Source: Cyanidioschyzon merolae
Lineage: Eukaryota
Length of the DNA: 64,000 bases
Assembly (NCBI GenBank): GCA_000091205.1
Contig: AP006502.2
Reading direction: 5' to 3' (one strand)
Numbering within the stretch: position 1 is the stretch's first letter; each line of letters begins with the position of its first letter. The position numbers and the translations under genes are program-made. The notes beneath the pieces were generated by a model, which was given only the letters and a program-made list of their open reading frames with translations, was not told where the DNA came from and did not search any database. Below are positions 1 to 64,000 of the stretch, piece by piece.

Positions 1-331
1 CGACGGATTCTCTCCCTCTCTCGCTCTCTAACCTGCACGGCCGAAAATGGCTCTCGTTGCCCGACTCTGGCCAAGATTTCATAAAATGCTTGCAGGTGAA
101 TATACCGTTGCTCTCCATCGTAGTAGTGAACGTTGCTCCATTAAGTTGGTGTAGATGAGAGACCCTGAACGAGCTCTGCCAATGCTCTTCGCGAAGTTGC
201 TCGAATTTTGCATAGCAGGTTACAGAGAGAAGCACCGTCTTCTCCTTCTCCTACACCTGGACATGTTGCATGTATGCTGTCATTCATCTCCATATCTCTT
301 TCGCCCTGGCACGCAGATGTCGCTAGAGGCT

Positions 332-494
332 GGTTGGGCTGACGCTTGCCATTCGTAGGAATGCCGCGAATTTTCCAAAAGCGCCGTTTCGTCACCTTCT
401 TCGTCATCGTCAGAGACTGGTTGGACTGACGCTTGCCACTCGTAGGAATACCGCGAATTTTCTAAAAGCGCCGTTTCGTCCCCTTCTTCTTCGC
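332..494. repeat. Tandem duplication: ~87-bp unit in two copies (ggttgg(g/a)ctgacgcttgcca(t/c)tcgtaggaat(g/a)ccgcgaattttc(c/t)aaaagcgccgtttcgtc..)
   Basis: Read directly. Copy 1 is ~332-418 and copy 2 ~419-494 (second copy diverges at its 3' end). Produces the repeated peptide in ORF 280..672 (-). Confidence 0.8.
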
Positions 495-1842
495 GGGCAC
501 GTCCACCGACCGAAACGCGCTGTTCGGCTCTACCCCAAGCGTGAGCGGCGACGCAACGGACCATTTCTGGGCTGGTAACCGAAGCGAAATATTTATCGAG
601 CAGCTTCGAGGTCATGGATGCGAATGACTCGTTCGTTACGCTGTGAGCGAAAAAGAAAGCGTGTCGGACCATAAAGAAGACGCCTTCAACTGGACTCTGG
701 TGTTGCCAGATGTATCCGCGGCACCTCCACTACCCAGACCCGCACTGTGGCATGTGAACACGTGCTTCACCGCCCGGTACTCGCACTGGACGGGTACAAC
801 AGGCTCGCCTCGATATCGTCCAAAGCATCCGCACCCTGCGCCACACGCTGCGTTCACATGTATCTTCTGAGCGATCCGTTCGGCGCATACGCAAGCGCTC
901 GCCGCTCCATTCGATACAATATTCGTAGAGTACGATATCACCCTTTCTGGAAAGATTATCGGAAGCAAACCCCAGCCTGGAGATCCATTCGGGAAATTGC
1001 GATCCGTCTACGCTCGCCTCATGCAACGCGACAACATACGCTCCACTGGAAGCGTCCGCTGCGATAACTCAGGTCCGTTTCCAAGACCTCTTCCATGCAA
1101 ACAAAAGAGCCGTTTAGCCTCCAGGAGCGTGTCTCGTGAGCATTATCATGCTACTGCTGTCGAATGCCGATTCATAGATTGCCTCAGAGAGAGAAGGATT
1201 CGTCTGTCTAACGTAATCGATTATTTTGCGTAAGAGCTTCAGTGAGCGTTCGGCATGAGCTTGTGAACAACTCGACAAGGGACGACGTCAAACTGTGTAT
1301 CGTCGTCAATCCAGCTGTGCGAATGAATGCGCCCAAGAGTTGCTTTGAAACAGAAACACCGAAAACGTGAAGCATGCGTGATTTGATCATGCACCATGCG
1401 AGGAACTTGGAAGAAACGTGGCTCACACGTACGAAATGTCTCAGGATATCGCTTATTATCGTACATATCCTTGTTCCATGGCGTCGCAAATCATCCTGAT
1501 TCCGGTGGCGTAAAGCATTCCAGCGGCAATGCGTCGCAGGAGCCACCCTCCGAGCACACCCGAAATCCACGCATGAGTCCGTACGCACGCACTGCTGAAC
1601 TCGGACTCTTCAGGATATATATTGGACAAGTTCGGAAAAACCTCCCGAAACCTACTACCAGACCGACTCGACCGGCGTTCTGCTTCCGTCTCGTATACGT
1701 TTAGAGAGGCCAGCCAGCGCACCCCCGTACCCGTGCCGCGCCCCAGCTGCTGTGTCGTGCGTGTTCGTGCATGACGCGATGCGGCACGCACACCGCGCAG
1801 CGAGGCGTACCGCGGCAGTTGCCGCTGCCTGCGAGCGCTGTG

Positions 1843-1878
1843 ATTGATCGATCGATCGACGGATCGTTGATCGATCGC
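1843..1878. repeat. GATC-based palindromic microsatellite (attgatcgatcgatcgacggatcgttgatcgatcgcg) ~500 bp upstream of the AN1 gene. An alternating purine-pyrimidine (GTGC/GTGT)n tract follows at ~2058..2092.
   Basis: Read directly. Confidence 0.8.
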
Positions 1879-2390
1879 GACGCGAGCATCTGTTCAGCAG
1901 CAGCGCCTGTTGCTGCTCACTTCTGAACGGCGTCTGCACTCCGATTTCGCGCAGCAGCGCGCACGTTGGCCCAAAGCTGCGCAACGTTGCTCCTATTCTG
2001 AAGCGATTCTCACACAGAGGCTCCTGGCGTTTCCAGGTGTGTTCCTGTGGGAGCATTTGTGCGTGCGTGTGTGCGTGCGTGTGTTTGTGTCTAGACGTTG
2101 GACAGGTGCCTGAAGCCAGCGCACCGTTTGGACGAAGCGCTTCGAGGGACTGCGCGCGTGCGCGCTAGCGTTCACCTCGTTGGATAGCGCTTACAGAGGC
2201 GAGCGAGCTTGGCGTTCGAGCGCAGCGCTTCTTTCGTTTTTGCGGGGCGTGTGCGTTCCCTGCATACGACAGAACAAAGCGAGGGTTCGCTGGCAGCGCA
2301 GTGTGTGTGCGTGTGAGTCGGAACATCTGGTGTACTTCCAGCCGCAGGTATAGACGCTTTCGTCGGCAGTTGGGACTCTCGTGCATAAAC

Positions 2391-2960
2391 ATGAGCGAAC
2401 AACAGCAACAGCAGCAACCACAGCAGCCTCCGTTGCCGTGTGCGACGGGTTGTGGGTTTTACGGTCGCCCCGAGACTCAGAATATGTGCAGTAAGTGCTA
2501 CAGGGACCACAGCCAAAGTTCAGAGTTGAGCAGCAACCGCGCGAGCGGTACGTCCTCGGGATCCGCAGTCCCGACACCTGCCACGCGCGAGGCACCAGAT
2601 TCACCGCGAGATGTACAAGACAACATGTCGGTTTCCGGGGTTGCAGCGCTCACCAGTACACTCGAGTCCCAACCGAAACTCGAAACGGAAACCGGCCCCG
2701 CAGCCGTGTCCGCAGAGGGATGCAAGGCAGAGGTACAGGTAGAGTCACCAAAGCGAGAGCAGAAGGACCACGGCAACTGCTTCAAGTGCAATCGCCGAGT
2801 TGGACTGCTGGGTTTCAAATGCCGATGTGGTTTTACGTTTTGCTCGCTACACCGCTACGCTGAACAACACGACTGCGACTACGACTATCGTGCGCGGGCG
2901 CGTGAACAGCTCGCGAGTGCCAATCCGGTAGTTGCGGCGAGCAAACTGGAAAAAATCTGA
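2391..2960 (+). CDS. A20/AN1-type zinc-finger protein (stress-associated protein, ZFAND5/6-like). The ORF track begins at 2301, but the likely start is the ATG at 2391 (MSEQQQQ..).
   Basis: N-terminal A20-type finger CATGCGFYGRPETQNMCSKCYRDH and C-terminal AN1 finger CFKCNRRVGLLGFKCRCGFTFCSLHRYAEQHDCDYDY. PolyQ tract encoded by (CAG/CAA)n at 2401..2440. Confidence 0.75.
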   Translation: MSEQQQQQQPQQPPLPCATGCGFYGRPETQNMCSKCYRDHSQSSELSSNRASGTSSGSAVPTPATREAPDSPRDVQDNMSVSGVAALTSTLESQPKLETETGPAAVSAEGCKAEVQVESPKREQKDHGNCFKCNRRVGLLGFKCRCGFTFCSLHRYAEQHDCDYDYRARAREQLASANPVVAASKLEKI

Positions 2961-5947
2961 AGACGCTTGCGTTCCCGGAGGAAACTTTTTGAGGTGTTTG
3001 ATGGTAAACCGTTGTCCTGTTTCTCGACCTAGAGTTGGACGTTTCGTTGACGGTTGCATTCCGTGCTGGTCGGTCATGATCATAACGGTATACGCGTTTA
3101 TCAGCTCCGCTCGAAAGCTCTCTGATCCGTTTCCATCGCAAGACAGCATATGCTCGTGTCCTGATGCACTGACACGAAATTCTCGATGTAAGGAATCCAG
3201 TGTATCTGGAACCGTGCAGGTTTCAGTGTAGGCGCATCGTGCTCATAAGCGAATGCTGCGAGTTGTGTCGGGGTCATGTCGTGAAGCCTCATGACTTCAG
3301 CGAAGACGCTTCACCATATCCGGAAACCTCCTTGCTCTAGCGCGCACGATGTGCGGTTCTAGCGTCGCACAAGGAATTGAACTCCACGCGGCGGCAATGG
3401 AGAAAACTCGAAAGACCGGAACGCGCTCCAGCAACCGAGTTGCCGCTCTATACGCCCTGTACGCATCGCTTACCGCACAGCATCCAGGTGTACTTGTAAC
3501 GCCTGGCTCGCGTCTCTTCGCGTCAATGAAGGCCTTTATGAAATACCGGGAAGGGTGCATTGTCCGTTCGAATGCTAGGTCTCTGATAGAAGCCAGTAGA
3601 GTGCATCCAGATCGCGAGCGGCAGCAGCGCATTCGAAACCCCAGTCGTCTTCCAGTTCGTACGGACATGATGTTGCACCCGAAGCGGTCGTTGCAGCGTG
3701 CGTTATCAAGTTGTAATCGTTCAATTGCTTGACAACTGAAGAGTGGCAGTTTCCAGACACTTTACAAAGCTTGTATGACTGAAAATATCCAACGCTGAGG
3801 CCGATGAAAACCGCGACACGACAGGCCGTCGTTCCCGAGCGGATCGTGGTTTTTGCTCGCCTTGCTGGACTCCGCTGCAGCTGCGAAAGAAAATACTTCA
3901 AGCGTTTTCGGATTTGGGGTATTCGTGAATTTTGCAAGGGCTTGTAGTGCAAGGCGGTGGCGGCGGCGGCGGCGGTACGGTACGAAAGGAGGGACTGTGG
4001 AGGCTTCGCAGTGTGTGTTCCGGATGTTACGGCCCGAGCTGAACTTGCCACAGCGGTGTCGATCGAAAATGGAACAAAGAACTGTTCGCTCTGTTCAGGA
4101 GCTGAGATTTTGCTGAACATTTTTTAAACGCTTAACATCAATTTTGGCTTTCAAGTGCCTAGGTCTTACTGATGCATACGAGATTTTAGGATTCTTGGTT
4201 GTTTTCTCCGGGTGTCTGTTTCAACGCTTTGTCGCTGGAACGCTTTACGTCACCGAAATCAAGATGAATCGCGATGCCTTTTAATAAGCGTTTGTGAAAT
4301 TACCGGTGTCACCATCCAGTTCATACGTGCACCGATTACGCTTCTCCTTTGCTTATGTTGCGCATACGTAATCACGAATGCTTCACGTTCCCAATGCTTC
4401 CGTGTCAGGGTAGCTCATGGACGCAGCAAGGCGCGCACCTGGACGGACGACGACCAATACATGGCGTCGTCCAGTGACGACATCATCACAAGCCCATGCC
4501 GAAAGTCCTCAGAACTTGTCATGTCAAGCAGTCGATGCCGTTCGAAGGACGAATCCGTCTCTCGCTGTGGCAGTCCATAAAACGTCATTCGACAGCCGCG
4601 GCATAATAGCTCTGTCTGGATGCGCACCCAGCTGCTCCGGTCGCTTCTATTTCCTCGGTAAATGCCTTCGACTCGAGTCATTGCAGCGATCGCATCCAGC
4701 GCAGAGCGCGTCACCGCTTTGCACACAGGGAGCGTAGACGGATCGACGTTGCTCGACTTGATCGCGAGCGTGGACTTTTTTTCTCGTACTTGTGTCACCA
4801 TGGAGGACATTGCGTTGCGTAAATCGTCTGTCGACTAGAACAGCATGCGCGTGTGTTTTCAGCGGACAAAATACTCCTCGAGGGGCTGATCCAGAACAAG
4901 TCCGCCATCTTACGGGACGCCATCGAGCGCGGAAACGGCACAGGGGATCCAGCGAAACCCAAAATACCGTTTCGGAGCATGCATCGAGCGATGTCGCAAG
5001 CCCTCACGCGCCAGCGGGTAGCCTTTGGATACCTGGATATGATGGACACATGGGAGCACCAGACCATCGTCAAGTGTAGCCGTTGGCAAGGTCACCGAGG
5101 CGCCACATTTCGAACAATTTGGAAATCGCCATCGCAGCATAGATCCCAGTTACCACCTGTGCATGGAATGCGTCGACAAGAGCCACAAGCTGCGAAATCT
5201 GGCCGTTGATAATGCCATCAACATCCATCTTCTGTTAACAAGGGAGCTTGAGCGACCAGAGAGACCGGCGCATTGAACGCCGCAGATAAGCGAGTAGAAG
5301 TAGCCAGTCACTGCAAATGGCCGCACAGGCTGGTGTTGATAACAGCTGGAAGCGTCCCGAGCTTTAGCGCGGTTACCCCACTCCGAGGAACCGTTTGATT
5401 TTGTTCTGGAACGAGGGTAACCAGCGCGTCACACGGAAGGCACACTCGTTTTCGACATACCGTCATCGAAAACATGGTTCGTTTCGCCTGGTTCAGCGAA
5501 ATCGCATCTACCTTTGTGACGTCGATGGGGCAGAGCAGGCATGGTGCGCGAGGCTCGGCGGCCAGCGCTTCCAGCGCCGCTCCTCAGACATCGTGGTCAT
5601 TAGAATGGCAAAGTATTGAGATTGGATTGTTTCTGCGTAGACCGCTTCTCAGTAGAGTAGTTCCACGCTCCTTGGATCTACGGAAAGCGCATCGCCTTGG
5701 GGCCGTTTCCGCTCTGGAACGCCACCGAGTCGCATGTTCCGAATGGTGTCGCTGGACTGCGCATCCTGTATTATGCAAAGCGACACCCTCTGTGATATGC
5801 TAACGCATCAACATCACAATGTGCTATCTGCCTGGCTCTATCGCGCGCATCCATACGGCTGCCACGCATCTATCACTAGAAGAGAAAGAATCCGCTCCGA
5901 AAATCAGCCGTGGTGGACATACCTCATCGCAGGCAGACGCAACGTAG

Positions 5948-6925
5948 TCACAGGCTATCCGCCACAGTCGGTGAACCAGGAGCATCCATCGCTGTTGTTG
6001 CGTTCGAAAACGCAACTTCCATTTTGCGTTCAGTTTCCAGAAGCTCGGTCTTGTTATTCACCAGATCGTGAAGCACCAGCACCGATCGCAACAGCGTTGC
6101 CACGTAAATCAACAGGGTCTGTTCGTTACTGCAAACCGCAAACGCCTGCGTCAGCTCAGAGCTGGCAGCGTTTCGAGGCAATCCTTTCAAGACCAACTGC
6201 AGAGCATGCAGAATTTCCTGGTGCAACGGGAGATTTCCAGAGGCGACCTCCTCCAGGTATCGCCGGATGTTTTCGAGGCGTGCACGCAAACTTTGCAATG
6301 CATCCAGCTTTGCGCGCACCTCTCCGGTCAACGTTGACACCGACCAGTTTCGCACGTCGCGCAGCAGGTGCTCGGTACCCACCTCCTCTGCCTCCAACGC
6401 GCCGATGCTGTTCGGCACGTGCTCGAATATTCGGCGCGGCTGACCGGGTGCGCTCCCCTCCAGCGCAACACTGTCCTCCTCGAGAGACACGTATGCCTCG
6501 GTCGGCAGACCGGTTTCCTTGGGATCCACCTGGCATATTACATAGAGTGCGTGACCGCTGCTGCAGAAACCTTGAACGATCTCGTGCACACCCATGTCTG
6601 CAGGGCGGATTTGTGGCCCTGTTGAATACCAGCCGATGATTCGCTCTCTCGCGGTGACTTTCCGAAACATGGCTGCCATATTCTCCACATAATCGTGGTC
6701 GAAAAAGAAGACTGTAGGATTGCGTTCATCTTCCTCGAAAGGCACAGCGAAAGAGTTCAGCACTTCCGCGTGGCCCCGCCTGTCGATTGTGCCCAGAAGA
6801 ATGCCCACCGCCCGTTTCCGTGTGTTCTTGCACGCTCTGTTATAGTGATCGACGATACCCAAAAGTACCACCGGGTGAATCACAGCGTTCGTTATCGGCA
6901 GCTGCTTTCTGGACTGCATCTGCAA
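5948..6925 (-). CDS. RPN8: 26S proteasome regulatory (lid) subunit Rpn8 / PSMD7, an MPN-domain protein
   Basis: Near-colinear match to the Rpn8/PSMD7 family: VIHPVVLLGIVDHYNR..AVGILLG..VLNSFAVPFEEDE..FFFDHDYVENM..FRKVTARERIIGWYSTGP..GLPTEAYVSLEE..FEHVPNSIGALEAEEVGTEHLLRD..LLIYVATLLRSVLVLHDLVNNK. The plus-strand ORF 5734..6639 overlapping it is antisense and spurious. Confidence 0.85.
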   Translation of the reverse strand: MQMQSRKQLPITNAVIHPVVLLGIVDHYNRACKNTRKRAVGILLGTIDRRGHAEVLNSFAVPFEEDERNPTVFFFDHDYVENMAAMFRKVTARERIIGWYSTGPQIRPADMGVHEIVQGFCSSGHALYVICQVDPKETGLPTEAYVSLEEDSVALEGSAPGQPRRIFEHVPNSIGALEAEEVGTEHLLRDVRNWSVSTLTGEVRAKLDALQSLRARLENIRRYLEEVASGNLPLHQEILHALQLVLKGLPRNAASSELTQAFAVCSNEQTLLIYVATLLRSVLVLHDLVNNKTELLETERKMEVAFSNATTAMDAPGSPTVADSL

Positions 6926-8119
6926 GACTGCACGCCAATGCCCTATGGTTGCAACAGACTTTCAGCACACTACTAGGGCCTTTCAATCGTTTAGGGAACC
7001 AGGTCGTTTAACGGCCCACGCGAGCCTCGACTGCGCGGTAGGGTTCGGTGGCGGCAGCGCAGTTGCCGCATACGACTGAAACGCATGCAGGGACATGCGT
7101 GCTCGAGGACGCTTTGTCGCATATATTCCTTTTTGTACAGTATTATACAGAGCATGGCTGCAAGCAGCGCGCTCTCCGATCCCACCGACGAATGTGGACA
7201 AAAAACATCAAATCTGTAAGCGTGCTTGGTGCAGCGTTTTTCGTGCTGCCCGCTTGGGGGCATCGTCCGCTGCATTGCGAACGCTCTCACGCACGTGACA
7301 ACAGTGCTGGTGACGGATGTCGAACTGCGTACCGTATGCACGCTGGATGCTTCGTCACGTACCATGAGAGACCGGAAGAGGCTCTGACAATACATCGCGA
7401 GATCATGCTTTCCGATAAAGCCGAAAGCACGGCGCGTTTTTGCTGCTGCCCTGGGCGGATCGAAGGAGACGCGGCGGCGTCTCTTCTTACCATGCCCAGA
7501 GGGATGCGATCGGCACCGCTCCGGAACCATCAGCATGATGTTATTTGTTCGGTCCACGATTTTTCGGATTCGTGTGAGCAAAGCGATGCTCATGTCAGTA
7601 CCATATAGGATGACATTGGGGAAGCCTCATTGCCCCCGCCGCCAGCGATCGTGATGCAAAAGGTCGACACGAGCATCTCTTTTTCTGGGCATATCTGATA
7701 ACGAGCCACCAACCTCTGCACCTCTTATTCTCTATTCGCCACAAATATATATGCTTTTATCCTCTGAATGCGAGCGATGCAACACACTGGAATCCGACAT
7801 TGCAAGTGAATGTCAAAAGAATACGCAAGGGTCTCCAGCGCCGGGCAACGGTGTCGCTGCGGCGGTGCCCCAGGCGATCGCCGCCGCCGTCGCCTCGGAC
7901 GCGACGACTTGGTAGGAACCGGTAGAGGCAAAAGTAGAGGGTATACGCCTCTAGCGGTGTTTCTGTTGCCAGAGATCGCCTTGTACATAGCTCGGAAGCG
8001 TGCCTTGTGGACGCATTCTGTTTGAGTGGTGCTACCAGATCGCGCTCTTGGCTCTAACTTGAGTGCCTGTACTGTGACGAGCACGTCTACGTCAGCGTAA
8101 CTCGTTTTGCGTACCAACC

Positions 8120-10510
8120 ATGGGCAGGCAAGTAGTGGATTCGCGGAGCTTTGCGAGCCATGGCCGACAAAGGGCGATGCGCGCTTTCGCATCACCCAAG
8201 CGCGATCGGAAAAATGGGCGCTCATCAAAGCGAGTTCGCGTTGAGGCTGGAAGCCTGTCTGAGCAGCCTGGTGCTTCATTCGACGAAACGGACTGGATGA
8301 ACACGCGCTCTGCGGCGATCGAACGCGACACGCCTCGGTTCCAGTCCGGCAACGATTCGGATAGCGAACTCGACGGTTTGGGCAATCGTTCCGCGGGCCA
8401 TAATTCGAGGCGAATACTGAGCGGCAGTGTGTCGCCATACGACGTCTCTGCTAGCCCTGACGCGTCCTCTGCAAGCGAGCTTGAAGCGTCTCACGGAAGA
8501 GCGGCACGCGAGCGGCGCACTGCCGCCAACGACCGAGTCGACTCGAGTTATGGTGCCGACTTGATGGCTGATTTCAGTGCAAGCTCGCAGTCCTCTGATT
8601 CAGAGAATACTGAGCTGCTGGAAATGGAAGAGACTCGCGATAGCGATGCTTCCAGCGCTCTGGACAACGATGTCGAGGCCGATTACGAGAGCGCTTCGGA
8701 CCCGGGCCCAGAAGATGATACCGACGAAGACGAAGATGTACATGACGCTCTCTGGGACGAGAGGCCCGACGGACGGCGCCGGTCGTTGTACTACGACGCC
8801 GACACTGCTGTGCGTGAGGATCAACTGGATATCGATGAGCTGGACGAGGAGGAGGCGGAAGCGATGCGCCTCCAGCGACAACAACTTAGTCGCTTGCAGG
8901 CCCAGGACTTTACCGGCGGTATTGCAGTCTCTGAGCTCGCACGAGCCGTGGACGACACCGCACCGGGAGGCACGCCTCGGCCGTATGCCGCAGATGCAGC
9001 ATCGCTAGAGGCAACTGCTTCGGATCATGACCAGGTTGCAGTTCGAGAGGTGCTTCGATCGCTGTCGACGGCGCTCCAGGAGATCATTGAGGACCTGGAG
9101 CAGCTCTTGGAAACTGCAAAACGAGAACAATTAACAACGCACATGGAACGAGATCCGTTGCTGGGCCTCCTGGAGCTCAAGAGACAGCTGCTCCTCAACT
9201 ATGGAACGAATCTGGCTTTTTATCTTGCACTGAAAGCTGAATGCTCGTCGATCCGCGACCATCCTGTCATGGACCGTCTCATGGAGATAGGAGTCACACT
9301 GGACAAAATCCGTCCGCTGGAAGAACATGTTCGTGTACGCTTGGAGGCCCTGAAGCGAGCCGGTCAACAGCAATCGACATCAGCGTTGCGACCGGAGTTT
9401 GCACAAGGCAGCGAGTCTGATGACTCACTGCCAGCTTCAAACGGCACGAGCACAACCGATCAAACAGACGAAGGAGCGACTGGTCGATACAGGCCGCTCC
9501 TCACCACCGCAGAGACCTACGAAGACGAGCGCACGCGACGTCGACGCGAACAAGCCGTAGCGCGTGCTGACGCCGACCAGCGCCCGTACCGCTTTGAAGT
9601 TCGCCAGCTTGCACGCGAACTCAGCGACAAGCCCGAACAGGTAAGCCTGAACGCTGACCCCGAAGCAATGACTCGTGATGATATGCGGCTCGTGCGGCAG
9701 GCGGAGGCGCGCCAAGCATACGAGGAGGAACACCTTGTTCGTTTACCAGAGAGCAAAAAGGACCGACGAGCTCGCCGCCTTGCAGAAGCTACTCGCGGCC
9801 TGACCGCCATAGATTCGAAGACACGGACAAGTGGTATGACGGACCTGCTTTCCGTTGCGAATCGAATCGTCGAGGTGAGTCAGCGCGATCAGAGCCAAGT
9901 GCACGCGATGCCTCCAAAAGCGCTGCACGCTGAACGCACGTCACGGGCCGTCGACAGGCACCGCTCGGATGTGTCGTCCAGGCCCAGCACCGACTCGCAA
10001 GCAGCAGCAGCAGCAGCAGCAGCATCAAACCAGGTATCAGAAGCGTTCCTGCAACGTGCACAACATTCGACGTTTGACCAAAGCGCTACAGACAAGCGAG
10101 CAGCATTGAGTGCGTTCGAAGGTTCATCCGCGCCATCCGACTGGTCGTCGTTGCTCTACAAAGCAGCAGCGGATACGATGCAGCGCAAGCGTCAGAAGCG
10201 TACCCAGGGTAGCGCCGAAGCACTGGTCGCTTCACCGGATGACGACTTGCTGGCAGAGAATAGGCCACGACGAATAACGGATGAGATTCGAAGGAATCGC
10301 GGGTTAACAGCGCGCCGGCCTCGAAACGCTGCACATCGTAACCCGCGTGTGAAGCGACGGGTACGCTATGCAGAGGCCTTGGTTCGTCGCAAGGGTCAAG
10401 TGCGCGTCTATGATGATCGCACGCGCTCGGTTGCAGCTGCAGGCGCTTACAAGGGCGAAACAAGTGGTATCAACAAGCGCACGCGACAGAGTGTGGTTTT
10501 GCGGACGTAA
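8120..10510 (+). CDS. UTP3: Sas10/Utp3 (something-about-silencing 10), an SSU processome / U3 snoRNP protein
   Basis: Internal Sas10/Utp3/C1D domain (LELKRQLLLNYGTNLAFYLALKAEC..DHPVMDRLMEIGVTLDKIRPLEE). Characteristic Sas10 C-terminal domain (NRGLTARRPRNAAHRNPRVKRRVRYAEALVRRKGQVRVY). Long acidic D/E/S-rich N-terminus typical of the family. PolyA run from (GCA)8 at 10001..10024. Confidence 0.7.
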   Translation: MGRQVVDSRSFASHGRQRAMRAFASPKRDRKNGRSSKRVRVEAGSLSEQPGASFDETDWMNTRSAAIERDTPRFQSGNDSDSELDGLGNRSAGHNSRRILSGSVSPYDVSASPDASSASELEASHGRAARERRTAANDRVDSSYGADLMADFSASSQSSDSENTELLEMEETRDSDASSALDNDVEADYESASDPGPEDDTDEDEDVHDALWDERPDGRRRSLYYDADTAVREDQLDIDELDEEEAEAMRLQRQQLSRLQAQDFTGGIAVSELARAVDDTAPGGTPRPYAADAASLEATASDHDQVAVREVLRSLSTALQEIIEDLEQLLETAKREQLTTHMERDPLLGLLELKRQLLLNYGTNLAFYLALKAECSSIRDHPVMDRLMEIGVTLDKIRPLEEHVRVRLEALKRAGQQQSTSALRPEFAQGSESDDSLPASNGTSTTDQTDEGATGRYRPLLTTAETYEDERTRRRREQAVARADADQRPYRFEVRQLARELSDKPEQVSLNADPEAMTRDDMRLVRQAEARQAYEEEHLVRLPESKKDRRARRLAEATRGLTAIDSKTRTSGMTDLLSVANRIVEVSQRDQSQVHAMPPKALHAERTSRAVDRHRSDVSSRPSTDSQAAAAAAAASNQVSEAFLQRAQHSTFDQSATDKRAALSAFEGSSAPSDWSSLLYKAAADTMQRKRQKRTQGSAEALVASPDDDLLAENRPRRITDEIRRNRGLTARRPRNAAHRNPRVKRRVRYAEALVRRKGQVRVYDDRTRSVAAAGAYKGETSGINKRTRQSVVLRT

Positions 10511-10609
10511 AGCCTATTCACAATGAAGACCTGTTCTCGATGCTTTGAGGCGTTTTGCTTGACAAGACGGGACCGGGACCTGCTGTTTCAAGGTAGCGCG
10601 CCAATCGAA

Positions 10610-12772
10610 CTAGTTCGTCGGGGGCGCTAGCGTGGCCTCCATCGCAGCCATAGTGGACGCGGTCGCTGGACTCTCCACCGGAGACGCGTCTTGTACATCA
10701 TGTGTGGATCGACTCGCATCCATCGCTCTGGTTGCGGATCCATTGAGTCGCGGGTGCCGCTGTTGGTCGCTACCGGCTGCGGCATGTTGTCCGTTCTGCA
10801 TTCCAGCGGTTTCGAGCGAGCTCGGTATCGGGGATGCGGCGGTAGCTGCGACTGGTGCTGCCCCCGCAGGTCGCAACCATCGCTGCTTCCATTCGAGCAT
10901 CTCCCGATACCATTCCTGGGCACGCGCGTAGTACTCGGGCCCTGCAGCTTGCGCTCGTCTCATGTAAGCGTCAATATCAAAGTGGAAGCTGTAACTTGGT
11001 GGTGTATTGGGCCGCGAACCGAATCCTTTCCAACCCGTTACCTGCTGTTGTGGTTGTTGCTGTTGTAGTTGCTGCTGCTGCTGCTGCTGCTGCACGTGAT
11101 CGAGCCACTCAAGCCATTGACTTGCGGCCTGCCCGCTCGAATGAATGTAGTTTGCAGGCGTGTTCGACGTCAGCGTATACGAAGATCCTAGTGCATGTGG
11201 CGACATGCCGTGAGCAGCATACAATTTCGCAGAGAAAGGCCCAGGCAGCGGACTCCATCCCCAGAGGGCGACATGCTCAGGGCTCGTGGGTCCACGGCTC
11301 GGCATATTCGATGGATACCCGCACGCTGCAGGTACCGCAGCGTCTGTCCGAGGCATGCCCTGAACCGCAGGCAGTGCGCCCGGGGACGGCGGTACTGATC
11401 GGTTTCCCAGTCCACGGACCGGTGAAGGAGGAACAGAGCTTGGTCGCGGGAAGAGCGGCCGCGGATTCAGAACAGACCGCGAAGCGGTGCTCGTCATTCC
11501 CCGTGGAGCACCTGGAGCCGCCGCCAGCCCAGGCCAAGCTGCACGATCCTCCTTGTTTTCTGTGAGCGCTGCATTTGCCGTGCGTGGTCGCTTCGGGCTG
11601 CTGATTTCTCGCAGTTCATGTCCATCGGGTACGCGCATTTCTTGAAACGACGGCATCACGGTGTTCACGTAAGCAGCAGGGTCTTCGGCGTTGGCCACCG
11701 CCAGCCAGGCGCCATCCGCCACAGAATCTGTCCCAGGAAGCGCACACGATGCGTAGCGTAGCGCTTCATTGGTAGAATGGAGTGAAGGCAATCGCTGCGT
11801 CGATCGTGCTATTGCAGCATCGGTCAGGCCCGCAGCTTGCAACTTGTCGGCAGAGGCCGGGCGCACTACTTGGTTCGAATACGGGTTCGGTAGCAACTCG
11901 CGTGGGGTGCGGAGCTCTTCCAGTCGCACGTTGTCCTCGCCGCACCAGACGAACGCTGGCTTCCGGTACTCCGTGTGCGTCTTCCGAATCAGCCCGAGCG
12001 AGGAAAGTATGTTTGCAATGTCATAGAGTCGTCGCACCTTGGTTTTCATGCCCCCATTTAGGGGATTTTCCTCCGCTTCGCGATTGCCGACACTCCCGGA
12101 TAACAAGATCGACGCTGCGTATTCCAGACTGATGGTGTCGCCACCTGCTAGCAGGAACAGTTGCACAAAACGCTGCGAGAGTGCGCCAAGTGATTTCTCC
12201 TTCCGCGACATGCGATGATTCTTCGTCGACGCGACGGATGGTTTGGATAATGCATTGGATGCAAGCAGGCTCTCTGGGCAGGTTGCGTAGCGTTCGACTT
12301 CGCTGGCTTTTGCTGTGGTCGACAAGGGCCCGCTGACCGGATCGTTGGCCAACTCGTCATCATCCCCATTGAGCTGACTCGAGTCTCCAAGGCCGGCAAC
12401 ACCTCCAGCGGATTCTGCCTCTTGTCTGAGGCGCTGGATGCTCTCTTTCAAACGACTTTGGCCTAGCCAAATATACTTGTTTTTGGCCTTTCGTGTCACC
12501 ATTCCGACGCTTTCGAGCACATTCACAATGTCATATATTCGTCTGCGCTCAACACCGAGGCGCGTCGCCGCTTCGTCCAGGCAAATTTCACATGAACTGT
12601 TTCCCCGTGCTTGTTCTAGAACGCCGTAAAGAGAAAGAAAATTCTCACAAAGCAAGCCGAGGGACTTGTCCTTGCGAGAGTATGCATCACCCGACACCAG
12701 CGGCTGCGAGCTTGATCGCGAGGTGCCCGGCTCACCGTAGCCCCTCATCGGTGACGCCCGATACGGGAACAT
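10610..12772 (-). CDS. Atypical E2F transcription factor (E2F7/E2F8/DEL-like) with two tandem E2F winged-helix DNA-binding domains
   Basis: DBD1 RKDKSLGLLCENFL..RRRIYDIVNVLESVGMVTRKAKNKYIWLG and DBD2 RKEKSLGALSQRFVQLFL..KVRRLYDIANILSSLGLIRKTHTEYRKPAFVWCG. No recognisable DP-dimerisation or marked-box region. C-terminal polyQ (QQQQQQQLQQQQPQQQ) from (CTG/TTG)n at 11045..11091. Confidence 0.8.
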   Translation of the reverse strand: MFPYRASPMRGYGEPGTSRSSSQPLVSGDAYSRKDKSLGLLCENFLSLYGVLEQARGNSSCEICLDEAATRLGVERRRIYDIVNVLESVGMVTRKAKNKYIWLGQSRLKESIQRLRQEAESAGGVAGLGDSSQLNGDDDELANDPVSGPLSTTAKASEVERYATCPESLLASNALSKPSVASTKNHRMSRKEKSLGALSQRFVQLFLLAGGDTISLEYAASILLSGSVGNREAEENPLNGGMKTKVRRLYDIANILSSLGLIRKTHTEYRKPAFVWCGEDNVRLEELRTPRELLPNPYSNQVVRPASADKLQAAGLTDAAIARSTQRLPSLHSTNEALRYASCALPGTDSVADGAWLAVANAEDPAAYVNTVMPSFQEMRVPDGHELREISSPKRPRTANAALTENKEDRAAWPGLAAAPGAPRGMTSTASRSVLNPRPLFPRPSSVPPSPVRGLGNRSVPPSPGALPAVQGMPRTDAAVPAACGYPSNMPSRGPTSPEHVALWGWSPLPGPFSAKLYAAHGMSPHALGSSYTLTSNTPANYIHSSGQAASQWLEWLDHVQQQQQQQQLQQQQPQQQVTGWKGFGSRPNTPPSYSFHFDIDAYMRRAQAAGPEYYARAQEWYREMLEWKQRWLRPAGAAPVAATAASPIPSSLETAGMQNGQHAAAGSDQQRHPRLNGSATRAMDASRSTHDVQDASPVESPATASTMAAMEATLAPPTN

Positions 12773-13624
12773 CGCTCAGGCTACCAGCACACGGGTAGTG
12801 AGCGAGCCCTTGCTCTATCGGAAACCAAGCCAACAATAACCCGAAAGAATCAAGTTTCCTTGCACACAGCGCTTCTTACGCAAAGTTTCCAGGCCAGCTC
12901 TCGGTTGATCCCGTCACCGACGCTGTACAACAGAAACCCTGTGAAACGACCGATGGGTGAGGCACGCACCTGCACTGCACGGCTGCGAACGCGAACACTC
13001 GTTACGCAACAGAGTGGCGCGCCCCCTTCCAGGCTTGTGTGTCCGCGTTTACACAACCGGGACGGAAGCCGACCACCAGCGGTATCCACGCAAGTCGCAC
13101 CCCGTACGATACAGACACAAGTCGCAGACTGCTCAAGAGGCGACCCAGTAGCGTGCACTCGTTTCCGCACCAGCCCAAGCGTGCACAAGCTACGCTGCGT
13201 GGTACGCTCACCTACGCCACACACAAATAAACACACCTGTACACCAGAAACGATAGCCAACTGAGGTCAGCCTTCTTCGGAAGGAAGCAAGCAAGGACTA
13301 TGCACCCTACCCGAACAGGAGCTGCGCCAACAGCGCAACGAAAAAGGCAGCTGCGCCCAGCAACGACGGCAGTCGAAAGTGCTCAACTCCGAATAGAGCT
13401 AGCCGGGCTATGGCAGTGCGTCTCTAGCGCGCGAATGATTTGGCGCGGAATTGCAACGCCTTGGCGCCGCCGCCGCCGCCGGCGCCTCCGAAGTCCTGCG
13501 GGTGCAGCCAAACAGCAACGCGCTCGAATCGCGACGGCGGCGGTGCGGAGATCCGCCAAGCATTCCAGGGGTTCCTATGGATTGTACAGATGGAGCGACA
13601 AGTGGCAATCCATGGGAACAGGGG

Positions 13625-13903
13625 CGTGGAGACGCGGCTAGCGCTGTTGATCGAGCGTTTGCTATAGTCCGCTTCATACATTATTGTACGTAAATATACA
13701 ATGCATTGCATCCGAGGCTTGGAGACGCGGCTAGCGCGGTTGATCGAGCGTTTGCTATAGTCCGATTCATACATTATTGTACGTAAATATACACTGCATT
13801 GCATCCGAGGCTTGGAGACGCGGCTAGCGCTGTTGATCGAGCGTTTGCTATAGTCCGATTCATACATTATTGTACGTAAATATACACTGCATTGCATCCG
13901 AGG
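13625..13903. repeat. Minisatellite: three tandem copies of a 93-bp unit (cttggagacgcggctagcgctgttgatcgagcgtttgctatagtccgattcatacattattgtacgtaaatatacactgcattgcatccgagg)
   Basis: Read directly. Copies at about 13625-13717, 13718-13810 and 13811-13903, over 95% identical. Generates the spurious repetitive ORF 13424..13897 (-). Confidence 0.9.
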
Positions 13904-16286
13904 TTCGCAGGCCGCGAAACGACTCGCCTGACGAAGTTTGCGATTCGTGCGGCCGCATCGATCGACACTGGTCCGTGTCTCTGCAGGAACCTGGATTTGG
14001 GCCAGCGGTATTTTTCATTCAATGACCCTGTATTGGAGTGCATTTCAAACGTTGGCAGGCTTACTTGCGACGCAAGTTGTCTGTAGAGCTATCTTTTCAC
14101 AGTGCAGCGTTGCTTCAAAATGCTCTTGAAGGGTTTTCGGGCGACGCGCCTTGACGGTCATTTGCTTTTCTGCAAGTCAATGAATGAGTTGTCGAATGCA
14201 CGTACCTGGCATCTGAAGCGCGTATGCCGCGGTCGACTTGGGTGCGCTGTCCCATGCACTCCTGCCCATGATCTTCGGCAATAGCCATACGGACGTCGGT
14301 GTAGGCTATGAATGAAGCGTACGGAGCATCTCGTTCCGGTCACGACGGTGCTCAGAGCGTCGAGACGCGTGCACGCACCACCATGCCACTATTTGGTATG
14401 CCACTTGGCTTTTATCATGTCCAGTGCTCGACGAAGCTGAACGCTGAAAAAATCAAGTCGCATCGCGTATGCTGTACCGAGCATCATTTGTCGCACGGAG
14501 GTTTGATCGAGGAATTCCAGAGGAATTCGGACAGTTGCCATCTCAGAGTCGGGAAGCCCGAAAACCTGACGTCTGACAAGATGCGTCCACCGGAGAGAAG
14601 CGGTGCGCAACATTGATGGATAACAAGCTATATGATCGCTGATGGCGTCGCACAACTTTCGGTGTCGCGGATGCGAGCGACTCGTCTATGGATCCTTGAG
14701 CGGAAAACTAGCGCGTGCCATTAGCGACAATACCTTCGACATGATGAATCAAAGGAGACGGGCTGATACGAAGCGTCACTGACCGCGTATCCCAGCATCA
14801 CACTCTTCGACCGCATTTTCATGATGGAAAGCAACGATTCGCTAGAACAGGACGGATGCATGTGCCAACAGGAAGCCTCGGGGCTCGCGTCTACGAAACA
14901 TGAAGCGCTGGACGAGTCTGTATGGCTGGCGATTTCCAGACCACCAGTGGATAGAATCGCCGCTAGGGCTAATGTCGTCGGAATGCCGGCTTTTCTCTTT
15001 TTTACGAACAGCACTTTACCCCGGTTTGCGTACCCCCAGACAGGTCCAGCATTGCTCCTGCGTAAGTCTCGTCCAGTGGGACAAATACCCGTCCATCTTG
15101 TAAGACGCGTTCGTGTTTCATTTAGCAATCGCTCGTGTGCTTCGTCGAGCCGCGACCGGCTCCCATAGAAGCGTGCGTTGCTCTCTCTGTTTCGTTCCAT
15201 GTGTCATGATCACCGTTTGTATGAACGATACGGAACGTGCGCGCTCTGCGCCTCCTTTTTTTTGTCGTGTATCTCAAACAGCATACGGAATAGAGCAGGC
15301 TACCGAGTATCCATTCGTGTCCATTGCGTTTCACGGGTTCCGTTTTGGGGTGCATGATGTTCCGCATGCGCTGCGTAAAAAACTGGTTCATGCATCACCT
15401 GATGGTACGATATCCGATTTATGCAAGCAAGATCATGATGCTCGCACGCCAGCACTGACTTAGAAACGCTTTCCGTTCCCTCTCGCCAATGTACGCGATG
15501 CTTTCCTTTTCTCGAATTCCTGCAAGAACAACAAACATGCACAAAAAGGTCGCACTAACGCCGATGCTCCAGAATGCACCGCTCCCAATACAACGACACA
15601 GCAGAGACAGAACCAAGGCATGTATGTTTTCTCGACTACACTCGTTCCCACGAAAGCGTAGCTCGACGAAAAAAGATCTTCGGTTCGATGACCCCGCACG
15701 CACGCTAGGTACTTGCGAGCGTTACGAATACAGGTGTTGGCAACGTGTTTTGCGTTGGCATCGACCGCGTCCGGCGGTTCGGATACATTCTAGGATACCT
15801 ATGTCTTGAGGGCGGTATGCGATACGTGGCGACGCTTACCGAAACGCAGCGCGATTCCTCGCGTCGACTCGGTGAACCGAGTGTCGAATCATGCCGTCGG
15901 GTATTGTCAGCACGTCCGTGGGTGCTGTCGCGCGCTCCGAGCTTCATACCCATCCCCTGCCGAGGAGCTCTCTTTCGCGGGACACTTCCGGACCTGAAAC
16001 TGTCTACCAGTTGCCGAGTGATCATCCACAGCTCCACACATGGGAACGGCGTCAAGTGAATCGTCGGGAAACGTTTCCCCGGGGAGCAATGCTCTGCTTC
16101 GAGACAGGTCCAAATGCACCCAACGCAGATGCAAACGTATCCGCTTGGAGACTCCTTGTGACGGACCTGGGTCGCTTCCGAGCGCCCCGGTACGCTGCTG
16201 AAGACGCGAATGCTGCACTGGCCACATGAAACGTTTGAATCGCTCTGTGGATAGATATGCTTTAAGCGAAGCGTGCTTCATGCCAT

Positions 16287-17981
16287 TCAAGCCTTGTGGA
16301 ATGTAGCAATAAACTCGGTGAGAATTTTTCGCAAGGCTTCATCGGACTCCTTCGATAATTGGCCTTCCTGACGGATCTTTGCCAACAGATCACCATGATT
16401 TGAGCGCATGTTCTGCAGCATTGCTGCTTCATACTCGCGAATACGAGAGACGGGTACCTTGTCGAGAAGGCCACGTACACCTCCGTAGATCACGCACACT
16501 TGTTCTTCGAACGGCATCGGTTTGTACTGGCCTTGTTTCAACAGCTCATTCAGACGGTCTCCGCGATTCAGCAACTGCTGCGTGGCGGCATCCAGGTCAG
16601 AGCCGAACTGCGCAAAGGCAGCGACCTCCCGATGCTGCGCTAATTCCAGTTTCATCGACCCCGCAACCTGCTTCATCGCTTTTGGTTGCGCCGCAGATCC
16701 CACTCGACTAACCGAAATACCAACGTTGATCGCGGGACGTTGACCCTTGTAGAACAACTCCGACTCCAAGAATATCTGCCCGTCCGTAATCGAGATCACA
16801 TTCGTCGGAATGTACGCGGACACGTCACCAGCTTGCGTCTCTATGATGGGAAGCGCGGTCAGGGATCCGGCGCCTGCTGTATCGCTCATTTTCGCAGCGC
16901 GTTCCAGCAGACGCGAATGCAGGTAGAAGACATCACCGGGATAGGCTTCGCGACCCGGCGGACGCCGCAGCAACAGTGACATCTGTCTGTACGCGACTGC
17001 CTGCTTACTCAAGTCGTCATAGATAATGAGCGCATGCATACCGTTATCCCGGAAGTATTCGCCCATTGCACAGCCGGAAAACGGGGCCAGAAACTGGAGA
17101 GGTGCCGCATCCGATGCCGTCGCCGCCACGATGCACGTGTATTTGAGTGCGTCAGCCTGCTCGAGTCGATTCACCAACTGCGCGATCGTACTGCGCTTTT
17201 GCCCGACTCCAACATAAATGCAGTAGATTTTTTCAGGCCTGTTCTCGTCATGGGCCTTCTTCTGATTCAAAATCGCATCGATGGCAACCGCAGTTTTGCC
17301 GGTCTGTCGATCACCGATAATGAGCTCTCGTTGGCCGCGCCCTATCGGCACAAGACTATCCACAGCTTTGAGACCTGTCAGCATAGGCTCATGCACAGAA
17401 CGACGCGGGATAATACCCGGAGCCTTGACATCAACCCGTCGCCGCTGAACAGCGCGGATCGGGCCCTTACCGTCGATCGGCTGCCCCAGAGCGTCCACAA
17501 CGCGACCAATGACGCCTTCCCCGACCGGAACGTCTACAATAGCTTCCGTCCGTTTTACGAGAGAGCCTTCGGTAATATCGCGGTCGGAGCCGAAAACGAC
17601 AACACCTACATTATCCTGCTCAAGGTTGAGCGCCATGCCTTTGGTGCCGTCCGCGAACTCCACCATTTCACCGGCTTTGACATTGTTCAATCCGTAAACT
17701 CGGGCAATACCGTCACCAATGGTTAGCACTCTCCCGACTTCGTTCACATCGAACGGCTCCTCAACGCCGCTGATTTTCTCTTCGAGAATCGCAGAGAGCT
17801 CTGCTGCTGAGAGCGCGGATCTGCGCACAGCACCCGTAGCCCGCCAGCTGGAGAGCGACCTCTGCCGCTGGTCGCGATTCGCTGTGACCCACAAGGCACC
17901 GTGTACAGCTGCACGACCGCGTACAAGCAGGTCACTGGAACGCACCAAAGCACGAGCAAACGGTCTCAGGGCACGGTTCAT
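16287..17981 (-). CDS. ATP1: F1 ATP synthase alpha subunit, nuclear-encoded mitochondrial precursor
   Basis: Full-length match to ATP synthase alpha: [181 protein letters not shown]. About 60 aa of Arg-rich N-terminal presequence precede the conserved core. Confidence 0.95.
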
Positions 17982-18443
17982 GGAGAGGCTTTTCGGCCAA
18001 AAGCACGTCGTTGTTGAAGAGGCGCGTTCGTTACGGTTCTATTGGCGAAGGAGCGCCATCGTCTCATACGGCGGCAGCGTGGTAAGGGAATTCCCTTACG
18101 ATCAGACGTCAACGGTGATACCAAGTTTGTCTATTATTGATCAGATTCTGTTGACATGGATGTACGGGGCAATCGCCTCTGTCCAGGAAGCGCATCGGTA
18201 ACTGCAGCAGGGCGCTCACTGGACACCAAAAAACGCATCGATAAACGTTTATGCTGCGTTCGTCGGAAGTCGTCATCGGGCGTGCCGACTTGGTGCTACT
18301 GTCTGTGGCGATGCGCATGCCTCGATGTAGACGCGCCAGCTGGTGAAGGTCGTGCGGGACGTTGCACTCGGAAGCTGGTACATGCTTGGACACTTTTTCT
18401 GGAAATCGAGAAGCTCCAGCGCTGACTCGACAAGCGCCTATTG

Positions 18444-18466
18444 GTGTGTGTGTGTGTGTGTGTGTG
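18444..18466. repeat. (GT)11-12 dinucleotide microsatellite in the divergent intergenic region between ATP1 and ispF
   Basis: Read directly. Followed at 18585-18630 by a long polypyrimidine tract (ctcctttccttcttttcgtttgtttcgttttttttc). Similar (GT)8 at 58240..58256 and (CA)8 at 45085..45101. Confidence 0.9.
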
Positions 18467-19285
18467 ACGACGTGCTCGCGGCACTGGCTGGGGAAACGAT
18501 ACACGCATGGAATCCCCAACTTTTATTCCGTGGATTTTTCATAGACAAAACTTTTCCATTGGGCAGCGTTCTCCGATTGTACGCTCCTCCTTTCCTTCTT
18601 TTCGTTTGTTTCGTTTTTTTTCAGTGCGCGGTGAATGCTTCCATTCCGTGGATGCAAGGCGATCTGCACGCCGACAGGCCGGCATCCCGACCGGTGGATC
18701 GACGGCGAGACGTTTTTTGTATGGTCCCCGTCCAACCTGGAAGCGAATGAATACAGAGAAATGCTTCCAATGCTCGTCGTTTTCATCGTATTTGCAACAC
18801 GCTACCGAACCGTGTGCAATCCTATGGATATCGCGTATGTTGTTCATTGCTCCTACACCCTTGATCGAGAATTGGAAAAAAATTCTGCATCTGCATCCAG
18901 ACCAAAACCGCTTCCGTTTACAAAACCTATAGCTTCAGCGTCTTTCGGCGGGAAATATGAAAGCGAGCTCATGGATACTGTGGGGAAATCAATGTCCGTC
19001 CCGGTACTATCTGTGCTTGACGCTCACGACGACTCTGGGACCCAGCAACCTGCTCTGGGTACACCAGACGGCACAGATTGCCGGCAGACGTTGAATTTCA
19101 TTCTCTAGAAAACCCGTATCCTCCATAACAAGTCGAGTCCTTGCTATTGTCTGCGACGAATGCGTACGCTGCATCCACCGCAGCGAATCCGCGACACGAT
19201 GCCAAGTACGTCGAATGCTGCGTTTCCTGGTGTACTGCCGCGCGACAGGTTTTGAACGGTTGCACTCGAGAGGGCGTACGCACTC

Positions 19286-20446
19286 GTGTTGGCGTTCCTC
19301 GCACTGTTTTGTTTTCGATCTAGTAATCAGTTCTTGACCATGTTTCTGGCTCCGACAATACACTTCACGCACAGAAAACACCGCATTGGAACCCTCGGGA
19401 ACCGAGTAGTAGCTCGCTACCATCGACCGTGCACCAACGTTCCAAAACCGCGAGCCCGTGTTCCGTCTCTTCAACGCCGGCTCTCAGTTCAAGCGTCGGC
19501 TCTCAGAGTGGGCCACGGCTTTGATCTGCATCGCCTGGAACCTGGACTACCTCTGATTCTCGGTGGTGTGCGTCTCGAGCACGATCGTGGTTGCGCAGCG
19601 CACTCGGACGGCGACGCCGTCTACCACGCTGTTACGGACGCGATTTTGGGTGCCTTGGCACTGCCGGACATTGGCCAGCTTTTCCCGGACACCGACCCCC
19701 AATGGAAAGGGGCAACTTCGGATGTTTTTCTCCGGGCAGCCGGGGCTATGATGCTTCAACAGGGGTACCGCATCGCGAACCTCGACGTTACTGTCATTCT
19801 GGAACGGCCCAAGCTCGCCCCGCACAAAGAACAAATACGCCAGAATATAGCGGGACTTTTGGGGCTTAGTCTCGAACAAGTGAATTTGAAAGCAAAAACA
19901 CACGAAAAAGTAGATAGCATCGGGGAGAATCGCAGCGTCGGCTGTCACGCCATGATCCTACTCGAGCGTCAACCGCTCGGGAACAGTGACGAGCCTTCCA
20001 CGTCCGCATCCGAAAGCTTCGCATCATCAGCAAGCGGTGCTCCCAACGCTGCATCTCCTAATAGTCTGGAATCGGGTGTGTTTGCCGCACTCGCAGCGAC
20101 GCTCTCTCGAGTCCATGAAGTGATCGAGTCACGACGGTCAGCAGACCCGGAGAAATCATGGACAGCGAAGCTCTTCGCGAAAGGACGCCATAAAATCGCC
20201 CAGAAAGTCGGCGAGGAAGCGCTTGAAGTGGCACTAGATGCTGTGCAAAATCGACCTGATCGCGTCGTGGAAGAAAGCGCCGACCTGTTGTACCACCTTT
20301 TGGTACTGTGGGCGGATCTGGGAGTCCATCCCAACCAGATCGCAGCGGAGCTTGAAAAGCGACAAGGCAAAAGCGGTTTACGCGAAAAGCAGCATCGCAA
20401 TGAATACAAGGACACAAAGGAGCAGCATGATTTGGTGCAGCACTAA
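19286..20446 (+). CDS. ispF: Two-domain protein: IspF (2-C-methyl-D-erythritol 2,4-cyclodiphosphate synthase) joined to HisE (phosphoribosyl-ATP pyrophosphohydrolase), with a putative N-terminal transit peptide
   Basis: Residues ~80-235 match IspF: GHGFDLHRL..GGVRLEH..GCAAHSDGDAVYHAVTDAILGALALPDIGQLFPDTDPQWKGATSDVFLRAAG..ANLDVTVILERPKLAPH..VNLKAKTHEKVDSIGE. The C-terminal ~100 aa match HisE: SWTAKLFAKGRHKIAQKVGEEALEVALDA..VVEESADLLYHLLVLWADLGV..IAAELEKR. There is no stop codon and no internal Met between the two domains. Confidence 0.85.
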   Translation: MLAFLALFCFRSSNQFLTMFLAPTIHFTHRKHRIGTLGNRVVARYHRPCTNVPKPRARVPSLQRRLSVQASALRVGHGFDLHRLEPGLPLILGGVRLEHDRGCAAHSDGDAVYHAVTDAILGALALPDIGQLFPDTDPQWKGATSDVFLRAAGAMMLQQGYRIANLDVTVILERPKLAPHKEQIRQNIAGLLGLSLEQVNLKAKTHEKVDSIGENRSVGCHAMILLERQPLGNSDEPSTSASESFASSASGAPNAASPNSLESGVFAALAATLSRVHEVIESRRSADPEKSWTAKLFAKGRHKIAQKVGEEALEVALDAVQNRPDRVVEESADLLYHLLVLWADLGVHPNQIAAELEKRQGKSGLREKQHRNEYKDTKEQHDLVQH

Positions 20447-20709
20447 CGCGAGCAGCTCGTGACCCGCGGAGACCGTTCCCCAGCAATGCATCCTGTTTTC
20501 GAGCTTTTGTTGCGCCGCTGGCCACCACGAAAGGTCCAAATACGCGTCTAGGCGCGAGCAACTTGTCGAGTAGACGCATCAACGCACCAGTGTCGACCAG
20601 GTGCACGATCCGCTGAAACAATGGATCCCGCGCCTCCATTCGATGAAGCCGAAGCGTTCGTTTTCGATGCCCGACGTCGACACTGGAGCATCTCACCACA
20701 TTGCGCATG

Positions 20710-23700
20710 TCATGAACGAAAATAGACACCGAGTGGAAACGATACCGAAGCGTCGTATGCGTACAGGGCATCTGCCCAGCCACGGGGCACTGGTACAAAA
20801 CCTTGGAACAAGTGCGGCTGCCGACACCGTTGCCATGCGTTCGGTGTTGCAGATTCCCCGTAACCCGCTTGTTTGGCATCCGTCCGTCCTATAATCGATG
20901 CAGTGGTGTTGCAGCGCGAGTCTGGCGATGCCTTTGAGCGCTTTTGGACGCGCCAGGGTGCTTCCGGGCACTCCGCTTGTTCCCGGGGGCCGGACTGGTC
21001 TAGTCGGAGCTGGGGCAACCACCAGCGCTCCATCACGACAACTCGGGAGCAGGGCGAACGAGACCTGCAAAGCGCGACATACCACACTGTTTGGAGCCGG
21101 TCTGCAACGGCGTTCGCCACAACTGCGCTCGTCAACGGAATCGTGAGGAGCCGCCAGCCTCTGCTGGTACGTCTCGGAAGCATTTTCAAACGCAGAACAA
21201 GATCGTCGGCGGATGCCGGTACCCAACGCTGGATGAACCAGTAGACTCGCCGCCAGAAGCATCGCCAGCACCTGCTTTCCTTTGTGAGCGTCGCCTGCGC
21301 AGCGGTATCTGCTCGAACTGGATGCTGACGCTGCTTCAGGTTCAGCACACAGGGGCAACGGATTTGCGGCATGACCTGTTCCGGTGCCAGGGCAAGCACA
21401 TGCAGCTTGTCGTAGCCGGGAGGCATCAGCCACAACATGATCACGTCGCTCCACTGGAGCTCATCCAGGACCTGCCACGAGCAACTTGAGCGATTCACGG
21501 AAAACGGACCGTTTGTCGGTAGCCGCAAGTGCCAGAGACGCCGATTCGTGCACAACACAGCCTCGTTCGGCACTGGACGACAACAAAAGCGATACTGCTC
21601 CGACAAAAGTTCCGAGGAGCTCGCCTGATCGAGCATCTGCCACAGTTCGTATCCCAGCACTGCATCTTCGATGTCGTAGCTGTGATCCAGCTTTGTGCTG
21701 GGCATCCGCGGAGGTCTCAACGGAGCGCTCCATTCGGCAACGCTCCACGTCCATGCGGTCTCCCCAGCAGCCGATTCAATCAGATGCCACGCTGCTTGGT
21801 CTAACAGATCCCGAGCTATTGCCAGCACCGTAGCCGTTGCCTGCATCATGAACAGAAGCGGTGTCGCGAGGAGGATGCCCATTCGTTGGCCGGCCGCGGC
21901 ATGCCACCACCACCGCCACCGCCACCGCCGCCGAAGACGCTCCACCTTGGAGCTGCTGGCACGCTCGGCTGGTGACCCAGGCACCACTGCATCCGTTTTC
22001 GAGTACCGCTGCTGGTGCTGGTGCCCATGAGACGCACCTCCGGTACCTGAAACTTGAACGCGACGCTCAAGGAACCGTGCTGCCCCGCTGTTCGCGTCCG
22101 GGATGCTCCGGTTGTGTGCAGCGCCTGGCATGCGCGCTGCAATATCAAGGGCGAGCGTCGCCAGCCCTATATGTTGCCTGAGGGTTCCCGCTGCCAGCGC
22201 TATCATTCGATGGAATGCATCCAGGGAGGCTGCACCTAACCCCGCGCCATACCCCAGCGACAACGCTGCCGCTGCTCCTAAGATACGGTGCCGATGGCGC
22301 TGACGCAACAACGCTCCGAGTTGTCTCGCTATCTGACGAACAAGTCGACTTAAATGGCGCGCATATCGTGCCGGATTCCCTAACCATTCCGCAGAACTGA
22401 TGACTTTCCAAACCTCCCGGTTCAGTTGTTGTTGATAATGGCGCACCAGGTGCTGCACCAGGTCGTCGCTTGTCTCAAAGGTACCGTCGAGGACGAGTTC
22501 GCGTAGCCACAGCGATGCATCCTGAACATTCATGAGCGGTGTAAGCATGAGTGCTGTCAAACGGGGCCACTCGCTTCCGCGGTATTGCAGGAGCGTTCCC
22601 AGGCTCACCAGGTCGGTTCGTACCGATAGAGTGCATGCCAGCGGAGCGCATACAACGTCGTGAAAAGCGAGTCGCAGGGAGCGTTCAGAACGCTGCTGCA
22701 CCTGGGACACACTGGGAACACCTCGTAGCAGCGCCTGCTCCAGGGCGCGTCTCAAAAGCTGACAAGCGTCAGCGCCAGCCCGGTACTGGGCAGCGGAGCT
22801 ACCGAGCGCTTCATTCGCACCAGCGTCATATTGACAGCAACTGCAGTCGCTCTCCCTGCGCGCTGTGCACTGCGTCAACGATTCCCGTAATGAACGCGAC
22901 AACGGCATTGACGATAGCGATGATCGTGACGACGACGTATCCCCAGAGCGACATGTCCAGCAATACCTCGATGCCGGTGCATTGCCGTCACGCAATATCC
23001 GAGCCGCTGCTCCAGCTCGCCTCGAACTGGAGCTCCTTGCCCGCGCTTGCGTCAGTCGCTGAGCACTTGTTGCTGCAACGAGGCCCATGCTTGGTGTCCA
23101 GAAGATCTCCAGCTCTTGATCCTGCTGCTCAGCACCAACAGACGCCATTCGCAATGCATCAGCAGACGTTTCAACGGGGGTCATGGCATCGACTTGTCGC
23201 CGCCAAGCCACGAACCAGTCAACCATTTGAACAACCAGCGATGCATCGATGTCGAGATCGAGTCGTCCACACCGCACCTGTCCCGAGTGGATCCGTAGAA
23301 ACGTATGCGCACCAGTGCTACTAGACTCGAAACGGGTTCGCAGTACACAAGCAGCTTGCTTCGGGGCTCGCCAAGCGCCATCGTCGCTCGTCCACCGCCT
23401 CGAGGCAACCGATGCTGATAACGATGACGCTCCAGGCGCTGACGCTGACCCCTGACAAGCATACGAAACGGGCCTGCGACGGAGCGAGAACCACGAGACA
23501 ACCGCCAGCCGATCTAGCTGCCGGCTCGTGTTGTGATCTGGACGTATCGACGACTTCTTCTTCTTCTTCTTCTTCGAGTGCCGTTCGTGATCCGAAGCGA
23601 GGCTCAGTGCTCGGCTTGTGCGCGAGGCAGCGTCATTCGCTGCGACACTGTGCAGCCTCAGCGGTACACACCAGGCACCTGGTAATGTAGGATGCTGCAG

Positions 23701-26700
23701 AGCCGAACTGTGATCGAGTTGCAGTGCCTCGCAGACAAAAGCGACCTCACCATGGTAGCTCTCATCCAAACTGGCCTTTTGACGCAGCATATCGCTTCCA
23801 TCTTGGGTGCGTTTGACGTGATGCCAACGCGCATCCACGCCTCGTATGCCGAGGTAGACGACTTGTTCGAAAAGTGGCGGCTCTCTTGTCGTTGTCGTCA
23901 TCCGCAGCAGGGAAATGCCCATCTCGGGTACGCAGAGCTCACATGTGAACGCAGAGGCGTGGCGATCGATACCAGCACCAGCGTAGTGCATTGTCGTACT
24001 GGCTGGAAGCGCGTCCAGCGGTGTTTCAGACGGCGAGGTTTCTGTCGAAACATCATGTCGCTCGTCTACAGAGCGCTGCAGCGACGTTGACGCACCACGG
24101 CTTTGACTCGAGCGTCGAGGCACTGCAGGCTGTTCCTGTTGTTGCTCGTTTTCGGCGATGATGAGCGCAAGCGTTGCCTGGCATCGCTGCAGGCGAATCT
24201 GGAACGTGCGGCTTCGAGACGCTGCACCCGGAGCGCCCGCGGAGTTCGCTACACACCAGCGAACACTTTGATTACAGACCAAGTGCACCGCTGTCTGCGA
24301 GGCAACGTGCACGCGACGACGGCGATGACGACGACGACGACAACCGAGCCCCACTAGTTGCCAGAGACGAGTCCGGCATTGTTGCAGACGCGGAATCACG
24401 CGCAGTTGGACCGCTTGTCCCGTTCGTTTTCCGTCATGATATCCCCGGTGCCTGCTACGCCCGTTGGTGCGGTCGCCGCTGACACCGCTGTCGGTTGCAA
24501 CCTGTGTTTCTCCATGTACAGCTGCAACTGAAGCATGCGAATGCAGCTCGGGCTCTAAGCGAAAAGCGCCCACGTATCCAATCCCGTCGATCCAGAGCTC
24601 GAGAATCGGCTCTGCAAGCGGCTCATCCCAGGTGTAGGCGCATTCCGAGAGCGGGTCCAGTGCTTGCAGCGCATCGTCATCGATAACGTCCTGGGTCTGC
24701 TTCATGCAGCAGCCGCTTCGACAGTGCGCCGGTTCAAGGCGTTGAGCGAAACGAATGCGTTCAATCGTCTGATTCCGGATCCGATACGGTACCAGCAACG
24801 GATGCGGCGGCAGAATCGTTACCAGATGCACGGGTGTCACTGGACTGGTACCTGCTGCAGTGTGCACCCGCGGAAACTGACAAGCGCCCGTTGAGGCCTG
24901 GCGAAGACGCAGACACCAGTCGCTACCAGCGGTGACGGGAACACGTCCACTCCAGTACCAGCCGGGAGCAGCAATGCGGATGCGAAGGCATGGCTTGTTC
25001 GTACCAGCTGGCCAGTGCAACGTTGCCATGGCACCAGGCTCGAGGCGAAAGACGCTCCCGTCAGCGAGCAGTCTGTCGATATCGTTGGCGGCTGTTGGCC
25101 GGACGTCGACAAGGTCCAGGTCGCTGCCGGGGCTGTGCGTTCCTGCCCGGGGATTTGCGGCCCCGAATGATAAGCATTCATCGCCGGTATCCTGGTCGAC
25201 AGGCCATACCAGGAGCGTGTAGGCCGGCCACAAGTTCACCAGGCGGTATCGCGGGTACACCACGAGCAGCCGCGAACGCTCGAGCGGATACCCCAGCGGT
25301 TGGACGCAGACGACCGCATCCAACTGACGAGGACGCGGTACATACGCACCGTCGAACGTTGTCGGTGTCGATGAAGACGACGACGGCCAAGTTTCTGCCA
25401 CCGCTGCGGCAGGTGACCAAGCGCTAAAGCGTGGAGCGATAGAACGCGACACTTGAGACAAGCGCGAATGCGGTGTTGTCGCTGCTGCTGCTGCTGGTGC
25501 TGCGGCTAATGATGATGATACAAGCCACGGCCAACGAGCGTCTGTTTCAAGTGGTGTCGATACGCTCGCGTGTCTTGATCGCACTAGTCGCAACGGACTA
25601 GTTTTCACTTCAGGAGTACCAGTAGCAGCAACATGAACAACAGCATCCGCTACCGTCACCGCAGCTTGTGTGGGTGCTCGATCGGCACCGTGTGCAGATG
25701 CAAGGCGTTGCCAGGCGCTAGGCTGCTGCAGCACCGCCGCCGGAGACGCGAGCATCGCACGAGTCCATCTGTGCGGCTTACGCTCACCTGCAACTGCATA
25801 GAGAGAAATCACCAGGGCCTCATGCGCAAGTCTGGTGCCTGCACACCACGCACTCCATTCGGTATGTGCAGTGCGCCACGAGAGTGCGAGCTCTGGAAGC
25901 GACCATGCAGTCCAGGGACACGGGGCGAGTGTGAGCGGCAGCACTTGTCCGCAAACGGGGCCGCCGTTGTGTCCACCACCACGTGCTTGATACGGTAACC
26001 GCCCATAACGAGCGTTCTCGAATGCATCAAAAGCACCAGTCGTATGAGCAGATATTGGACGCGGCGGTGCGCACTCGCGACATGTCAAGGGCATGGAGCT
26101 GCTGCTACTGCTGCTGCTGCTGCTGCTGCAGGGATAGGCAACGCTTTGGATGGGCGTTTGCGGTGCAGCTGTTGCCGTAGCCTGCTCTGCTTGCACAGTC
26201 TCGAGGTCAGACTGGACACCAGGGCGTCCCGTGTCGATCCAGTTTGCCAAATGTCGTCGCAGTTGCGAGCACCAGGAGCGCCTCTCTGCAGGGATTGCCT
26301 GCATCAAGGTCGTCGGCGACGCTGTCCACAGTGAGCACCACAGTTCCGGAACGCACAGGGTTATCTGCCGCAAAGCACGTGGGTGCTCCCATCCAAAGTC
26401 GACTGCAAAACACGTCCCCAGTGGTGACATTGTTTCCGCGGGCTTCCAAGGCCACGGTGCCAGCCACCTGGGCGCATCGTAGACTACCCGTCGACGATAA
26501 TCATCGCACTCGTGTTCGATCGCATCCGCATGAATGGTTGCTGCTTCTGCTGCTGCTGCTTCTGCTGCTTCTGCTGCTGCTGCTGCTGCGTTCGGCTCGT
26601 TTGCTGTTCGATGAGGTGATCGATCCCGAATCGCTAATGACCTGCACACCTGGGAGGAAAGCGCAAGTGCACCACGATCGGATGCTACCACTGCCTCAGT

Positions 26701-29700
26701 CTGAGAGGTTACAAGTTCATCCAGCCAAGGATGAATCGGGAACAAGTCAGTCGACGCTGTGGTAGGCAGCTGAATCCAGACACGTCCAGGCAACAAGAAT
26801 GCCGATGAATCGGATGCTGCTGTTGACGTTGACTTTGACTGGTGTCCTCGATATCGAGGCAGATGCCGCTGGTGGCTGGTGGCGGCTTTTGGGCGTCGCT
26901 GCTGACGCCAGCCTGCCACCTCCTGGACGGTAGCTCGACGAGCGCCTGGCACACCAGCACGGGTGCAGTCTTTCGCGTTGGCATTGGCGGCAGCGGCGGT
27001 ACTGTCGACTTGGAGCTCCTCCAGCAGCGCCATAGGAGGCGGCTCGAACGCCTCCGGCAACGCCAGCGATACCCAGTGTGCTGGTTGCCAGCAGCAGCTC
27101 GTGGGGATGCTCGTATCCTCAGCGCTGTCCGAGGCATTCCGGGCAGGGTGCTGGTGCTGGTGCTGGTGCTGGTGCTGGTCGTGAAGATTCGTTTCGCTTT
27201 CGGGAGCGCCACCTAGTGTCGCTCTTGTTGCCAAACGCTTCCTCGAGGGATCCGTTGGTGCACTTGGTGCTCCAGTCGTTGACGCTACTGCTTTTGCTGC
27301 GGATAGCGCACACTCGAGATCAAACAGTGCATCCATCCGACAGCTGCGATACACTTGACCAGGCCAGAGCAGTGTCGCTCGATCCACGAAAACAGGTTCG
27401 ATCGATGCATTCCGTATTTGCCAGGGTGCATGGAGCGTCACCAACACAAGAGGCACGCTCACCGCCTCGTTACTCGTTGGTACACGACGAATGACCTGGG
27501 CAGTGAGCAGCGCACCCCAGATGGGGTCCGGCTCCGGATTCAGGTGCCTCGCAGAGCGCGTTCGCGGACGACGACTCGGTATCGGAGACGGTGCCAATGG
27601 ACCCAACCAGAGCACTCGGGATTCGTCGTCGCGAACATTCTGGGCAAGGTCCACGAACCAGGACCACAAGTACGAGGCAGGATGCACACTCGCAACTGCA
27701 GATGCATTGCTGACGCCGTGTTCACCGGTTCGGCACACATTCGGAGCAGTCACTTGGGGGCAGGCATCGTGTTCACTGCATTGCACTTGTCGTGGTTGTT
27801 GCGCTTCACACCCGAGCATGGACGGTGCAGGTAACCTGGTGCTGCTTGCATCCACGTCTGGTACCATCGCGTCATCGTCCAGTTCCGTGCAGAGCTGCCA
27901 GACACAGGGTGTTGGTGCAAACAACGAGGCTGCTCGGATATTGGTACGCGAAGCGAAACTCGATGCTCCATTCTGGACGGCTGTTGGATTCGCAGTCGCT
28001 TCGAAACGAGCTATACAGCACGGAGTGTTACGCACGTTCGAAGTGGTGTCATGCGTCCACAGTGACAAGCAGAGTGGCGTCTGATTCTCCCAGTACAGGG
28101 GCGACTCGAAGCGGCAGAGCCACTGGGGATCTGGTGTTGCTGCTGTTTGACCAGTGGCTGTTACCTTTTCAGAAACAACGCTTTTGCGTCGATACAGAAC
28201 AACCACCAGCACCAAACAGGGCCACTGCAAGGCTTGTATCGCCACGAGCTCGAGCGCAGCGTCAGGCGCGACCCAGCTGAGGGCCTCGCTTCGCGATACA
28301 CCTCCAGAGCGATTATCCAATGGTGCATCCAATGATGATGATGATGATGATGATGTCAGAAACCGTCGCCACTCGGAGAGACGCAGCACCTGCGGATTCT
28401 GGTCCAAAGCGTGAACCGCAATGTCTTGATAGAACGATGCTCGGGGAACGTATCGCATCTCGTCGACAGCGAGCGTACCGTACGCGCTCAGGTGCAGCGG
28501 CAAGCCACTAGCATTGACAAGAGCGAGCGTACCACACTGAGGGCGAACTGGTACCACCAGTGCGGCGCGCTCTGGCCTGCCTGCCTGTATTTGCAGCGTT
28601 CGCTCCACAGCAGCAGCGATTCGAGGCGTAATGTTCAAGCACAAGGCGTCGGTGCTGCTCAGGCGCAGCAGTGTCTGGCGGGCGGGCAGCGTAGACGCCT
28701 CGTGTGACCCACAACAGGCATCAGCAGCAATGCCGTTGCTGTTGTCGTTGTCGTTGTCGTTGTCGTTGTTCACAGCAGCTGTCTGTCGTTCTAGTTGCTG
28801 CAATTGCAGTTGCAATCGTGCCGGCTCCAGAACGAGCTCATCAGTGAGGAACGCTCGGCAGGAGCCCTGCACCTGGAGCCAAAGCGCTGTCCATGGAATG
28901 ACATGTTGCAGGACGCGAACTGAGAGGTTATCGATTTGCAGCGACCACTGCAAGCTGCTTGTCGCGTATGCACCAGCGCTAGCACCAGCACCAGCACCAG
29001 CATCGACAGGAATAGAAACAGCTGCTCCGGCAACGTGCATGGTAAGGGTAACAAGGCGGCCGTCGACTTGATACCATCGAGGCTCACTGAGCGCGCAGGG
29101 TGCTTCATCTGACGTCGATAACGACGACAAAGAAGACGATGATGATCCAGAGGAGAACGAGTTGCGGTGCTGGCCGACTGAGGATGATGCACGACGACGC
29201 CACCAATCGTTGTTCCAGTGTATATCCAGTGTCGACCAAGAGAGGCGCTTCTCAACATGCGGATACGCACAGTTTCGAACTAGGCACTGTTGCAGATGAA
29301 GCGCACAGCCACGCAGCCACAACGCGGAAGCCGCGAGTCCCCCAGCTGGAGTCGACAGAGGCCTCGAATCCGCAGCGCGAACATCAAACGCTGAGAAGCG
29401 ATCATCATCATCATCATCATCATCATCATCTGTGCCGTTTTTGTCTGCTTGACTCGATAAAGCGCTGATCGAGTCGTGCTGCCCTGTGCTTGCATCTCGA
29501 TACCTCGTCTGGCAATGGTAGTGCCGGTGATTCATCGGGGGTATTTGCGGCCTGCTTCGCCAGCGTCCCTGCTCATCGATGTAGCTCGCTAGACTGGAAG
29601 CCGTTGCTACCAGTGAGGCCACCACGAGATCACGCGGATACGCCTGTTCGTAGCCGGGGACGCGGTACCACTTGGGACGATCCCAGAATACAGCCTTACC

Positions 29701-32700
29701 GCTGAAGCAGAGCCCGACAACCAGCGTTCGATCAGCGGTACGACGCTCGACATCAATGCTTGCTTCTGATCCAGAGGATGTGCTCGTACTACTACTGTTG
29801 TCGCTACTGTTGTCTTGCGTCTGGTCGTCAAGGTTGAGCGGGATGAGAAGCAGCGAGGGTGCAGCACCTGCCTCGAGGTGCAGTTGCCAGCTGATGGCCC
29901 CCGCTTCATGAGTGATCGCAACATCGCCCTCGCGTGATGACTCCGGGGCGGCAACCGCGTCACTAGAAACCGACTGCTGATGCTGTTGCTGGTGTACCTC
30001 GTTCGTCTCGTCGATGGACGATTTGGAATCGCTCGTGTCGTTCGGATCTTGAACCGTGGGGATGGGCGCTCTTATCTCTGCAGCTGACGCTGTCGAATCA
30101 TCGGTGCCATCTGCTGCACGAAACTCCTGCCAGATGCGCTTCAACAGGGCGAGTTCGAGAAAAACGCGCGCATCTTGGAGTCGAATCTGCACTCGAGCCT
30201 GAGTTGATGCCTCAGTTGCAGCGCTCGTGTCGTTCCAGTACCGGACTCGAAGGCAGGGCAACATCACCAATTCACCCTGAGCACCGAGGTAGTGACTGCG
30301 CTCTGTGCGGAGGCGCACCGCTTGTGCTTGGAACCGAAGCGCTTCAGAGCGTCCACAATACCGATACTGGAGCGTTAACTTGGAGGCAGCGAGATCAGCG
30401 AGAGCCAGTTCATCGATGCTCGCTGGATGATCCTGTTGGTCCAGATACTGACCTGGATTACGCAACGATGACGATGACGGTGCTTGTTCGCCTGGTGTTC
30501 TGCTTGCGGATGCGTCGGTTTTGCTAGTGTGGTGTTGCGGCCACAAGGTGAAGAAGAAACGCTCCAGGTGCAACTGGGTGCTGCCCTGGGGTACGCCCGC
30601 GACTGTGCTGTTTGCGGCTTGTGCATTACGGGCGACGGATGCTCCGCCACCGTCTTCGGTGAACGTCATCGTCATTGCAGGCTCGCTAGCACTCGCACTA
30701 TGTTGCGTCAGGGTATCCCTAGTGCTACGATATTTCGTAGCGTTCGTGCTAGCGCTCGTGCTTGTCATCACTGGAGGTTTGGAGCTCGGCACCTGACACG
30801 TCTCGTATTGCTCCAGCTGATACTGATACACGGCGTCTTCAAGTCGACGGATCCAGTCTAGGACGTCATTCAGGAGCGCAAGGTCGTGGACTGTTCCAAG
30901 CGCGTGCACCGTCGGAACCCGAATGAAGGTTGCGGCTTTGTCGCGCTGCCAACAGAGGACCCAGTCGACTTGATTGGTCAGCGCCTTCTCCTTGTCGTTG
31001 CTCCCAGTGAGACGCCACAACTGCGACTCTTGGATGCGTAGTCGACAGACGCAATCCATGAGATTGGGAGTTTCGATTTCGCCTACCTCGAGGACAAGCG
31101 TTGCTGGTAATGTTGCAGCCTGCATGTGCAACTGAACGTCCTGGATGTGAAGCTCGACGAAGACGACGTACGCATCCTTCTTCGCTGGCGCATGTGGAGG
31201 CAGCTTATCTTCAAGCAACGCTGTTGATGCTGGCTGCTTTGTCGCGGTGCGCGCCTCTTGGTCGACGGGGCACTGCTGTCTTGCTGTCGCTGTTTGCCCT
31301 GAGCAGGGCGCTGTGTGTCCGTCAGCGCTCCCGATGGTATCAACGAGGTCGTGTGTAGAGCGCTGCATGAGCACATCGTACACGTCGAGGTGCAACAGCC
31401 ACTCGAGCTGCAACCACATGGACCAGAGCTGACGACATTTGGCCTCGTCCGCGTGGATACGCACCTTGACGATCTGGAGAGCGCATTTCGACGCAGTCGG
31501 AGCACCAGCATGCGTCGTCTGTTGCCAGTGACAGGTCAGGGCAGCGGGTCGTAGGTCGTAGGAGCGTCCAGCGTCCTCAGTGGATGATGCATTCGCCGTC
31601 CGATGATCAAGAAGCACATCACCGAAACGGAGGAGCGGTTGCGCGGTCTGATTGGTGACTTGACCTCCCTGCACAAAGCACGCGAGGTGTTGGCGGACTG
31701 CCTGGAGCTGCTCCCGATCCAGCGATGATGATGATGATGACAGGAACAACGCGTCTACGTCGTCGCATACGAGGTCGATGGCGAAAAGCGATAAGCGCCA
31801 CGTTTTTTCATCTGCTGGGGTGATCACGGGTGCGTTCGCTGCCTGAGCGGCAGCCTCAGCTCGGCGGATGTGATCCTCGACGAGTGTTTGGAGCCGGAGC
31901 CAGCTGCTCGCCGGTATCGTGGTGCACAAGGGCGCACACCAGGTGATCCAAAGCTGGAGCATTTGCACGATTTGCGCACAGATACCAGACGGGTGCCATT
32001 CCAGAGCGAGACACCCGACGCGAACGATGCCCATAGAAGAAACGGCATCTGTTTGCACACCGGAAGCGAGCACAGATGAAGCTTCTCGTCTGATGAGCGG
32101 TAACTGTGCTGTGAGGTCACTGAGCTGCACGAGCAGACAGCGCTGCGCTAGCTCGAGCGCCAAGGTTTCGGCTTCGAACACCAGACAAGCTCCGGGCGAG
32201 GCCAATGCCAGCCGCTTTCGTACCTGCAACCGCATGCGAGAAGCTTTGAGAATGCACGCTCCGGCTGCTGCGGTACCGTCGAATCCTGCCCAGTCGATGA
32301 CCAAGTGCAGACGCTGACACTGCACATCCGAACTGCCGTCCAACGATGTATCCACAGGTGGCTGCTCGGTACTCGCTGCGGACACCCAGGGGGTGCGCAT
32401 GATGCGCAACAGGCTCTCTTGAGCTTGGTATACGTATCGGAGTATTGCAACCGGCACTAGACGCACCGACACCTGGGACAGGATGACCATAGGTATGCGG
32501 GCGTGCGGATCGCGAGCACCATCAACAGCGACTAGTTGTGAACGCGAGTGCCCTGCCCAGTACCAAGCAGTCAGCAAAAATGGCTCTTCGGAAGCGAACA
32601 GTGTCATTTCCGTGGGGGCGCTCGCGTCCAGCTGCTCGATCGGCAGCGTAGTGCAGCAAGCAGACCAGTGACCGGTGCCAGTATGCACTTGTAGACCTGC

Positions 32701-34830
32701 CAGACAGGGCGCTGCTTGCTCCTCTCGATGATGTGACTTCAATGGAGCGGCTGCTTGCGGTCGCTCCTGCTCTCGATAAACCCGACAGGCAACCGCGATG
32801 GCATCCTGGCCGGTTGCAGTTGCGTTGGCGATGCTAGCGCTGTCGAGTGCAAGCGCGTCAACGGGATCGACCCAGGGCACCCGGATTCCGTGCAACTCGA
32901 GTGAGAGCCTCCCAGACGTCTCATGGATCAGCTCAACGTGCAGTCTATCTACCTCGACAACCGCGACTATGCGAGTTCGTTTCGGGAACGCCGCGTGCTC
33001 GCCTCGCGTTGCAGCGGCTGCGGCTGCAGGTTGCGTATCCGACACAGAGAAGCGTTGAACTGAGGCGCTTAGCTGGGGTTCCATCACCACGTTTCCCGCG
33101 TTGCTGTTGCTAACGTTTCTGTCGTTCGTGTTGCCTTGATGGCGATGCAGAAGCAGCGCATCACTTAGCTGCAGGTCTATAGCGGCAATCGCAGCGCTCA
33201 GCTGCTGGCAAACGAAAGCGTCAGCCGTATTTTCCGCTAGTATTGCGCGTGTTCTCGCTGTCTCGGGAGCCGAGAGCACCCAGGACCCCGCTGTAGTCAA
33301 CGTCGACGGCTCGGGAGCGTCCTCCTGGGTACCGGAGAGCATGCCCGAAAGCCAGTGCAAACGCAATGCTACCAGCTGTGTGCTGGTCGGGCGAAGCGTC
33401 AACCGGAGGGATGCCAGCGGAGTGCTCGTTTTGCTACTCGAGGCGGTTGCCACTTGCAGATCGTTCACTGCTGGCCTTGTGCTGGGATGCAGCTCGAGCG
33501 TCAACGATGCAAGTGTCAGGCATGCTGTGGTCAGTTTGTTTCTCCAAAATTGCAGCTCAACATTCCACGTTTCCGTACGCAAACCAATAGAAAGCGGTGG
33601 CCAATCGTTCAGCAGCGAGACGTACTCGGTAAGCCACTTCGTGTCGATCTGGAGTGCTTCCAGCTGTCCAGCACAGGCGACTTGGAGCGCTCTGTGTTCG
33701 AATGCTCGCCAGAAAGGCACCCAAGGCACGGAGAGATTCGCTTTCGCTTCCGTTGTTTCAGGGCTGATGCAGTAGTTACCATGCAATGCTGCTTCTCCTG
33801 CTTCTGCTTCCGCTGATGGCGTTGCGGTGCCTTGGCGTTGGGGTTGTGCAGCGAGCAGCGCCGCTAGCGGCCGCAGACCACCAGGGATACGGATCTGCAA
33901 CGGTGATATCTGGAACCATATTCGGATGATGTTGCCAGCATAGGCGTTCATTAAGAGCATAACTCGGAGGTAGAGAGGTTTCACTACGATCTGATCTTTC
34001 CAGCGCAATGCCAAGGCGTCCAGATGGAGGCACTTGCATATCGTACCATCGAGGCGGAGCCAGTGAAGAAACTGTTCGGGTGATGGCGCCTTATCTTCCA
34101 GTTTCATGGCGTCGAGAAACCGAATGGCCTCGCTCTCGTTCGCGGGACTAAAGAGCATCAAGCGTTCCCATGTGATCCAAAAGGCACCAGCATCCAATGT
34201 TGGATCTGTTTTCGCTCTCTGTTCACCGGACGTGTCAAGCAACCCCGGCAAGTGGATAGATACGGTGCAATGCGTTACGTCGATTCGAAAGCTGCAAGCG
34301 TAGACACCTAGCCGCTCCAGCAAGTACCAGGCAATGGAGGCAGCTGCCCGCTGAGAGGAACGTCCCGTGGCACGCTGCTGAGCCGCTCTCAACGCAGACG
34401 AAGCCGTTTCAGCGTCTGGGTGCCTTGGCGTGCTTTCCCCAGTTTGCTCGGAGTTTGGAGCGTATCCAGCATTCGATGCAGTGCAGTGCGTTGTGCCCGT
34501 TTCACTGCTTGAGGCAGTCTCGACAGATGTGCGTTCGTACCGGAGCTCCAGGAATACCTCATCCAGCACCAACGCAAAGCTCTTTCGCCAAGAATGAAGC
34601 CACGGAAGCGACAGCGTGATCTGACCTATCTGGCCACCGCTTAGTTCCAGACGTCCCGTAGTGACACCCGTGTTCGCCGGGTACAGGGTTTGCGGCAGCA
34701 GCGTCGCTCGGTGCAAGTTGAGGAAGCCGCGTCTCAGACTCCACGCAACTTGCTCCGGTGCCAACTGTTCAAGGTACTGGTTCAGCCATTTTTGCAAGGT
34801 GCGCACGATGAAGCCTTCTCGCATAGCCAA
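20710..34830 (-). CDS. VPS13: VPS13-like bridge-like lipid-transfer protein, 4706 aa, in a single exon
   Basis: N-terminal chorein-N domain: MAMREGFIVRTLQKWLNQYLEQLAPEQVAWSLRRGFLNLHRATLLPQTL..GRLELSGGQIGQITLSLPWLHSWRKSFALVLDEVFLELRYE. Giant size and repetitive internal architecture are consistent with VPS13. Many low-complexity inserts (polyS, polyD, HQ repeats, polyQ) are encoded by in-frame microsatellites. The overlapping ORFs 20058..20879 and 20693..21454 on the same strand are regarded as spurious. Confidence 0.8.
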   Translation of the reverse strand: MAMREGFIVRTLQKWLNQYLEQLAPEQVAWSLRRGFLNLHRATLLPQTLYPANTGVTTGRLELSGGQIGQITLSLPWLHSWRKSFALVLDEVFLELRYERTSVETASSSETGTTHCTASNAGYAPNSEQTGESTPRHPDAETASSALRAAQQRATGRSSQRAAASIAWYLLERLGVYACSFRIDVTHCTVSIHLPGLLDTSGEQRAKTDPTLDAGAFWITWERLMLFSPANESEAIRFLDAMKLEDKAPSPEQFLHWLRLDGTICKCLHLDALALRWKDQIVVKPLYLRVMLLMNAYAGNIIRIWFQISPLQIRIPGGLRPLAALLAAQPQRQGTATPSAEAEAGEAALHGNYCISPETTEAKANLSVPWVPFWRAFEHRALQVACAGQLEALQIDTKWLTEYVSLLNDWPPLSIGLRTETWNVELQFWRNKLTTACLTLASLTLELHPSTRPAVNDLQVATASSSKTSTPLASLRLTLRPTSTQLVALRLHWLSGMLSGTQEDAPEPSTLTTAGSWVLSAPETARTRAILAENTADAFVCQQLSAAIAAIDLQLSDALLLHRHQGNTNDRNVSNSNAGNVVMEPQLSASVQRFSVSDTQPAAAAAATRGEHAAFPKRTRIVAVVEVDRLHVELIHETSGRLSLELHGIRVPWVDPVDALALDSASIANATATGQDAIAVACRVYREQERPQAAAPLKSHHREEQAAPCLAGLQVHTGTGHWSACCTTLPIEQLDASAPTEMTLFASEEPFLLTAWYWAGHSRSQLVAVDGARDPHARIPMVILSQVSVRLVPVAILRYVYQAQESLLRIMRTPWVSAASTEQPPVDTSLDGSSDVQCQRLHLVIDWAGFDGTAAAGACILKASRMRLQVRKRLALASPGACLVFEAETLALELAQRCLLVQLSDLTAQLPLIRREASSVLASGVQTDAVSSMGIVRVGCLALEWHPSGICAQIVQMLQLWITWCAPLCTTIPASSWLRLQTLVEDHIRRAEAAAQAANAPVITPADEKTWRLSLFAIDLVCDDVDALFLSSSSSSLDREQLQAVRQHLACFVQGGQVTNQTAQPLLRFGDVLLDHRTANASSTEDAGRSYDLRPAALTCHWQQTTHAGAPTASKCALQIVKVRIHADEAKCRQLWSMWLQLEWLLHLDVYDVLMQRSTHDLVDTIGSADGHTAPCSGQTATARQQCPVDQEARTATKQPASTALLEDKLPPHAPAKKDAYVVFVELHIQDVQLHMQAATLPATLVLEVGEIETPNLMDCVCRLRIQESQLWRLTGSNDKEKALTNQVDWVLCWQRDKAATFIRVPTVHALGTVHDLALLNDVLDWIRRLEDAVYQYQLEQYETCQVPSSKPPVMTSTSASTNATKYRSTRDTLTQHSASASEPAMTMTFTEDGGGASVARNAQAANSTVAGVPQGSTQLHLERFFFTLWPQHHTSKTDASASRTPGEQAPSSSSLRNPGQYLDQQDHPASIDELALADLAASKLTLQYRYCGRSEALRFQAQAVRLRTERSHYLGAQGELVMLPCLRVRYWNDTSAATEASTQARVQIRLQDARVFLELALLKRIWQEFRAADGTDDSTASAAEIRAPIPTVQDPNDTSDSKSSIDETNEVHQQQHQQSVSSDAVAAPESSREGDVAITHEAGAISWQLHLEAGAAPSLLLIPLNLDDQTQDNSSDNSSSTSTSSGSEASIDVERRTADRTLVVGLCFSGKAVFWDRPKWYRVPGYEQAYPRDLVVASLVATASSLASYIDEQGRWRSRPQIPPMNHRHYHCQTRYRDASTGQHDSISALSSQADKNGTDDDDDDDDDDRFSAFDVRAADSRPLSTPAGGLAASALWLRGCALHLQQCLVRNCAYPHVEKRLSWSTLDIHWNNDWWRRRASSSVGQHRNSFSSGSSSSSLSSLSTSDEAPCALSEPRWYQVDGRLVTLTMHVAGAAVSIPVDAGAGAGASAGAYATSSLQWSLQIDNLSVRVLQHVIPWTALWLQVQGSCRAFLTDELVLEPARLQLQLQQLERQTAAVNNDNDNDNDNSNGIAADACCGSHEASTLPARQTLLRLSSTDALCLNITPRIAAAVERTLQIQAGRPERAALVVPVRPQCGTLALVNASGLPLHLSAYGTLAVDEMRYVPRASFYQDIAVHALDQNPQVLRLSEWRRFLTSSSSSSSLDAPLDNRSGGVSRSEALSWVAPDAALELVAIQALQWPCLVLVVVLYRRKSVVSEKVTATGQTAATPDPQWLCRFESPLYWENQTPLCLSLWTHDTTSNVRNTPCCIARFEATANPTAVQNGASSFASRTNIRAASLFAPTPCVWQLCTELDDDAMVPDVDASSTRLPAPSMLGCEAQQPRQVQCSEHDACPQVTAPNVCRTGEHGVSNASAVASVHPASYLWSWFVDLAQNVRDDESRVLWLGPLAPSPIPSRRPRTRSARHLNPEPDPIWGALLTAQVIRRVPTSNEAVSVPLVLVTLHAPWQIRNASIEPVFVDRATLLWPGQVYRSCRMDALFDLECALSAAKAVASTTGAPSAPTDPSRKRLATRATLGGAPESETNLHDQHQHQHQHQHPARNASDSAEDTSIPTSCCWQPAHWVSLALPEAFEPPPMALLEELQVDSTAAAANANAKDCTRAGVPGARRATVQEVAGWRQQRRPKAATSHQRHLPRYRGHQSKSTSTAASDSSAFLLPGRVWIQLPTTASTDLFPIHPWLDELVTSQTEAVVASDRGALALSSQVCRSLAIRDRSPHRTANEPNAAAAAAEAAEAAAAEAATIHADAIEHECDDYRRRVVYDAPRWLAPWPWKPAETMSPLGTCFAVDFGWEHPRALRQITLCVPELWCSLWTASPTTLMQAIPAERRSWCSQLRRHLANWIDTGRPGVQSDLETVQAEQATATAAPQTPIQSVAYPCSSSSSSSSSSSMPLTCRECAPPRPISAHTTGAFDAFENARYGRLPYQARGGGHNGGPVCGQVLPLTLAPCPWTAWSLPELALSWRTAHTEWSAWCAGTRLAHEALVISLYAVAGERKPHRWTRAMLASPAAVLQQPSAWQRLASAHGADRAPTQAAVTVADAVVHVAATGTPEVKTSPLRLVRSRHASVSTPLETDARWPWLVSSSLAAAPAAAAATTPHSRLSQVSRSIAPRFSAWSPAAAVAETWPSSSSSTPTTFDGAYVPRPRQLDAVVCVQPLGYPLERSRLLVVYPRYRLVNLWPAYTLLVWPVDQDTGDECLSFGAANPRAGTHSPGSDLDLVDVRPTAANDIDRLLADGSVFRLEPGAMATLHWPAGTNKPCLRIRIAAPGWYWSGRVPVTAGSDWCLRLRQASTGACQFPRVHTAAGTSPVTPVHLVTILPPHPLLVPYRIRNQTIERIRFAQRLEPAHCRSGCCMKQTQDVIDDDALQALDPLSECAYTWDEPLAEPILELWIDGIGYVGAFRLEPELHSHASVAAVHGETQVATDSGVSGDRTNGRSRHRGYHDGKRTGQAVQLRVIPRLQQCRTRLWQLVGLGCRRRRHRRRRVHVASQTAVHLVCNQSVRWCVANSAGAPGAASRSRTFQIRLQRCQATLALIIAENEQQQEQPAVPRRSSQSRGASTSLQRSVDERHDVSTETSPSETPLDALPASTTMHYAGAGIDRHASAFTCELCVPEMGISLLRMTTTTREPPLFEQVVYLGIRGVDARWHHVKRTQDGSDMLRQKASLDESYHGEVAFVCEALQLDHSSALQHPTLPGAWCVPLRLHSVAANDAASRTSRALSLASDHERHSKKKKKKKSSIRPDHNTSRQLDRLAVVSWFSLRRRPVSYACQGSASAPGASSLSASVASRRWTSDDGAWRAPKQAACVLRTRFESSSTGAHTFLRIHSGQVRCGRLDLDIDASLVVQMVDWFVAWRRQVDAMTPVETSADALRMASVGAEQQDQELEIFWTPSMGLVAATSAQRLTQARARSSSSRRAGAAARILRDGNAPASRYCWTCRSGDTSSSRSSLSSMPLSRSLRESLTQCTARRESDCSCCQYDAGANEALGSSAAQYRAGADACQLLRRALEQALLRGVPSVSQVQQRSERSLRLAFHDVVCAPLACTLSVRTDLVSLGTLLQYRGSEWPRLTALMLTPLMNVQDASLWLRELVLDGTFETSDDLVQHLVRHYQQQLNREVWKVISSAEWLGNPARYARHLSRLVRQIARQLGALLRQRHRHRILGAAAALSLGYGAGLGAASLDAFHRMIALAAGTLRQHIGLATLALDIAARMPGAAHNRSIPDANSGAARFLERRVQVSGTGGASHGHQHQQRYSKTDAVVPGSPAERASSSKVERLRRRWRWRWWWHAAAGQRMGILLATPLLFMMQATATVLAIARDLLDQAAWHLIESAAGETAWTWSVAEWSAPLRPPRMPSTKLDHSYDIEDAVLGYELWQMLDQASSSELLSEQYRFCCRPVPNEAVLCTNRRLWHLRLPTNGPFSVNRSSCSWQVLDELQWSDVIMLWLMPPGYDKLHVLALAPEQVMPQIRCPCVLNLKQRQHPVRADTAAQATLTKESRCWRCFWRRVYWFIQRWVPASADDLVLRLKMLPRRTSRGWRLLTIPLTSAVVANAVADRLQTVWYVALCRSRSPCSRVVVMERWWLPQLRLDQSGPREQAECPEAPWRVQKRSKASPDSRCNTTASIIGRTDAKQAGYGESATPNAWQRCRQPHLFQGFVPVPRGWADALYAYDASVSFPLGVYFRS
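26541..26589. repeat. (CTG/CTT)n trinucleotide microsatellite inside the VPS13-like CDS
   Basis: Read directly. Other in-frame microsatellites in the same gene: (GGTGCT)5-6 at 27147..27179 (encodes HQHQHQ on the minus strand), (ATG)8 at 28333..28356, (ATC)10 at 29401..29430, and (GTC/GTT)n at ~28737..28770. Confidence 0.9.
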
Positions 34831-35876
34831 GCAGCGTTACTGGGCCAACTGATGCCTCAACTGCACACCAAGCAGCCCAGTGGTGTGGCACCAGGGTTGA
34901 GCGCAGGGGCTCGAATCTCGTGCTCTGTTCAGTGTTCCGTTTTTTGAATCGCAGAGCGCCGCAGCAGGTACGGCAGTGGAACGTTCTGCCCTGTTGCTGG
35001 GTGCATACCAGGAGCAAGCGTTTGGTAGTGACAGCACTTCCTGTTGCTGTCGTTCGTGGTGGTCAGTGGAGGTGTCTCAGTACCCGGATGAAGAAGCGTG
35101 GATACCTGGAGGTCATGGTTGTTTCGGGCCGGTTTCGGTGTGTTATCGAGGCTTGTTGACGTTAGGTGCTGGTGACGATGTGGCGCGTCGGCAACGATCC
35201 ACACGAACACGCGTCAGAACAGAACGGGAAGCGTCCGCTTCTGTAACTCGAGCGTAAACGCTAGAGTTTGGGACAATGCCCAATATCACTCGTACAGCGT
35301 TTGGGGGTTCTATCTGTAAAGGATTCCTTTTTATCCACCTAATCGATGACTTGAAACACGCAGGTCTGTCTCGTCTGTCCATTTTCATTGTCAGCAGTTG
35401 AAGCATATCGATGACGGTGTTCATGATCCGATTGTGCTGCTCCTGGATATTGTCGACGCATTTGATGCACAGGCAAATGTTGCGGTCGACGCTTCGCTTG
35501 TTCGTTGCATCTTTTTCGTGGACAGCTCCAATGCATCATTCATTCGCATGGGTGACTCTTGACCGTGGTCGAGTGCTCCCAGATATCTGCCATACCTCTG
35601 CCTCCGAGTGCTGCTGTATAATGCATGCACGCTAGCTTTATCACTCATTTCATGTCCTGGATAGGTAAACAAGTCTTCACGCTATCGCATCCTCCGTTTT
35701 CGCGCGCGGTTCAGTACCTAATGTCGACATGCTTCTTCCGAGCGATAACGATTGGGGATTACGCTGTCCATTGCACACCTAAGTGCAAGGGATTCCATCC
35801 GATATTGGATTTGCACCGTGCAATGTAGTCCATGATGAAACAAGTACTGAAAGCAAAATCCAGACTGAACAACAAC

Positions 35877-35905
35877 AACAACAACAACAACAACAAGTCG
35901 AGGAT
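35877..35905. repeat. (AAC)9-10 microsatellite, intergenic
   Basis: Read directly. Confidence 0.9.
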
Positions 35906-38519
35906 TTTCGCTCCATCTACGTGCCATTCGTACAACGCGGTGATGTAGGCTGCATTGGAGGCAATCACTGCGATACTTCAAGTTCGAGTCCGAAACCCCT
36001 TTCGATGCAGGTAGAAGTGTCGGGCGCCGCTGCGAACAAATCCCCCGGAAGGTATCAAGCCGCTGACGAGTGACGTTTCATCGATGGCTACAAAAACAGG
36101 ATGATTTCGTTTTCGAAACGAGGTTGATTATTCGGCGTCATAGATGATACGAGCTTTGGACTTGAGCTTCAGGAGAAATCGTCAAGGCCTGATGTCGAGT
36201 AGTTTTTGCATCATATATCCATCGGTACGAATTCATGTACACACGACTTGTTTTGAAGCATAAAGATCGAAATCTCGAAGATTGCGAGATTCAAGCACCC
36301 GACATGTAAGTAATGAGGAAGCGTGGGGACCCCCACGAATGCATGGGATAATGATATCGGTTATGTTCAGGAACACGTGTTCGTGGGCATCGCGCTGGAT
36401 CTCGATCCCTGGAACGAAACAAATTCCAGCTGCGGAGAATCGGCGGAACCTCGTTGGAAAAGACACTCGAATATCCGGAATACAACGTATACATTCCCAA
36501 GCCCATGTTGCCGCGCTTTACCTGTCGTGAATGTTCTTCTGAAGTTCGTTCGGAATCACGTGGAACGACAGGAAGAGAGTGAGTGGCAGAAAACGCTGGT
36601 TACGCTGACTAGGGTACAGCAGGCGTCTTGGTAAGCGCGTTTGAGCACGTTGTGTCGAGTGCATACCGGTTCTTTTAAAGTTTGCGAAATATCGACTGTG
36701 TTTTTCTGAAGTTCTGGCGTCACTCGACACTGGCGGTGCGATGTGTAGGACGAGCAACGCGCTCTCACGCAGAAATCGACATGCTTTACATGTTTCCGGT
36801 AGGGGGCTTATGACCAAGCAGAGACGTATTACCGAACTGTGTTTTCGTTGCAGAAATCGATACAACGATAGATCTGGCAAGCTGGGCTGTTCGCGAAACG
36901 TGCTATCGGTTACATGTAAACGGTAGCCACGAGCAACTTTCTGCAAGTGCCGGAGATTCTCGTAAGCTTGCAACGGCTACCGCACCCTAGATCGTACACG
37001 AAAACTGCGTGACGTGGAGTGCGTTCACGTTCACGGAAGTTATTGTTCGCGATGGAGGGGTGCTTTGGAGGCACGTTTCCGAACGTGGCTCGTATCTGTG
37101 AAGGTGTCTGCTATGCGTTTACAAAATGACGCTGCAATGGGCATTGGCTCACGCGGTTTGCGATAGAATGGGGCGGGGACTCGTCACCGTGCCCCGCCTT
37201 TGGCGTGCAGCACGTCTTGCCTCACAGAACGGACGCCCCCGGGGGCGCGGCGGGTCGCAACCCGCTAGACCGTACACTGCTCTGGGATATCATGAAGCCG
37301 TGCTTTCTGCCGAACGTTTCTACACACGCTGCGCTGCGCTGCGCCGCACCGCGCCACCGAAAACGTCTTCCTCAGACTCGAAGTCGACAAGGCCACAACG
37401 AAGCCGTTTAGCTCTGAGCCTTGCTCGAAGAAAGCCTGACCCGTTCCGTACAATACTAAAGTCGCTTGCCCATGCACACTCCGGGGAACGCAAGGCAAGT
37501 CTGGACGCACCTCCTCGAGCCGCGATCTCTGCCCACAGTGGTCCATGCGGCAGACTCGCGAAAACTGCGCGAGGCATCTCGGGAAGAATCGCTCAAACTT
37601 GTTGTTGCTTGGAGTGCTCAGGATGCGCGCAGCTGCATTTCGGATCCCCACTCCTGAGCGGAAACGGCACATGTGTCTTCGAGCATGTTGAAGGCGACTT
37701 GCTCGCATCTCAGCGCAAAAGTGTGGAGTCCGGTGTTCCACCAATGTATGCAGGCACTAATTGAGGCAGGCGAGTGCTCGGAAACGCTACGTCGATTGCA
37801 AACACTGCAAGCAGAGCGTGATCGGAGCACCTCGATATGCATCACGAGCACAAGGCCTTGCGGCGATGAGCGGCATTTCTCGCGGCAGCATCAACTTGAC
37901 CGCCACGGTGCAGGGATGCCCTTCATGGACGCACGGCTGTGTACAAGCAGCGTGTTGGCTCTGAATGAGAGCCACTAGAACGCAGGTGCACCCCGAATCA
38001 CTGAGTGCGCAACGGCAAGCACAGTTCGTCTCCAGCAAGTACGCTGATGCAATGTGCGAGAGCGCGCAGCCTGGTCTTCACAGCGCTGTGAGAACTGTAG
38101 ATGTGGCTTTCCAGGTTTCGCTGCTGGTCGAAAGACGCGCTCATGTGGGCTCGTTCACAGGGGTCAAGGCTCGTTCACGAGGCGATGAGTCGGACTTGGA
38201 CGATTCGGCACCGGGTTTTCCGTCCCGTAGCCTTGAAATCGTGCTTTCCATGACGCTTTTGATCGCAGCTGTTGATTTGTAAAGCCAGGTCGCTTGTGTA
38301 CTAGCGATCAAGAGCATAGTCATGCATATGGACGTCGTTGCCGCGGCTCCATCGCACCGCAAGCGCAAGCACTATGGTGCAATACGCGGCACGTACTGCT
38401 GCCTGCTATCCAGTAGATAATCAAAGCACGGGGTAGAGTGAGATCAGCGTTATGGACTGTGGAGCGGAGCAACCGGATCCGCGTAGGGTAGATCAGCGAA
38501 CGTACACACTTGGAAGTAG

Positions 38520-38800
38520 TCGTGTGCGATCGAGCTATTCAGCATCAAACTGACCCTGCACGCCTAAAGGATGTGTGCAGTGCCTTGTTGCAGCAACAGA
38601 CAGTATTCAGCACCAAAGATTCTCAGGGGGTTCCAATCAGAGTTCACTACCGCACGCTCAGATCCGAAGGCACGTAGCACCCGAAAACCCCTTGAGACGT
38701 AGACTGGAGGTAGAGTGCCTTGTTCCTAAAACAGACAGCATTCAGCACCCTCCAAGTTCTAAGGGTTTCATTCTGATATTCAGTACCTCGTTACCACATC
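38520..38800. repeat. Imperfect ~139-bp tandem repeat carrying four copies of the short motif attcag(c/t)a(c/t)c, ~200-500 bp upstream of the hisC start
   Basis: agtgccttgtt(g/c)c..aacagacag(t/c)attcagcacc occurs at ~38577-38623 and ~38716-38762. Related motifs ctattcagcatc (~38534) and atattcagtacc (~38775). Confidence 0.6.
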
Positions 38801-39007
38801 AGTCCGCTTTCCGTACCAGTCGATTCAGGAATGAAAGACCACAAGTTTCGTATCTCAATCCCGCTTCAGAATGCACCCTGCACTGCTTGCAGGCAAGAAG
38901 CAGCGACACCGCCGCGCATCTTCGCTTCAGACGTGGCAGCAGCGTTGGCGTTCTCGTGAACGGCGCATAGGATAGACGTTTCGTCTGCTTCATTTCGGAC
39001 CTAGACC

Positions 39008-40471
39008 ATGTTTCTGTGGTTTAGTGCTCCCTTATTTACAAGAAGCAATACGGGCACGCGGTGGATACCTGTAGGCAAACACCCGCTCGCCTGGGAACAG
39101 GCACGAGTGTGGCGTTGTCTTCACGAGCCGGCTGTGTTGGCGCTCCGCGGCCAGGACGCTGCCGCAATGTCGAAGAAACGAGTCAGCAGCGCTTCGATGG
39201 AGCCGTTCAACGTTGAATCGCTCGTCCGGGACGAACTTCAGCGTATGGAACCCTACGCGCCGATCCTACCGTACGAAGTACTCGCGCGACAGCTCGGACG
39301 CGATCCGAGTGAAATCATCAAACTGGACGCGAACGAGAATCCTTATGGCGTTTGTCCCGCCGTGCGAAACGCAGTGGCGGCTGCACCTTTCCCGCATATT
39401 TACCCGGATCCCGAGTCACGAGAGCTGCGCGAGGCGCTGGCGGCGTTCACGGGCGTACCTGCCTCGCGACTCCTTGTGGGCCACGGTGCCGACGAGCTCA
39501 TTGACCTTATTTTTCGACTCGTGATCCGAGCGAATCATCAGGATACTGTAGTGAACGCTCCACCTACGTTCGGTATGTACCAGTTCGATGCGGACTTGAA
39601 CGCAGCCAAAGTGGTTTCGGTATGGCGAAAAGCTGACGATGGCTTTCGCTTCCCAACCGAGCAGGTGGAGGCGTACTTTGCAGAAATCGCTGCTGCACGA
39701 GAGCGAGGCGTAGACCAGTCCTACCCCAGGATTGTCTTCGTGACTTGCCCCAACAACCCCGATGGCTCCCGAATATCGGATAGCGATCTGCGACGACTTT
39801 TACGCCTACCAACCCTGGTGGTGCTCGACGAAGCCTATATTGAGTTTGCGGATAGCGAGGAGGAGCGTTACCCAGATGCATCGGGCGGCAGCGAGACGCG
39901 TGCAACGGTTACAGAGCCACCCACACGGATTCGCTGGGTTCTTGAATACCAGAATCTCATCGTTTTACGAACGTTTTCCAAATGGGCCGCCCTAGCCGGC
40001 CTGCGGGTAGGTTATGGTGCTTTCCCGGAAGCGCTTCTGCCGCATCTCTGGAAAATCAAACAGCCCTACAACGTCAATGTGGCTGGGCAGGTTGCCGCCC
40101 TGGAAGCGCTATGTCAACGAGATCTCCTGTTCCAGCAAGTTTCATGGATGAAAGCGGAACGCCAACGCCTTTACCAAATCCTTCAGGCACCGCAGTTCGC
40201 GTGGTTGCATCCATACCCATCACAGAGCAACTTTGTGCTCTGTCGAGTGCGTTCTGATGATGCGCTCTGTAATGGATCCCGAAGAAAGGTTGCCTCTGCC
40301 CGGGCCCTGCGTGATTTTCTGCGAGATCGCGGTATTCTCATTCGTTACTATGATTCGAAAGGTCTGACAGACTGTATACGAATTTCCATGGGGACACCCG
40401 CCCAGATGGATCGCCTCTACGAGGTGTTGGAAGCGTACGCTCGTGTTCTCGGATATGGAAATGAAAGATAA
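39008..40471 (+). CDS. hisC: Histidinol-phosphate aminotransferase (HisC / HPA), a PLP-dependent class-II aminotransferase with an N-terminal extension (likely organellar targeting)
   Basis: IKLDANENPYG..FPHIYPDPESRELREALA..LLVGHGADELIDLIFR..LVVLDEAYIEFAD..NLIVLRTFSKWAALAGLRVGYGAFPE (PLP-binding Lys in the SK motif). Overall length and order are typical of HisC. Confidence 0.9.
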   Translation: MFLWFSAPLFTRSNTGTRWIPVGKHPLAWEQARVWRCLHEPAVLALRGQDAAAMSKKRVSSASMEPFNVESLVRDELQRMEPYAPILPYEVLARQLGRDPSEIIKLDANENPYGVCPAVRNAVAAAPFPHIYPDPESRELREALAAFTGVPASRLLVGHGADELIDLIFRLVIRANHQDTVVNAPPTFGMYQFDADLNAAKVVSVWRKADDGFRFPTEQVEAYFAEIAAARERGVDQSYPRIVFVTCPNNPDGSRISDSDLRRLLRLPTLVVLDEAYIEFADSEEERYPDASGGSETRATVTEPPTRIRWVLEYQNLIVLRTFSKWAALAGLRVGYGAFPEALLPHLWKIKQPYNVNVAGQVAALEALCQRDLLFQQVSWMKAERQRLYQILQAPQFAWLHPYPSQSNFVLCRVRSDDALCNGSRRKVASARALRDFLRDRGILIRYYDSKGLTDCIRISMGTPAQMDRLYEVLEAYARVLGYGNER

Positions 40472-42256
40472 TCGGAAAAGCGACCTGGTTGCTTTTGCTT
40501 CGTGCTCACCGAGAATGCCAGTAAGGCGTTCGCGGAGCCTTTGCCAGCGAGTCATTCCGCGAATTCCAGCAGTAAACCTGTTGCTTGAGGCAAGAGCTTG
40601 TGAGCCGTACCCATGTTGCATGCATATGTGAAGGGTGTGGTGCTTGCTTGTAGGTATCTGGTACTTCCAACCGAAATGGACTCGAGGTTGAAGCATCGTC
40701 GACATGTACACGCAACGCTGCATGGAGCACTTGTTCAGTGTCCAGCAGAGACTCGGACAAGAACATTGTCGGGACTCGAGGGCGTCGCACGAGCAAAGCT
40801 CAACATGGCCCTGTACTCGATATCGGGGCATTTCCGGTTCTCTGAAGCATGCCCGGGTCTACTGGGCGTCGTCTTGAACAAAATGAAAATATGTTGCAGG
40901 CCCAGCTGATCAGAATGATTCCCAGTGAGCACGGTTGCCTTCACCCGCAGTGGCGATCTTCCCAGAATGGGAGCAGGAACCGTTTCTCGTTTGGCGCCCA
41001 GCTCAGCGTCTGCGTCGATCCGACAACCACATCATTGTCGAGTAAATCAGAGAAATCTGTAGCGATGTTCGCATTCCAAGTTTAGCGAGTTTGCAAGGCA
41101 CAGCGCTCCGAAACGGGCACGAACACAATCGAGAGGTTGTTCGAATATGCCAGGTAACTTTTCTGATACACTGTATTTCCGCGAACGGATGAGCTTCCTC
41201 GTATTTCCTCATACTTGATTCATAACTTGACGCGAGCGCGTATTGCAAATAAACGTCTATTCGCTCAAGTCGGAAGGTCGGGGCATTGCGAAAGCATTAG
41301 AAAACTGTCAGCACTGGAATCAAAGTGTGCCTCAACGCTGCTTCATGCGTAATCGACATCACCAAGAGTTTCTCGCTCATTTTCAGCACGCGACAGCGTT
41401 AGGCAATGTTGCGCATACGCCACCAAACCACGAGTTTTCTACTTTGCTCCAGCGTATGCGAATGGCTTCTGAAGCAGCATTCATTGCCGGTCGCAAAGCG
41501 TGGTCTTCACTTTCATGGTCTGAATGCCCGCTGATGTAGACACAGGTACGGTTTCGACCACGCTCCAGCGCATTGAGTACCGTCGGAAACAGGCAACATG
41601 CGGGCCCTCGAGTCGAAACACGCGCTTGCTGAACGCAGATGCACGAGTCGAAGCGCAGTTACTTCTGCGATACTGCTTTCATCGCTGCAGAGTTCGTGAT
41701 CGTAACAGACGCGGCTGTAACTCGTCATGTTCATAAAAAGTTCGTGTTATGCTAAAGAGTTCTTCATCAAGAGATCGATCTCAAATGAAATTACTCAGGT
41801 GTGGAGACGTGTTTCGGACAGAGTAGCGAATCCTGCGGAATGTTCACGGGGTTGGATCCCAACGCCATGCTCGACTGCGTATATGGGTCACGAAACGTGT
41901 GTTCCATGGAGCGTCGAATACAACAGCACTACCAACGATATGGACTCGATTGCTCTTTTGAAACAATGGACTTTACAGAATCCACGTCTGCTCCTTTGCA
42001 GATCATTTCGATATAACCACAACCGCGATTCATCCAACAAGTATTATTATGCGCGATATGGACTCGAATGCTCTCTTGAAACACTGAACACGATGGACCG
42101 CAGCGTATGCTAAGCGCTTGACCACGTGATCCACAGCGCAACACTTATTCGTTGACCCAGCGTTCTTGCGTCCGTTGTTGTGCTGCGGGACGCTTCTGCT
42201 CAGAAAACAACGAAACACATCATAGTTGTTTTTTGTTTTAAAAGAGTCGGGTTATA

Positions 42257-42736
42257 GTGAAGCAAATGGCCACAGGCACGACAGGCGCAAGAGTGCTCTC
42301 CATGGCCTCCATTCTGCGTCACAGAGCGTCGTTACCAACGCGAGCGATCGCTCGGGTGCTGCTCGAAGCCGACGGAGGTCCGATCGAGCACAACGCGCTG
42401 TGGAAGCTCGCCCGACGAGTGAAGCGTCTGGAAACGAAGGGTAACCCGGTTCACGCTACCCAAGACTCAGCGGCAACTGTCGAGGCGTCACCGGCACTCG
42501 CGGACAACGTGCGCACGACGACTCCTGCAACGCCGGTGCTCCGCAGTAAGACGCACTTTAAGAAAGTACTTTATCAGATGAAGCGCATGCAGACTGTGGA
42601 AGTGCGTGCCGAACCTTTGACGGAAGCAAGGGAGTCAACAACTCGTCGTCAATTTCTTGTTCGGCTGACTGACAAGGGCCTTCGAAAGTACACGCAAGAA
42701 CTCGATACCTTATACAAGAACCAAATCCTAGAGTAA
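42257..42736 (+). CDS. Hypothetical small basic protein (159 aa), possibly an organellar ribosomal or accessory protein. Speculative.
   Basis: Only isolated ORF of this size in the 40.5-43.1 kb intergenic interval. Lys/Arg-rich C-terminal half (THFKKVLYQMKRMQTVEVRAEP..RRQFLVRLTDKGLRKY). No family recognised. Confidence 0.25.
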   Translation: MKQMATGTTGARVLSMASILRHRASLPTRAIARVLLEADGGPIEHNALWKLARRVKRLETKGNPVHATQDSAATVEASPALADNVRTTTPATPVLRSKTHFKKVLYQMKRMQTVEVRAEPLTEARESTTRRQFLVRLTDKGLRKYTQELDTLYKNQILE

Positions 42737-43088
42737 GCTACGTCGCTGGAATACCACTCGAGCCTGGTGATACAGCGGTTTTGTAGATTCGGTGCGCCCT
42801 ATGAACCCTGGGCGGCAGATCAGTTGACAGCCTCGTATCTATGCTGCATTTCGAGCGCAAGAAAAACAATGCCCTGGGGTATCGCGGGCAAGCACCAATT
42901 CAGCAACCGAGCGAAGGGTTTCCTAACAAGCTCCACAATCGATGAAACGAAAGCGTTTGAGAAACAACCGGTCAGATGGGATGCAGTGGCAGTGGCAGCA
43001 GGGCGAATGCCTGGCATTATGATCGCAAGTCTCGCATCGAAGCCTCTCGATGTAAGCCAGCCAATCAACTATCATGATCATCTCCAAC

Positions 43089-45023
43089 CTATTTACCAAC
43101 GGTTGCTGTGGATGCTGCACCCGTATGGCGTTGATGGAAAAGCAGGCGAAGGAGTGCTCTGGTTAGCAGATGTGGGTCGTGACCTGGAGGTTTGCTGGTG
43201 GAAAGCATCGCACCCGAGGCCGCAGACTCCTCGCTCGGCGCCCGTAAGCGATCCACTTGAAAGGATACACCTGAGTGCGCTTCTATGATTAGTGATTCAG
43301 TCGCTGCTGCTGCTGCTGCTGATGATGATGATGATGACGAAGACGACGACGGCAACAACGAGACGAGTACAGGGTGCGTCTGTGATGATTTTGTTGCAAC
43401 GGAAACCTCTCGATGCTGGGGCTCAACGAGCGACGCCTCTACGGCATGCGACTGAACCTGGGAGACGTCGATGAGCACCTGCAGGGGTATCCTTGACGCG
43501 GGTTGTTCAAACTCGGATTCCTCAGCATCCAGGATGGCTCGCAGCGCATCCACATGAGCCCAAACATCCATCCCGTCCGTCTCTCCTGGTTCTGTCCACA
43601 AATTACAGACATAGATTGGACGTTTGGGTGATCTGGGATCTACGCTACTCCACTTTCGAATAGCGTCTCGAATTGGCGTGATCGCCGCAACGGCTGCAAT
43701 GCTGGTAAATAACGAGCCAGGTCCCAGAATGATCGCATCCGCAGTACGAATGGCCTCGAGGGCCTCTGGGCAGGCGCTTGGCTCGCCTCGGGTGTCGTCA
43801 TTCGTCGATGCAGTGGTACCATTGGCGGCTGCAGTGCGCTCCACGTGCACTTGGAACAAACGCCCTGGAGAGCGCGCAAAGTTGCTTTCTCCGCGAATGG
43901 TTTCGCAAACAGGCTTGGATCCGCTGTGTCTAGGATTAGAGCCCGGCGAAGACGCTTTGGATCCCACCAGCTCAAGCAGATCATCGGATGCAGGCCATAT
44001 GCGACAGCGCTCGACGGGAATCCCCAGCAGGTGGCAGAAAGCCTGCACAGCACGCGAGCAACGCCGTCCGCAACTTTCGTAGAGCGCAGCCAACACCAAG
44101 TTCCCGAGTGCATGGCCAGTCAAGGCCTGCTCGCCGTTTGTTTCGACCCTGATGGAACCGGTGCCCAGGCGATGGCCCAGCAAACGCCACCAGGCGATAT
44201 CCTCCGCAGTCGACGATGCGTTTGCATCAGCCGCAGAATCGTAACGCTCGCTACCACTTACCTCAGCGTTACATCGTGCGCTGAGCGCTAGTGCCGAGCA
44301 GACTCCTTCCAATGCATTGCGAATATCACCCATAGCAGGCATACCGAGCTCAGCGCGAATGCGACCAGTGCTACCGCCGTCATCCGAGGTGCAGATCACC
44401 GCTGTAATATCCAACGGCATATGGACTTGCGACCAGTACACGAGACCATGGAGAAGGCGATGCATTCCTGTACCGCCGCCCAGGAGGACCAGACGTGGTG
44501 GTTTTCGTGTCGCTCCTGCATGATCCATTTGACATAGCAGAGCGCTGCCTATGCTGCGACGATATCGAGCTTTCCGCGGAGAACGCAGTGACGTATGCGT
44601 CCGCGTAGATAGCCTCCCCCTTGCGCCTAGTCGCGGCTCGCAGGCAACAGAAGCTCCACTGATGGTCCCATGCTTGAGCATCAGCATGGCTGGAGCGTTT
44701 CTTCTCCAAACTGTCCATTCCGATACGAAGCAGGGGTTGCAGTGCCGGCGCCTGTGCGGCACTCGCGGAGACTCCAGACGTGGCGAGCGACTCGCGTCAC
44801 TACCGAACACCGAAACAAGAGCTGTCTGGAAGACGTACGCGCGACCCGTCGCCTCACTGCTTGGTTTCAGGTTCATTTTATGCACAGCAAACTCGTGGAA
44901 GCAAACATACCGGTGAGGTTGCGCTGCGTCAACCTGCAACGATCCGGGCGGTGCAAGTGCACCGCGTGCTCTGCTGACCCCGTTGGCACCTTTCTCTCGC
45001 CCTGTTCGCACTGATGCGAGCAT
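43089..45023 (-). CDS. YvcK/CofD-family protein (UPF0052; gluconeogenesis-factor / 2-phospho-L-lactate-transferase fold) with ~170-aa N-terminal and ~110-aa C-terminal extensions
   Basis: LVLLGGGTGMHRLLHGL..DITAVICTSDDGGSTGRIRAELGMPAMGDIRNALE..TGHALGNLVLAALYE..ADAIILGPGSLFTSIAAV..PIYVCNLWTEPGETDG. Order and spacing match bacterial YvcK. C-terminal polyS/polyA from (GCT)7(GAT)6 at 43303..43338. Confidence 0.8.
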   Translation of the reverse strand: MLASVRTGREKGANGVSRARGALAPPGSLQVDAAQPHRYVCFHEFAVHKMNLKPSSEATGRAYVFQTALVSVFGSDASRSPRLESPRVPHRRRHCNPCFVSEWTVWRRNAPAMLMLKHGTISGASVACEPRLGARGRLSTRTHTSLRSPRKARYRRSIGSALLCQMDHAGATRKPPRLVLLGGGTGMHRLLHGLVYWSQVHMPLDITAVICTSDDGGSTGRIRAELGMPAMGDIRNALEGVCSALALSARCNAEVSGSERYDSAADANASSTAEDIAWWRLLGHRLGTGSIRVETNGEQALTGHALGNLVLAALYESCGRRCSRAVQAFCHLLGIPVERCRIWPASDDLLELVGSKASSPGSNPRHSGSKPVCETIRGESNFARSPGRLFQVHVERTAAANGTTASTNDDTRGEPSACPEALEAIRTADAIILGPGSLFTSIAAVAAITPIRDAIRKWSSVDPRSPKRPIYVCNLWTEPGETDGMDVWAHVDALRAILDAEESEFEQPASRIPLQVLIDVSQVQSHAVEASLVEPQHREVSVATKSSQTHPVLVSLLPSSSSSSSSSSAAAAAATESLIIEAHSGVSFQVDRLRAPSEESAASGAMLSTSKPPGHDPHLLTRALLRLLFHQRHTGAASTATVGK

Positions 45024-45651
45024 CTTCGGGTATATGCCTGATCAGGCACACGATATCAGGTACAGCACGGAGATTGCTTCACATGCACACACACACACAC
45101 AAACTGGAGCCTGCGCACCCGAGGCAAAGCCGACGAACCCACCAGCTAACGCTCCTCGGATAACAACACGTGCTGAAGCGGGCTCGCTCGCTGAGTCTTG
45201 CCAACCAATGCGCACGCGATTCTGTTGGAACACCACTCCGCACGGACCAGTCTGGTACGGAATAGTGGACGCTCCCGCGGGTGCCGCTGACAAGCGCCCA
45301 GGCGAGGTTCACTGGTTCGCGTAAAAGCGATTCTGCGTCCCGCAAAACAAACCGAAAAGAAAGGACAGAACACCACACTGCTTCAGAAAGAGCCTTCAGT
45401 GACGAACCATGCTGGAAGCACGCTCTTCATAATAACTGATGAATCATAAAAAGCGCCTTAAAGCTAACGATACACGGAGACAAACAGGTATGGGGGTCGG
45501 ACGCTCAGCCGGCGCCCTCGACGGGGGGCCACCACCACCACCACCACCCCCAAAGCCTCCGGTGGTGTGCTCAAAACGCACTCTCTTTCGTGCCAGAGCG
45601 CATAACCGGTAGCACCTAAGCGCGTACCCTCCAAGAGATGGTCAAGTTTTC

Positions 45652-46941
45652 ATGAATATTTTGGCTGGGGTACTCTGGGTTCTGGGTTCTGGCTTCAAAG
45701 CTCTTCTTTTGTGCAGCGTCTTGGCACTGAGCCTCGCTTTCTGCAGCGCTGCGCTCTATGTTAGCCATCGGATAGCGTTCCCCCCGTGGCACGATCCTCG
45801 CCCTGGATCGTCAAGTTTAACCCAAAAGCGGATGCCAGAGGCCTGGGCTGGTTTCACACTTGATCCCTATACCTCGCTGGGTCTCCAGTTTGAGTCGGTC
45901 GCGTTCCGGAGTCGCTCTGGCAGATGGCTCCGAGGCTGGTGGGTACCCGCTCCCGTTGAGCCGCCAGCACCCATAGGCGTCGTCTGCGTCCACGGTGGTG
46001 GCAGGGACCGACGTGCATTCATGCGGCAGAGCGTACTCTTTCATCGGAGAGGGTGGTCAGTCTTACTTTTTGATTGCACGGGACACGGTACTTCTGATGC
46101 ACGTCACCGATTTCCTTTGGGTGCTTGGCCAGGAGCGGCTATCACCTACGGAACGCTGGAGTGGAGTGACGTCATTGATGCGCTACGCTACACGTATGAG
46201 CGTATACGAGAGCAGGCTCAAAGAAGCGCTGCTGCTTCCTCTGTGCGTATTCGCGTGGCACTCGTGGGCACCAGTCAAGGTGCCGTGAGTGCTGCATACG
46301 CCGCTGCCTACCTGACGAGGCGCTTCGAGCAGGGTGACGGCGCAGCTTGTCCACCTGTGGATGTGCTGGTTCTCGAGAATCCGTTCACGAGTCCATTAGC
46401 ACTGTTTGCCCATCTGGCCAGTCACGTGGCGATGCCAGTGGCTCGCTACGGATCTCGTTGGTGCTTCCTTCGCCATGTGGTCCGTTTTTGGGTCATGACC
46501 TGCACCACATTAGCGCTCTTCCGAACGGGAAATGTAGCCTTGACGTGTCGTATGCTGGCAAAAGCATGCGAGCGAGAAGGTCAACCTTACAGGTGTGCGT
46601 GGTGGCAAGGCATCGCTACCCTCGGGCAGCTGTTATCGGTATCGTTGTCGTTGTCGTCGTCGTCGTCGTCGTCGTCTCGAGAGACGCCTCCAGCTGGCGG
46701 TTTCGATTCTGTGGCGGAGGCAGTTCAGGCGTTGAAGTGCCCAGTTTTCTTTATGCATGGAATGAAAGATTGGATCGTACCGTACAAGCATTCAGTACAG
46801 CTCTATAAGGCAGCTAATGAGCCGAAAGAGCTCTGGCTGAGTGCTGAAGCGGGTCACACGATGATGTATCACTGTGAGCCGGATACCTTTGAAACGCGAG
46901 TTTGTGGTTTTATGGAGAGGTACTTGAGGGGATCGATGTGA
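45652..46941 (+). CDS. Alpha/beta-hydrolase-fold protein with an N-terminal transmembrane anchor (ABHD/BEM46-like or S9-like)
   Basis: Hydrophobic N-terminus ILAGVLWVLGSGFKALLLCSVLALSLAF. Core VCVHGGGRDRR..GWSVLLFDCTGHGTSD. Nucleophile elbow GTSQG (GxSxG). C-terminal AEAGHTMMYH (catalytic His). PolyS insert from (GTC)n at ~46640..46680. Confidence 0.6.
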   Translation: MNILAGVLWVLGSGFKALLLCSVLALSLAFCSAALYVSHRIAFPPWHDPRPGSSSLTQKRMPEAWAGFTLDPYTSLGLQFESVAFRSRSGRWLRGWWVPAPVEPPAPIGVVCVHGGGRDRRAFMRQSVLFHRRGWSVLLFDCTGHGTSDARHRFPLGAWPGAAITYGTLEWSDVIDALRYTYERIREQAQRSAAASSVRIRVALVGTSQGAVSAAYAAAYLTRRFEQGDGAACPPVDVLVLENPFTSPLALFAHLASHVAMPVARYGSRWCFLRHVVRFWVMTCTTLALFRTGNVALTCRMLAKACEREGQPYRCAWWQGIATLGQLLSVSLSLSSSSSSSSRETPPAGGFDSVAEAVQALKCPVFFMHGMKDWIVPYKHSVQLYKAANEPKELWLSAEAGHTMMYHCEPDTFETRVCGFMERYLRGSM

Positions 46942-48240
46942 GCGATGCTATCTCTCCAACACCGGTAGGATCACGAGCATCGTACTCTATTTTGTTTTTG
47001 ACGAGACCACGTCAGCGCTCTTGTGCTGCCAACAGGAGACATATCGCTGCGGATCCTTTGCGAACTCGCTGTCTACAGTAAGGCTGAGGTGTTCAATGCA
47101 CTGGAGCGTAGCGAAAAGGAGGCGCTATCATTGGATTGTCGCTGGAGCTTGTCGGAAAGAATAATGTGCTTTTCCTGGATCCAGACGAGATTTAGTTGCG
47201 CACTTTGCAAGCGACCATTTCGAGTTTGCACTTTTGCCGATGTTCTGAGTCTTCTACGTCCAGCAGCAAAGTTCGAGCAGAGCGCGGGTCGGGTCGGAAC
47301 GCTAACAGCCCGCACCCTGCCGCACTCGACGAACGAAACTGCGCAGCTGAGGTGCTTTTATGAAAGCACGTCTCCCATAAATAGTTGATGTTGTCGGACG
47401 ATTGGTAGTCAGCGTTTCTACTCCGATAAAGTGTTGACGTGACACGCGGGGCGCCATAGTACGCGGGGCGCTCGCAAAGACCTCTGTCTTGGCTGGTGCT
47501 CGCATGCGATGTTGAGCATCGTGTATGCTTGTTATCCGGAAATTGCCCTTATTACTTGGATCGCCTCGCTTGCACAAAACATAGCGTCAGTCTCCGCACC
47601 AACCGATTTCAGGAGACGTGTCTGCACAGCAGCAGGCTCTGGCCGCAGCACGTCGGACACCGTCCCTTGCAAACTGGAAGGCACGCCTTCCGGACTTCGA
47701 ATGCTAGCCCAGCAACGTCCATTCTGTGTCACTGGAGTTTGGAATAAGCTATATCGCTCCGTTTGGCATCCTTGAACGTGAGAGTAGCCTTGGGACGCTC
47801 GGCTTCGTGAGCAATGTCCGCCTCGAGCCTTTGGCACGTGACAAGAAGAAAGCCACTGCAATCAGAGTGCCAACGAAGACAGGTTTACTCTGGAATAGGG
47901 CATACCGCTTCCTGTAGTCTCTGAATACAGCCGGTTGCACTTCCTGGTATCGAGTATAAGACTAGTCTGTGCTGAAAACGAGGAATACAAAGCAGCGGGG
48001 TACTCGGTTGCAAGGAAACGTTTCTCGCCCAAACGATTCTGCACGTTACATGAGGCTTCGGGTCGAGCACAACGCTGCGCTTCAACGCAACGCGTTGACT
48101 CTTTTTCCAGACTTTTGTTGCCGTTCTTGTTGCTGTTGCTGTGCGGCACTTGGGTGTAGGAAAAGTGGACAGTACCCTTCATAGGTACACGCAAGTTCAT
48201 TTTTCAAACTTCTGACGAGAAGACTCGTAACAAGTTTGGA

Positions 48241-49542
48241 GTGCGCTGGACTTGTGTGCTGCTGCGGACGGAACGCTACGAGTCGCGCGTAACGCGTTGC
48301 CTGCACCGTCGTGTGCTGGAAGTGTTGAACGTGTTGGACGTGTTTGCACCCACAATGACGGATAGACAACTGTACTGGGGGCCAGGGCAAAGTCCCGCGG
48401 ATGTATCCGTGCAAGTCGTAGCGGTTCGGGAGAACGGCGGAGCCATTAGCGACGATTCCGATGTCGAGTTTGTGGGAGAGTGGCAAACAGAGCCCACGAC
48501 CGCTGCTGCCTGCTCGCTCATAGAACCCGACACTATGGTGCTAAGCGAGCGACCGAGCACCAGTGGTCCCGATGCGAGGCTGGCGTCAACACAGCTGCAA
48601 CCTGGCCGACGAAGACGGCGCTCAACAGCGCAGGCTACTGCCATTCGAACGGTGCCTCCAGAACATGGGCCTGGCATGGCACCGGGTGGCAACCGACGAC
48701 AACGCACCGTATACCAGCGAATCTATCGACGTCTGCGTGAGCTTGCAGGGAATCGTCGCGAAGTGAGCAGCAGCCGACGGAACGATTCTGTGATTGCGCT
48801 ACCGAGTAGCGCGACATTCCTGGAATCGCTAGAGCCGTTTTTCTCCGGCGAGGGATGGACCTTAGAGACACTCACATCTATACCGCTATCCACTGATGCA
48901 CTGGATGCGACAGTGGAGCCCACCTGGAGTCCAGCATCAGCGGCTCTCGATGAGCACAACCGCAGCAGCAGCACCAACAACAACAACAACAACAATAACG
49001 CAATAGCGCCCTGGAACGCAACCTCGACGCGACGAGTAGTTCGATCGGGTCGAAGCTCTCGGCGAACGTCACGTCAACAGCACTGGGCAGTCGCCATGTT
49101 GAACTCATTCCTACAACCGAGCTTCGATTCATTGCCTTCACCACGACCGAACCCGTGCCCCCGAGCGCTGGTAGAATTGCTCCCTCTCCAGACGGCTACT
49201 GAGCGTGAAGAGTCGGATGCTTGCCCGATTTGCCTCAGTAATTATGAGCGAGGCGAGCGTTTACGACGTCTACCCTGCCTGCATTTGTTTCACAGAACTT
49301 GTATTGACCGTTGGTTTTCCAAACAGAATTCGTGCCCGGTCGACAAAATGAGCGTCGCGGATGGGTTTACGGATGAATGCGCTCAGAGCAAGCTGCAGGC
49401 CCTTGGCGTATCCAACGACGAGGCAACTGCCTGCAGCTCGGGTGTGTTTCATCCGGGCGTTGAGGCTCCATCTGACACAGTCGAGGCATTGATGTCACCG
49501 CCGAGACGTCGTCAACGAGTTCGACAACGTCGCCTGTCGTGA
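48241..49542 (+). CDS. RING-H2 finger E3 ubiquitin-ligase-like protein. The N-terminal boundary is uncertain and the true start may be downstream.
   Basis: C-terminal RING-H2: CPICLSNYERGERLRRLPCLHLFHRTCIDRWFSKQNSCPVDK. PolyN run from (AAC)n at ~48970..49000. Confidence 0.6.
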   Translation: MRWTCVLLRTERYESRVTRCLHRRVLEVLNVLDVFAPTMTDRQLYWGPGQSPADVSVQVVAVRENGGAISDDSDVEFVGEWQTEPTTAAACSLIEPDTMVLSERPSTSGPDARLASTQLQPGRRRRRSTAQATAIRTVPPEHGPGMAPGGNRRQRTVYQRIYRRLRELAGNRREVSSSRRNDSVIALPSSATFLESLEPFFSGEGWTLETLTSIPLSTDALDATVEPTWSPASAALDEHNRSSSTNNNNNNNNAIAPWNATSTRRVVRSGRSSRRTSRQQHWAVAMLNSFLQPSFDSLPSPRPNPCPRALVELLPLQTATEREESDACPICLSNYERGERLRRLPCLHLFHRTCIDRWFSKQNSCPVDKMSVADGFTDECAQSKLQALGVSNDEATACSSGVFHPGVEAPSDTVEALMSPPRRRQRVRQRRLS

Positions 49543-52500
49543 GCGGATTCGCGACCAGTGCCTTTCGAGCTCTGTGACGCGACCTCAGTATCTAGTTAGT
49601 CGATGTGGTTGCCGGGGCGGAATGAAGCGCCCGAGGAGGACCAATCATTCCGCGTTCAGAGCGGGGGCGAAGGAGAAGGATAGGCTGCATACACAGGAGG
49701 GATGTTCGAAAGCGGAATTGCAGATCCTTTAGATTGCTCCCGTCTTTTCGTTGACATGAAGGCTCGGGCGGTATGCAGTTGTCAGGGCGTGCACGCTCTT
49801 CGCAGCAGCACAGAGGATCTTGGAAACATACGACACCGATGTCACGATGAATTGTGACAGGTCCCCGAACTCGGACGTGCACGCTAGGGTTTTGGTTTCT
49901 TCGCACTGTCATCGACACAAGTTATTGCAGAGTTTCTCGAATACTGCTGTATGTTTCTCCCTCTGGTCTTCAGCGACCGATACGCTGGTTTCAGCTGTTC
50001 CTCCCGCTCTGTTGTCATTAGTCTGCGGAGGTTGGTGGTAGCGTTAAAGCGGCACTTTCGGAGCTTCCGGCTGCAGTCGACGCATCTCATCTGTAGGTAG
50101 TCGTTGCGATCTACGCTTCAATTACCGTTGTCATCTTGTTTCCGGATACGCTCGGTGCGCCCTTGGCAGCGGTCGCACTAGACCGTGTCCAGGTATTCCA
50201 ATCCGTTCATGACAGCACCGCTGCCGCCGAGACCCGCCGTTTGCCTCATGAACGCTCGCTTTGTCGCACGGGATACATACGTTTTATGAGTACAGATTGC
50301 CACCGTCGATAAGCGCCTGCATTTCTGCGCCCGATAGCGTACCCTACGCTCACGGACTTGTACAGGAAGATCCCATCAGAGCGAACTCTGTCCGCTTCGC
50401 GTGCAAGCGGATGTTTTTCCATTTGATGTAGGAGCCGTGGAATGCGATGTTGTCCAGGATGGTCCAGGCACCGGAAGCACAATCCAGATCGGAGGCCAAG
50501 TCGAAAACTGCGCATCTGTACACGCTCTCTATGCCTCAAGTGGTGTTGCAGTCTCCATGGGAGGCGATCGCCGCGATGACTACAATCTGGGTCCAAGCCT
50601 GCTTTCCATCCAAGCCGAAGAGACACGAGCCTTCTGGAGACAGATCTCGTGCAAGGTATGATGCCAGTGTCGACACTCTGATGTGCTCAATGGGCCGAGG
50701 ATGTCCCACGACCATGGAGGCTACATAACTATCCGCCCGCAGGTGCCTTCCAGCCATTTCGGACCGGACCGCTGTTATCGGTTTCAGTTTATTCAGGCAC
50801 ATTTCAAGTCTGAAAGGCTGTACATCCAAGTTGGATCGCGTCAGCTCCTCGGGTCTCGTCTTCAGGAACGCACCTTGTCTGGTATGGATGGTGGCGTTGA
50901 AGACTCGCTGCGCGAACGCCATGCATTTCCTGCCTCTGGTTGAACTCGTGAATGCAAGGAGTCGTAGAACTGGTCCGCTGTGTTCCATTTGGTGCTGTGC
51001 CAGCTCCCCGTGATTCTCTATTGCCTGAGCGCCCAGCTGGCTTCTCACCATCTGGACCTTCTCAAGTGAAGGCCCAAGCTCACCCCATAGATTTTCTGAA
51101 ATGAAAGCACTTGTTTATGCCCTTAGGTGGAGATCGCCCAGGAAGGAGGCGGACTTGCGGAAGAAAGACAACATGTGTCCCGGTGGGTCATCGTGTGCTG
51201 GACGCTTCAGCGATTCGCTCAATGGAGCGATCATAATGCTTTACGATAGAAAACGTCCCTTCGATAGGTTCTCATCAAGGTGAGAATGGTGGAACGAAAA
51301 GCAGCTCTACCCACATAGAAGCGGAAAAGCTCGAGGGCAAGGAGAATGGAGAAATGCCACATCATCGAATAGAAGGACGTCATCAGACGTCAGCGGAAAA
51401 GTCGTCGATGATTCGACAATGTGGGTGCTGTTGTATGAGGCTTCTCTATAAGCCAAACTCGGGCTGCCAAATAAATCCACTGCAGCTAGAACAGATGATG
51501 ATGTCATCATTATCTTTGATTTCGATCAAACATGCAACGGGTTCCCTGCTCCACGAATACCCATATACGCTCCGACTGTTTCATCCGAGGCAAGTCTCAT
51601 CGACTGGAAAACAAACCGACGCTCCTGTGGTTCATACCAATGGTGACGCTCCAGGTAGGCTCTAGTTGCGGTTTCGGTGGAAGATGGCCGTGGCTGAACT
51701 AGGACTCTTTTTTGCGACTGTATTCCGGTCTTTCGAGGAGCATACGAACAAGCTGGTGAGAAACAGAGACGCCCTTGGCGGCTGCTATCGTCGCCTCTGC
51801 TTTCGGTAAAGTCATCAAAAGGCCGTTTTTCTACCGTTGACCGCAAGTGCTTCCTGGAAATATCCTTTTTTAATGCGAAGCGCATACGCCGCATTCTTTC
51901 TGCGTTCCTCAGCCATCTGCGTACGTTGGTATGCCTGCACTTAAGGAGGAATGCAGTTCTCCATGCACCGTTCAGTTAAGCGCATATCCTACATGAAATT
52001 TGTCTACGATCTAAAGCGTCCACGGCGTGGCGGTATCGATCGCCACCCAGACATCGCGGATCGGGTGGAACCCCGTTGATTTCAAAGATTAAAAAGACAG
52101 CGTAGTTTGTCTTTCAAGCCACATCACTTCCTTCAATCCGAAACTTAAGTGAGCTCGGAAAATGAACCTGTGAACAAGCCTTCGTCGGACAATATCGAGT
52201 TTGTTTCGTCGTCATTCAAGCGGCGAGCTTCGGTGCGCTTACCACTTGCCTTGAAACAAAACAGACGACGGAAGATCCTGAAACCACGTAAGCATCCGTG
52301 AGCTCTTATGACTTTATTTCAAAATTAAAAACTGTACATCTCATAAACTGTTCAAAATTGAACTGATGAACGGGAGCAGAGCGATCAGTTCCGTCTTCGA
52401 TACTCATCGAACACAAGTGCAGAAGCCAAGGCAGGCGCCAGAGTCGCCAATACTGAACGCCTTGCGTCAACTGTCGCCGCCGACACCGAAGCTAAGCGTT

Positions 52501-52617
52501 GGGTGCTCACGAATGCTCACCAGTGCTAGCAAAGTTCGGGCTTCTTTTTTGTCTCTATTTTAGTCCCAGCCGACGACTTGTGCGTTGCGTACTGGCTAGA
52601 CACGCTGGAAGAAAGAC

Positions 52618-55600
52618 ATGGTCCAGGAGTACCCCGCTTGGGCGAGTTTCGGAACTGGTTGGCAGGGAGCCGGAGCGCTGGCCCCCACGGCAGCTGCCTT
52701 CATCTCGCAAGGACGACTTGTTTTGGTACCTCAAGGTCGCTCTCTAAACGTGTACCGCCACGGCTTAACTAGTTGGCCGGGATCGTCACCTTCAGAGACG
52801 ACCGGCACGGCACTGATCCTGCAGCGACGTCTTCAGGCGCACGAGGGGCGCGTCACCGGCGTCGACGTGCTCGCTCCAGTCAACGTCTTTCAAGCCGTGT
52901 CCGCCTCGTTGGATGGAACTTTGCGGGTATGGGACCTGGAAGAGGGTACGCTGCTGCGCACCATTGATTTGGGCGTGCCTTTATGGAGGTGTCTTGTGGA
53001 CTCCCAGCAAGGGCGCACTTGCTATGTGCTCGCGAGTGCCTCGGACGGCACTGCAGCTGCGCTTGCGATGAACTGGTCTGAGCGAGCTACCGTGTCACGA
53101 GCTCCTATTCAAACACAAGCCATAGGCCCGGAAGTTGACAGGCCGGTTCATATGGCAACTGCTGCCTCGTCGGATGCCGGTCCGGCGTCATCTGCCCAGC
53201 CTAGTGGTAGCAATGAGCGGAAACACCTCTCACGAGCAGCAGCTCGGGCCTGCTTTGTCGCTCGCGTTGACCTGCGTACGGGACGCTGGAAAACGTTGTT
53301 CCAACTGCCTTTTGGCGAGGCTTGTATGGATCTGAGCGCCGATGGACAACTGTTGGTGGCATCTAGCGGCAATCAGCTCTATGTTTGGCGCAGCGGGGCA
53401 CCAGGCGATGTGCGTCGCTGGGAGCACACCGGTGCTCCTGTGACTACACTGAGCATAGATGCCAAGCGGGAGCGTGTTGCAGTTGGCGATAGCAGTGGCG
53501 TCATCAGCGTGTACCAGTTGCAGTCTCTTTTCCAGTCCGTAGACTCCGAGCAAAAGCAGCATTCCCAGGGTGCACCGTTGCGACAGCGTTGGCACTGGCA
53601 CGCTCGTCCCGTGCGAGCGCTCTGCTTCGGTCCAGGTAGTAGTAGTACGACGCTCTTCTCCGGGGGTCACGAAGGCGTTCTGGTGGAGTGGCACCTGCAT
53701 CAAATCGGCAACCTGCAACCGACCAAGCGCTTCTATCCGCGACTGGGTGGCCCGATTCAAGGCATCGCTGTGGAGCCGCAGACCCAAACCGCAGCGCTAA
53801 CGCTCTATCCAGGAAGTCTGATCGTCGTACATCTGCCATCCTATTCGAGCCGGACTCTTTTAAGAACGGTGATCGCTCCGTTTCCCGGCAGTGACAGACA
53901 GGAGGCGGTGGCAAGCGAACTCCGCTCCGACGCCAAGACTCGGCCTGGGTCAGCGACACGTCAGGTTGGTGCCTCTCTAGATCCCATATTGAATGTCCAC
54001 TGTAGGATGCAGACCGTTTCCTTGATGCCGGCAGTTTGTCTGGCATCGAAGCCTGGCACAGTGGAACCTATGCTTGTGTACTCCAGTCCCGACGGAGCGC
54101 TTTGTGTGTACGACATCATTCGCGATAGCGTGACTGACGTATTGCGAGTAACGACAGCGCCTCCTGTCGCTATCGCTAGGAATCCGCGAGCGTACCCATT
54201 TGCCTTCCATCTGGACGAAAGCGGCTGTTTTCTCGTGACAAGCGAAGAGAAGACGCCTCTCGGGGAGCGATGGCTCAATATGGCATCCCTCGAAGCGCGG
54301 ACAAGTCGGCAAGTATGCCTCCGATTCTGGTGCATTCCCCCAGCAGCCGCAAAAGCATCGGTAACCGACACAAACGAAGCCGAGCTGCAACTGCGACCGT
54401 GCGAAAGCGTGACGCTCCTGCATCGCGACCCGCTGGTGCTTCTAGCGGTGCGGCACTCGCAGGCATTTTCTTTGGACTGTTCGGGAACCTGGGCGGTTTG
54501 GCAATGGACCCTTGGCAACGTCGCAGGAACGCCTGTGCAGGATACCTCGCAGGCGATCTGGTCTGTTCACGCATTCAGTACTACCAAACTGCGCTGTCCG
54601 GTGCGTTTGGTTGCGGCGCTGCTCACGAGAGACGCCTCCTTGTTGGTTACGCTCCGTGCAGATGGTGTCCTGCAGATCTTTGCGGTGCAGGAAACGCTCC
54701 AGCTTGTGCACCAGGAAGCTGTCTCGGAACTCGTGCATCATTTCTTGAGCTCGGGCGACGTCATCGGGGCCTCGCAAGCACCCCTGATGCAGCTCGATGC
54801 GTTGGAAGTCGTCGCATCCGGTCAACTGCTGATCAGTGTTCGAGGTGAACGAATGCCGCCCCAGCTGGTGGTATACGATATGGCTCGTGCACAAGTGCGA
54901 TGGCGCCTTGTCCTAGCCGCCGACGCTGTCGCCGCGCTGACACCAACAGCAGCACTGGCAACGCTCACGAACGAAGCCTCTATACCGATGGATGTGTTTG
55001 CCGTGGCGCTTGCGTCGATACCAGCGGTACTCCTGTTTCGAGCGCTCGGGGAACCGACCCCGATGGCAATATGGCGGTTGCCCAGCGGCACGAGACCCCG
55101 CATCCTGTTGACCCATCCGCTGGTGCCGTTGGCGGTGCTTGACGACGATGCGCATTTGCATCTTCCCGAAGGCCCGTTGGATCCGTTCGCCGAGGAGGAT
55201 ATGGCGGTGCTTCGGATGGCCTTGCTGACGCGTTCCCAGGAAGAGGCGTGGCGGGAATCGCAAGCGCCCAGCTGGTTTGAGCACCTGCCTACCGAGGACC
55301 CGCTGGAGCCTCCAAGAGTGCAAGTCTCGCCGCAAGTTCCCGTGGAATCGTTGTTAAGCGACACTGTGCCCGCGTTTATGTCGTTGGAAACGTGCCTGGA
55401 TGCACTGCTTGGGCATCCAGGGACGCAGATGCCGGCGTCACAGACAGCTGCTACGGTAGAGGAACCTGCGCAACTTTCTGTATCGTCTAGCGGAGCGCAG
55501 CGTTCGCTCCATAGTCCGCAAGAACCTCCAGAGTCTACGTTACATATTCCACTGGGACCTGAAGCGGTGGCGAACATCCTGGGAGGGCATGGAGCGCGCT

Positions 55601-55635
55601 TTCGACAACTTCGGCTGCAGCGACTCAGCGGTTAG
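52618..55635 (+). CDS. WDR75: WD40-repeat nucleolar protein, WDR75/Utp17(Nan1)-like t-UTP component of the SSU processome
   Basis: N-terminal similarity to WDR75: RLQAHEGRVTGVDVLAPVNVFQAVSASLDGTLRVWDLEEGTLLRTIDLGVPLWRCLV, versus metazoan ..HGH.N.VTG..LNP.N.LQLYSCSLDGTIKLWD..DG.L.KTF..G.KL. Further WD-like blades include SGVISVYQL, GALCVYDI and GVLQIFAV. Several antisense ORFs (53230-54518 and 54822-55577, minus strand) are regarded as spurious. Confidence 0.6.
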   Translation: MVQEYPAWASFGTGWQGAGALAPTAAAFISQGRLVLVPQGRSLNVYRHGLTSWPGSSPSETTGTALILQRRLQAHEGRVTGVDVLAPVNVFQAVSASLDGTLRVWDLEEGTLLRTIDLGVPLWRCLVDSQQGRTCYVLASASDGTAAALAMNWSERATVSRAPIQTQAIGPEVDRPVHMATAASSDAGPASSAQPSGSNERKHLSRAAARACFVARVDLRTGRWKTLFQLPFGEACMDLSADGQLLVASSGNQLYVWRSGAPGDVRRWEHTGAPVTTLSIDAKRERVAVGDSSGVISVYQLQSLFQSVDSEQKQHSQGAPLRQRWHWHARPVRALCFGPGSSSTTLFSGGHEGVLVEWHLHQIGNLQPTKRFYPRLGGPIQGIAVEPQTQTAALTLYPGSLIVVHLPSYSSRTLLRTVIAPFPGSDRQEAVASELRSDAKTRPGSATRQVGASLDPILNVHCRMQTVSLMPAVCLASKPGTVEPMLVYSSPDGALCVYDIIRDSVTDVLRVTTAPPVAIARNPRAYPFAFHLDESGCFLVTSEEKTPLGERWLNMASLEARTSRQVCLRFWCIPPAAAKASVTDTNEAELQLRPCESVTLLHRDPLVLLAVRHSQAFSLDCSGTWAVWQWTLGNVAGTPVQDTSQAIWSVHAFSTTKLRCPVRLVAALLTRDASLLVTLRADGVLQIFAVQETLQLVHQEAVSELVHHFLSSGDVIGASQAPLMQLDALEVVASGQLLISVRGERMPPQLVVYDMARAQVRWRLVLAADAVAALTPTAALATLTNEASIPMDVFAVALASIPAVLLFRALGEPTPMAIWRLPSGTRPRILLTHPLVPLAVLDDDAHLHLPEGPLDPFAEEDMAVLRMALLTRSQEEAWRESQAPSWFEHLPTEDPLEPPRVQVSPQVPVESLLSDTVPAFMSLETCLDALLGHPGTQMPASQTAATVEEPAQLSVSSSGAQRSLHSPQEPPESTLHIPLGPEAVANILGGHGARFRQLRLQRLSG

Positions 55636-58600
55636 ACTGCGAGCATCGAAGTTTGGAACATCTCTACCAATACGTGTTTTTTGGTCTGGATTGTCTCTGG
55701 TATTCAGGTTCAGCAGTAGGAATGTTTCCGATAGATTGGGGCATGGTGGTGGAATGACTTTATGATATCGCTGCGGGCCTGCGGGGGAAACGCCCTTGCC
55801 TCAACTTCTGGTTCATACTGCGGTGTTCCGGTGGTTGAACCACCGATTCAGAAGTACTTGCCTTGAACGCCAACACCCGAAATTGAAGATGTCAAACGCA
55901 ATCTATATTGCCACGTCTTTGTCAATCGATTCTACTCCATAGATCCCCTCAGAATGACCATCAAAGAGGCAACAGTTTGTGAAGTTTCCATGATACTCGC
56001 ACGAACATTGATGAAGAGACATGGATCGACACGGAATGAAGCAGGCTTCCATGGCAGACAGTCCACGTTGAATCGTACCTTGCCGATTTCGTACTGACAT
56101 GCGAATACTTAATCCATTTGGGACGTGTGCTCGTCTCGCTTCGTGAGGCTTCATTCGGCGTGCGCGGTAAACGCTTATATGGGTAGTCAAAGACACGCGA
56201 ACCGCTGGTTGTAAAGAAGAGCGAAGCGAGCATTCCAACAACATTGCGATTAGCGGCGATGCTGTCGTGTGTTCGCCTGCGACTCGCCGAGCGAACTGGA
56301 TTGTTCTCCAGTGCATCATTCATCAAAAGCGTTCCTCCTGGTTTTTCGTAATCATATGCCTGTATCCTGCTACGACATAACGTCGCTTTAGATCGCTCAA
56401 GAACGGTTATGGAGTTCTTTGCTGAGATCGGCGGTGAGCTGCTCTTCGCACCAGCCTATGCTCGCTGGTGAATCCACTCGATGGCGTCTTCGACGTGGGT
56501 ACCTGCCAATCTACATATCCACGGATCAATAAAAAGCATTCCTTCGCATCGATGAAATCGTTTTCCGAAAAGCTGTTCGGTACATGCACCAGCCCTGAGC
56601 TGTTGTGTTGCCGCTCTGCACATGCGCGAGATGCAGATCGTGACGTAAAAGATTGAAGGAATAGTGGATGTATACAAGGGAAAGGCGAGTTTCAATGGCT
56701 CTGTGCGTCCATAACGTCTTAATGCTGGAGGCGAAACCCGACACAGAGCGTAGGGACTACAGCTCTATTACCTTGGTGCATAACGGAAAAGGCGGTGAAA
56801 GATTCGGTCCCTGCAAGCAAGCAAGTTTAGAGCATTCGGGGAACTCCGAGCAGAGCACTGGCGGGGCTCGTTCACGATTTCTGGCGTCCTTGAAGGGTAC
56901 CGAAGAAAGTCTCTGGGGACAACGGAGACGGACGGAGTACCCATGTGCGTGCGTTCTGTGATACCAAGGCTTTAGTCGACAAACAAGACTCTTTTTCACC
57001 CGCTCAACACGCGTGACCAGAGGCAGTTTGTGGTGGACATCCAAATCGAGTTGAACGACACCATGACCGTCGCCGCAACTCCTATTCTAGAGAACGACAC
57101 GAAAGGCAGGAGCAGGAAGCAGATGCTGCTGCTGCTGCTGCTGCTGCTCAGCATTTCCAGCGCTCTACATGATCGAGAGCAGGGCTTCATCGACGGCAGG
57201 AAGCGCCCTAACAAATGAAAGGTCGGCGTCGCGACTTGGAGTTCGACTTCGACGCCCTGAGCACCTTTTCGAGCAAAGCGACACGCGCGGCACGCTTCAT
57301 GAAGGGAGCGTACGTCATCGTCCAAATGGCTTGTGCAGACGGCCTGTGGCAGTTCCTCGGATCGCACAAGCATCGTCTACCGCTTCGGTTGTGCGGAGGC
57401 AGGAAGCGTCCATTCGACTGCTCGATCCAAGAGCTGGGAACGCAAATGACCGATGAGTAACGTCGCTTGGTGGTAGCCAATGGCGCTGGACGTGCTGTGG
57501 CGCAGAAAGGCTGCACGCCTGCTTCTTGAACGACAGCATATGATAAACCATGAATCGATTCTGAAACCACACCCATGGATATGTTCAGGACGACGTGAAC
57601 GCATCACGAGCTCGGGCGCAAACAAAAACTGTTAGAGAAGAAGAGCGTGAGGCGGAGTCAGATGCACGGGATTGTGTACGGTAAGCTGACTTCACGACCG
57701 ATGGCGAGCTAATCGAAAATGAGAAGCATACTCTGGTGTGATTCTACTGCCAACAATGGGCGCAGGCAGTTTGTAGACCGCGACTCGATCGCCTCGATGA
57801 CCATTCGGGTATGTCCCATGCTTCCGGAGCGTTCAGCGGTATTGGCTCGAGCGAACGAACGGACGAACGAACATCCCGATGAGTCGTTGAGTGCTCCATA
57901 TGGATCATTTCCTGAAACGCTGCAGACTTTTGATGAAAATAACCAGCGTCCGGTCGACAGAGGATTCGATTCGCGCCTGCAGCTAGCCATGGTACCGCGC
58001 GTTTCACCAGTACTCCAGAGCTAAAGCGCGATCTCCATGTTTCCACTGGGAGCTGTTTTTCATGGGAGTTGTTGAACGAAAGCGATGGTGCATTACTCGA
58101 TATCACAGATTATAGACGTCCATGTCTATCAGGTTTATGCATGGGCCACATGCAGCAAGCAAGTCATCGAGGTTTCTGTTGTGCAAAGAGGTGATGGCTC
58201 CCAAGCAAACCGATTTGCGTATGTGTTGGTTTCTTCCGCGTGTGTGTGTGTGTGTGCCAGTCCATGGCTATGGCTGCTATTTATCCAGATGTCATGGTGT
58301 ATACCCCGTGGTACACAAGGATGAGCGCGACAATGTAAAATCTCTTACGTGCGAGACAAATGTCGTCCAAATGCGACCCAGAGAGTTCTCCATGACACCG
58401 TTATAGAATTGGATGGCTGGTGAACGGTTAAGGCCTTGCGGTCCGCCTGTGTACCTTTCAGATATTGTCTTTGCTGTCCGATACTGAAGCAGAATAGTTT
58501 CGGACGTAACCTCTAGACTTGAACGATAGCACTTCACGCGAACCTGTAGATAGTGTTTGATTCGTCGGCAAGTTCCTTGGTCCAGAGGAGTGGTCGAAAC

Positions 58601-59212
58601 CAAGCGAACATCGCCGGTCGCTAATGAAAGTACCGGTGATGATTTCCAGTTTCAACCTGTATCAAGCAGTGCCACCAGAATCTAGGCGATGCATCAGACA
58701 ACCGTTTCGAGCCTGACACGTGAGAGATAATGCTTTTGAACCTATCTTGTTCAGTGAAAATCGCACAACTTGGCTTGGGTGTGTTCTACTTTGAAACTTT
58801 CAAGCGCTTCCCTATTCCATGCCTCAGATATCCCTTGTGCCTTTGGTGCACTATGTATATGGCCCCAAGCGCATCTCTTGCATTCTTTTTACTTGGAAAC
58901 CCAGTAAGCGTTTCACGCTTCCCAGGGGTCATCGGCGACCCGGCTTTTGACGTTCCGTAAGACCTCTCCAGCATCACCTCCATAGAATCTTCCTTGGAAA
59001 CCTTCAGGGAATTTCCATACACTTGATTTGGCGATCCTTTTCGTCTTCCTTGGGGTATTTGACCTCCAGCGCATTGCCAGGATGAACTTTCCCGTGAAAA
59101 CCTTGACGTAACTCCCTCGCTTTGATTGATCCTGTTCGCCGATAAAGCGGTATTCGACCTCTAGCGCATCGGTTGGATGAACTTTACATAAACATCTCCA
59201 AGAAATTCCCTT

Positions 59213-61561
59213 TTACCCGCGTGCCAAATATTTCCTTTTGAGCTCCCGGTACGTTTCCAGGAGCTCCGGATCCATACAGGCATGTGTATTGTCCAGTGGT
59301 TCATCGTCGAGGATGCGTTTCACAGCGACTTCCATTTTCTTCATGTTCCTCGTATAGGGAATACCTGGAACAACGATGACCGTATGAGGAACATGCCGCG
59401 GAGATAACGACTGCCGCAGACGATTCACGATACGGGATCGAAGCTCCGAGTCTTCCAGTGGGCCCAGAGGAGCTTCGTGCGCCAGTTTCACAAAGAGAAT
59501 GATACGCACATCGTCGTGCCAACGTTGACCAGCTACCAGCGAGTCGCTAACCTCCGGCATGCGTTCGAGGACTGTGTAGAAATCAGCGGACCCAAGACGC
59601 ACACCACCGGGTTTCAGAGTGGCATCGCTCCGTCCCCGAATGATCAACGAACGTTCATGACCTGGTTCGCGAACCACGACGCGTGCATAGTCACCGTGGT
59701 GCCACACAGTCTCCCCAAAAGTTCTGAAGTAGGCCGAGCGATACATGGATGCATCAGTGGTGTCGTTCCAAAAAAAGAGCGGCATCGAAGGACAGGCGTT
59801 CGTGCACACCAACTCACCGTCCTGATTCTCGACCGGATGGCCGTGTGCGTCAAAGACCTGTACCCCAAGACCCAGCGCGCATGACTGTAACTCACCAGCG
59901 TACACTGCCCGACGCTGGAGTCCCAGTGCAAAGCACCCGTTGATATCCGTACCACCGGACATGCTCCAGTAACGGACGTGGCGACCAACGCGCGCCCAGA
60001 CGTATCGAAAGTTTGCAACCGTCGACGGTGAACCGGTCACCAGCACTGCCTGCAATCGCCCTAGAGACCATCGAGCTGGATGAACACCTAGCTGTTCTTG
60101 GATCTGCAGAAACTTGGCACCACATCCAAAATGGGTGACTTGCTCCTCTGCGACAATGCGCCAGAGGGCATCCTGCGGTGCATAGCCTGTCGACAATGAC
60201 GGATCGGTGTCGCGAGGTGTACTTTGTGTGTTCTCAGGGGCACCCGCTTCAACGCTTGCCGGGTGCTCCAGGGATGACCAAACCGCAGCGCCGTCGTAGA
60301 GAATCAGTCGACAGCCACGCGCTAGAGCTGCAACACTCCAGTTCCACATCATCCAACCACAGGTCGTGTAGAAAAAAAGCGTATGCTCTGGACCCATTGC
60401 GTAGTGCAGCAACTGCTCCTTCTCCTGGGTGAGCAGGATACCAGCACCCTGCGCCATGCACTTGGGTCTACCAGTGGTGCCCGAACTGAACATGGTCACC
60501 ACTGGATCTCGATCGAAACGAATACGTCGAAACGGGATCGCTGGCAATGCCTCATCGACAGCGGGCTCAGGTGATGCGGACGGAAAGCACTGCCAGTTGG
60601 GAGCGTCCAGGTGCTCGACTAGCGCGTCTCGCGGGCATCCGTACGGCACGATCCATACCGGAATGCCGGTGACAGCGTTCTCCTCATTGTTTTCGTTTCG
60701 TTTTTCTGTTCCCAGACGAGATGCAATTTTCTGTGCCTTTTTTAAACAGTCGTGGCGCTTACCTTTGAAGACAACAGCGTCCGCTGTAATCAGCAGCCGT
60801 GGTTGAAGTTGTCCGAATCGATCGACAGCGGCATCTTCACCAAAGTCAGGAGAGCAGGATGCCCAGATACCTCCCAGACTCGTCACTGCGAGCATCGCTA
60901 TGATCGTCTCGGGGATATTGGGGAGAAACCCCACCACGTGTTCGCCGCAACTGAGATGCAGTTGTTGTTCGAGCGCTTCAGCGACACGCGCAACCCATGC
61001 ATACAACTGGCGGTAAGAGAGCTCGCGGCGGGGAATGCCAGAGCCCGGCTCGCTGCGGAACACAATACTTGCCTGGGGATTACGCAGAATGTTCTCAGCG
61101 TAGTTCACTCGAATGTTCGGTAACCACCGGAGGCCGGTTATCGGCATGGTTCCCACAGTTGTGCGAGTGTGGGAATGTACAGGACTGCTGCTTTCGTTGT
61201 CGTTCTGGTTGGCGCCAGTGCCTATGCGCGTGCCTCTGCAAGCGGTCTCCAGCTGAAGTGTAGCTTCTCGGTTCGTGATAGGGACGTTGGCGTCCGTCAC
61301 CGGGGCACCAGTATCATCATAGAGACGAATACCCGCAAAATCGATGAATGTTCGGTAAAAGTCAGCGTCATGTTCAACTGAGAGCCGGTGCAGCCGCTCA
61401 AAGTCAAAGCTTTCGTGGTGCTGCACGGCCTCTTTGCCATAGAGTCGGCGCTCGAAAGCAGCTGCAAACCGCACCACAGGGTCGTCTGGTTGCCAAGGCG
61501 TGCTGTCTAATACCTGGTGGCCTTCGCACCAGACGTCCACAGCGTCCGCGTCATCGTCCAT
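59213..61561 (-). CDS. AACS: Acetoacetyl-CoA synthetase (acetoacetate-CoA ligase, ANL superfamily)
   Basis: Length (~780 aa) and C-terminal motifs are characteristic of AACS: SDATLKPGGVRLGSADFYTVLE..VSDSLVAGQ..DVRIILFVKL..PRHVPHTVIVVPGIPYTRNMKKMEVAVKRIL. Mid-region contains FSSGTTGRPKCMAQGAGILLTQEKEQLLHY (AMP-binding motifs). Confidence 0.9.
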   Translation of the reverse strand: MDDDADAVDVWCEGHQVLDSTPWQPDDPVVRFAAAFERRLYGKEAVQHHESFDFERLHRLSVEHDADFYRTFIDFAGIRLYDDTGAPVTDANVPITNREATLQLETACRGTRIGTGANQNDNESSSPVHSHTRTTVGTMPITGLRWLPNIRVNYAENILRNPQASIVFRSEPGSGIPRRELSYRQLYAWVARVAEALEQQLHLSCGEHVVGFLPNIPETIIAMLAVTSLGGIWASCSPDFGEDAAVDRFGQLQPRLLITADAVVFKGKRHDCLKKAQKIASRLGTEKRNENNEENAVTGIPVWIVPYGCPRDALVEHLDAPNWQCFPSASPEPAVDEALPAIPFRRIRFDRDPVVTMFSSGTTGRPKCMAQGAGILLTQEKEQLLHYAMGPEHTLFFYTTCGWMMWNWSVAALARGCRLILYDGAAVWSSLEHPASVEAGAPENTQSTPRDTDPSLSTGYAPQDALWRIVAEEQVTHFGCGAKFLQIQEQLGVHPARWSLGRLQAVLVTGSPSTVANFRYVWARVGRHVRYWSMSGGTDINGCFALGLQRRAVYAGELQSCALGLGVQVFDAHGHPVENQDGELVCTNACPSMPLFFWNDTTDASMYRSAYFRTFGETVWHHGDYARVVVREPGHERSLIIRGRSDATLKPGGVRLGSADFYTVLERMPEVSDSLVAGQRWHDDVRIILFVKLAHEAPLGPLEDSELRSRIVNRLRQSLSPRHVPHTVIVVPGIPYTRNMKKMEVAVKRILDDEPLDNTHACMDPELLETYRELKRKYLARG

Positions 61562-64000
61562 GAGACGCGGCCTTCTCGTGACTAGGTCTGTTCCACGTGA
61601 GCGGACTAGACGGGTACCACGGTGAACGCCAGGGATCGCTCACCGATCCCGATGCAAAGACACACAGTCAGGTACAGACACGCACCCTAGTTTATTCCAA
61701 AGCCCAAGTGGCGCTTCGAGGAGCAACGCTATTTTCCCCAGCGCTTTGGTGGGTAATCTGCAGATGTTGTCCTTCACAAAAATTGGTATCTGATTTGAGC
61801 AGCGCCGAGCGCGCTCACGCGTTTTCGATTTCGATCGATGCTATCGCTTCTGGTACCGGGAAAATCTGCGCAACTCGATGAATGCTGAAGGCTGTTTCAC
61901 TTGGAAGGGCAAGCTTCGGTTGGCAGGCTCTGTGAACGTTGTCGCGTCGTCGCTATAGCCGCGTCAGATTACGATAGGCCATGGGGCTGCTCGTCCTGTT
62001 CGTGCCTTGAGATTTTCTGGACTTTATTTTGTAGATATACTGCCACGTCATTCACAGTGCAACAAGAAGCGCACACGGATGCATACACTGTTAAAAGATG
62101 CTCTATCGTCTTCTCTGAGTTGGTTAGTCGAATGTTCCGGGCTGGAATTCATGGCGTCAGCGCAATCAACACGATTTACGACGCCCTCGAATCAGCGTTC
62201 GAAACATACCCGATATCATCATCCAGTTCATACGTACAGGACTCCACTATTCTGCTTTCCCAATGTCTAGTATGCTCAGATCATGCACGCTTCAAGTTTT
62301 TGATGTTCCTGTCTCAAGGAATTAGGTGCGCGGGGCACTGCTCGCTGCTTGATGAACGAGGAAACAAATTCGACGTCGTTCCTTGACGACTTGTTTACAA
62401 GCTCATGCCAAACGTTCGCTCAACTTATCGCGTCAAATAATTGGTTTCGTTCTAAAGATAAAGCCTATTCTTTTTGTGGCCATCGACGAAACGGCATTCG
62501 ACCCCAGCAATGGTATCTCGGGAGGAATATGCCTCAAGACGATCCTGTCTCTTCTGTTTGCTTGATAACAAGTCTTGGACTCGGACTTGAGTCGTCGCAA
62601 CAATCGCACAAAGCGGAGCGTGCGTCACCATTTTGCATAACGGGAGCGTAGACGGATCAAATCTCTGGAACTCCTTCTCAGATTGGATTCTCCGTCCACT
62701 GCCTGATCCGTCAAGAACAATACTGTGTTGCACAAATCCTCTGTCGAATAGAGCAGCTCGTCGTTGCGCGTGCTGCGGACAGAGAACTACCCTGAGGCAT
62801 TACCACAAAGACGCCTGCGATCGCCGGTTGCAGCTTCGGGATCGAAAAACAGTGGTCGGCATGCGGGGTGCCTTCCGTATCCTCCCCGGGGATGTACTGG
62901 TCGGTGAGGCAAGCTTTCATGTGCCGCAGGCCGCCTTGGAGAAGGGAATATGGTGGGCGTATGGAAAAGCCTGGATCTACTCAAGCGGTATCGCTGTGCA
63001 AGTCGTACCGAGGCCGAATACAAAAAACATTCGCAGATGGCTGCTTTTGCATATGCATGAAATGCGCCGACAGCAACCACAACCTGCGAAATCGGGACGC
63101 TATGGCTGCCTTGAACATCAAACGATGTGTGCGGTAATGACGACGAGACACGCGAGGCTGGCGCGAGCGACCCTCATGGGGCATCCTCTCAGGCTAGAGG
63201 TGAACAAGGAGAAGCTGAAGCAGATGGCAAGCGGCCGATCGAAAAAGGCCAGGAGTGGTCTGTGAGTGAGTATTCCCTTGCCCTGCATGGCCGTGGGACA
63301 TTTTCGTTCCATGGAGCATGCTGGTCTGCAACCATTTTTTAGCTGGCAAATCGATTAAACAGGCCAGGGATCGCCGACTGTGCCCTTGGTATCAGCGCGT
63401 GGTGAAGCAAGCATCATTCCACGCCCTACTTGCAAATTCCATAACCCATACCTCTTCTCGGATATACTGGTCACTTTATTCGTTCTATCGTGCGCCGAGT
63501 ACCTGCCCTGATCATCCGCGATAGCGCCTATTCCGCCTGTGCAGTCGCTGCACGGAGAGAGAACGGCGTCGCCGTACCACTGAGGACGTCGGGTCGAGGA
63601 ACGCTACCCCTGATGGGGAGTTAGAGTACATAATCTTTCTGGGAGCCTGGAAGCTCTGCATACAGACCTATAGTCTGTATGCAGCGCGAAGCGATACGCA
63701 AGGAGATGATTGCGACCAGGGTGGTGCCCAAACGCAGCATACCCGCTCCTTGTACCAGAATAAACTGCGTTTCGAACGAGTTGCTCAGATCTCAATTAAG
63801 TAGCTACCGCTGGGGGAGCATGAAGCACTGCTGTGGCAGACACGTCCGGCTCGCGGGACATTTCGCCTAAAGAATAAACTTTCGGCAATCTGGACGCCGT
63901 TTTCCCCTTTTAATGTTTACCATAGAGGGGAGAGAAATTGTCATATCGTTGCTAGTTAGTCGTGAGTCTCTGTTCTTTGTTCTACATAGTGCGCTCGAGA

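Follow-up and report, generated by a model that had tools for sequence, protein, structure and literature searches.

The window, meaning the whole 64,000-nucleotide stretch of DNA that was analysed, carries on its minus strand one unbroken reading frame of 2163 nucleotides with an ATG start, encoding 720 amino acids (Table 1). The protein is identical to BAM83371.1/XP_005539407.1 (CMT433C) of Cyanidioschyzon merolae 10D, for which the GenBank and RefSeq product label is just 'transcription factor E2F'. Through this exact identity, the compact, intron-poor genome of a plastid-bearing host supposed in the original prediction is shown to be that of a red alga, and both peptide strings quoted there are found in the reading frame. 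M1 is supported as the start because the N-terminal sequence MFxYRxSPxRGY is kept in Cyanidiococcus. The gene order is conserved in three genera, with an ATP-synthase subunit followed by the E2F7/8 gene and then by Sas10. Rfam and tRNA scans of the entire window gave no matches.

Table 1. Features of the CMT433C locus (positions in the window)
Feature	Position	Strand	Basis
CMT433C coding sequence, single exon, 720 aa	10610..12772	-	ORF list; protein identity; locus tag from PMC11231608
DBD1, first E2F_TDP winged helix, aa 34-104, with RRRIYD	12461..12673	-	PF02319
Inter-domain segment, aa 105-190: helix after DBD1, then linker	12203..12460	-	AF2, A2 alignment
DBD2, second E2F_TDP winged helix, aa 191-278, with VRRLYD	11939..12202	-	PF02319
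KRPR basic patch, aa 394-397, within SPKRPRTAN	11582..11593	-	motif scan
Interrupted polyQ Q8-L-Q4-P-Q3, aa 561-577	11042..11092	-	codons, TRF
Conserved C-terminal motif, aa 596-632	10877..10987	-	kept in Cyanidiococcus, Cyanidium, Compsopogon, Agarophyton
Conserved promoter block GCGTTGCAATTCCGCGCCAAATCATTCGCGCG, 32 bp, 656-687 bp upstream of ATG	13428..13459	-	blastn
Four TTSSCGC E2F-consensus sites	13324..13467	.	densest cluster in 64-kb window

The expected pair of significant E2F_TDP domains was recovered. Pfam PF02319 matched the whole protein in two stretches (E=3.3e-41), and when the segments around the two DNA-binding domains were scanned separately (aa 25-125 for DBD1 and aa 180-285 for DBD2) each passed the Pfam cut-off of 25.7 bits alone, with 83.2 bits (E=1.1e-23) and 65.9 bits (E=2.8e-18), respectively, a result well outside the reach of chance. 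The RRRIYD of DBD1 lies at aa 76-81 and the VRRLYD of DBD2 at aa 246-251; RRxYD is invariant in both domains throughout an 11-taxon alignment (A2) of red algae, streptophytes and plants. DBD2 carries an insertion ahead of the recognition helix. Among PDB sequences, the best match of the whole protein was human E2F8 (4yo2_A) across both domains (E=1.8e-37), while E2F4 matched DBD1 only, at 39.9 bits. The alignment of DBD1 to E2F8 residues 3-88 reached 75.2 bits. For DBD2 searched alone, the best match was the DBD2 of E2F8 (residues 151-225) with 79.2 bits, compared to 28.7 bits for E2F4, and no DP chain occurred among its PDB sequence matches.

Structure prediction gave a similar picture. The AF2 model of aa 25-285 (pLDDT 77.7, pTM 0.72) comprises two winged-helix modules, with a pLDDT of ~85-95 in DBD1. 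The linker between them is predicted to be disordered, with a pLDDT of ~45-55 at model residues ~111-167 and low conservation in A2. In a Foldseek search at E<=1e-3, 4yo2_A was the sole match and spanned both domains (250 aligned columns, TM 0.69 normalised to the target). With an rmsd of 7.3 A across the aligned columns as a whole, the modelled packing of the two domains resembles that structure only moderately.

The coiled-coil/marked-box region (CC-MB, PF16421) and the DP domain (PF08781) gave no match at E<=10, either in the whole protein or in its isolated 435-aa C-terminal half. A regex search of CMT433C for an RB-binding-like tail (DYxxxLxxxE..DLF-like) and for LxCxE was likewise without match, there being no curated profile for such a short motif; absence of the CC-MB and of the RB-binding tail here means these negative profile and regex searches. 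Pfam matches to FYRC and Med3 in the C-terminal half (E about 0.015, under their own cut-offs) were dismissed as low-complexity noise because they overlap the polyQ tract. The protein follows neither the canonical E2F layout of E2F1-6 and plant E2Fa-c, a single DBD followed by CC-MB and RB-binding domains, nor the DP layout, a single E2F_TDP domain with PF08781.

CMT433C is thus confirmed as a genuine two-DBD atypical E2F of the E2F7/8/DEL type, the class proposed for it from the DNA. By bit scores and Foldseek, its sequence and fold lie nearer to those of E2F7/8/DEL proteins than to those of E2F1-6 or DP, and its named homologues are E2FE, E2FF and E2F7/8 proteins. The gene already carried an annotation, and published work had already classified it. 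XP_005539407.1/CMT433C stands in the E2F7/8 clade of a tree published in 2024, and many red algae possess one E2F7/8 gene each (PMC11231608); the canonical E2F of C. merolae is a separate gene, CMT067C (PMC11376382). A survey of 2016 recovered E2F7/8 from across the supergroups of eukaryotes, and an origin of atypical E2Fs as early as the last eukaryotic common ancestor (LECA) has been inferred. Since this placement and wide spread are published, the presence of the gene in a red alga adds nothing on the origin of atypical E2Fs, and the phylogenetic interest once claimed for it is outdated. Three items appear to be new, namely a conserved block of E2F sites in the promoter, a C-terminal motif and an allele with a clean two-unit CAG difference.

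The polyQ tract had been described as a long C-terminal tail. It is short and internal, ending 143 residues ahead of the stop, and its codons run (CAG)7-CAA and then CAA/CAG with interruptions; TRF reports (TGC)8 at 11070-11093. The length polymorphism anticipated for it does exist. The first run comprises 7, 8, 9 or 10 Q in environmental alleles, among which a P574Q change is also present, and the allele L003 has (CAG)9 instead of (CAG)7 on a 99.3% identical background, a clean gain of two units. Cyanidiococcus and Cyanidium keep a Q-rich patch at the corresponding position, with about 5-7 Q in the sister genera. The pure (CAG)7 run is therefore a length-polymorphic microsatellite within a short, evolutionarily labile tract.

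Downstream of the tract lies a motif of roughly 40 aa, F-D-I-D-x-Y-M-R-R-A-Q-A-A-G-P-E-Y-Y-x-x-A-x-x-W-x-x-x-phi-x-x-W-[KQ]-x-x-W, in short form YMxxAxxAGPxYxxxAxxW...W[QK]xxW. Among 1.84 billion representatives, no more than 59 proteins matched a profile of this motif. Of 44 new matches, PF02319 is the sole Pfam family in 33, and the rest are fragments. The motif is confined to E2F7/8-type proteins, its named carriers are all red algae, and it is missing from plant DELs. It had no Pfam match, and the best hit among PDB sequences (E=0.93) was not meaningful. It is a candidate partner-binding or repression module. Between DBD2 and the polyQ tract, the KRPR patch corresponds to TPKRPRTAN in Cyanidiococcus and to APKRP in Marchantia; it is a candidate nuclear localisation signal and overlaps an SPxK/R CDK-type site.

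Another apparently new element is found upstream of the gene. The block GCGTTGCAATTCCGCGCCAAATCATTCGCGCG holds two adjacent E2F-type sites, TTTGGCGCGGAA and TTCGCGC, and in a blastn comparison of the intergenic regions of C. merolae and Cyanidiococcus it alone reached significance (30/32 identical, E=1e-8). Its distance to the ATG is similar in both species, it is identical in the environmental allele L003, and its core TCCGCGCCAAA is also present upstream of the Cyanidium ortholog, together with a total of three E2F sites there. E2F sites upstream of the E2F7/8 gene are thus conserved in three genera; being an E2F target with expression that peaks at G1/S is typical of the family without strictly defining it. 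The four TTSSCGC sites of C. merolae lie at 13324(-), 13429(-), 13440(+) and 13461(+), and of 5000 uniform placements 33 produced at least four sites within 150 bp, as did 1 of 200 local-composition shuffles. Over the window as a whole TTSSCGC is not enriched (41 observed, 62 expected), and the weight of the promoter evidence comes solely from the local cluster and the fact that it is conserved between species. The sites can be assigned to CMT433C because the neighbouring upstream gene faces the promoter with its 3' end. Upstream spacer lengths are 3.5 kb for C. merolae, 1.9 kb for Cyanidiococcus and 0.6 kb for Cyanidium, and a 93-bp tandem repeat in three copies is found, among these three, in C. 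merolae only. Because the ORFs within the 3.5-kb spacer are short, overlap one another and lack conservation with Cyanidiococcus, the spacer was treated as non-coding. In both C. merolae and Cyanidiococcus the block is separated from the ATG by about 660 bp, a long way for such a compact genome, and this speaks against the feedback account given below.

Taken together, these features suggest that CMT433C is the single atypical E2F of C. merolae and acts in an E2F negative-feedback loop, an account to which we assign a probability of roughly 0.8. By comparison with the human E2F8 structure, the two DBDs would pack together as an intramolecular mimic of an E2F-DP heterodimer. In analogy to E2F7/8/DEL proteins of animals and plants, CMT433C would bind TTTSSCGC-type sites with no need for DP and free of RB control, and would compete with or repress the activating E2F-DP (CMT067C and DP) at S-phase promoters. 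The activator E2F would turn CMT433C on at G1/S, and the product would then damp E2F targets, possibly including its own gene. Such a conserved negative-feedback loop is the most likely circuit by analogy, with the mammalian E2F1-E2F7/8 circuit as a precedent (PMC7185961). It fits the conserved E2F pair in the gene's own promoter and the published G1/S peak: high expression of CMT433C at G1-S is stated in PMC11231608, after Fujiwara et al. (2020, Plant Physiol 183:1484). The literature searched yielded no EMSA, ChIP or loss-of-function transcriptomics on CMT433C, and the repressor function is inferred by analogy to its relatives. Two further readings, that an E2F to atypical-E2F feedback loop operates in red algae and that the C-terminal motif is an undescribed effector or partner-binding module, are more tentative, and we would put them at somewhat below even odds.

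The principal competitor accepts the atypical architecture and makes CMT433C mainly an activator or a dual-function factor, with the Q-rich tract and the C-terminal motif recruiting co-activators. Q-rich tracts often accompany activation domains, and the position of the patch is kept in Cyanidiococcus and Cyanidium; the conserved C-terminal motif has no counterpart in plant DELs. The published tree paper does not assign the red-algal E2Fs to activators or suppressors (PMC11231608), and the transcript is reported to rise under nitrogen depletion, a non-proliferative condition (PMC8152781). However, all characterised members of the class (E2F7, E2F8 and DEL1) mainly repress E2F targets, and the shortness and unconstrained length of the polyQ, from 7-10 Q among alleles to about 5-7 in the sister genera, argue against a critical role in activation. 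This possibility is considered unlikely, though it deserves to be taken seriously.

Much less room is left for the view that CMT433C is a canonical, DP-dependent and RB-regulated E2F. It draws on the database product name and on the match of DBD1 to E2F4, but for both DBDs the match to E2F8 is roughly double in strength, the RB-binding-like tail and LxCxE were not found by regex, and the canonical role is held by CMT067C. The presence of two DBDs and the lack of any CC-MB or DP dimerisation match at E<=10 effectively refute this view, which is left very improbable. The two-DBD layout could also be imagined as an assembly or gene-model fusion of adjacent single-DBD genes, or as a decaying pseudogene. 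No points in favour of such an artefact were found. The frame is single and uninterrupted, three cyanidiophycean genomes that share the synteny and a large number of independent metagenome contigs show the same architecture and length, and environmental alleles share 99% protein identity, with indels restricted to in-frame CAG units. These conservation data refute the fusion or pseudogene explanation, whose probability is close to nil.

Human E2F8 and E2F7 (4YO2) resemble CMT433C in the tandem E2F_TDP domains, each with RRxYD, and in lacking the CC-MB and, as the regex search of CMT433C suggests, the RB-binding domain; they also share E2F sites in their own promoters and, as far as the secondary account of its expression goes, a G1/S peak. 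Outside the DBDs there is no detectable similarity to E2F8, the linker differs in length and sequence, and a motif scan of CMT433C found no KEN box, whereas polyQ and the red-algal C-terminal motif are additions of the algal protein; its repression and DP-independence would follow from E2F8 by analogy. Plant DEL1-3/E2Fd-f (Arabidopsis E2FE/E2FF and the Marchantia MpDEL 'E2F7/8') have the same two-DBD layout and are the closest named homologues outside red algae, with 43-49% identity over the DBD module. Marchantia also has a basic KRP patch after DBD2. Plant DELs are shorter, about 400-450 aa in angiosperms, and instead of YMxxAxxAGPxY...W they show a different segment, QYQN..HY.E.WRSWY, at the aligned C-terminal position. 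Orthologues include CDCA02G0657 of Cyanidium, PXF48075.1 of Gracilariopsis and CCYA01G0166 of Cyanidiococcus, the last with 56% identity over the full length and the same syntenic position. The red-algal orthologues share the C-terminal motif, the Q-rich patch and the upstream E2F sites, occur in one copy per genome and differ from CMT433C in polyQ length. Canonical E2Fs (CMT067C, human E2F1-6, E2F4 in PDB 1CF7) share the E2F-type winged helix with DBD1, which probably recognises the same TTTSSCGC sites. In contrast to CMT433C, in which none of these traits was found, they have a single DBD, a leucine-zipper/marked-box region, an RB-binding transactivation domain and a need for DP.

As a discovery, CMT433C matters little, being annotated and already placed in the E2F7/8 clade. 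Its value lies in the host. The canonical E2F (CMT067C), RB (CMT038C) and the atypical E2F (CMT433C) are each encoded by exactly one gene in C. merolae, which is also genetically tractable, with inducible protein degradation already applied to the canonical E2F. The alga is perhaps the simplest photosynthetic system in which the ancestry of the atypical-E2F feedback loop can be tested. If the two more tentative readings are true, the loop, so far functionally shown in animals and plants, would extend towards the base of Archaeplastida and, taken with opisthokonts, would point towards LECA, and the C-terminal motif would give atypical E2Fs a lineage-specific mechanism of repression. The promoter block and the C-terminal motif offer two concrete, mutable targets for such a test.

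The protein encoded by CMT433C, the subject gene, contains both peptide pairs quoted in the original prediction (RKDKSLGLLCENFL...RRRIYDIVNVLESVGMV and RKEKSLGALSQRFVQLF...VRRLYDIANILSSLGLI) and is identical at every residue to BAM83371.1/XP_005539407.1 of C. merolae strain 10D, named 'transcription factor E2F' in the database and encoded on a 1,621,617-bp contig. A reduced, intron-poor genome of a plastid-bearing organism had been anticipated, in agreement with this ultra-compact red alga. The gene of XP_005539407.1 carries the locus tag CMT433C and is one of two E2F genes in C. merolae, already placed in the E2F7/8 clade, the other being CMT067C of the E2F1-6 clade (PMC11231608). CMT067C is the canonical E2F, with a functional study in C. 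merolae, and CMT038C is RB (PMC11376382). The 10D annotation starts at M1 and metagenome gene callers at M9 (712-aa forms); M1 is favoured because the N-terminal MFxYRxSPxRGY is also kept in Cyanidiococcus.

Features of the window and of the orthologous loci
Feature	Coordinates	Strand	Remarks
CMT433C ORF	10610..12772	-	720 aa, uninterrupted, ATG start (six-frame ORF list)
Alternative starts	12746-12772	-	aa 1-9
PolyQ tract Q8-L-Q4-P-Q3	11042-11092	-	aa 561-577; ends 143 residues ahead of stop
C-terminal motif FDIDxYMRRAQAAGPEYYxxAxxWxxxMxxW[KQ]xxW	10877-10987	-	aa 596-632; alignment with other red algae
Upstream spacer	12773-16286		3.5 kb
Four TTSSCGC sites	13324-13467		within 144 bp
Conserved block GCGTTGCAATTCCGCGCCAAATCATTCGCGCG	13428-13459	- (gene strand)	32 bp; 30/32 identical, E=1e-8
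Repeat 'ORF' (rejected)	13424..13897	-	157 aa
Tandem repeat	13623-13903		93-bp unit x3 in perfect tandem, 97% matches
BAM83370.1, convergent neighbour	8120..10510	+	stop 99 bp from CMT433C stop
(AGC)8 in BAM83370.1	10000-10024		encodes Ala8 run
YgbB + PRA-PH fusion gene	19286-20446	+	Cyanidiococcus (L001) 420-1520; Cyanidium (L002) 1265-2317
Giant ORF	20710-34830	-	4706 aa, uninterrupted

The two tandem E2F domains that had been claimed could be confirmed individually. PF02319 (E2F_TDP) matched two stretches of the whole protein (Pfam-A, E=3.3e-41), and when the protein was cut into three fragments, each scanned alone against Pfam, residues 25-125 (DBD1; 83.2 bits, E=1.1e-23) and 180-285 (DBD2; 65.9 bits, E=2.8e-18) both exceeded the 25.7-bit cut-off. 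PF16421 (E2F_CC-MB) was absent from the Pfam-A matches even at E<=10; neither a lone PF02319 match nor a coiled-coil/marked-box region, the two outcomes named beforehand as contrary, was thus obtained. The C-terminal 435 residues gave just sub-threshold matches to FYRC and Med3, both overlapping the polyQ tract and rejected as low-complexity noise.

The top match among all PDB sequences was human E2F8 (4yo2_A, E=1.8e-37), which aligned separately to DBD1 (query 32-119, 75.2 bits) and DBD2 (query 187-268, 55.7 bits), whereas E2F4 (1cf7_A) matched DBD1 only (39.9 bits). DBD2 as sole query scored 79.2 bits against E2F8 DBD2 and 28.7 bits against E2F4, and no DP chain was among its PDB matches. 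Named sequences among the best 120 homologues listed came from Cyanidiococcus (56% identity across 99% of the length), Cyanidium, other red algae and the streptophyte E2FE/E2FF/'E2F7/8' proteins, and RRxYD with its flanking residues was invariant in both domains of an 11-taxon alignment. An AlphaFold2 model of residues 25-285 (39 homologues as input; mean pLDDT 77.7, pTM 0.72) displayed two confident winged-helix modules joined by a disordered linker. The sole Foldseek match in the PDB at E<=1e-3 was again 4yo2_A (E=4.1e-8, 250 aligned columns, target-normalised TM 0.69); E2F4, ranked second, covered one domain only. The modelled packing is consistent with the intramolecular pseudo-heterodimer of E2F8, yet short of proof because the overall rmsd is 7.3 A. 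By its architecture and every similarity test run, CMT433C belongs in the E2F7/E2F8/DEL family, as originally assigned from domains and now supported by PDB matches, homologues and fold. The biochemistry that defines this family is DP-independent DNA binding and repression; for every red-algal member, both properties are putative.

This classification is correct but known already (PMC11231608) and not new, the C. merolae proteome having been included before in E2F/DP/DEL phylogenies (PMC13237563). The original prediction, sound on gene identity, is not supported in its phylogenetic significance: the premise of a class known mainly from animals and land plants is outdated because of Medina et al. 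and the periodic E2F7 of Capsaspora (PMC7098662). Three modest additions appear to be novel: a conserved promoter block of E2F sites, a C-terminal motif restricted to E2F7/8-type proteins, and length variation of the CAG run, for which the evidence is direct. They make C. merolae, which has a single gene each for canonical E2F, atypical E2F and RB and for which degron tools already exist, a clean system in which an ancestral origin of the atypical-E2F feedback loop could be tested.

Window-wide, TTSSCGC was not enriched (41 observed, ~62 expected in 64 kb). The densest cluster, four sites, lies upstream of CMT433C; uniform placement produced such a density (at least four per 150 bp) 33 times in 5000, local-composition shuffling once in 200. 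Orthologous loci of Cyanidiococcus yangmingshanensis and Cyanidium caldarium share the order VPS13-like giant gene, YgbB/PRA-PH, ATP-synthase alpha/beta-type subunit, E2F7/8, Sas10/Utp3, JAB and zf-A20/AN1. Since the E2F7/8 gene and its upstream neighbour are co-oriented, their spacer comprises the neighbour's 3' end and the CMT433C promoter, and the sites are therefore assigned to CMT433C. Comparing the 3514-bp spacer of C. merolae with the 1887-bp spacer of Cyanidiococcus by blastn returned a single significant match, the 32-bp block, ~660 and ~650 bp from the ATG, respectively. It holds TTTGGCGCGGAA, a near-palindromic classical E2F site, with an adjoining TTCGCGC, and is identical in L003, an environmental contig that carries another allele. 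The 608-bp Cyanidium spacer contains TTTGGCGCG at -440, TTTTGGCGCGGA at -171 and TTCGCGC at -114. Judged by this conservation, the block is a phylogenetic footprint of predicted E2F-type sites in the promoter of an atypical E2F gene, and its distance from the ATG implies either that the 5' UTR is long or that the promoter is distal. Such a footprint fits the reported G1/S expression of CMT433C (PMC11231608) and, by analogy, the mammalian circuit in which E2F7/8 are induced by E2F1 and then repress E2F1 and its targets (PMC7185961).

Given the compactness of the genome, the spacer separating CMT433C from the ATP-synthase subunit gene is of unusual length (syntenic spacers: Cyanidiococcus 1.9 kb, Cyanidium 0.6 kb) and holds no convincing ORF; the 157-aa 'ORF' is a spurious product of the 93-bp tandem repeat. 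This repeat lies just upstream of the E2F-site cluster, has no further copies in the window and was not found in the Cyanidiococcus and Cyanidium spacers; L003 starts within it.

In an exhaustive search of 1.84 billion representative proteins, a profile of the C-terminal motif (49 columns, 24 segments; shorter form YMxxAxxAGPxYxxxAxxW...W[QK]xxW) matched only 59 at E<=1e-3 (45 at <=1e-10), almost always near the C-terminus. PF02319 was present in 33 of 44 previously unseen motif proteins and other Pfam families in none; the proteins in which no DBD could be detected are fragments 48-426 aa long. The motif, which has no counterpart in Pfam or PDB, always occurred in E2F7/8-type proteins or fragments thereof. 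Every carrier with a name belongs to the Rhodophyta (Cyanidioschyzon, Cyanidiococcus, Cyanidium, Compsopogon, Agarophyton), whereas land-plant DEL/E2FE, Marchantia, Mesostigma and the Rhodosorus sequence lack it in the alignment. A motif scan of CMT433C revealed 13 S/T-P sites and neither a KEN box nor LxCxE; its conserved SPKRPR basic patch is a candidate NLS and candidate CDK site.

Instead of the long C-terminal polyQ tail described originally, the tract is short and internal, encoded by (CAG)7-CAA followed by CTA CAA CAG CAA CAA CCA CAA CAG CAG. The predicted length polymorphism was borne out. In the 90%-identity cluster of the protein (28 sequences, mostly from hot-spring metagenomes), the first run has 7, 8, 9 or 10 Q in ten near-full-length members that are 99-100% identical outside it (P574 frequently Q), sizes to be read with the caveat that metagenome assemblies can mis-size microsatellites. 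L003, 99.3% identical to 10D across 4471 bp, has (CAG)9 versus (CAG)7, a clean in-frame two-unit difference. Because sister genera have a shorter Q-rich patch at the matching position, the tract is labile, its length probably under little constraint.

The convergent neighbour BAM83370.1, annotated 'similar to charged amino acid rich leucine zipper factor-1', matches Sas10/Utp3 (SSU processome) in Pfam. It contains an (AGC)8 microsatellite and measures 796 aa in 10D versus 774-776 aa in environmental cluster members; it may also differ in length or start codon. The fusion of a YgbB domain (MEcPP synthase of the plastid isoprenoid pathway) to a PRA-PH domain (phosphoribosyl-ATP pyrophosphohydrolase of the histidine pathway) is kept in all three cyanidiophycean genera. 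VPS13_N/VPS13_VAB matches in the syntenic proteins of Cyanidiococcus (4538 aa) and Cyanidium (3095+ aa) make it probable that the giant ORF encodes a VPS13-family lipid-transfer protein.

Follow-up and report, generated by a model that had tools for sequence, protein, structure and literature searches.

IspF carries out the fifth step of the MEP pathway (CDP-ME-2P -> MEcPP + CMP) and assembles as a trimer. HisE, a dimeric member of the all-alpha NTP-PPase superfamily, carries out the second step of histidine synthesis (PR-ATP -> PR-AMP + PPi). The two reactions have no substrate or product in common; nucleotide binding and a need for divalent metals are features of both enzymes. Each enzyme is known as part of a fusion. 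IspDF is a hexamer built of trimeric IspF and a dimeric partner; IspD, the partner there, is another MEP-pathway enzyme, and IspF is the C-terminal half of the chain (PDB 1w55, 8xhu; NF006899). In HisIE, plant HISN2 and fungal HIS4, HisE is joined to HisI, which acts one step later in the pathway, and in HIS4 also to HisD. The order HisI-HisE is invariable in HisIE-type fusions, and in 2007 the bifunctional hisIE was stated to be present in all eukaryotes (PMC1963479).

In a window of 64,000 nucleotides from the red alga Cyanidioschyzon merolae, a single ORF encodes IspF followed by HisE. As in IspDF, IspF is chained to a second enzyme, and the IspF halves of the two proteins are homologous (E 1e-31 to 4e-32). 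In the red algal protein, however, IspF is N-terminal and its partner comes from an unrelated pathway. The IspDF model NF006899 gave 190.3 bits against a cut-off of 417, with the match confined to positions 221-379 (the IspF half), and no IspD domain was found in Pfam. With HisIE, HISN2 and HIS4 the protein shares a homologous PRA-PH domain and its metal-binding Glu motifs, but it has no HisI domain: PF01502 had no match in the fusion protein, and the HisIE model NF002747 reached 93.7 bits against a cut-off of 187 at positions 115-206 (the HisE half). Plant HISN2 (7bgm, E 2.6e-8) is far less similar to the fused HisE than standalone bacterial HisE is. Red algae may be an exception to the all-eukaryote hisIE rule, and if they are without HisIE the published generalisation (PMC1963479) would be contradicted.

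Each half also has a single-domain counterpart. Standalone HisE of the alphaproteobacterial type (Caenispirillum, Defluviicoccus, Telmatospirillum; about 105-115 aa) is 57-67% identical over the full domain to the fused HisE of C. merolae, is up to 72% identical to that of other red algae and passes NF001613, but it is a free protein with neither a targeting sequence nor a partner. In the green lineage (plants and algae; PDB 2pmp), plastid IspF is 55-72% identical to the IspF half and likewise has an N-terminal extension. Unlike the fusion, green-lineage IspF stops after the IspF domain (PF02542 only, about 205-300 aa).

A paper describing an IspF-HisE fusion was not found in literature searches on the fusion, the domain pair, red algal IspF and Cyanidioschyzon histidine synthesis. 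The fusion goes unmentioned in papers on MEP-pathway evolution that cover red algae (PMC7912892, PMC5164836) and in papers on HISN2 and his fusions (PMC8102479, PMC1963479). An earlier note on this DNA had not recognised the architecture from any described lineage. It is, however, already in public databases under IspF-only names and is common to the red algal classes sampled.

The reading frame and its domains

The frame is uninterrupted over 19286..20446 on the + strand and comprises 386 codons if counted, as in the ORF listing, from a GTG. The true start is most likely the first ATG (Table 1), and the in-frame GTG upstream, at 19286, a product of the bacterial ORF rule. The GTG start implied by the earlier count of 386 codons was set aside because the ATG yields a product that matches the deposited C. 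merolae 10D protein end to end (BAM83373.1 / XP_005539409.1 / UniRef100_M1VMN6; 100% identity, 368/368 residues). In the databases BAM83373.1 / XP_005539409.1 is named as MEcPP synthase only, and its HisE half is unlabelled.

Table 1. Features of the fusion gene, with positions in the window and residues of the 368-aa protein
Feature	Position	Strand	Details
CDS of the IspF-HisE fusion	19340..20446	+	368 aa + TAA stop (20444-20446); first ATG 19340
N-terminal extension, presumed plastid transit peptide	19340..19501	+	residues 1-54
IspF domain (candidate MEcPP synthase)	19502..19969	+	residues 55-210; PF02542 5.8e-60
Low-confidence Ser/Ala/Thr-rich linker	19970..20059	+	residues 211-240; pLDDT 48-64
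HisE domain (candidate phosphoribosyl-ATP pyrophosphohydrolase)	20060..20401	+	residues 241-354; PF01503 1.1e-20
Short charged C-terminal tail	20402..20443	+	residues 355-368; Cyanidioschyzon/Cyanidiococcus group

Pfam searches of the 386-codon ORF placed YgbB/IspF at residues 73-226 (E 5.8e-60, profile positions 1-154 of 155) and PRA-PH/HisE at residues 274-359 (E 1.1e-20, profile positions 2-85 of 86); these numbers refer to the GTG-started ORF, and those in Table 1 (55-210, 241-354) to the 368-aa protein. The earlier note had described one frame holding both IspF and HisE, and the ORF indeed has no stop between the two complete domains. Every IspF and HisE motif quoted there was found in it. 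The absence of a methionine between the domains was also borne out, as none occurs past the 'HAMILLER' strand of IspF. GC and GC3 are alike in the two halves and agree with those of the neighbouring genes.

The N-terminal half matches IspF models over their full length and well above their cut-offs (TIGR00151: 197.6 bits vs 116.45, profile positions 1-154 of 155; PF02542 on the fusion protein: 202.6 bits vs 26.7). Its top PDB match is 2pmp (5e-69). In an alignment of 51 fusion sequences D62, H64, H96, H88-S89-D90, D110-I111-G112 and E189 are invariant, so that the Zn-ligand, HSDGD and DIG residues of IspF are all present. D62, H64 and H96 presumably correspond to the Zn ligands D8, H10 and H42 of E. 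coli IspF. The domain is modelled by AF2 mostly at pLDDT above 90, and its mean pairwise identity among red algal fusions is 70%. The half is a candidate MEcPP synthase.

In the C-terminal half three HisE models passed their curated equivalog cut-offs: NF001613 (133.1 bits, cut-off 120), NF001611 (111.2, cut-off 99) and TIGR03188 (102.3, cut-off 42.7). PF01503 gave 74.2 bits on the fusion protein against a cut-off of 21.3. The half aligns with the HisE structures 2a7w, 1yvw and 1yxb and with the HisIE structure 6j2l, and its acidic metal-binding motifs, EExxE and ExxD..YH, line up with those of 2a7w, 6j2l and 1yvw. The residues E292, E293, E296, E312, D315, Y318 and H319 are invariant in the 51 fusion sequences. 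The AF2 model of the domain is all-helical with pLDDT above 90, and mean pairwise identity among red algal fusions is 63%. By these profile and motif matches the half is HisE, a candidate PR-ATP pyrophosphohydrolase.

The AF2 model as a whole consists of two confident domains with a low-confidence linker between them. Its pTM of 0.55 alongside the high per-domain pLDDT suggests that there is no fixed geometry between IspF and HisE. The linker had been put at about 45 residues, but in the model the low-confidence stretch is about 30 residues long (211-240) and the first HisE helix begins at residue 241. Across 51 red algal sequences the interdomain length ranges from 28 to 94 residues (24-86 when taken as phmmer domain gaps), with a mean pairwise linker identity of 16%. 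The C-terminal tail, modelled at pLDDT of about 74-77, is missing in most other red algal sequences of the alignment.

The N-terminal extension is modelled with low confidence (pLDDT 39-54) and is poorly conserved, with a mean pairwise identity of 17% in the alignment of red algal fusions. It starts with MFLAPT, placing a Phe at position 2, and its 54 residues include 11 K+R but lack D and E. The distinct full-length extensions of the fusions contain 13.8% K+R, 2.5% D+E and 20% S+T, and a Phe lies within residues 2-7 in 29 of the 43 distinct orthologue extensions. Plastid targeting in rhodophytes uses a Phe-based motif at the N-terminus (PMC7038456), and the extension shows the features of rhodophyte plastid precursors: an N-terminal Phe or aromatic residue and a basic, hydroxylated and acid-poor composition. 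The fusion protein is therefore predicted to be plastid-targeted by a Phe-type transit peptide. The earlier suggestion of a transit peptide is in keeping with this, as MFLAPT fits the Phe-based motif (PMC7038456), but its proposed length of about 75 residues has to be reduced to 54. A presence of hisH in Cyanidiales plastid genomes was considered as an argument for plastid histidine synthesis and dropped, since hisH is listed as exclusive to glaucophyte plastid genomes (PMC6330054).

Distribution in red algae and relatives of the HisE half

The five red algal classes that were sampled all have the fusion, and so does each named red alga that was retrieved: Cyanidioschyzon, Cyanidiococcus, Cyanidium, Galdieria (3 species), Porphyridium, Rhodosorus, Purpureofilum, Bangiopsis, Pyropia (2 species), Chondrus, Gracilaria and Agarophyton. 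It is carried by about 80 distinct protein clusters, which come from independent genomes and from transcript assemblies (MMETSP and one TSA record) in which it is called as a complete ORF. The domain order IspF-linker-HisE is constant in 98 sequences. Matches from green plants and algae listed in the same search have IspF only. The suggestion that this is a lineage-specific fusion in a plastid-bearing eukaryote thus agrees with the same architecture recurring across the red algal classes sampled. The fusion could be a synapomorphy of Rhodophyta.

When 1.84 billion (1.84e9) representative proteins were scanned with HMMER, the best 150 matches (at least 147 bits) included only two with both domains, one from Galdieria partita and one, P0043, whose representative is closest to florideophyte sequences. 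Some fusion matches of about 310 aa, like the Agarophyton model of 310 aa, begin a short way ahead of the IspF domain. These look like shortened gene calls from a Met just 5' of the mature domain. A bacterial origin of such matches on long contigs was considered and rejected, as one of the loci (P0008) has Pex19, RING-finger and spermine synthase genes. A two-stretch match of the HMMER scan that could have been a reversed fusion (P0320) was found to be a bacterial tandem HisE-HisE. A search with the HisE half alone, limited to 8000 candidates, listed neither the query protein nor any fusion, perhaps because short standalone HisE filled the limit; the range of the fusion is therefore taken from the HMMER scan and from the search that also listed green-lineage IspF.

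Among the matches listed, standalone bacterial HisE shares 57-67% identity with the HisE domain of C. merolae, and for red algal HisE domains of all classes the best identity to this standalone set is 56-72%. Almost all named members of the set are Alphaproteobacteria/Rhodospirillales. Identity of red algal HisE to the PDB HisE of beta- and gammaproteobacteria, Bacillus and Streptomyces is 29-58%. In the two close bacterial relatives that were checked (64-66% identity), hisE is the terminal gene of the his cluster and lies beside hisF, in the orders hisB-hisH-hisA-hisF-hisE and hisH-hisA-hisF-hisE. The similarity ranking, made with a small outgroup set, points to an alphaproteobacterial-type affinity of the HisE half.

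Origin of the fusion and alternative explanations

The reading that we hold to be fairly probable is that the protein is a plastid-targeted bifunctional enzyme whose two active sites are independent, and that the fusion had a single origin, by targeting hitch-hiking, in the red algal stem. One nuclear-encoded polypeptide would be imported into the plastid, where IspF and HisE, joined by a flexible linker of variable length, would fold and act independently. In this single event an alphaproteobacterial-type standalone hisE would have been attached 3' to the ispF gene already present, and HisE would in this way have gained the ispF promoter and the Phe-type transit peptide. As a historical account this hitch-hiking is plausible, and the fusion may illustrate how a foreign gene gains organelle targeting behind a resident targeted gene. 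It would have been retained because a separated HisE would have to acquire a promoter and a transit peptide afresh. Since the two reactions share no metabolite, the tie between the domains would be co-localisation and co-expression and not substrate channelling. With a trimeric IspF and a dimeric HisE, at least a hexamer would be expected, in which two IspF trimers are bridged by three HisE dimers, as in IspDF. Such a naturally fused trimer-dimer pair is of structural interest for the geometry of its assembly. The chemistry of IspF and HisE as understood is unchanged by it.

The retention of the fusion for more than 1 billion years in all classes could also reflect a functional advantage of the physical link. 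The trimer-by-dimer assembly might cross-regulate plastid isoprenoid and histidine/nucleotide metabolism, or the HisE-like domain might hydrolyse an MEP-relevant nucleotide instead of or besides PR-ATP. Such a role would fit the strict retention in all red algal classes, the gene-poor Cyanidiophyceae included, the constant order of the domains in the 98 sequences, and the nucleotide binding and divalent metal need that the two enzymes have in common. We nevertheless consider it unlikely: the reactions have no common substrate or product, the unconserved linker varies 3-fold in length, and the pTM of 0.55 beside confident domains suggests no set interdomain geometry. In addition, neofunctionalisation is argued against by the HisE domain scoring above the equivalog cut-offs and sharing 60-70% identity with HisE from bacterial operons. 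Low probability is likewise given to the broader proposal that red algae are the sole eukaryotic group in which HisE was uncoupled from HisI and replaced by an alphaproteobacterial-type HisE on IspF, in a functional complex that couples or co-regulates plastid isoprenoid and histidine/nucleotide metabolism. If the functional-complex reading is true, Rhodophyta would have in the fusion a clean marker of the rare-genomic-change type, which would also serve to trace red-algal genes in secondary-plastid lineages.

The protein could also be a polyprotein that is imported as one chain and cut in the linker within the stroma, releasing free IspF and free HisE. The linker is exposed, of low complexity and modelled with low confidence, and cutting it would remove the symmetry mismatch between trimer and dimer. 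However, a conserved cleavage motif is absent from the linker, which is only 16% identical between species, and stable trimer-dimer fusions such as IspDF (PDB 1w55, 8xhu) are known. Cleavage is therefore a doubtful explanation, to be ranked with the functional link.

Much less probable is a house-cleaning role for the C-terminal domain as a generic MazG-like NTP pyrophosphatase, the alternative against which the earlier note had set its HisE assignment. HisE does sit in the all-alpha NTP-PPase superfamily, and PF12643 (MazG-like) had a weak match on the fusion protein. This match, at 20 bits (E 8.5e-4), is under the gathering threshold of 27, as against 74 bits for PRA-PH and three HisE equivalog models passed. 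The two close relatives of the HisE half that were checked are moreover encoded in his operons, and the assignment to HisE was upheld.

That two genes were merged by a frameshift, a lost stop or another assembly, annotation or sequencing error, a caveat of the earlier note, is effectively refuted, as no supporting evidence was found, the sequence matches the finished C. merolae 10D reference exactly, and the same single-ORF architecture is repeated in about 80 clusters from many genera, in independent genomes as well as transcripts.

Annotation and a hisC-like neighbour

Red algal proteins named '2-C-methyl-D-erythritol 2,4-cyclodiphosphate synthase' or 'hypothetical protein' also hold a complete HisE domain. 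Because the fusions carry only such names, name-based pathway reconstruction of red algae would result in a false gap at EC 3.6.1.31. An ancient and conserved fusion of enzymes from unrelated pathways is also a warning against 'Rosetta-stone' functional inference.

A HisC gene had been reported 19 kb downstream of the fusion. The ORF at 39008..40471, 18.6 kb downstream, does have hisC as its best profile, but its score of 268.7 bits falls slightly short of the 276.55 set as cut-off for the bacterial equivalog, and the linkage is irrelevant: unrelated eukaryotic genes lie between the two loci, and an operon-like meaning of their proximity was therefore rejected. The hisC-like gene starts with MFLWFSAPLF and has an extension of about 70 residues, which fits Phe-based plastid targeting.

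Gene structure and domain identity

The reading frame is uninterrupted for 386 codons from a GTG, and in this reading Pfam detects two complete domains, YgbB/IspF (residues 73-226, E 5.8e-60) and PRA-PH/HisE (residues 274-359, E 1.1e-20). The single two-domain ORF described in the earlier note is therefore confirmed, but its length was an artefact of counting GTG as the start. The 368-aa product from the first ATG is identical at 368/368 residues to the C. merolae 10D protein BAM83373.1 / XP_005539409.1 / UniRef100_M1VMN6, deposited solely as "2C-methyl-D-erythritol 2,4-cyclodiphosphate synthase"; it is used for residue numbers below. NCBIfam agrees with Pfam: curated cut-offs were exceeded by the ispF model TIGR00151 (197.6 bits, cut-off 116.45) and the HisE models NF001613 (133.1, cut-off 120), NF001611 (111.2, cut-off 99) and TIGR03188 (102.3, cut-off 42.7). 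Two of the closest bacterial relatives of the HisE half end his clusters (hisB-hisH-hisA-hisF-hisE and hisH-hisA-hisF-hisE), so the assignment is also backed by orthology. GC and GC3 are similar between the two halves and in line with neighbouring genes.

In an alignment of 51 red algal fusion proteins (A1), mean pairwise identity is 70% in the IspF domain (residues 55-210), 63% in the HisE domain (241-354), 17% in the N-terminal extension (1-54) and 16% in the linker (211-240), which varies from 28 to 94 residues. Invariant IspF columns include D62, H64, H96, H88-S89-D90 and E189; D62, H64 and H96 presumably correspond to the Zn ligands D8, H10 and H42 of E. coli IspF. Those of HisE include E292-E293-x-x-E296, E312-x-x-D315 and Y318-H319, and the acidic motifs align with those of solved HisE and HisIE structures. 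AlphaFold2 predicts two confident domains (pLDDT mostly >90 at residues 55-210 and 241-345), whereas confidence is low at residues 1-50 and 211-240. The pTM is a modest 0.55, in keeping with domains that are not fixed relative to each other. In C. merolae there is no Met between the domains, and HisE can therefore be made solely as part of the fusion, as first proposed, barring non-AUG initiation. A linker Met is present in 36/51 orthologues in A1, at no conserved position.

Distribution and origin of the fusion

Among the matches listed from 5.8 billion protein clusters, PF02542 and PF01503 occur together in 79, and with cluster members included, IspF is followed by HisE in 98 sequences, which answers the earlier call to look for the fusion in related genomes. 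All named carriers among these matches are red algae of five classes: Cyanidiophyceae (Cyanidioschyzon, Cyanidiococcus, Cyanidium, Galdieria), Porphyridiophyceae (Porphyridium), Stylonematophyceae (Rhodosorus, Purpureofilum, Bangiopsis), Bangiophyceae (Pyropia) and Florideophyceae (Chondrus, Gracilaria, Agarophyton). Some carriers are transcript assemblies (MMETSP, TSA record GFKZ01006435) called as complete ORFs, and one mRNA therefore encodes both domains. In the green plant and green algal matches listed IspF stands alone and the HisE half was not found. Fusion matches of ~310 aa on long contigs are eukaryotic; a bacterial source was rejected because one locus adjoins Pex19, a RING-finger gene and spermine synthase.

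When 1.84 billion representatives clustered at 50% identity were scanned exhaustively with HMMER, only two fusions were among the best 150 matches (>=147 bits), one from Galdieria partita and one, the database protein P0043, closest to florideophyte sequences. Since a fusion at even ~40% identity per half should have entered these best 150, the architecture appears to be confined to Rhodophyta. A single origin in the common ancestor of Rhodophyta would explain this most parsimoniously. A third two-stretch match, P0320, is not a fusion: this apparently bacterial 218-aa protein carries two HisE domains in tandem. Its second copy has partly lost the acidic motif (ESADLLYH→ASDGLLFH), suggesting a pseudo-dimer in which one of the two sites has degenerated.

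For the IspF half, the closest sequences are the plastid IspF proteins of green plants and algae, at 55-72% identity among the matches listed; its best PDB match is 2pmp (5e-69). Searched alone, the HisE half matched only standalone proteins of ~105-115 aa (56-67% identity among the matches listed), in a listing that holds no fusion proteins, not even the query's own, and whose silence on fusions is uninformative. The named matches listed are nearly all Alphaproteobacteria, mainly Rhodospirillales (e.g. Caenispirillum, Azospirillaceae, Defluviicoccus, Telmatospirillum), plus one Solirubrobacterales MAG. HisE domains of every red algal class reach a best identity of 56-72% to this standalone alphaproteobacterial-type set and 29-58% to PDB HisE of beta- and gammaproteobacteria, Bacillus and Streptomyces. 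The match to plant HISN2 is far weaker (E 2.6e-8). By similarity ranking rather than by tree, the HisE half has an alphaproteobacterial affinity.

The fusion is a real, ancient and clade-defining joining of unrelated pathways. In IspDF the domain order is reversed and IspF is joined to an enzyme of its own pathway, whereas the red algal partner belongs to an unrelated one; the structures 1w55 and 8xhu are among the PDB matches, but NF006899 does not place the C. merolae protein in IspDF. In HisIE / HISN2 / HIS4 the partner of HisE is HisI, not IspF, in the invariable order HisI-HisE (PMC1963479), and NF002747 does not place the protein there either. Red algae may be an exception to the 2007 generalisation that all eukaryotes have a bifunctional hisIE (PMC1963479). 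The earlier impression of an unrecognised architecture holds for the literature searched on the fusion and on the MEP and histidine pathways, where no description was found, but the domain pair is already visible in public databases: the sequences are public and both Pfam domains are precomputed in the searched collection, under names reading IspF or "hypothetical" only. The fusion affects the annotation of red algal proteins and reveals no new chemistry.

Targeting and probable mode of action

Plastid import in rhodophytes and glaucophytes involves a Phe-based motif at the extreme N-terminus (PMC7038456). The fusion protein begins MFLAPT, its extension contains 11 Lys+Arg and no acidic residues, and Phe occurs within residues 2-7 in 29/43 distinct full-length orthologue extensions. 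From these features we infer import into the plastid; the putative transit peptide suspected earlier is a basic, Phe-type extension of 54 rather than ~75 residues. The hisC-like product of the window has a similar Phe-type N-terminus (MFLWFSAPLF, extension ~70 residues), which suggests that at least one further histidine-pathway enzyme of C. merolae is plastid-targeted.

On balance we favour a bifunctional plastid enzyme, at least hexameric, whose domains act independently and whose fusion was kept for historical reasons. The IspF domain would convert CDP-ME-2P to MEcPP and CMP, and the HisE domain would hydrolyse PR-ATP to PR-AMP and PPi. The most economical reason is a historical one: by fusing behind a resident plastid-targeted gene, a bacterial-type hisE would have obtained both its expression and its transit peptide at once, and the two would have to be reinvented for the fusion to be undone. 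IspF is a trimer and HisE a dimer, so the fusion is predicted to assemble as a hexamer or larger, like the hexameric IspDF. Substrate channelling is unlikely because the two reactions have no metabolite in common and the long tether is variable and not conserved. Functional coupling of the enzymes through the assembly is improbable, and stromal cleavage into two separate enzymes equally so. A generic MazG role of the C-terminal domain, named earlier as a reading that would undo HisE, is very improbable: the MazG-like model PF12643 scored 20 bits (cut-off 27) and three HisE models passed. An assembly or sequencing artefact is practically dismissed by the five classes and the transcript assemblies.

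Neighbourhood of the fusion gene

Features in the window
Feature	Coordinates	Strand	Remarks
Sas10/Utp3	8120..10510	+	housekeeping, uninterrupted ORF
E2F/DP transcription factor	10610..12772	-	housekeeping, uninterrupted ORF
F1-type ATP synthase alpha/beta-family subunit	16287..17981	-	N-terminal extension; uninterrupted ORF
(CA/TG)n dinucleotide microsatellite	~18380..18450	both strands read	~0.9 kb upstream of fusion gene
ORF from GTG	19286..20446	+	386 codons, uninterrupted
IspF-HisE CDS	19340..20446	+	first ATG, 368 aa
4706-aa ORF	20710..34830	-	convergent with fusion gene, stop codons 264 bp apart
hisC-like class I/II aminotransferase	39008..40471	+	TIGR01141 268.7 bits, cut-off 276.55
CofD / 2-phospho-L-lactate transferase family	43089..45023	-	644 aa; PF01933, 8.4e-51
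RING-finger protein	48241..49542	+	uninterrupted ORF

Genes in this eukaryotic window are densely packed, with long ORFs and no sign of introns; its housekeeping genes, the ATP synthase-family and RING-finger genes among them, are single ORFs and fit the intron-poor C. merolae genome. The HisC gene reported downstream does have hisC as its best model, slightly below the cut-off, but its proximity is not evidence of linkage since unrelated genes intervene and the host is a eukaryote.

The 4706-aa ORF abounds in tracts of low complexity (poly-D, HQ repeats, poly-K, poly-S). Its sole Pfam match, to the VPS13 adaptor-binding domain, is borderline (22.2 bits, cut-off 22.6), and residues 1-943 had no match at E<=1e-4. 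The product is probably a lipid-transfer protein of the VPS13 type that has diverged strongly. The CofD family is unusual for a eukaryotic alga; the match spans 361 residues against 264 profile positions, and the protein therefore has large insertions. The microsatellite appears as THTHTHT and VCVCVCV in ORF translations of both strands.

Another unusual IspF architecture was met in the ENA proteins P0083 and P0094 (~292 aa), in which PF05635 (23S rRNA-intervening-sequence protein family) accompanies an IspF domain ~69% identical to that of red algae.

Follow-up and report, generated by a model that had tools for sequence, protein, structure and literature searches.

A bacterial-type YvcK/GlmR protein encoded by a nuclear gene of the red alga Cyanidioschyzon merolae

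YvcK, also known as GlmR, is a widespread protein with an important part in the cell-envelope homeostasis and virulence of Gram-positive bacteria. What it does there is disputed, the protein having been described as an activator or regulator of GlmS, as a binder or sensor of UDP-sugars, and as an accessory uridyltransferase. Residues D40 and D41 of Listeria monocytogenes GlmR are required for uridyltransferase activity (PMC10128056), and mutation of Y265 or R301 nearly abolishes UDP-GlcNAc binding by Bacillus subtilis GlmR (PMC5482804); the roles assigned below to ligand-site residues are taken from these two studies.

We analysed a 64,000-nt window of the C. merolae genome (contig AP006502.2), in which the gene of interest is the following.

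43089–45023, minus strand: YvcK open reading frame (longest form), 644 aa, stop codon included in the coordinates; identical to BAM83378.1, XP_005539414.1 and UniProt M1VMN8

The translation exactly matches BAM83378.1 of C. merolae 10D, which is labelled 'hypothetical protein, conserved', and both the reading frame and every motif quoted in a preliminary description of this DNA are present in it. The gene is intronless, lies on a 1.62-Mb eukaryotic chromosome with eukaryotic genes on either side (RING, WD40, VPS13 and aminotransferase), and has the GC content of its surroundings and the composition of the host genome. The identity to XP_005539414.1, the flanks and the chromosome exclude a bacterial contaminant, the artefact that had been thought conceivable but unlikely. 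The ORF is thus a genuine nuclear gene of C. merolae, a red alga of hot springs, and encodes a bacterial-type YvcK/GlmR protein. Our literature search by accessions and family names returned no expression, proteomic or localisation data for it.

The greater part of the protein is occupied by one domain, defined by PF01933, AlphaFold2 (AF2), Foldseek and TIGR01826.

43116–44498, minus strand: YvcK/GlmR-type CofD-fold domain, residues 176–636, with lineage-specific insertions within it

The Pfam CofD model PF01933 matches residues 179–539 with 173.3 bits (cutoff 30; E = 8.4e-51), the best solved relatives by sequence are the UPF0052/YvcK structures 2ppv, 2hzb and 2o2z (E about 1e-26), and the AF2 model, whose core has a pLDDT above 90, is matched by Foldseek to Bacillus halodurans YvcK (BH3568; 2hzb_A/2o2z_A) at an E value of about 1e-24 and a target-normalised TM of 0.84–0.86. 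The proposed placement in the YvcK/CofD family, rather than in another Rossmann-fold family, is borne out by these matches, including the PF01933 search suggested at the time. Among NCBIfam models, TIGR01826 (YvcK) scores highest, although the native red-algal proteins reach only 160–172 bits (160 in C. merolae) against a cutoff of 196 and match it in two stretches. The shortfall is due to lineage-specific insertions, since the C. merolae core with its insertions deleted in silico, an artificial sequence, scores 252.8 bits over profile positions 2–308 of 310. The GAK-system CofD-like model TIGR04357 gives 59.7 bits (cutoff 340). Judged by these models, the protein belongs, within the CofD fold, to the YvcK/GlmR subfamily and not to CofD/FbiA.

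Five conserved motifs line up along the domain.

44466–44480, minus strand: GGGTG nucleotide loop, residues 182–186; T185 corresponds to B. halodurans T13 and B. subtilis T14
44361–44384, minus strand: DDGGSTGR, residues 214–221; D214/D215 correspond to L. monocytogenes GlmR D40/D41
44100–44117, minus strand: GHALGN, residues 303–308; H304 and N308 are invariant across relatives
43701–43724, minus strand: GPGSLFTS, residues 434–441
43578–43604, minus strand: NLWTEPGET, residues 474–482; N474 corresponds to B. halodurans N217 and B. subtilis N218

The first element of the fold, PRLVLLGGG, begins at residue 176 and leads into the nucleotide loop. Across about 390 relatives, D214, D215, S218, R223, D233, H304, N308, S437, S441, N474 and E481 each match a universal or near-universal residue, so that the N-lobe nucleotide and catalytic motifs (T185, D214, D215, H304, N308, S437, S441, N474 and E481) are retained. 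Three other positions depart from the characterised proteins. Specifically, V445, four residues past GPGSLFTS, stands where L. monocytogenes GlmR has N198, a position at which most Actinobacteria have His, and some Chloroflexi and Gaiella have Val. Where B. subtilis has R301 (B. halodurans R300), three species carry Gly (G614) and Cyanidium carries Ala; at the position of B. subtilis Y265 the residue is Ser or Ala, with an uncertain alignment in that insertion-rich region. The nucleotide-binding residues singled out for checking in the preliminary description therefore fall into two sets. On the alignments, the catalytic-side motifs are intact, and the UDP-GlcNAc-binding residues Y265 and R301 of B. 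subtilis are replaced, Y265 being probably absent. With its UDP-GlcNAc-sensing residues replaced, the protein probably departs from the Bacillus GlmR paradigm in ligand specificity or in regulatory logic.

What had been described as a low-complexity C-terminus of about 110 aa is internal to the domain. Residues from about 500 to 611 are insertions, after which the conserved C-terminal helix GHDPHLLTRALLRL resumes.

43191–43526, minus strand: C-terminal-lobe insertion zone, residues about 500–611, lineage-specific
43140–43184, minus strand: conserved terminal helix GHDPHLLTRALLRLL, residues 614–628; H615 is nearly invariant, and G614 replaces Arg
44184–44271, minus strand: largest N-lobe insertion, residues 251–280, found only in the red-algal orthologues and partly helical in the AF2 model

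H615 is kept in nearly all of the roughly 390 aligned relatives, and the terminal helix has a pLDDT of 85–93. The C-terminal-lobe insertions contain a poly-Ser/poly-Ala tract (codons about 558–578; Tandem Repeats Finder (TRF) 43303–43337), whose strain-to-strain length changes stay in frame. Further internal insertions, at least five, that had been missed lie at residues 201–204, 251–280, 290–296, 362–374, 396–413 and 456–462, and the insertions on the YvcK fold total about 150 aa.

Orthologues are detected only in Cyanidioschyzon, Cyanidiococcus, the P0003 organism and Cyanidium. They form a single clade with conserved synteny (WD40, RING, hydrolase, YvcK, small ORF, aminotransferase and VPS13 in four species), and the four proteins share 41–55% pairwise identity. 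A metagenome scan added three loci, all near-identical and C. merolae-like. Near-identical strains differ in the core by one substitution in about 1150 nt, whereas the 700-nt spacer shows about 20 substitutions as well as indels. An exhaustive HMMER search of 1.84 billion representatives scored the orthogroup at 838–911 bits, followed by a Cyanidium caldarium fragment at 133 and a flat remainder at 108–133, and revealed no sequence intermediate between the orthogroup and bacteria. Among database matches carrying a name or source tag there was no eukaryotic relative outside Cyanidiaceae, the absence from Galdieria and other eukaryotes being inferred from ranked database output, and the fungal YNL011C-like link that had been raised did not appear there.

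In neighbour-joining (NJ, distance-based) trees, in which the red-algal branch is long, monophyly of the red-algal clade is recovered in 200/200 and 99/100 bootstraps. In 300 NJ replicates the clade is never sister to or inside Cyanobacteria/Melainabacteria, which are themselves recovered as a clean clade and serve as a positive control. Grouping with Actinobacteria occurs in 25–53% of NJ bootstraps and may be long-branch attraction; mean distances from the red-algal clade to all phyla are nearly flat (1.05–1.35), and no donor clade has support. Group-specific HMMs score the red-algal protein at 206 bits for Actinobacteria, 183 for Chloroflexi and 143 for Cyanobacteria. An actinobacterial donor, as the top HMM would have it, is not borne out by the motif details, which read GPGSW and NL(V/A)PQPGET in that phylum versus GPGSL and NLWTEPGET in the red algae. 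The nearest bacterial sequences are MAG or metagenome proteins, so the best matches name no donor. The earlier suggestion of an endosymbiotic or horizontally transferred gene stands as to prokaryotic origin, and of its two routes horizontal transfer fits better. Given the lack of a cyanobacterial grouping and of relatives between the orthogroup and bacteria, one ancient bacterial transfer, with its donor left unnamed, is probably a better account of these sequences than plastid-derived inheritance.

Upstream of the domain the longest frame encodes a basic extension.

44529–45023, minus strand: N-terminal extension, residues 1–165, predicted to be disordered (AF2 pLDDT below 50)
45021–45023, 44874–44876, 44685–44687 and 44526–44528, minus strand: candidate starts M1, M50, M113 and M166, respectively
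44721–44735, minus strand: Phe motif P97-C-F99-V-S101, from a four-way MAFFT alignment
44827–44841, minus strand: second Phe candidate A62-Y-V-F65-Q, 16 residues after M50

The previously reported length of about 170 residues holds for the longest ORF, which has about 165–175 aa before the fold, but the starting Met may lie later (M1, M50, M113/115 and M166 are the candidates). Gene-model lengths disagree across species (644, 626, 466 and 464 aa), so that the start codon of the public models needs settling between species. In C. merolae the extension has a net charge of +21 over 174 aa, 5% D+E (core, 12%) and 16% S+T; over the four species, in which its length ranges from 85 to 170 aa, the values are +9 to +21, 3–8% and 16–25%. 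A mitochondrial presequence matches this composition equally well. The Phe motif aligns with LLFMQ in Cyanidiococcus, PCFLC in the P0003 organism and ALFLS in Cyanidium, following the pattern P-x-F-[VLM]. Rhodophyte transit peptides characteristically contain phenylalanine (PMC9407449, PMC2222254), although in classical red-algal and glaucophyte transit peptides it lies nearer the N-terminus than in the YvcK extensions, where it is 15–21 residues from the nearest Met (48 for C. merolae F99) and not at positions about 2–6.

Several features bear on whether the extension is translated. In three species no stop codon interrupts the frame 5′ of the core Met over 172, 164 and 167 codons (P = 0.0018, 0.00065 and 0.0013 by shuffling), and a conserved antisense gene holding it open was ruled out, the antisense ORFs sharing no similarity across species. 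In Cyanidium, Leu occupies the M166 position and M1 is the only Met ahead of the GGGTG strand, so that its 85-aa extension must be translated. Strain variants carry four substitutions and no indels in the extension, compared with about 20 substitutions and five indels in the 700-nt upstream spacer. Interspecies pN is 0.27–0.35 in the core and 0.49–0.60 in the extension; with pS saturated (0.71–0.81) and few substitutions between near-identical strains, dN/dS of the extension is uninformative. The extension thus appears to be translated and is most likely real, and it resembles a presequence, as proposed earlier (an open frame in three species and a basic, acid-poor, disordered segment with a Phe motif). 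As the best reading we infer an organelle import presequence, with the plastid slightly favoured over the mitochondrion as its destination.

The gene is divergently arranged with a neighbour, as had been pointed out, at a distance of 628 bp (630 was claimed).

45652–46941, plus strand: alpha/beta hydrolase (Hydrolase_4/Abhydrolase_1), 429 aa, a syntenic neighbour outside the YvcK unit
45024–45651, no strand: 628-bp spacer shared by the divergent YvcK and hydrolase genes, with (CA)8 and (CCA)8 microsatellites

This pairing amounts to synteny, not to a co-transferred or demonstrable functional partner. The closest relatives of the hydrolase outside Cyanidiaceae are eukaryotic (Diplonema, Stygamoeba, Fonticula and EukProt transcriptomes), none of 80 bacterial yvcK loci has a hydrolase homologue within 3 kb, and in Cyanidium its orientation relative to yvcK is unlike that in the other species. 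The hydrolase is a eukaryotic-type gene that was not co-transferred.

Other readings of the protein and of its gene were weighed against the same data. The name of its Pfam family, and the catalysis of the superfamily (phosphodiester transfer from a nucleotide-activated donor), would suit a real CofD/FbiA 2-phospho-L-lactate transferase in an algal deazaflavin (F420/Fo) pathway. However, TIGR01819 (F420_cofD) yields 32.7 bits where 257 are required, while the YvcK model yields 160 for the native protein and 253 with the insertions out, and the AF2 core fits CofD/FbiA at a TM of about 0.5–0.58, far below its fit to YvcK, making this identity very hard to credit. The many insertions, the low-complexity tracts, the highly divergent sequence and the native NCBIfam scores under the family cutoff might be taken to mean that an old transfer survives only as a decaying relic or pseudogene, or that the gene is an assembly contaminant. 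Against decay, four species and several environmental strains retain intact ORFs, the checked core motif residues agree with those of the family, the core has diverged less than the extension, and the repeat-tract indels keep the frame; against contamination stand the eukaryotic flanks, the 1.6-Mb chromosome and the matching GC content. This reading is already largely refuted, and we assign it next to no probability.

Plastid descent is a less remote alternative, albeit an unlikely one. It would have the long-form yvcK of the plastid ancestor lose its membrane anchor, be retargeted to the plastid and then be lost from all Archaeplastida except Cyanidiaceae. A YvcK homologue is universal in Cyanobacteria, with good matches at 31–34% identity, a plastid protein could well bear a presequence-like extension with a Phe motif, and the near-equal distances to all phyla are a weak signal, under which ancient endosymbiotic transfer followed by acceleration and losses is conceivable. 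Yet the red-algal clade joins the cleanly recovered Cyanobacteria/Melainabacteria in 0/300 NJ replicates, the cyanobacterial group HMM gives one of the lowest scores, the red-algal proteins are without the cyanobacterial N-terminal RWLxPGxxVKRW membrane module, and no orthologue was detected in other algae or plants, so that many independent losses would be required. A cytosolic YvcK-like protein starting at M166, with the 165 upstream codons a chance-open 5′ leader, seems similarly improbable; it would serve, for example, the eukaryotic GFAT/UDP-GlcNAc or UDP-glucose pathways. In its favour, a Met stands exactly at the boundary between extension and core in three of the four species (C. merolae, Cyanidiococcus and the P0003 organism), the newer NCBI model of Cyanidiococcus (KAK4529303, 466 aa) and the JGI/metagenome calls (464 aa) start at that Met, the extensions are not alignable between species by BLAST, and all four strain substitutions within them are nonsynonymous. 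These points are opposed by a frame that has stayed open over 164–172 codons in each of three diverged species (P about 0.001 for each by shuffling), by the Leu of Cyanidium and its lack of a later Met before the GGGTG strand, by the absence of strain indels in the extension against five in the spacer, and by the basic, acid-poor composition and aligned Phe motif that all four species share.

We accordingly give somewhat better than even credence to the whole reading of a functional nuclear YvcK/GlmR gene, acquired once from bacteria and domesticated, whose product carries an organelle presequence and handles a nucleotide or nucleotide-sugar. Its source was probably a single uptake of a bacterial yvcK in the ancestor shared by Cyanidium, Cyanidioschyzon and Cyanidiococcus. 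Domestication would have brought it a host-like composition, a setting of conserved eukaryotic neighbours, insertions totalling about 150 aa, and a fast-evolving, basic, acid-poor and disordered extension of 85–170 aa with a conserved Phe motif, which would direct import into an organelle, the plastid being slightly favoured. GGGTG, DDGGSTGR, GHxxGN, GPGSxxTS and N..T.PGET together form the conserved cleft in which, by analogy with its bacterial relatives, the mature protein would bind a nucleotide or nucleotide-sugar. It might act as a small-scale nucleotidyl- or phospho-transferase, like Listeria GlmR as an accessory UDP-GlcNAc uridyltransferase, or it might regulate the supply of sugar nucleotides under the control of a metabolite. 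In C. merolae there is no peptidoglycan pathway for YvcK to serve. A bolder proposal, which we consider quite doubtful, is that YvcK was recruited to a peptidoglycan-free organelle, most plausibly the plastid, where, removed from cell-wall synthesis and with other residues at its UDP-GlcNAc sensor positions, it would make or gauge another nucleotide-sugar pool, for which stromal UDP-glucose/UDP-galactose for sulfolipid and galactolipid synthesis would be a candidate, perhaps alongside a cytosolic isoform arising by alternative initiation at the conserved boundary Met. If true, the family would gain its first eukaryotic, organellar role, and the alga would be a natural experiment on YvcK without a cell wall. 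More generally, the gene is an extra candidate among the bacterial genes fixed early in Cyanidiaceae; confirmed organellar import would make it an example of a transferred gene that gained a presequence, and wall-less, genetically tractable C. merolae with its domesticated YvcK offers an orthogonal system for the function of the conserved cleft.

The Cyanidiales HGT genes, as presented by Rossoni et al. 2019 (PMC6629376), are likewise bacterial-type, confined to part of the Cyanidiophyceae, intronless and host-like in composition; most of the HGT candidates under discussion have cytosolic or membrane functions, whereas C. merolae YvcK carries a presequence-like extension. Searched by family names, the main texts of that study and of Cho et al. 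2023 do not include it. CofD/FbiA (PDB 3c3d, 6uw1) belongs to the same superfamily and has its nucleotide-binding architecture in common with C. merolae YvcK, the likeness being distant. The uncharacterised long-form membrane-anchored YvcK proteins of Cyanobacteria, Melainabacteria, Chloroflexi and Deinococcota (416–473 aa) are among the best matches (30–35% identity), with a catalytic domain colinear with the red-algal one up to the RHDP helix. They begin, however, with an N-terminal module of about 100 aa (RWLxPGxxVKRWL and hydrophobic helices) in place of the unrelated basic extension, and the red-algal clade is not nested among them in NJ trees.

The fold is shared with YvcK of B. subtilis and B. 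halodurans (GlmR; UPF0052; 2hzb, 2o2z; TIGR01826), as are the succession GGGTG, DDGGS(S/T)GR, GD(I/L)R, GHxxGN, GPGSxxTS, N..T.PGET and HD helix, and the B. halodurans NAD/UDP-sugar contacts T13 and N217, kept as T185 and N474. By comparison with the Bacillus proteins, the red-algal protein has the insertions and the N-terminal extension (85–170 aa) in addition, G614 (Ala in Cyanidium) in place of R301 and, on an uncertain alignment, Ser or Ala in place of Y265, and its eukaryotic synteny block lacks the Bacillus yvcJ(rapZ)-yvcK-whiA context and its link to peptidoglycan. Against L. monocytogenes GlmR (PMC10128056), the third residue mutated in that study, N198, is V445 in all three Cyanidioschyzon-type proteins, while the proposed catalytic Asp pair is retained as D214/D215 in the DDGGS motif of C. 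merolae.

The YvcK-type gene, its neighbours and its internal landmarks are placed as follows:

20710-34830 (-), 4706-aa ORF at the position of VPS13 in related loci (identity from synteny only)
39008-40471 (+), 487-aa ORF at the position of an aminotransferase (Aminotran_1_2) in related loci (identity from synteny only)
42257-42736 (+), 159-aa ORF at the position of a small conserved ORF in related loci (identity from synteny only)
43089..45023 (-), YvcK-type ORF, 644 aa, longest ORF
43290-43352 (-), poly-Ser/poly-Ala tract (codons ~558-578; TRF 43303-43337), within the ~500-611 insertion zone
44526-44528 (-), M166, at the boundary between N-terminal extension and fold; equivalents in L001 (a hot-spring contig) and L004 (Cyanidiococcus)
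45652..46941 (+), alpha/beta hydrolase ORF, divergent neighbour of the YvcK gene

The window protein belongs to the YvcK/GlmR type within the CofD fold. The translation of 43089..45023 (-) contains all motifs quoted in the preliminary description and exactly matches C. merolae 10D BAM83378.1 / XP_005539414.1, labelled 'hypothetical protein, conserved' (UniProt M1VMN8, automatic name 'Gluconeogenesis factor'). The HMMER check proposed there, against PF01933 (CofD), gives 173 bits (E=8.4e-51, residues 179-539), and the solved UPF0052/YvcK proteins 2ppv, 2hzb, 2o2z, 2p0y and 2q7x are matched by sequence with E=1e-15 to 1e-26. The top NCBIfam model is TIGR01826 (YvcK, UDP-GlcNAc-binding), with 160 bits against a curated cutoff of 196; the GAK-system CofD-like and true CofD models score 60 and 33 bits. 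The three other orthologues score 162-172 bits with TIGR01826, likewise under the cutoff. We trimmed the C. merolae protein in silico, dropping residues whose column is filled in <20% of ~390 bacterial relatives, and the resulting artificial core of 323 residues scores 252.8 bits, covering profile positions 2-308 of 310. Since the insertion-free core spans TIGR01826 end to end, the deficit of the native score reflects insertions, not another family. In an AlphaFold2 model made from 97 aligned sequences, most of the core has pLDDT >90, and Foldseek matches the model to B. halodurans YvcK (2hzb/2o2z) with E ~1e-24 and a target-normalised TM of 0.84-0.86, and to CofD and FbiA with a TM of only ~0.5-0.58. 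We regard the family identity and functionality of the protein as close to certain.

Alignment of the window protein with nine bacterial best matches, and later with ~390 relatives, locates lineage-specific insertions of the red-algal proteins at residues ~201-204, 251-280, 290-296, 362-374, 396-413, 456-462 and ~500-611, the last zone being the most extensive. Beyond it, the C. merolae chain resumes the family terminal helix GHDPHLLTRALLRL (bacterial consensus RHDPxxLARAI), in which H615 is kept in nearly all ~390 relatives and is modelled with pLDDT 85-93. Thus, what had been taken for a ~110-aa low-complexity C-terminal extension is an internal insertion zone followed by a conserved terminal helix. 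Near-identical environmental strains (L005-L007) differ in the poly-Ser/poly-Ala tract by several substitutions and by indels of 3-9 nt that keep the frame; the tract forms a hotspot of coding microsatellite variation in a gene that is elsewhere almost invariant.

The YvcK gene is carried on a 1,621,617-bp chromosome, the GC content in and around it (0.54-0.58) is that of the remainder of the window, and a block of genes for WD40, RING, alpha/beta hydrolase, YvcK, small ORF (156-173 aa in related loci, without Pfam match), aminotransferase and VPS13 is common to all four species, in agreement with the earlier view that the gene is not a bacterial contaminant. The reported divergent pairing with a hydrolase holds for the ORF, but the two genes are neighbours by inherited synteny, which is no evidence that they form a functional unit. 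The hydrolase adjoins YvcK in 4/4 species, in tandem in Cyanidium and divergently in the other three, its orientation relative to YvcK being inverted between the two arrangements; outside Cyanidiaceae, its closest relatives come from eukaryotes (Diplonema papillatum, Stygamoeba, Fonticula alba and some ankyrin-fused protist proteins), and no homologue lies within 3 kb of yvcK at any of 80 bacterial loci. At its N-terminus the hydrolase (45652-46941 (+); L088 6441-7748) is hydrophobic, and it contains a poly-Ser tract of its own (TRF 46642-46676). The 628-bp spacer contains the microsatellites (CA)8 at 45086-45101 and (CCA)8 at 45529-45552, with strain indel differences at or close to both.

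In the longest ORF, 165 residues precede M166, which lies just ahead of the first beta-strand. Gene models of relatives (newer or prokaryote-style; 466 and 464 aa) begin at the equivalent Met, and we therefore tested the coding status of the upstream part. Upstream of the core Met, 172 codons are open in C. merolae, 164 in Cyanidiococcus yangmingshanensis and 167 in the organism of contigs L001-L003, with shuffle probabilities of 0.0018, 0.00065 and 0.0013, respectively; the extensions are too diverged for BLAST alignment, making the three observations close to independent. In the Cyanidium caldarium orthologue (KAK4534638.1, 500 aa), M1 is the only Met ahead of the GGGTG strand, so the 85-residue extension of this protein must be translated. 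Four near-identical strains differ by 4 substitutions and no indels in the extension (498 nt), by ~20 substitutions and 5 indel events in the 700 nt upstream, and by 1 substitution in the core (~1150 nt). The stretch ~44807-45085, which runs from 62 nt before the annotated ATG as far as codon 72, shows no variation at all among these strains and may be promoter, 5' UTR or the region where translation truly starts; the segment following it holds the 4 substitutions.

Across the four species, the extension has a net charge of +9 to +21, 3-8% Asp/Glu (versus 12% in the core) and 16-25% Ser/Thr, and in C. merolae it is predicted to be disordered (AlphaFold2 pLDDT <50 over most of residues 1-170). 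Four-way alignment lines up one short Phe motif (NPCFVSE in C. merolae, APLLFMQT in Cyanidiococcus, IPCFLCS in the L001-L003 organism, PALFLSAP in Cyanidium), and a Met stands 15-21 residues before a Phe in 4/4 species (M50/F65 in C. merolae). The literature describes phenylalanine as characteristic of rhodophyte transit peptides (PMC9407449) and as a residue that the 'primitive' import apparatus needs (PMC2222254). From this, the extension is most likely translated and resembles an import presequence, in line with the earlier 'presequence-like' label, while the Met used and the organelle targeted are what we infer from these features; organellar import of the window protein is slightly favoured. 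The boundary Met is present in three of the four species (MDHAG, MQDE, MQDS; Leu in Cyanidium), leaving room for a second, cytosolic isoform, and alternative initiation there could give dual localisation.

An exhaustive HMMER search of 1.84 billion cluster representatives with a three-sequence red-algal profile recovers the orthogroup at 838-911 bits. The next-ranked match, at 133 bits, comes from Cyanidium caldarium and is a truncated gene model; the corresponding full-length protein shares 41% identity with the window protein core and the same insertions; below it lies a flat series of bacterial-YvcK-sized proteins at 108-133 bits. Among 20 proteins looked up from this series and the nearest tree neighbours, the few that carry a name are bacterial, Cyanidium apart, and a word-indexed search with a four-sequence profile yielded no eukaryotic-source protein beyond the orthogroup among the matches listed. 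Contigs L001-L003 (JGI 3300039285, 3300051397; NCBI GCA_041825655.1), from hot-spring metagenomes and up to 233 kb long, represent a third Cyanidioschyzon/Cyanidiococcus-like lineage. Its YvcK, P0003, has 52-55% identity to C. merolae YvcK, and Cyanidiococcus is the lineage with which it groups most closely (Kimura distance 0.25-0.33).

Cyanidiales are known to contain genes of bacterial descent, and the preliminary description had left open an endosymbiotic or a horizontal origin. In neighbour-joining trees of 286-321 conserved columns, with 77 taxonomically labelled bacterial genes from GTDB genomes, the red-algal clade is monophyletic in 200/200 replicates (99/100 with Cyanidium added). Actinobacteria are its sister in 25-53% of replicates, and MAG sequences, Acidobacteriota or Chloroflexi in the others; the sister is never Cyanobacteria. 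In the same tree, as a positive control, Cyanobacteria group cleanly with Melainabacteria, and Chloroflexi, Deinococcota and Bacilli each form a clean clade too. With group HMMs, the red-algal cores reach 206 bits for Actinobacteria, 183 for Chloroflexi, 168 for other Bacillota, 160 for Bacilli, 145 for Deinococcota, 143 for Cyanobacteria and 123 for Melainabacteria. Motif details are not specifically actinobacterial and mean distances hardly differ from phylum to phylum (1.05-1.35), so we name no donor phylum. The trees are distance-based, and an endosymbiotic gene that later accelerated and was lost many times may account for the same pattern. The simplest reading of the sequence comparisons would be one transfer, from a bacterium outside Cyanobacteria, to the ancestor of Cyanidium and Cyanidioschyzon/Cyanidiococcus, and we consider horizontal origin reasonably probable.

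The YvcK family is already known, and the gene is in public databases under an automatic family name. We found no discussion of the C. merolae gene among the papers searched, and the main texts of Rossoni et al. 2019 and Cho et al. 2023 do not mention the YvcK/CofD family. The confinement of the gene to Cyanidiaceae, the single origin it has there, the translated presequence-like extension, the rereading of the C-terminus as internal insertions and the replacement of UDP-GlcNAc-binding residues appear to be undescribed.

Three non-exclusive YvcK/GlmR activities have been published (PMC5482804; PMC7525490, PMC6171935; PMC10128056). B. subtilis YvcK binds UDP-Glc/UDP-GlcNAc by way of the counterparts of B. 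halodurans T13, N217, Y264 and R300, and the Y265A and R301A mutants nearly abolish binding (PMC5482804); GlmS is stimulated under UDP-GlcNAc control (PMC7525490, PMC6171935); and Listeria, Staphylococcus and Bacillus GlmR have an accessory uridyltransferase activity dependent on D40, D41 and N198 (PMC10128056).

Equivalents of functional YvcK/GlmR residues in the window protein
B. halodurans T13: T185, kept
B. halodurans N217: N474, kept
L. monocytogenes D40/D41: D214/D215, kept
L. monocytogenes N198: V445, replaced
B. subtilis R301: G614 (Ala in Cyanidium), replaced
B. subtilis Y265: probably Ser/Ala, replaced (alignment uncertain)

The other cleft residues checked (S218, R223, D233, H304, N308, S437, S441 and E481) are all conserved. 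A cleft conserved in this way speaks for nucleotide or nucleotide-sugar chemistry having been kept. To our knowledge, the host alga has no peptidoglycan pathway, which, together with the loss of the Bacillus 'sensor' residues, argues for a different ligand or regulatory logic. Judged from sequence, the protein would be imported and then work as a nucleotide-sugar-binding transferase or regulator, a specific role that we put forward tentatively. The gene would gain interest if organellar localisation and a non-cell-wall role were true.

The red-algal proteins differ from the known systems at both the ligand site and the N-terminus. The UDP-GlcNAc 'sensor' residues R301 and Y265 (the latter with uncertain alignment) of B. 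subtilis GlmR are replaced in them. Long-form bacterial YvcK proteins (416-473 aa), frequent among the best bacterial matches, begin with ~100 aa comprising a conserved 'RWLxPGxxVKRWL' module and then hydrophobic helices; we found no description of this module in the GlmR literature examined. It is present in Cyanobacteria, Melainabacteria, Chloroflexi, Deinococcota, Negativicutes and some Clostridia (L016, L017, L020, L025, L027, L036, L045 and other loci), and the studied Bacilli and Actinobacteria proteins are without it. In contrast to the long-form proteins, the red-algal YvcK proteins lack the module entirely.
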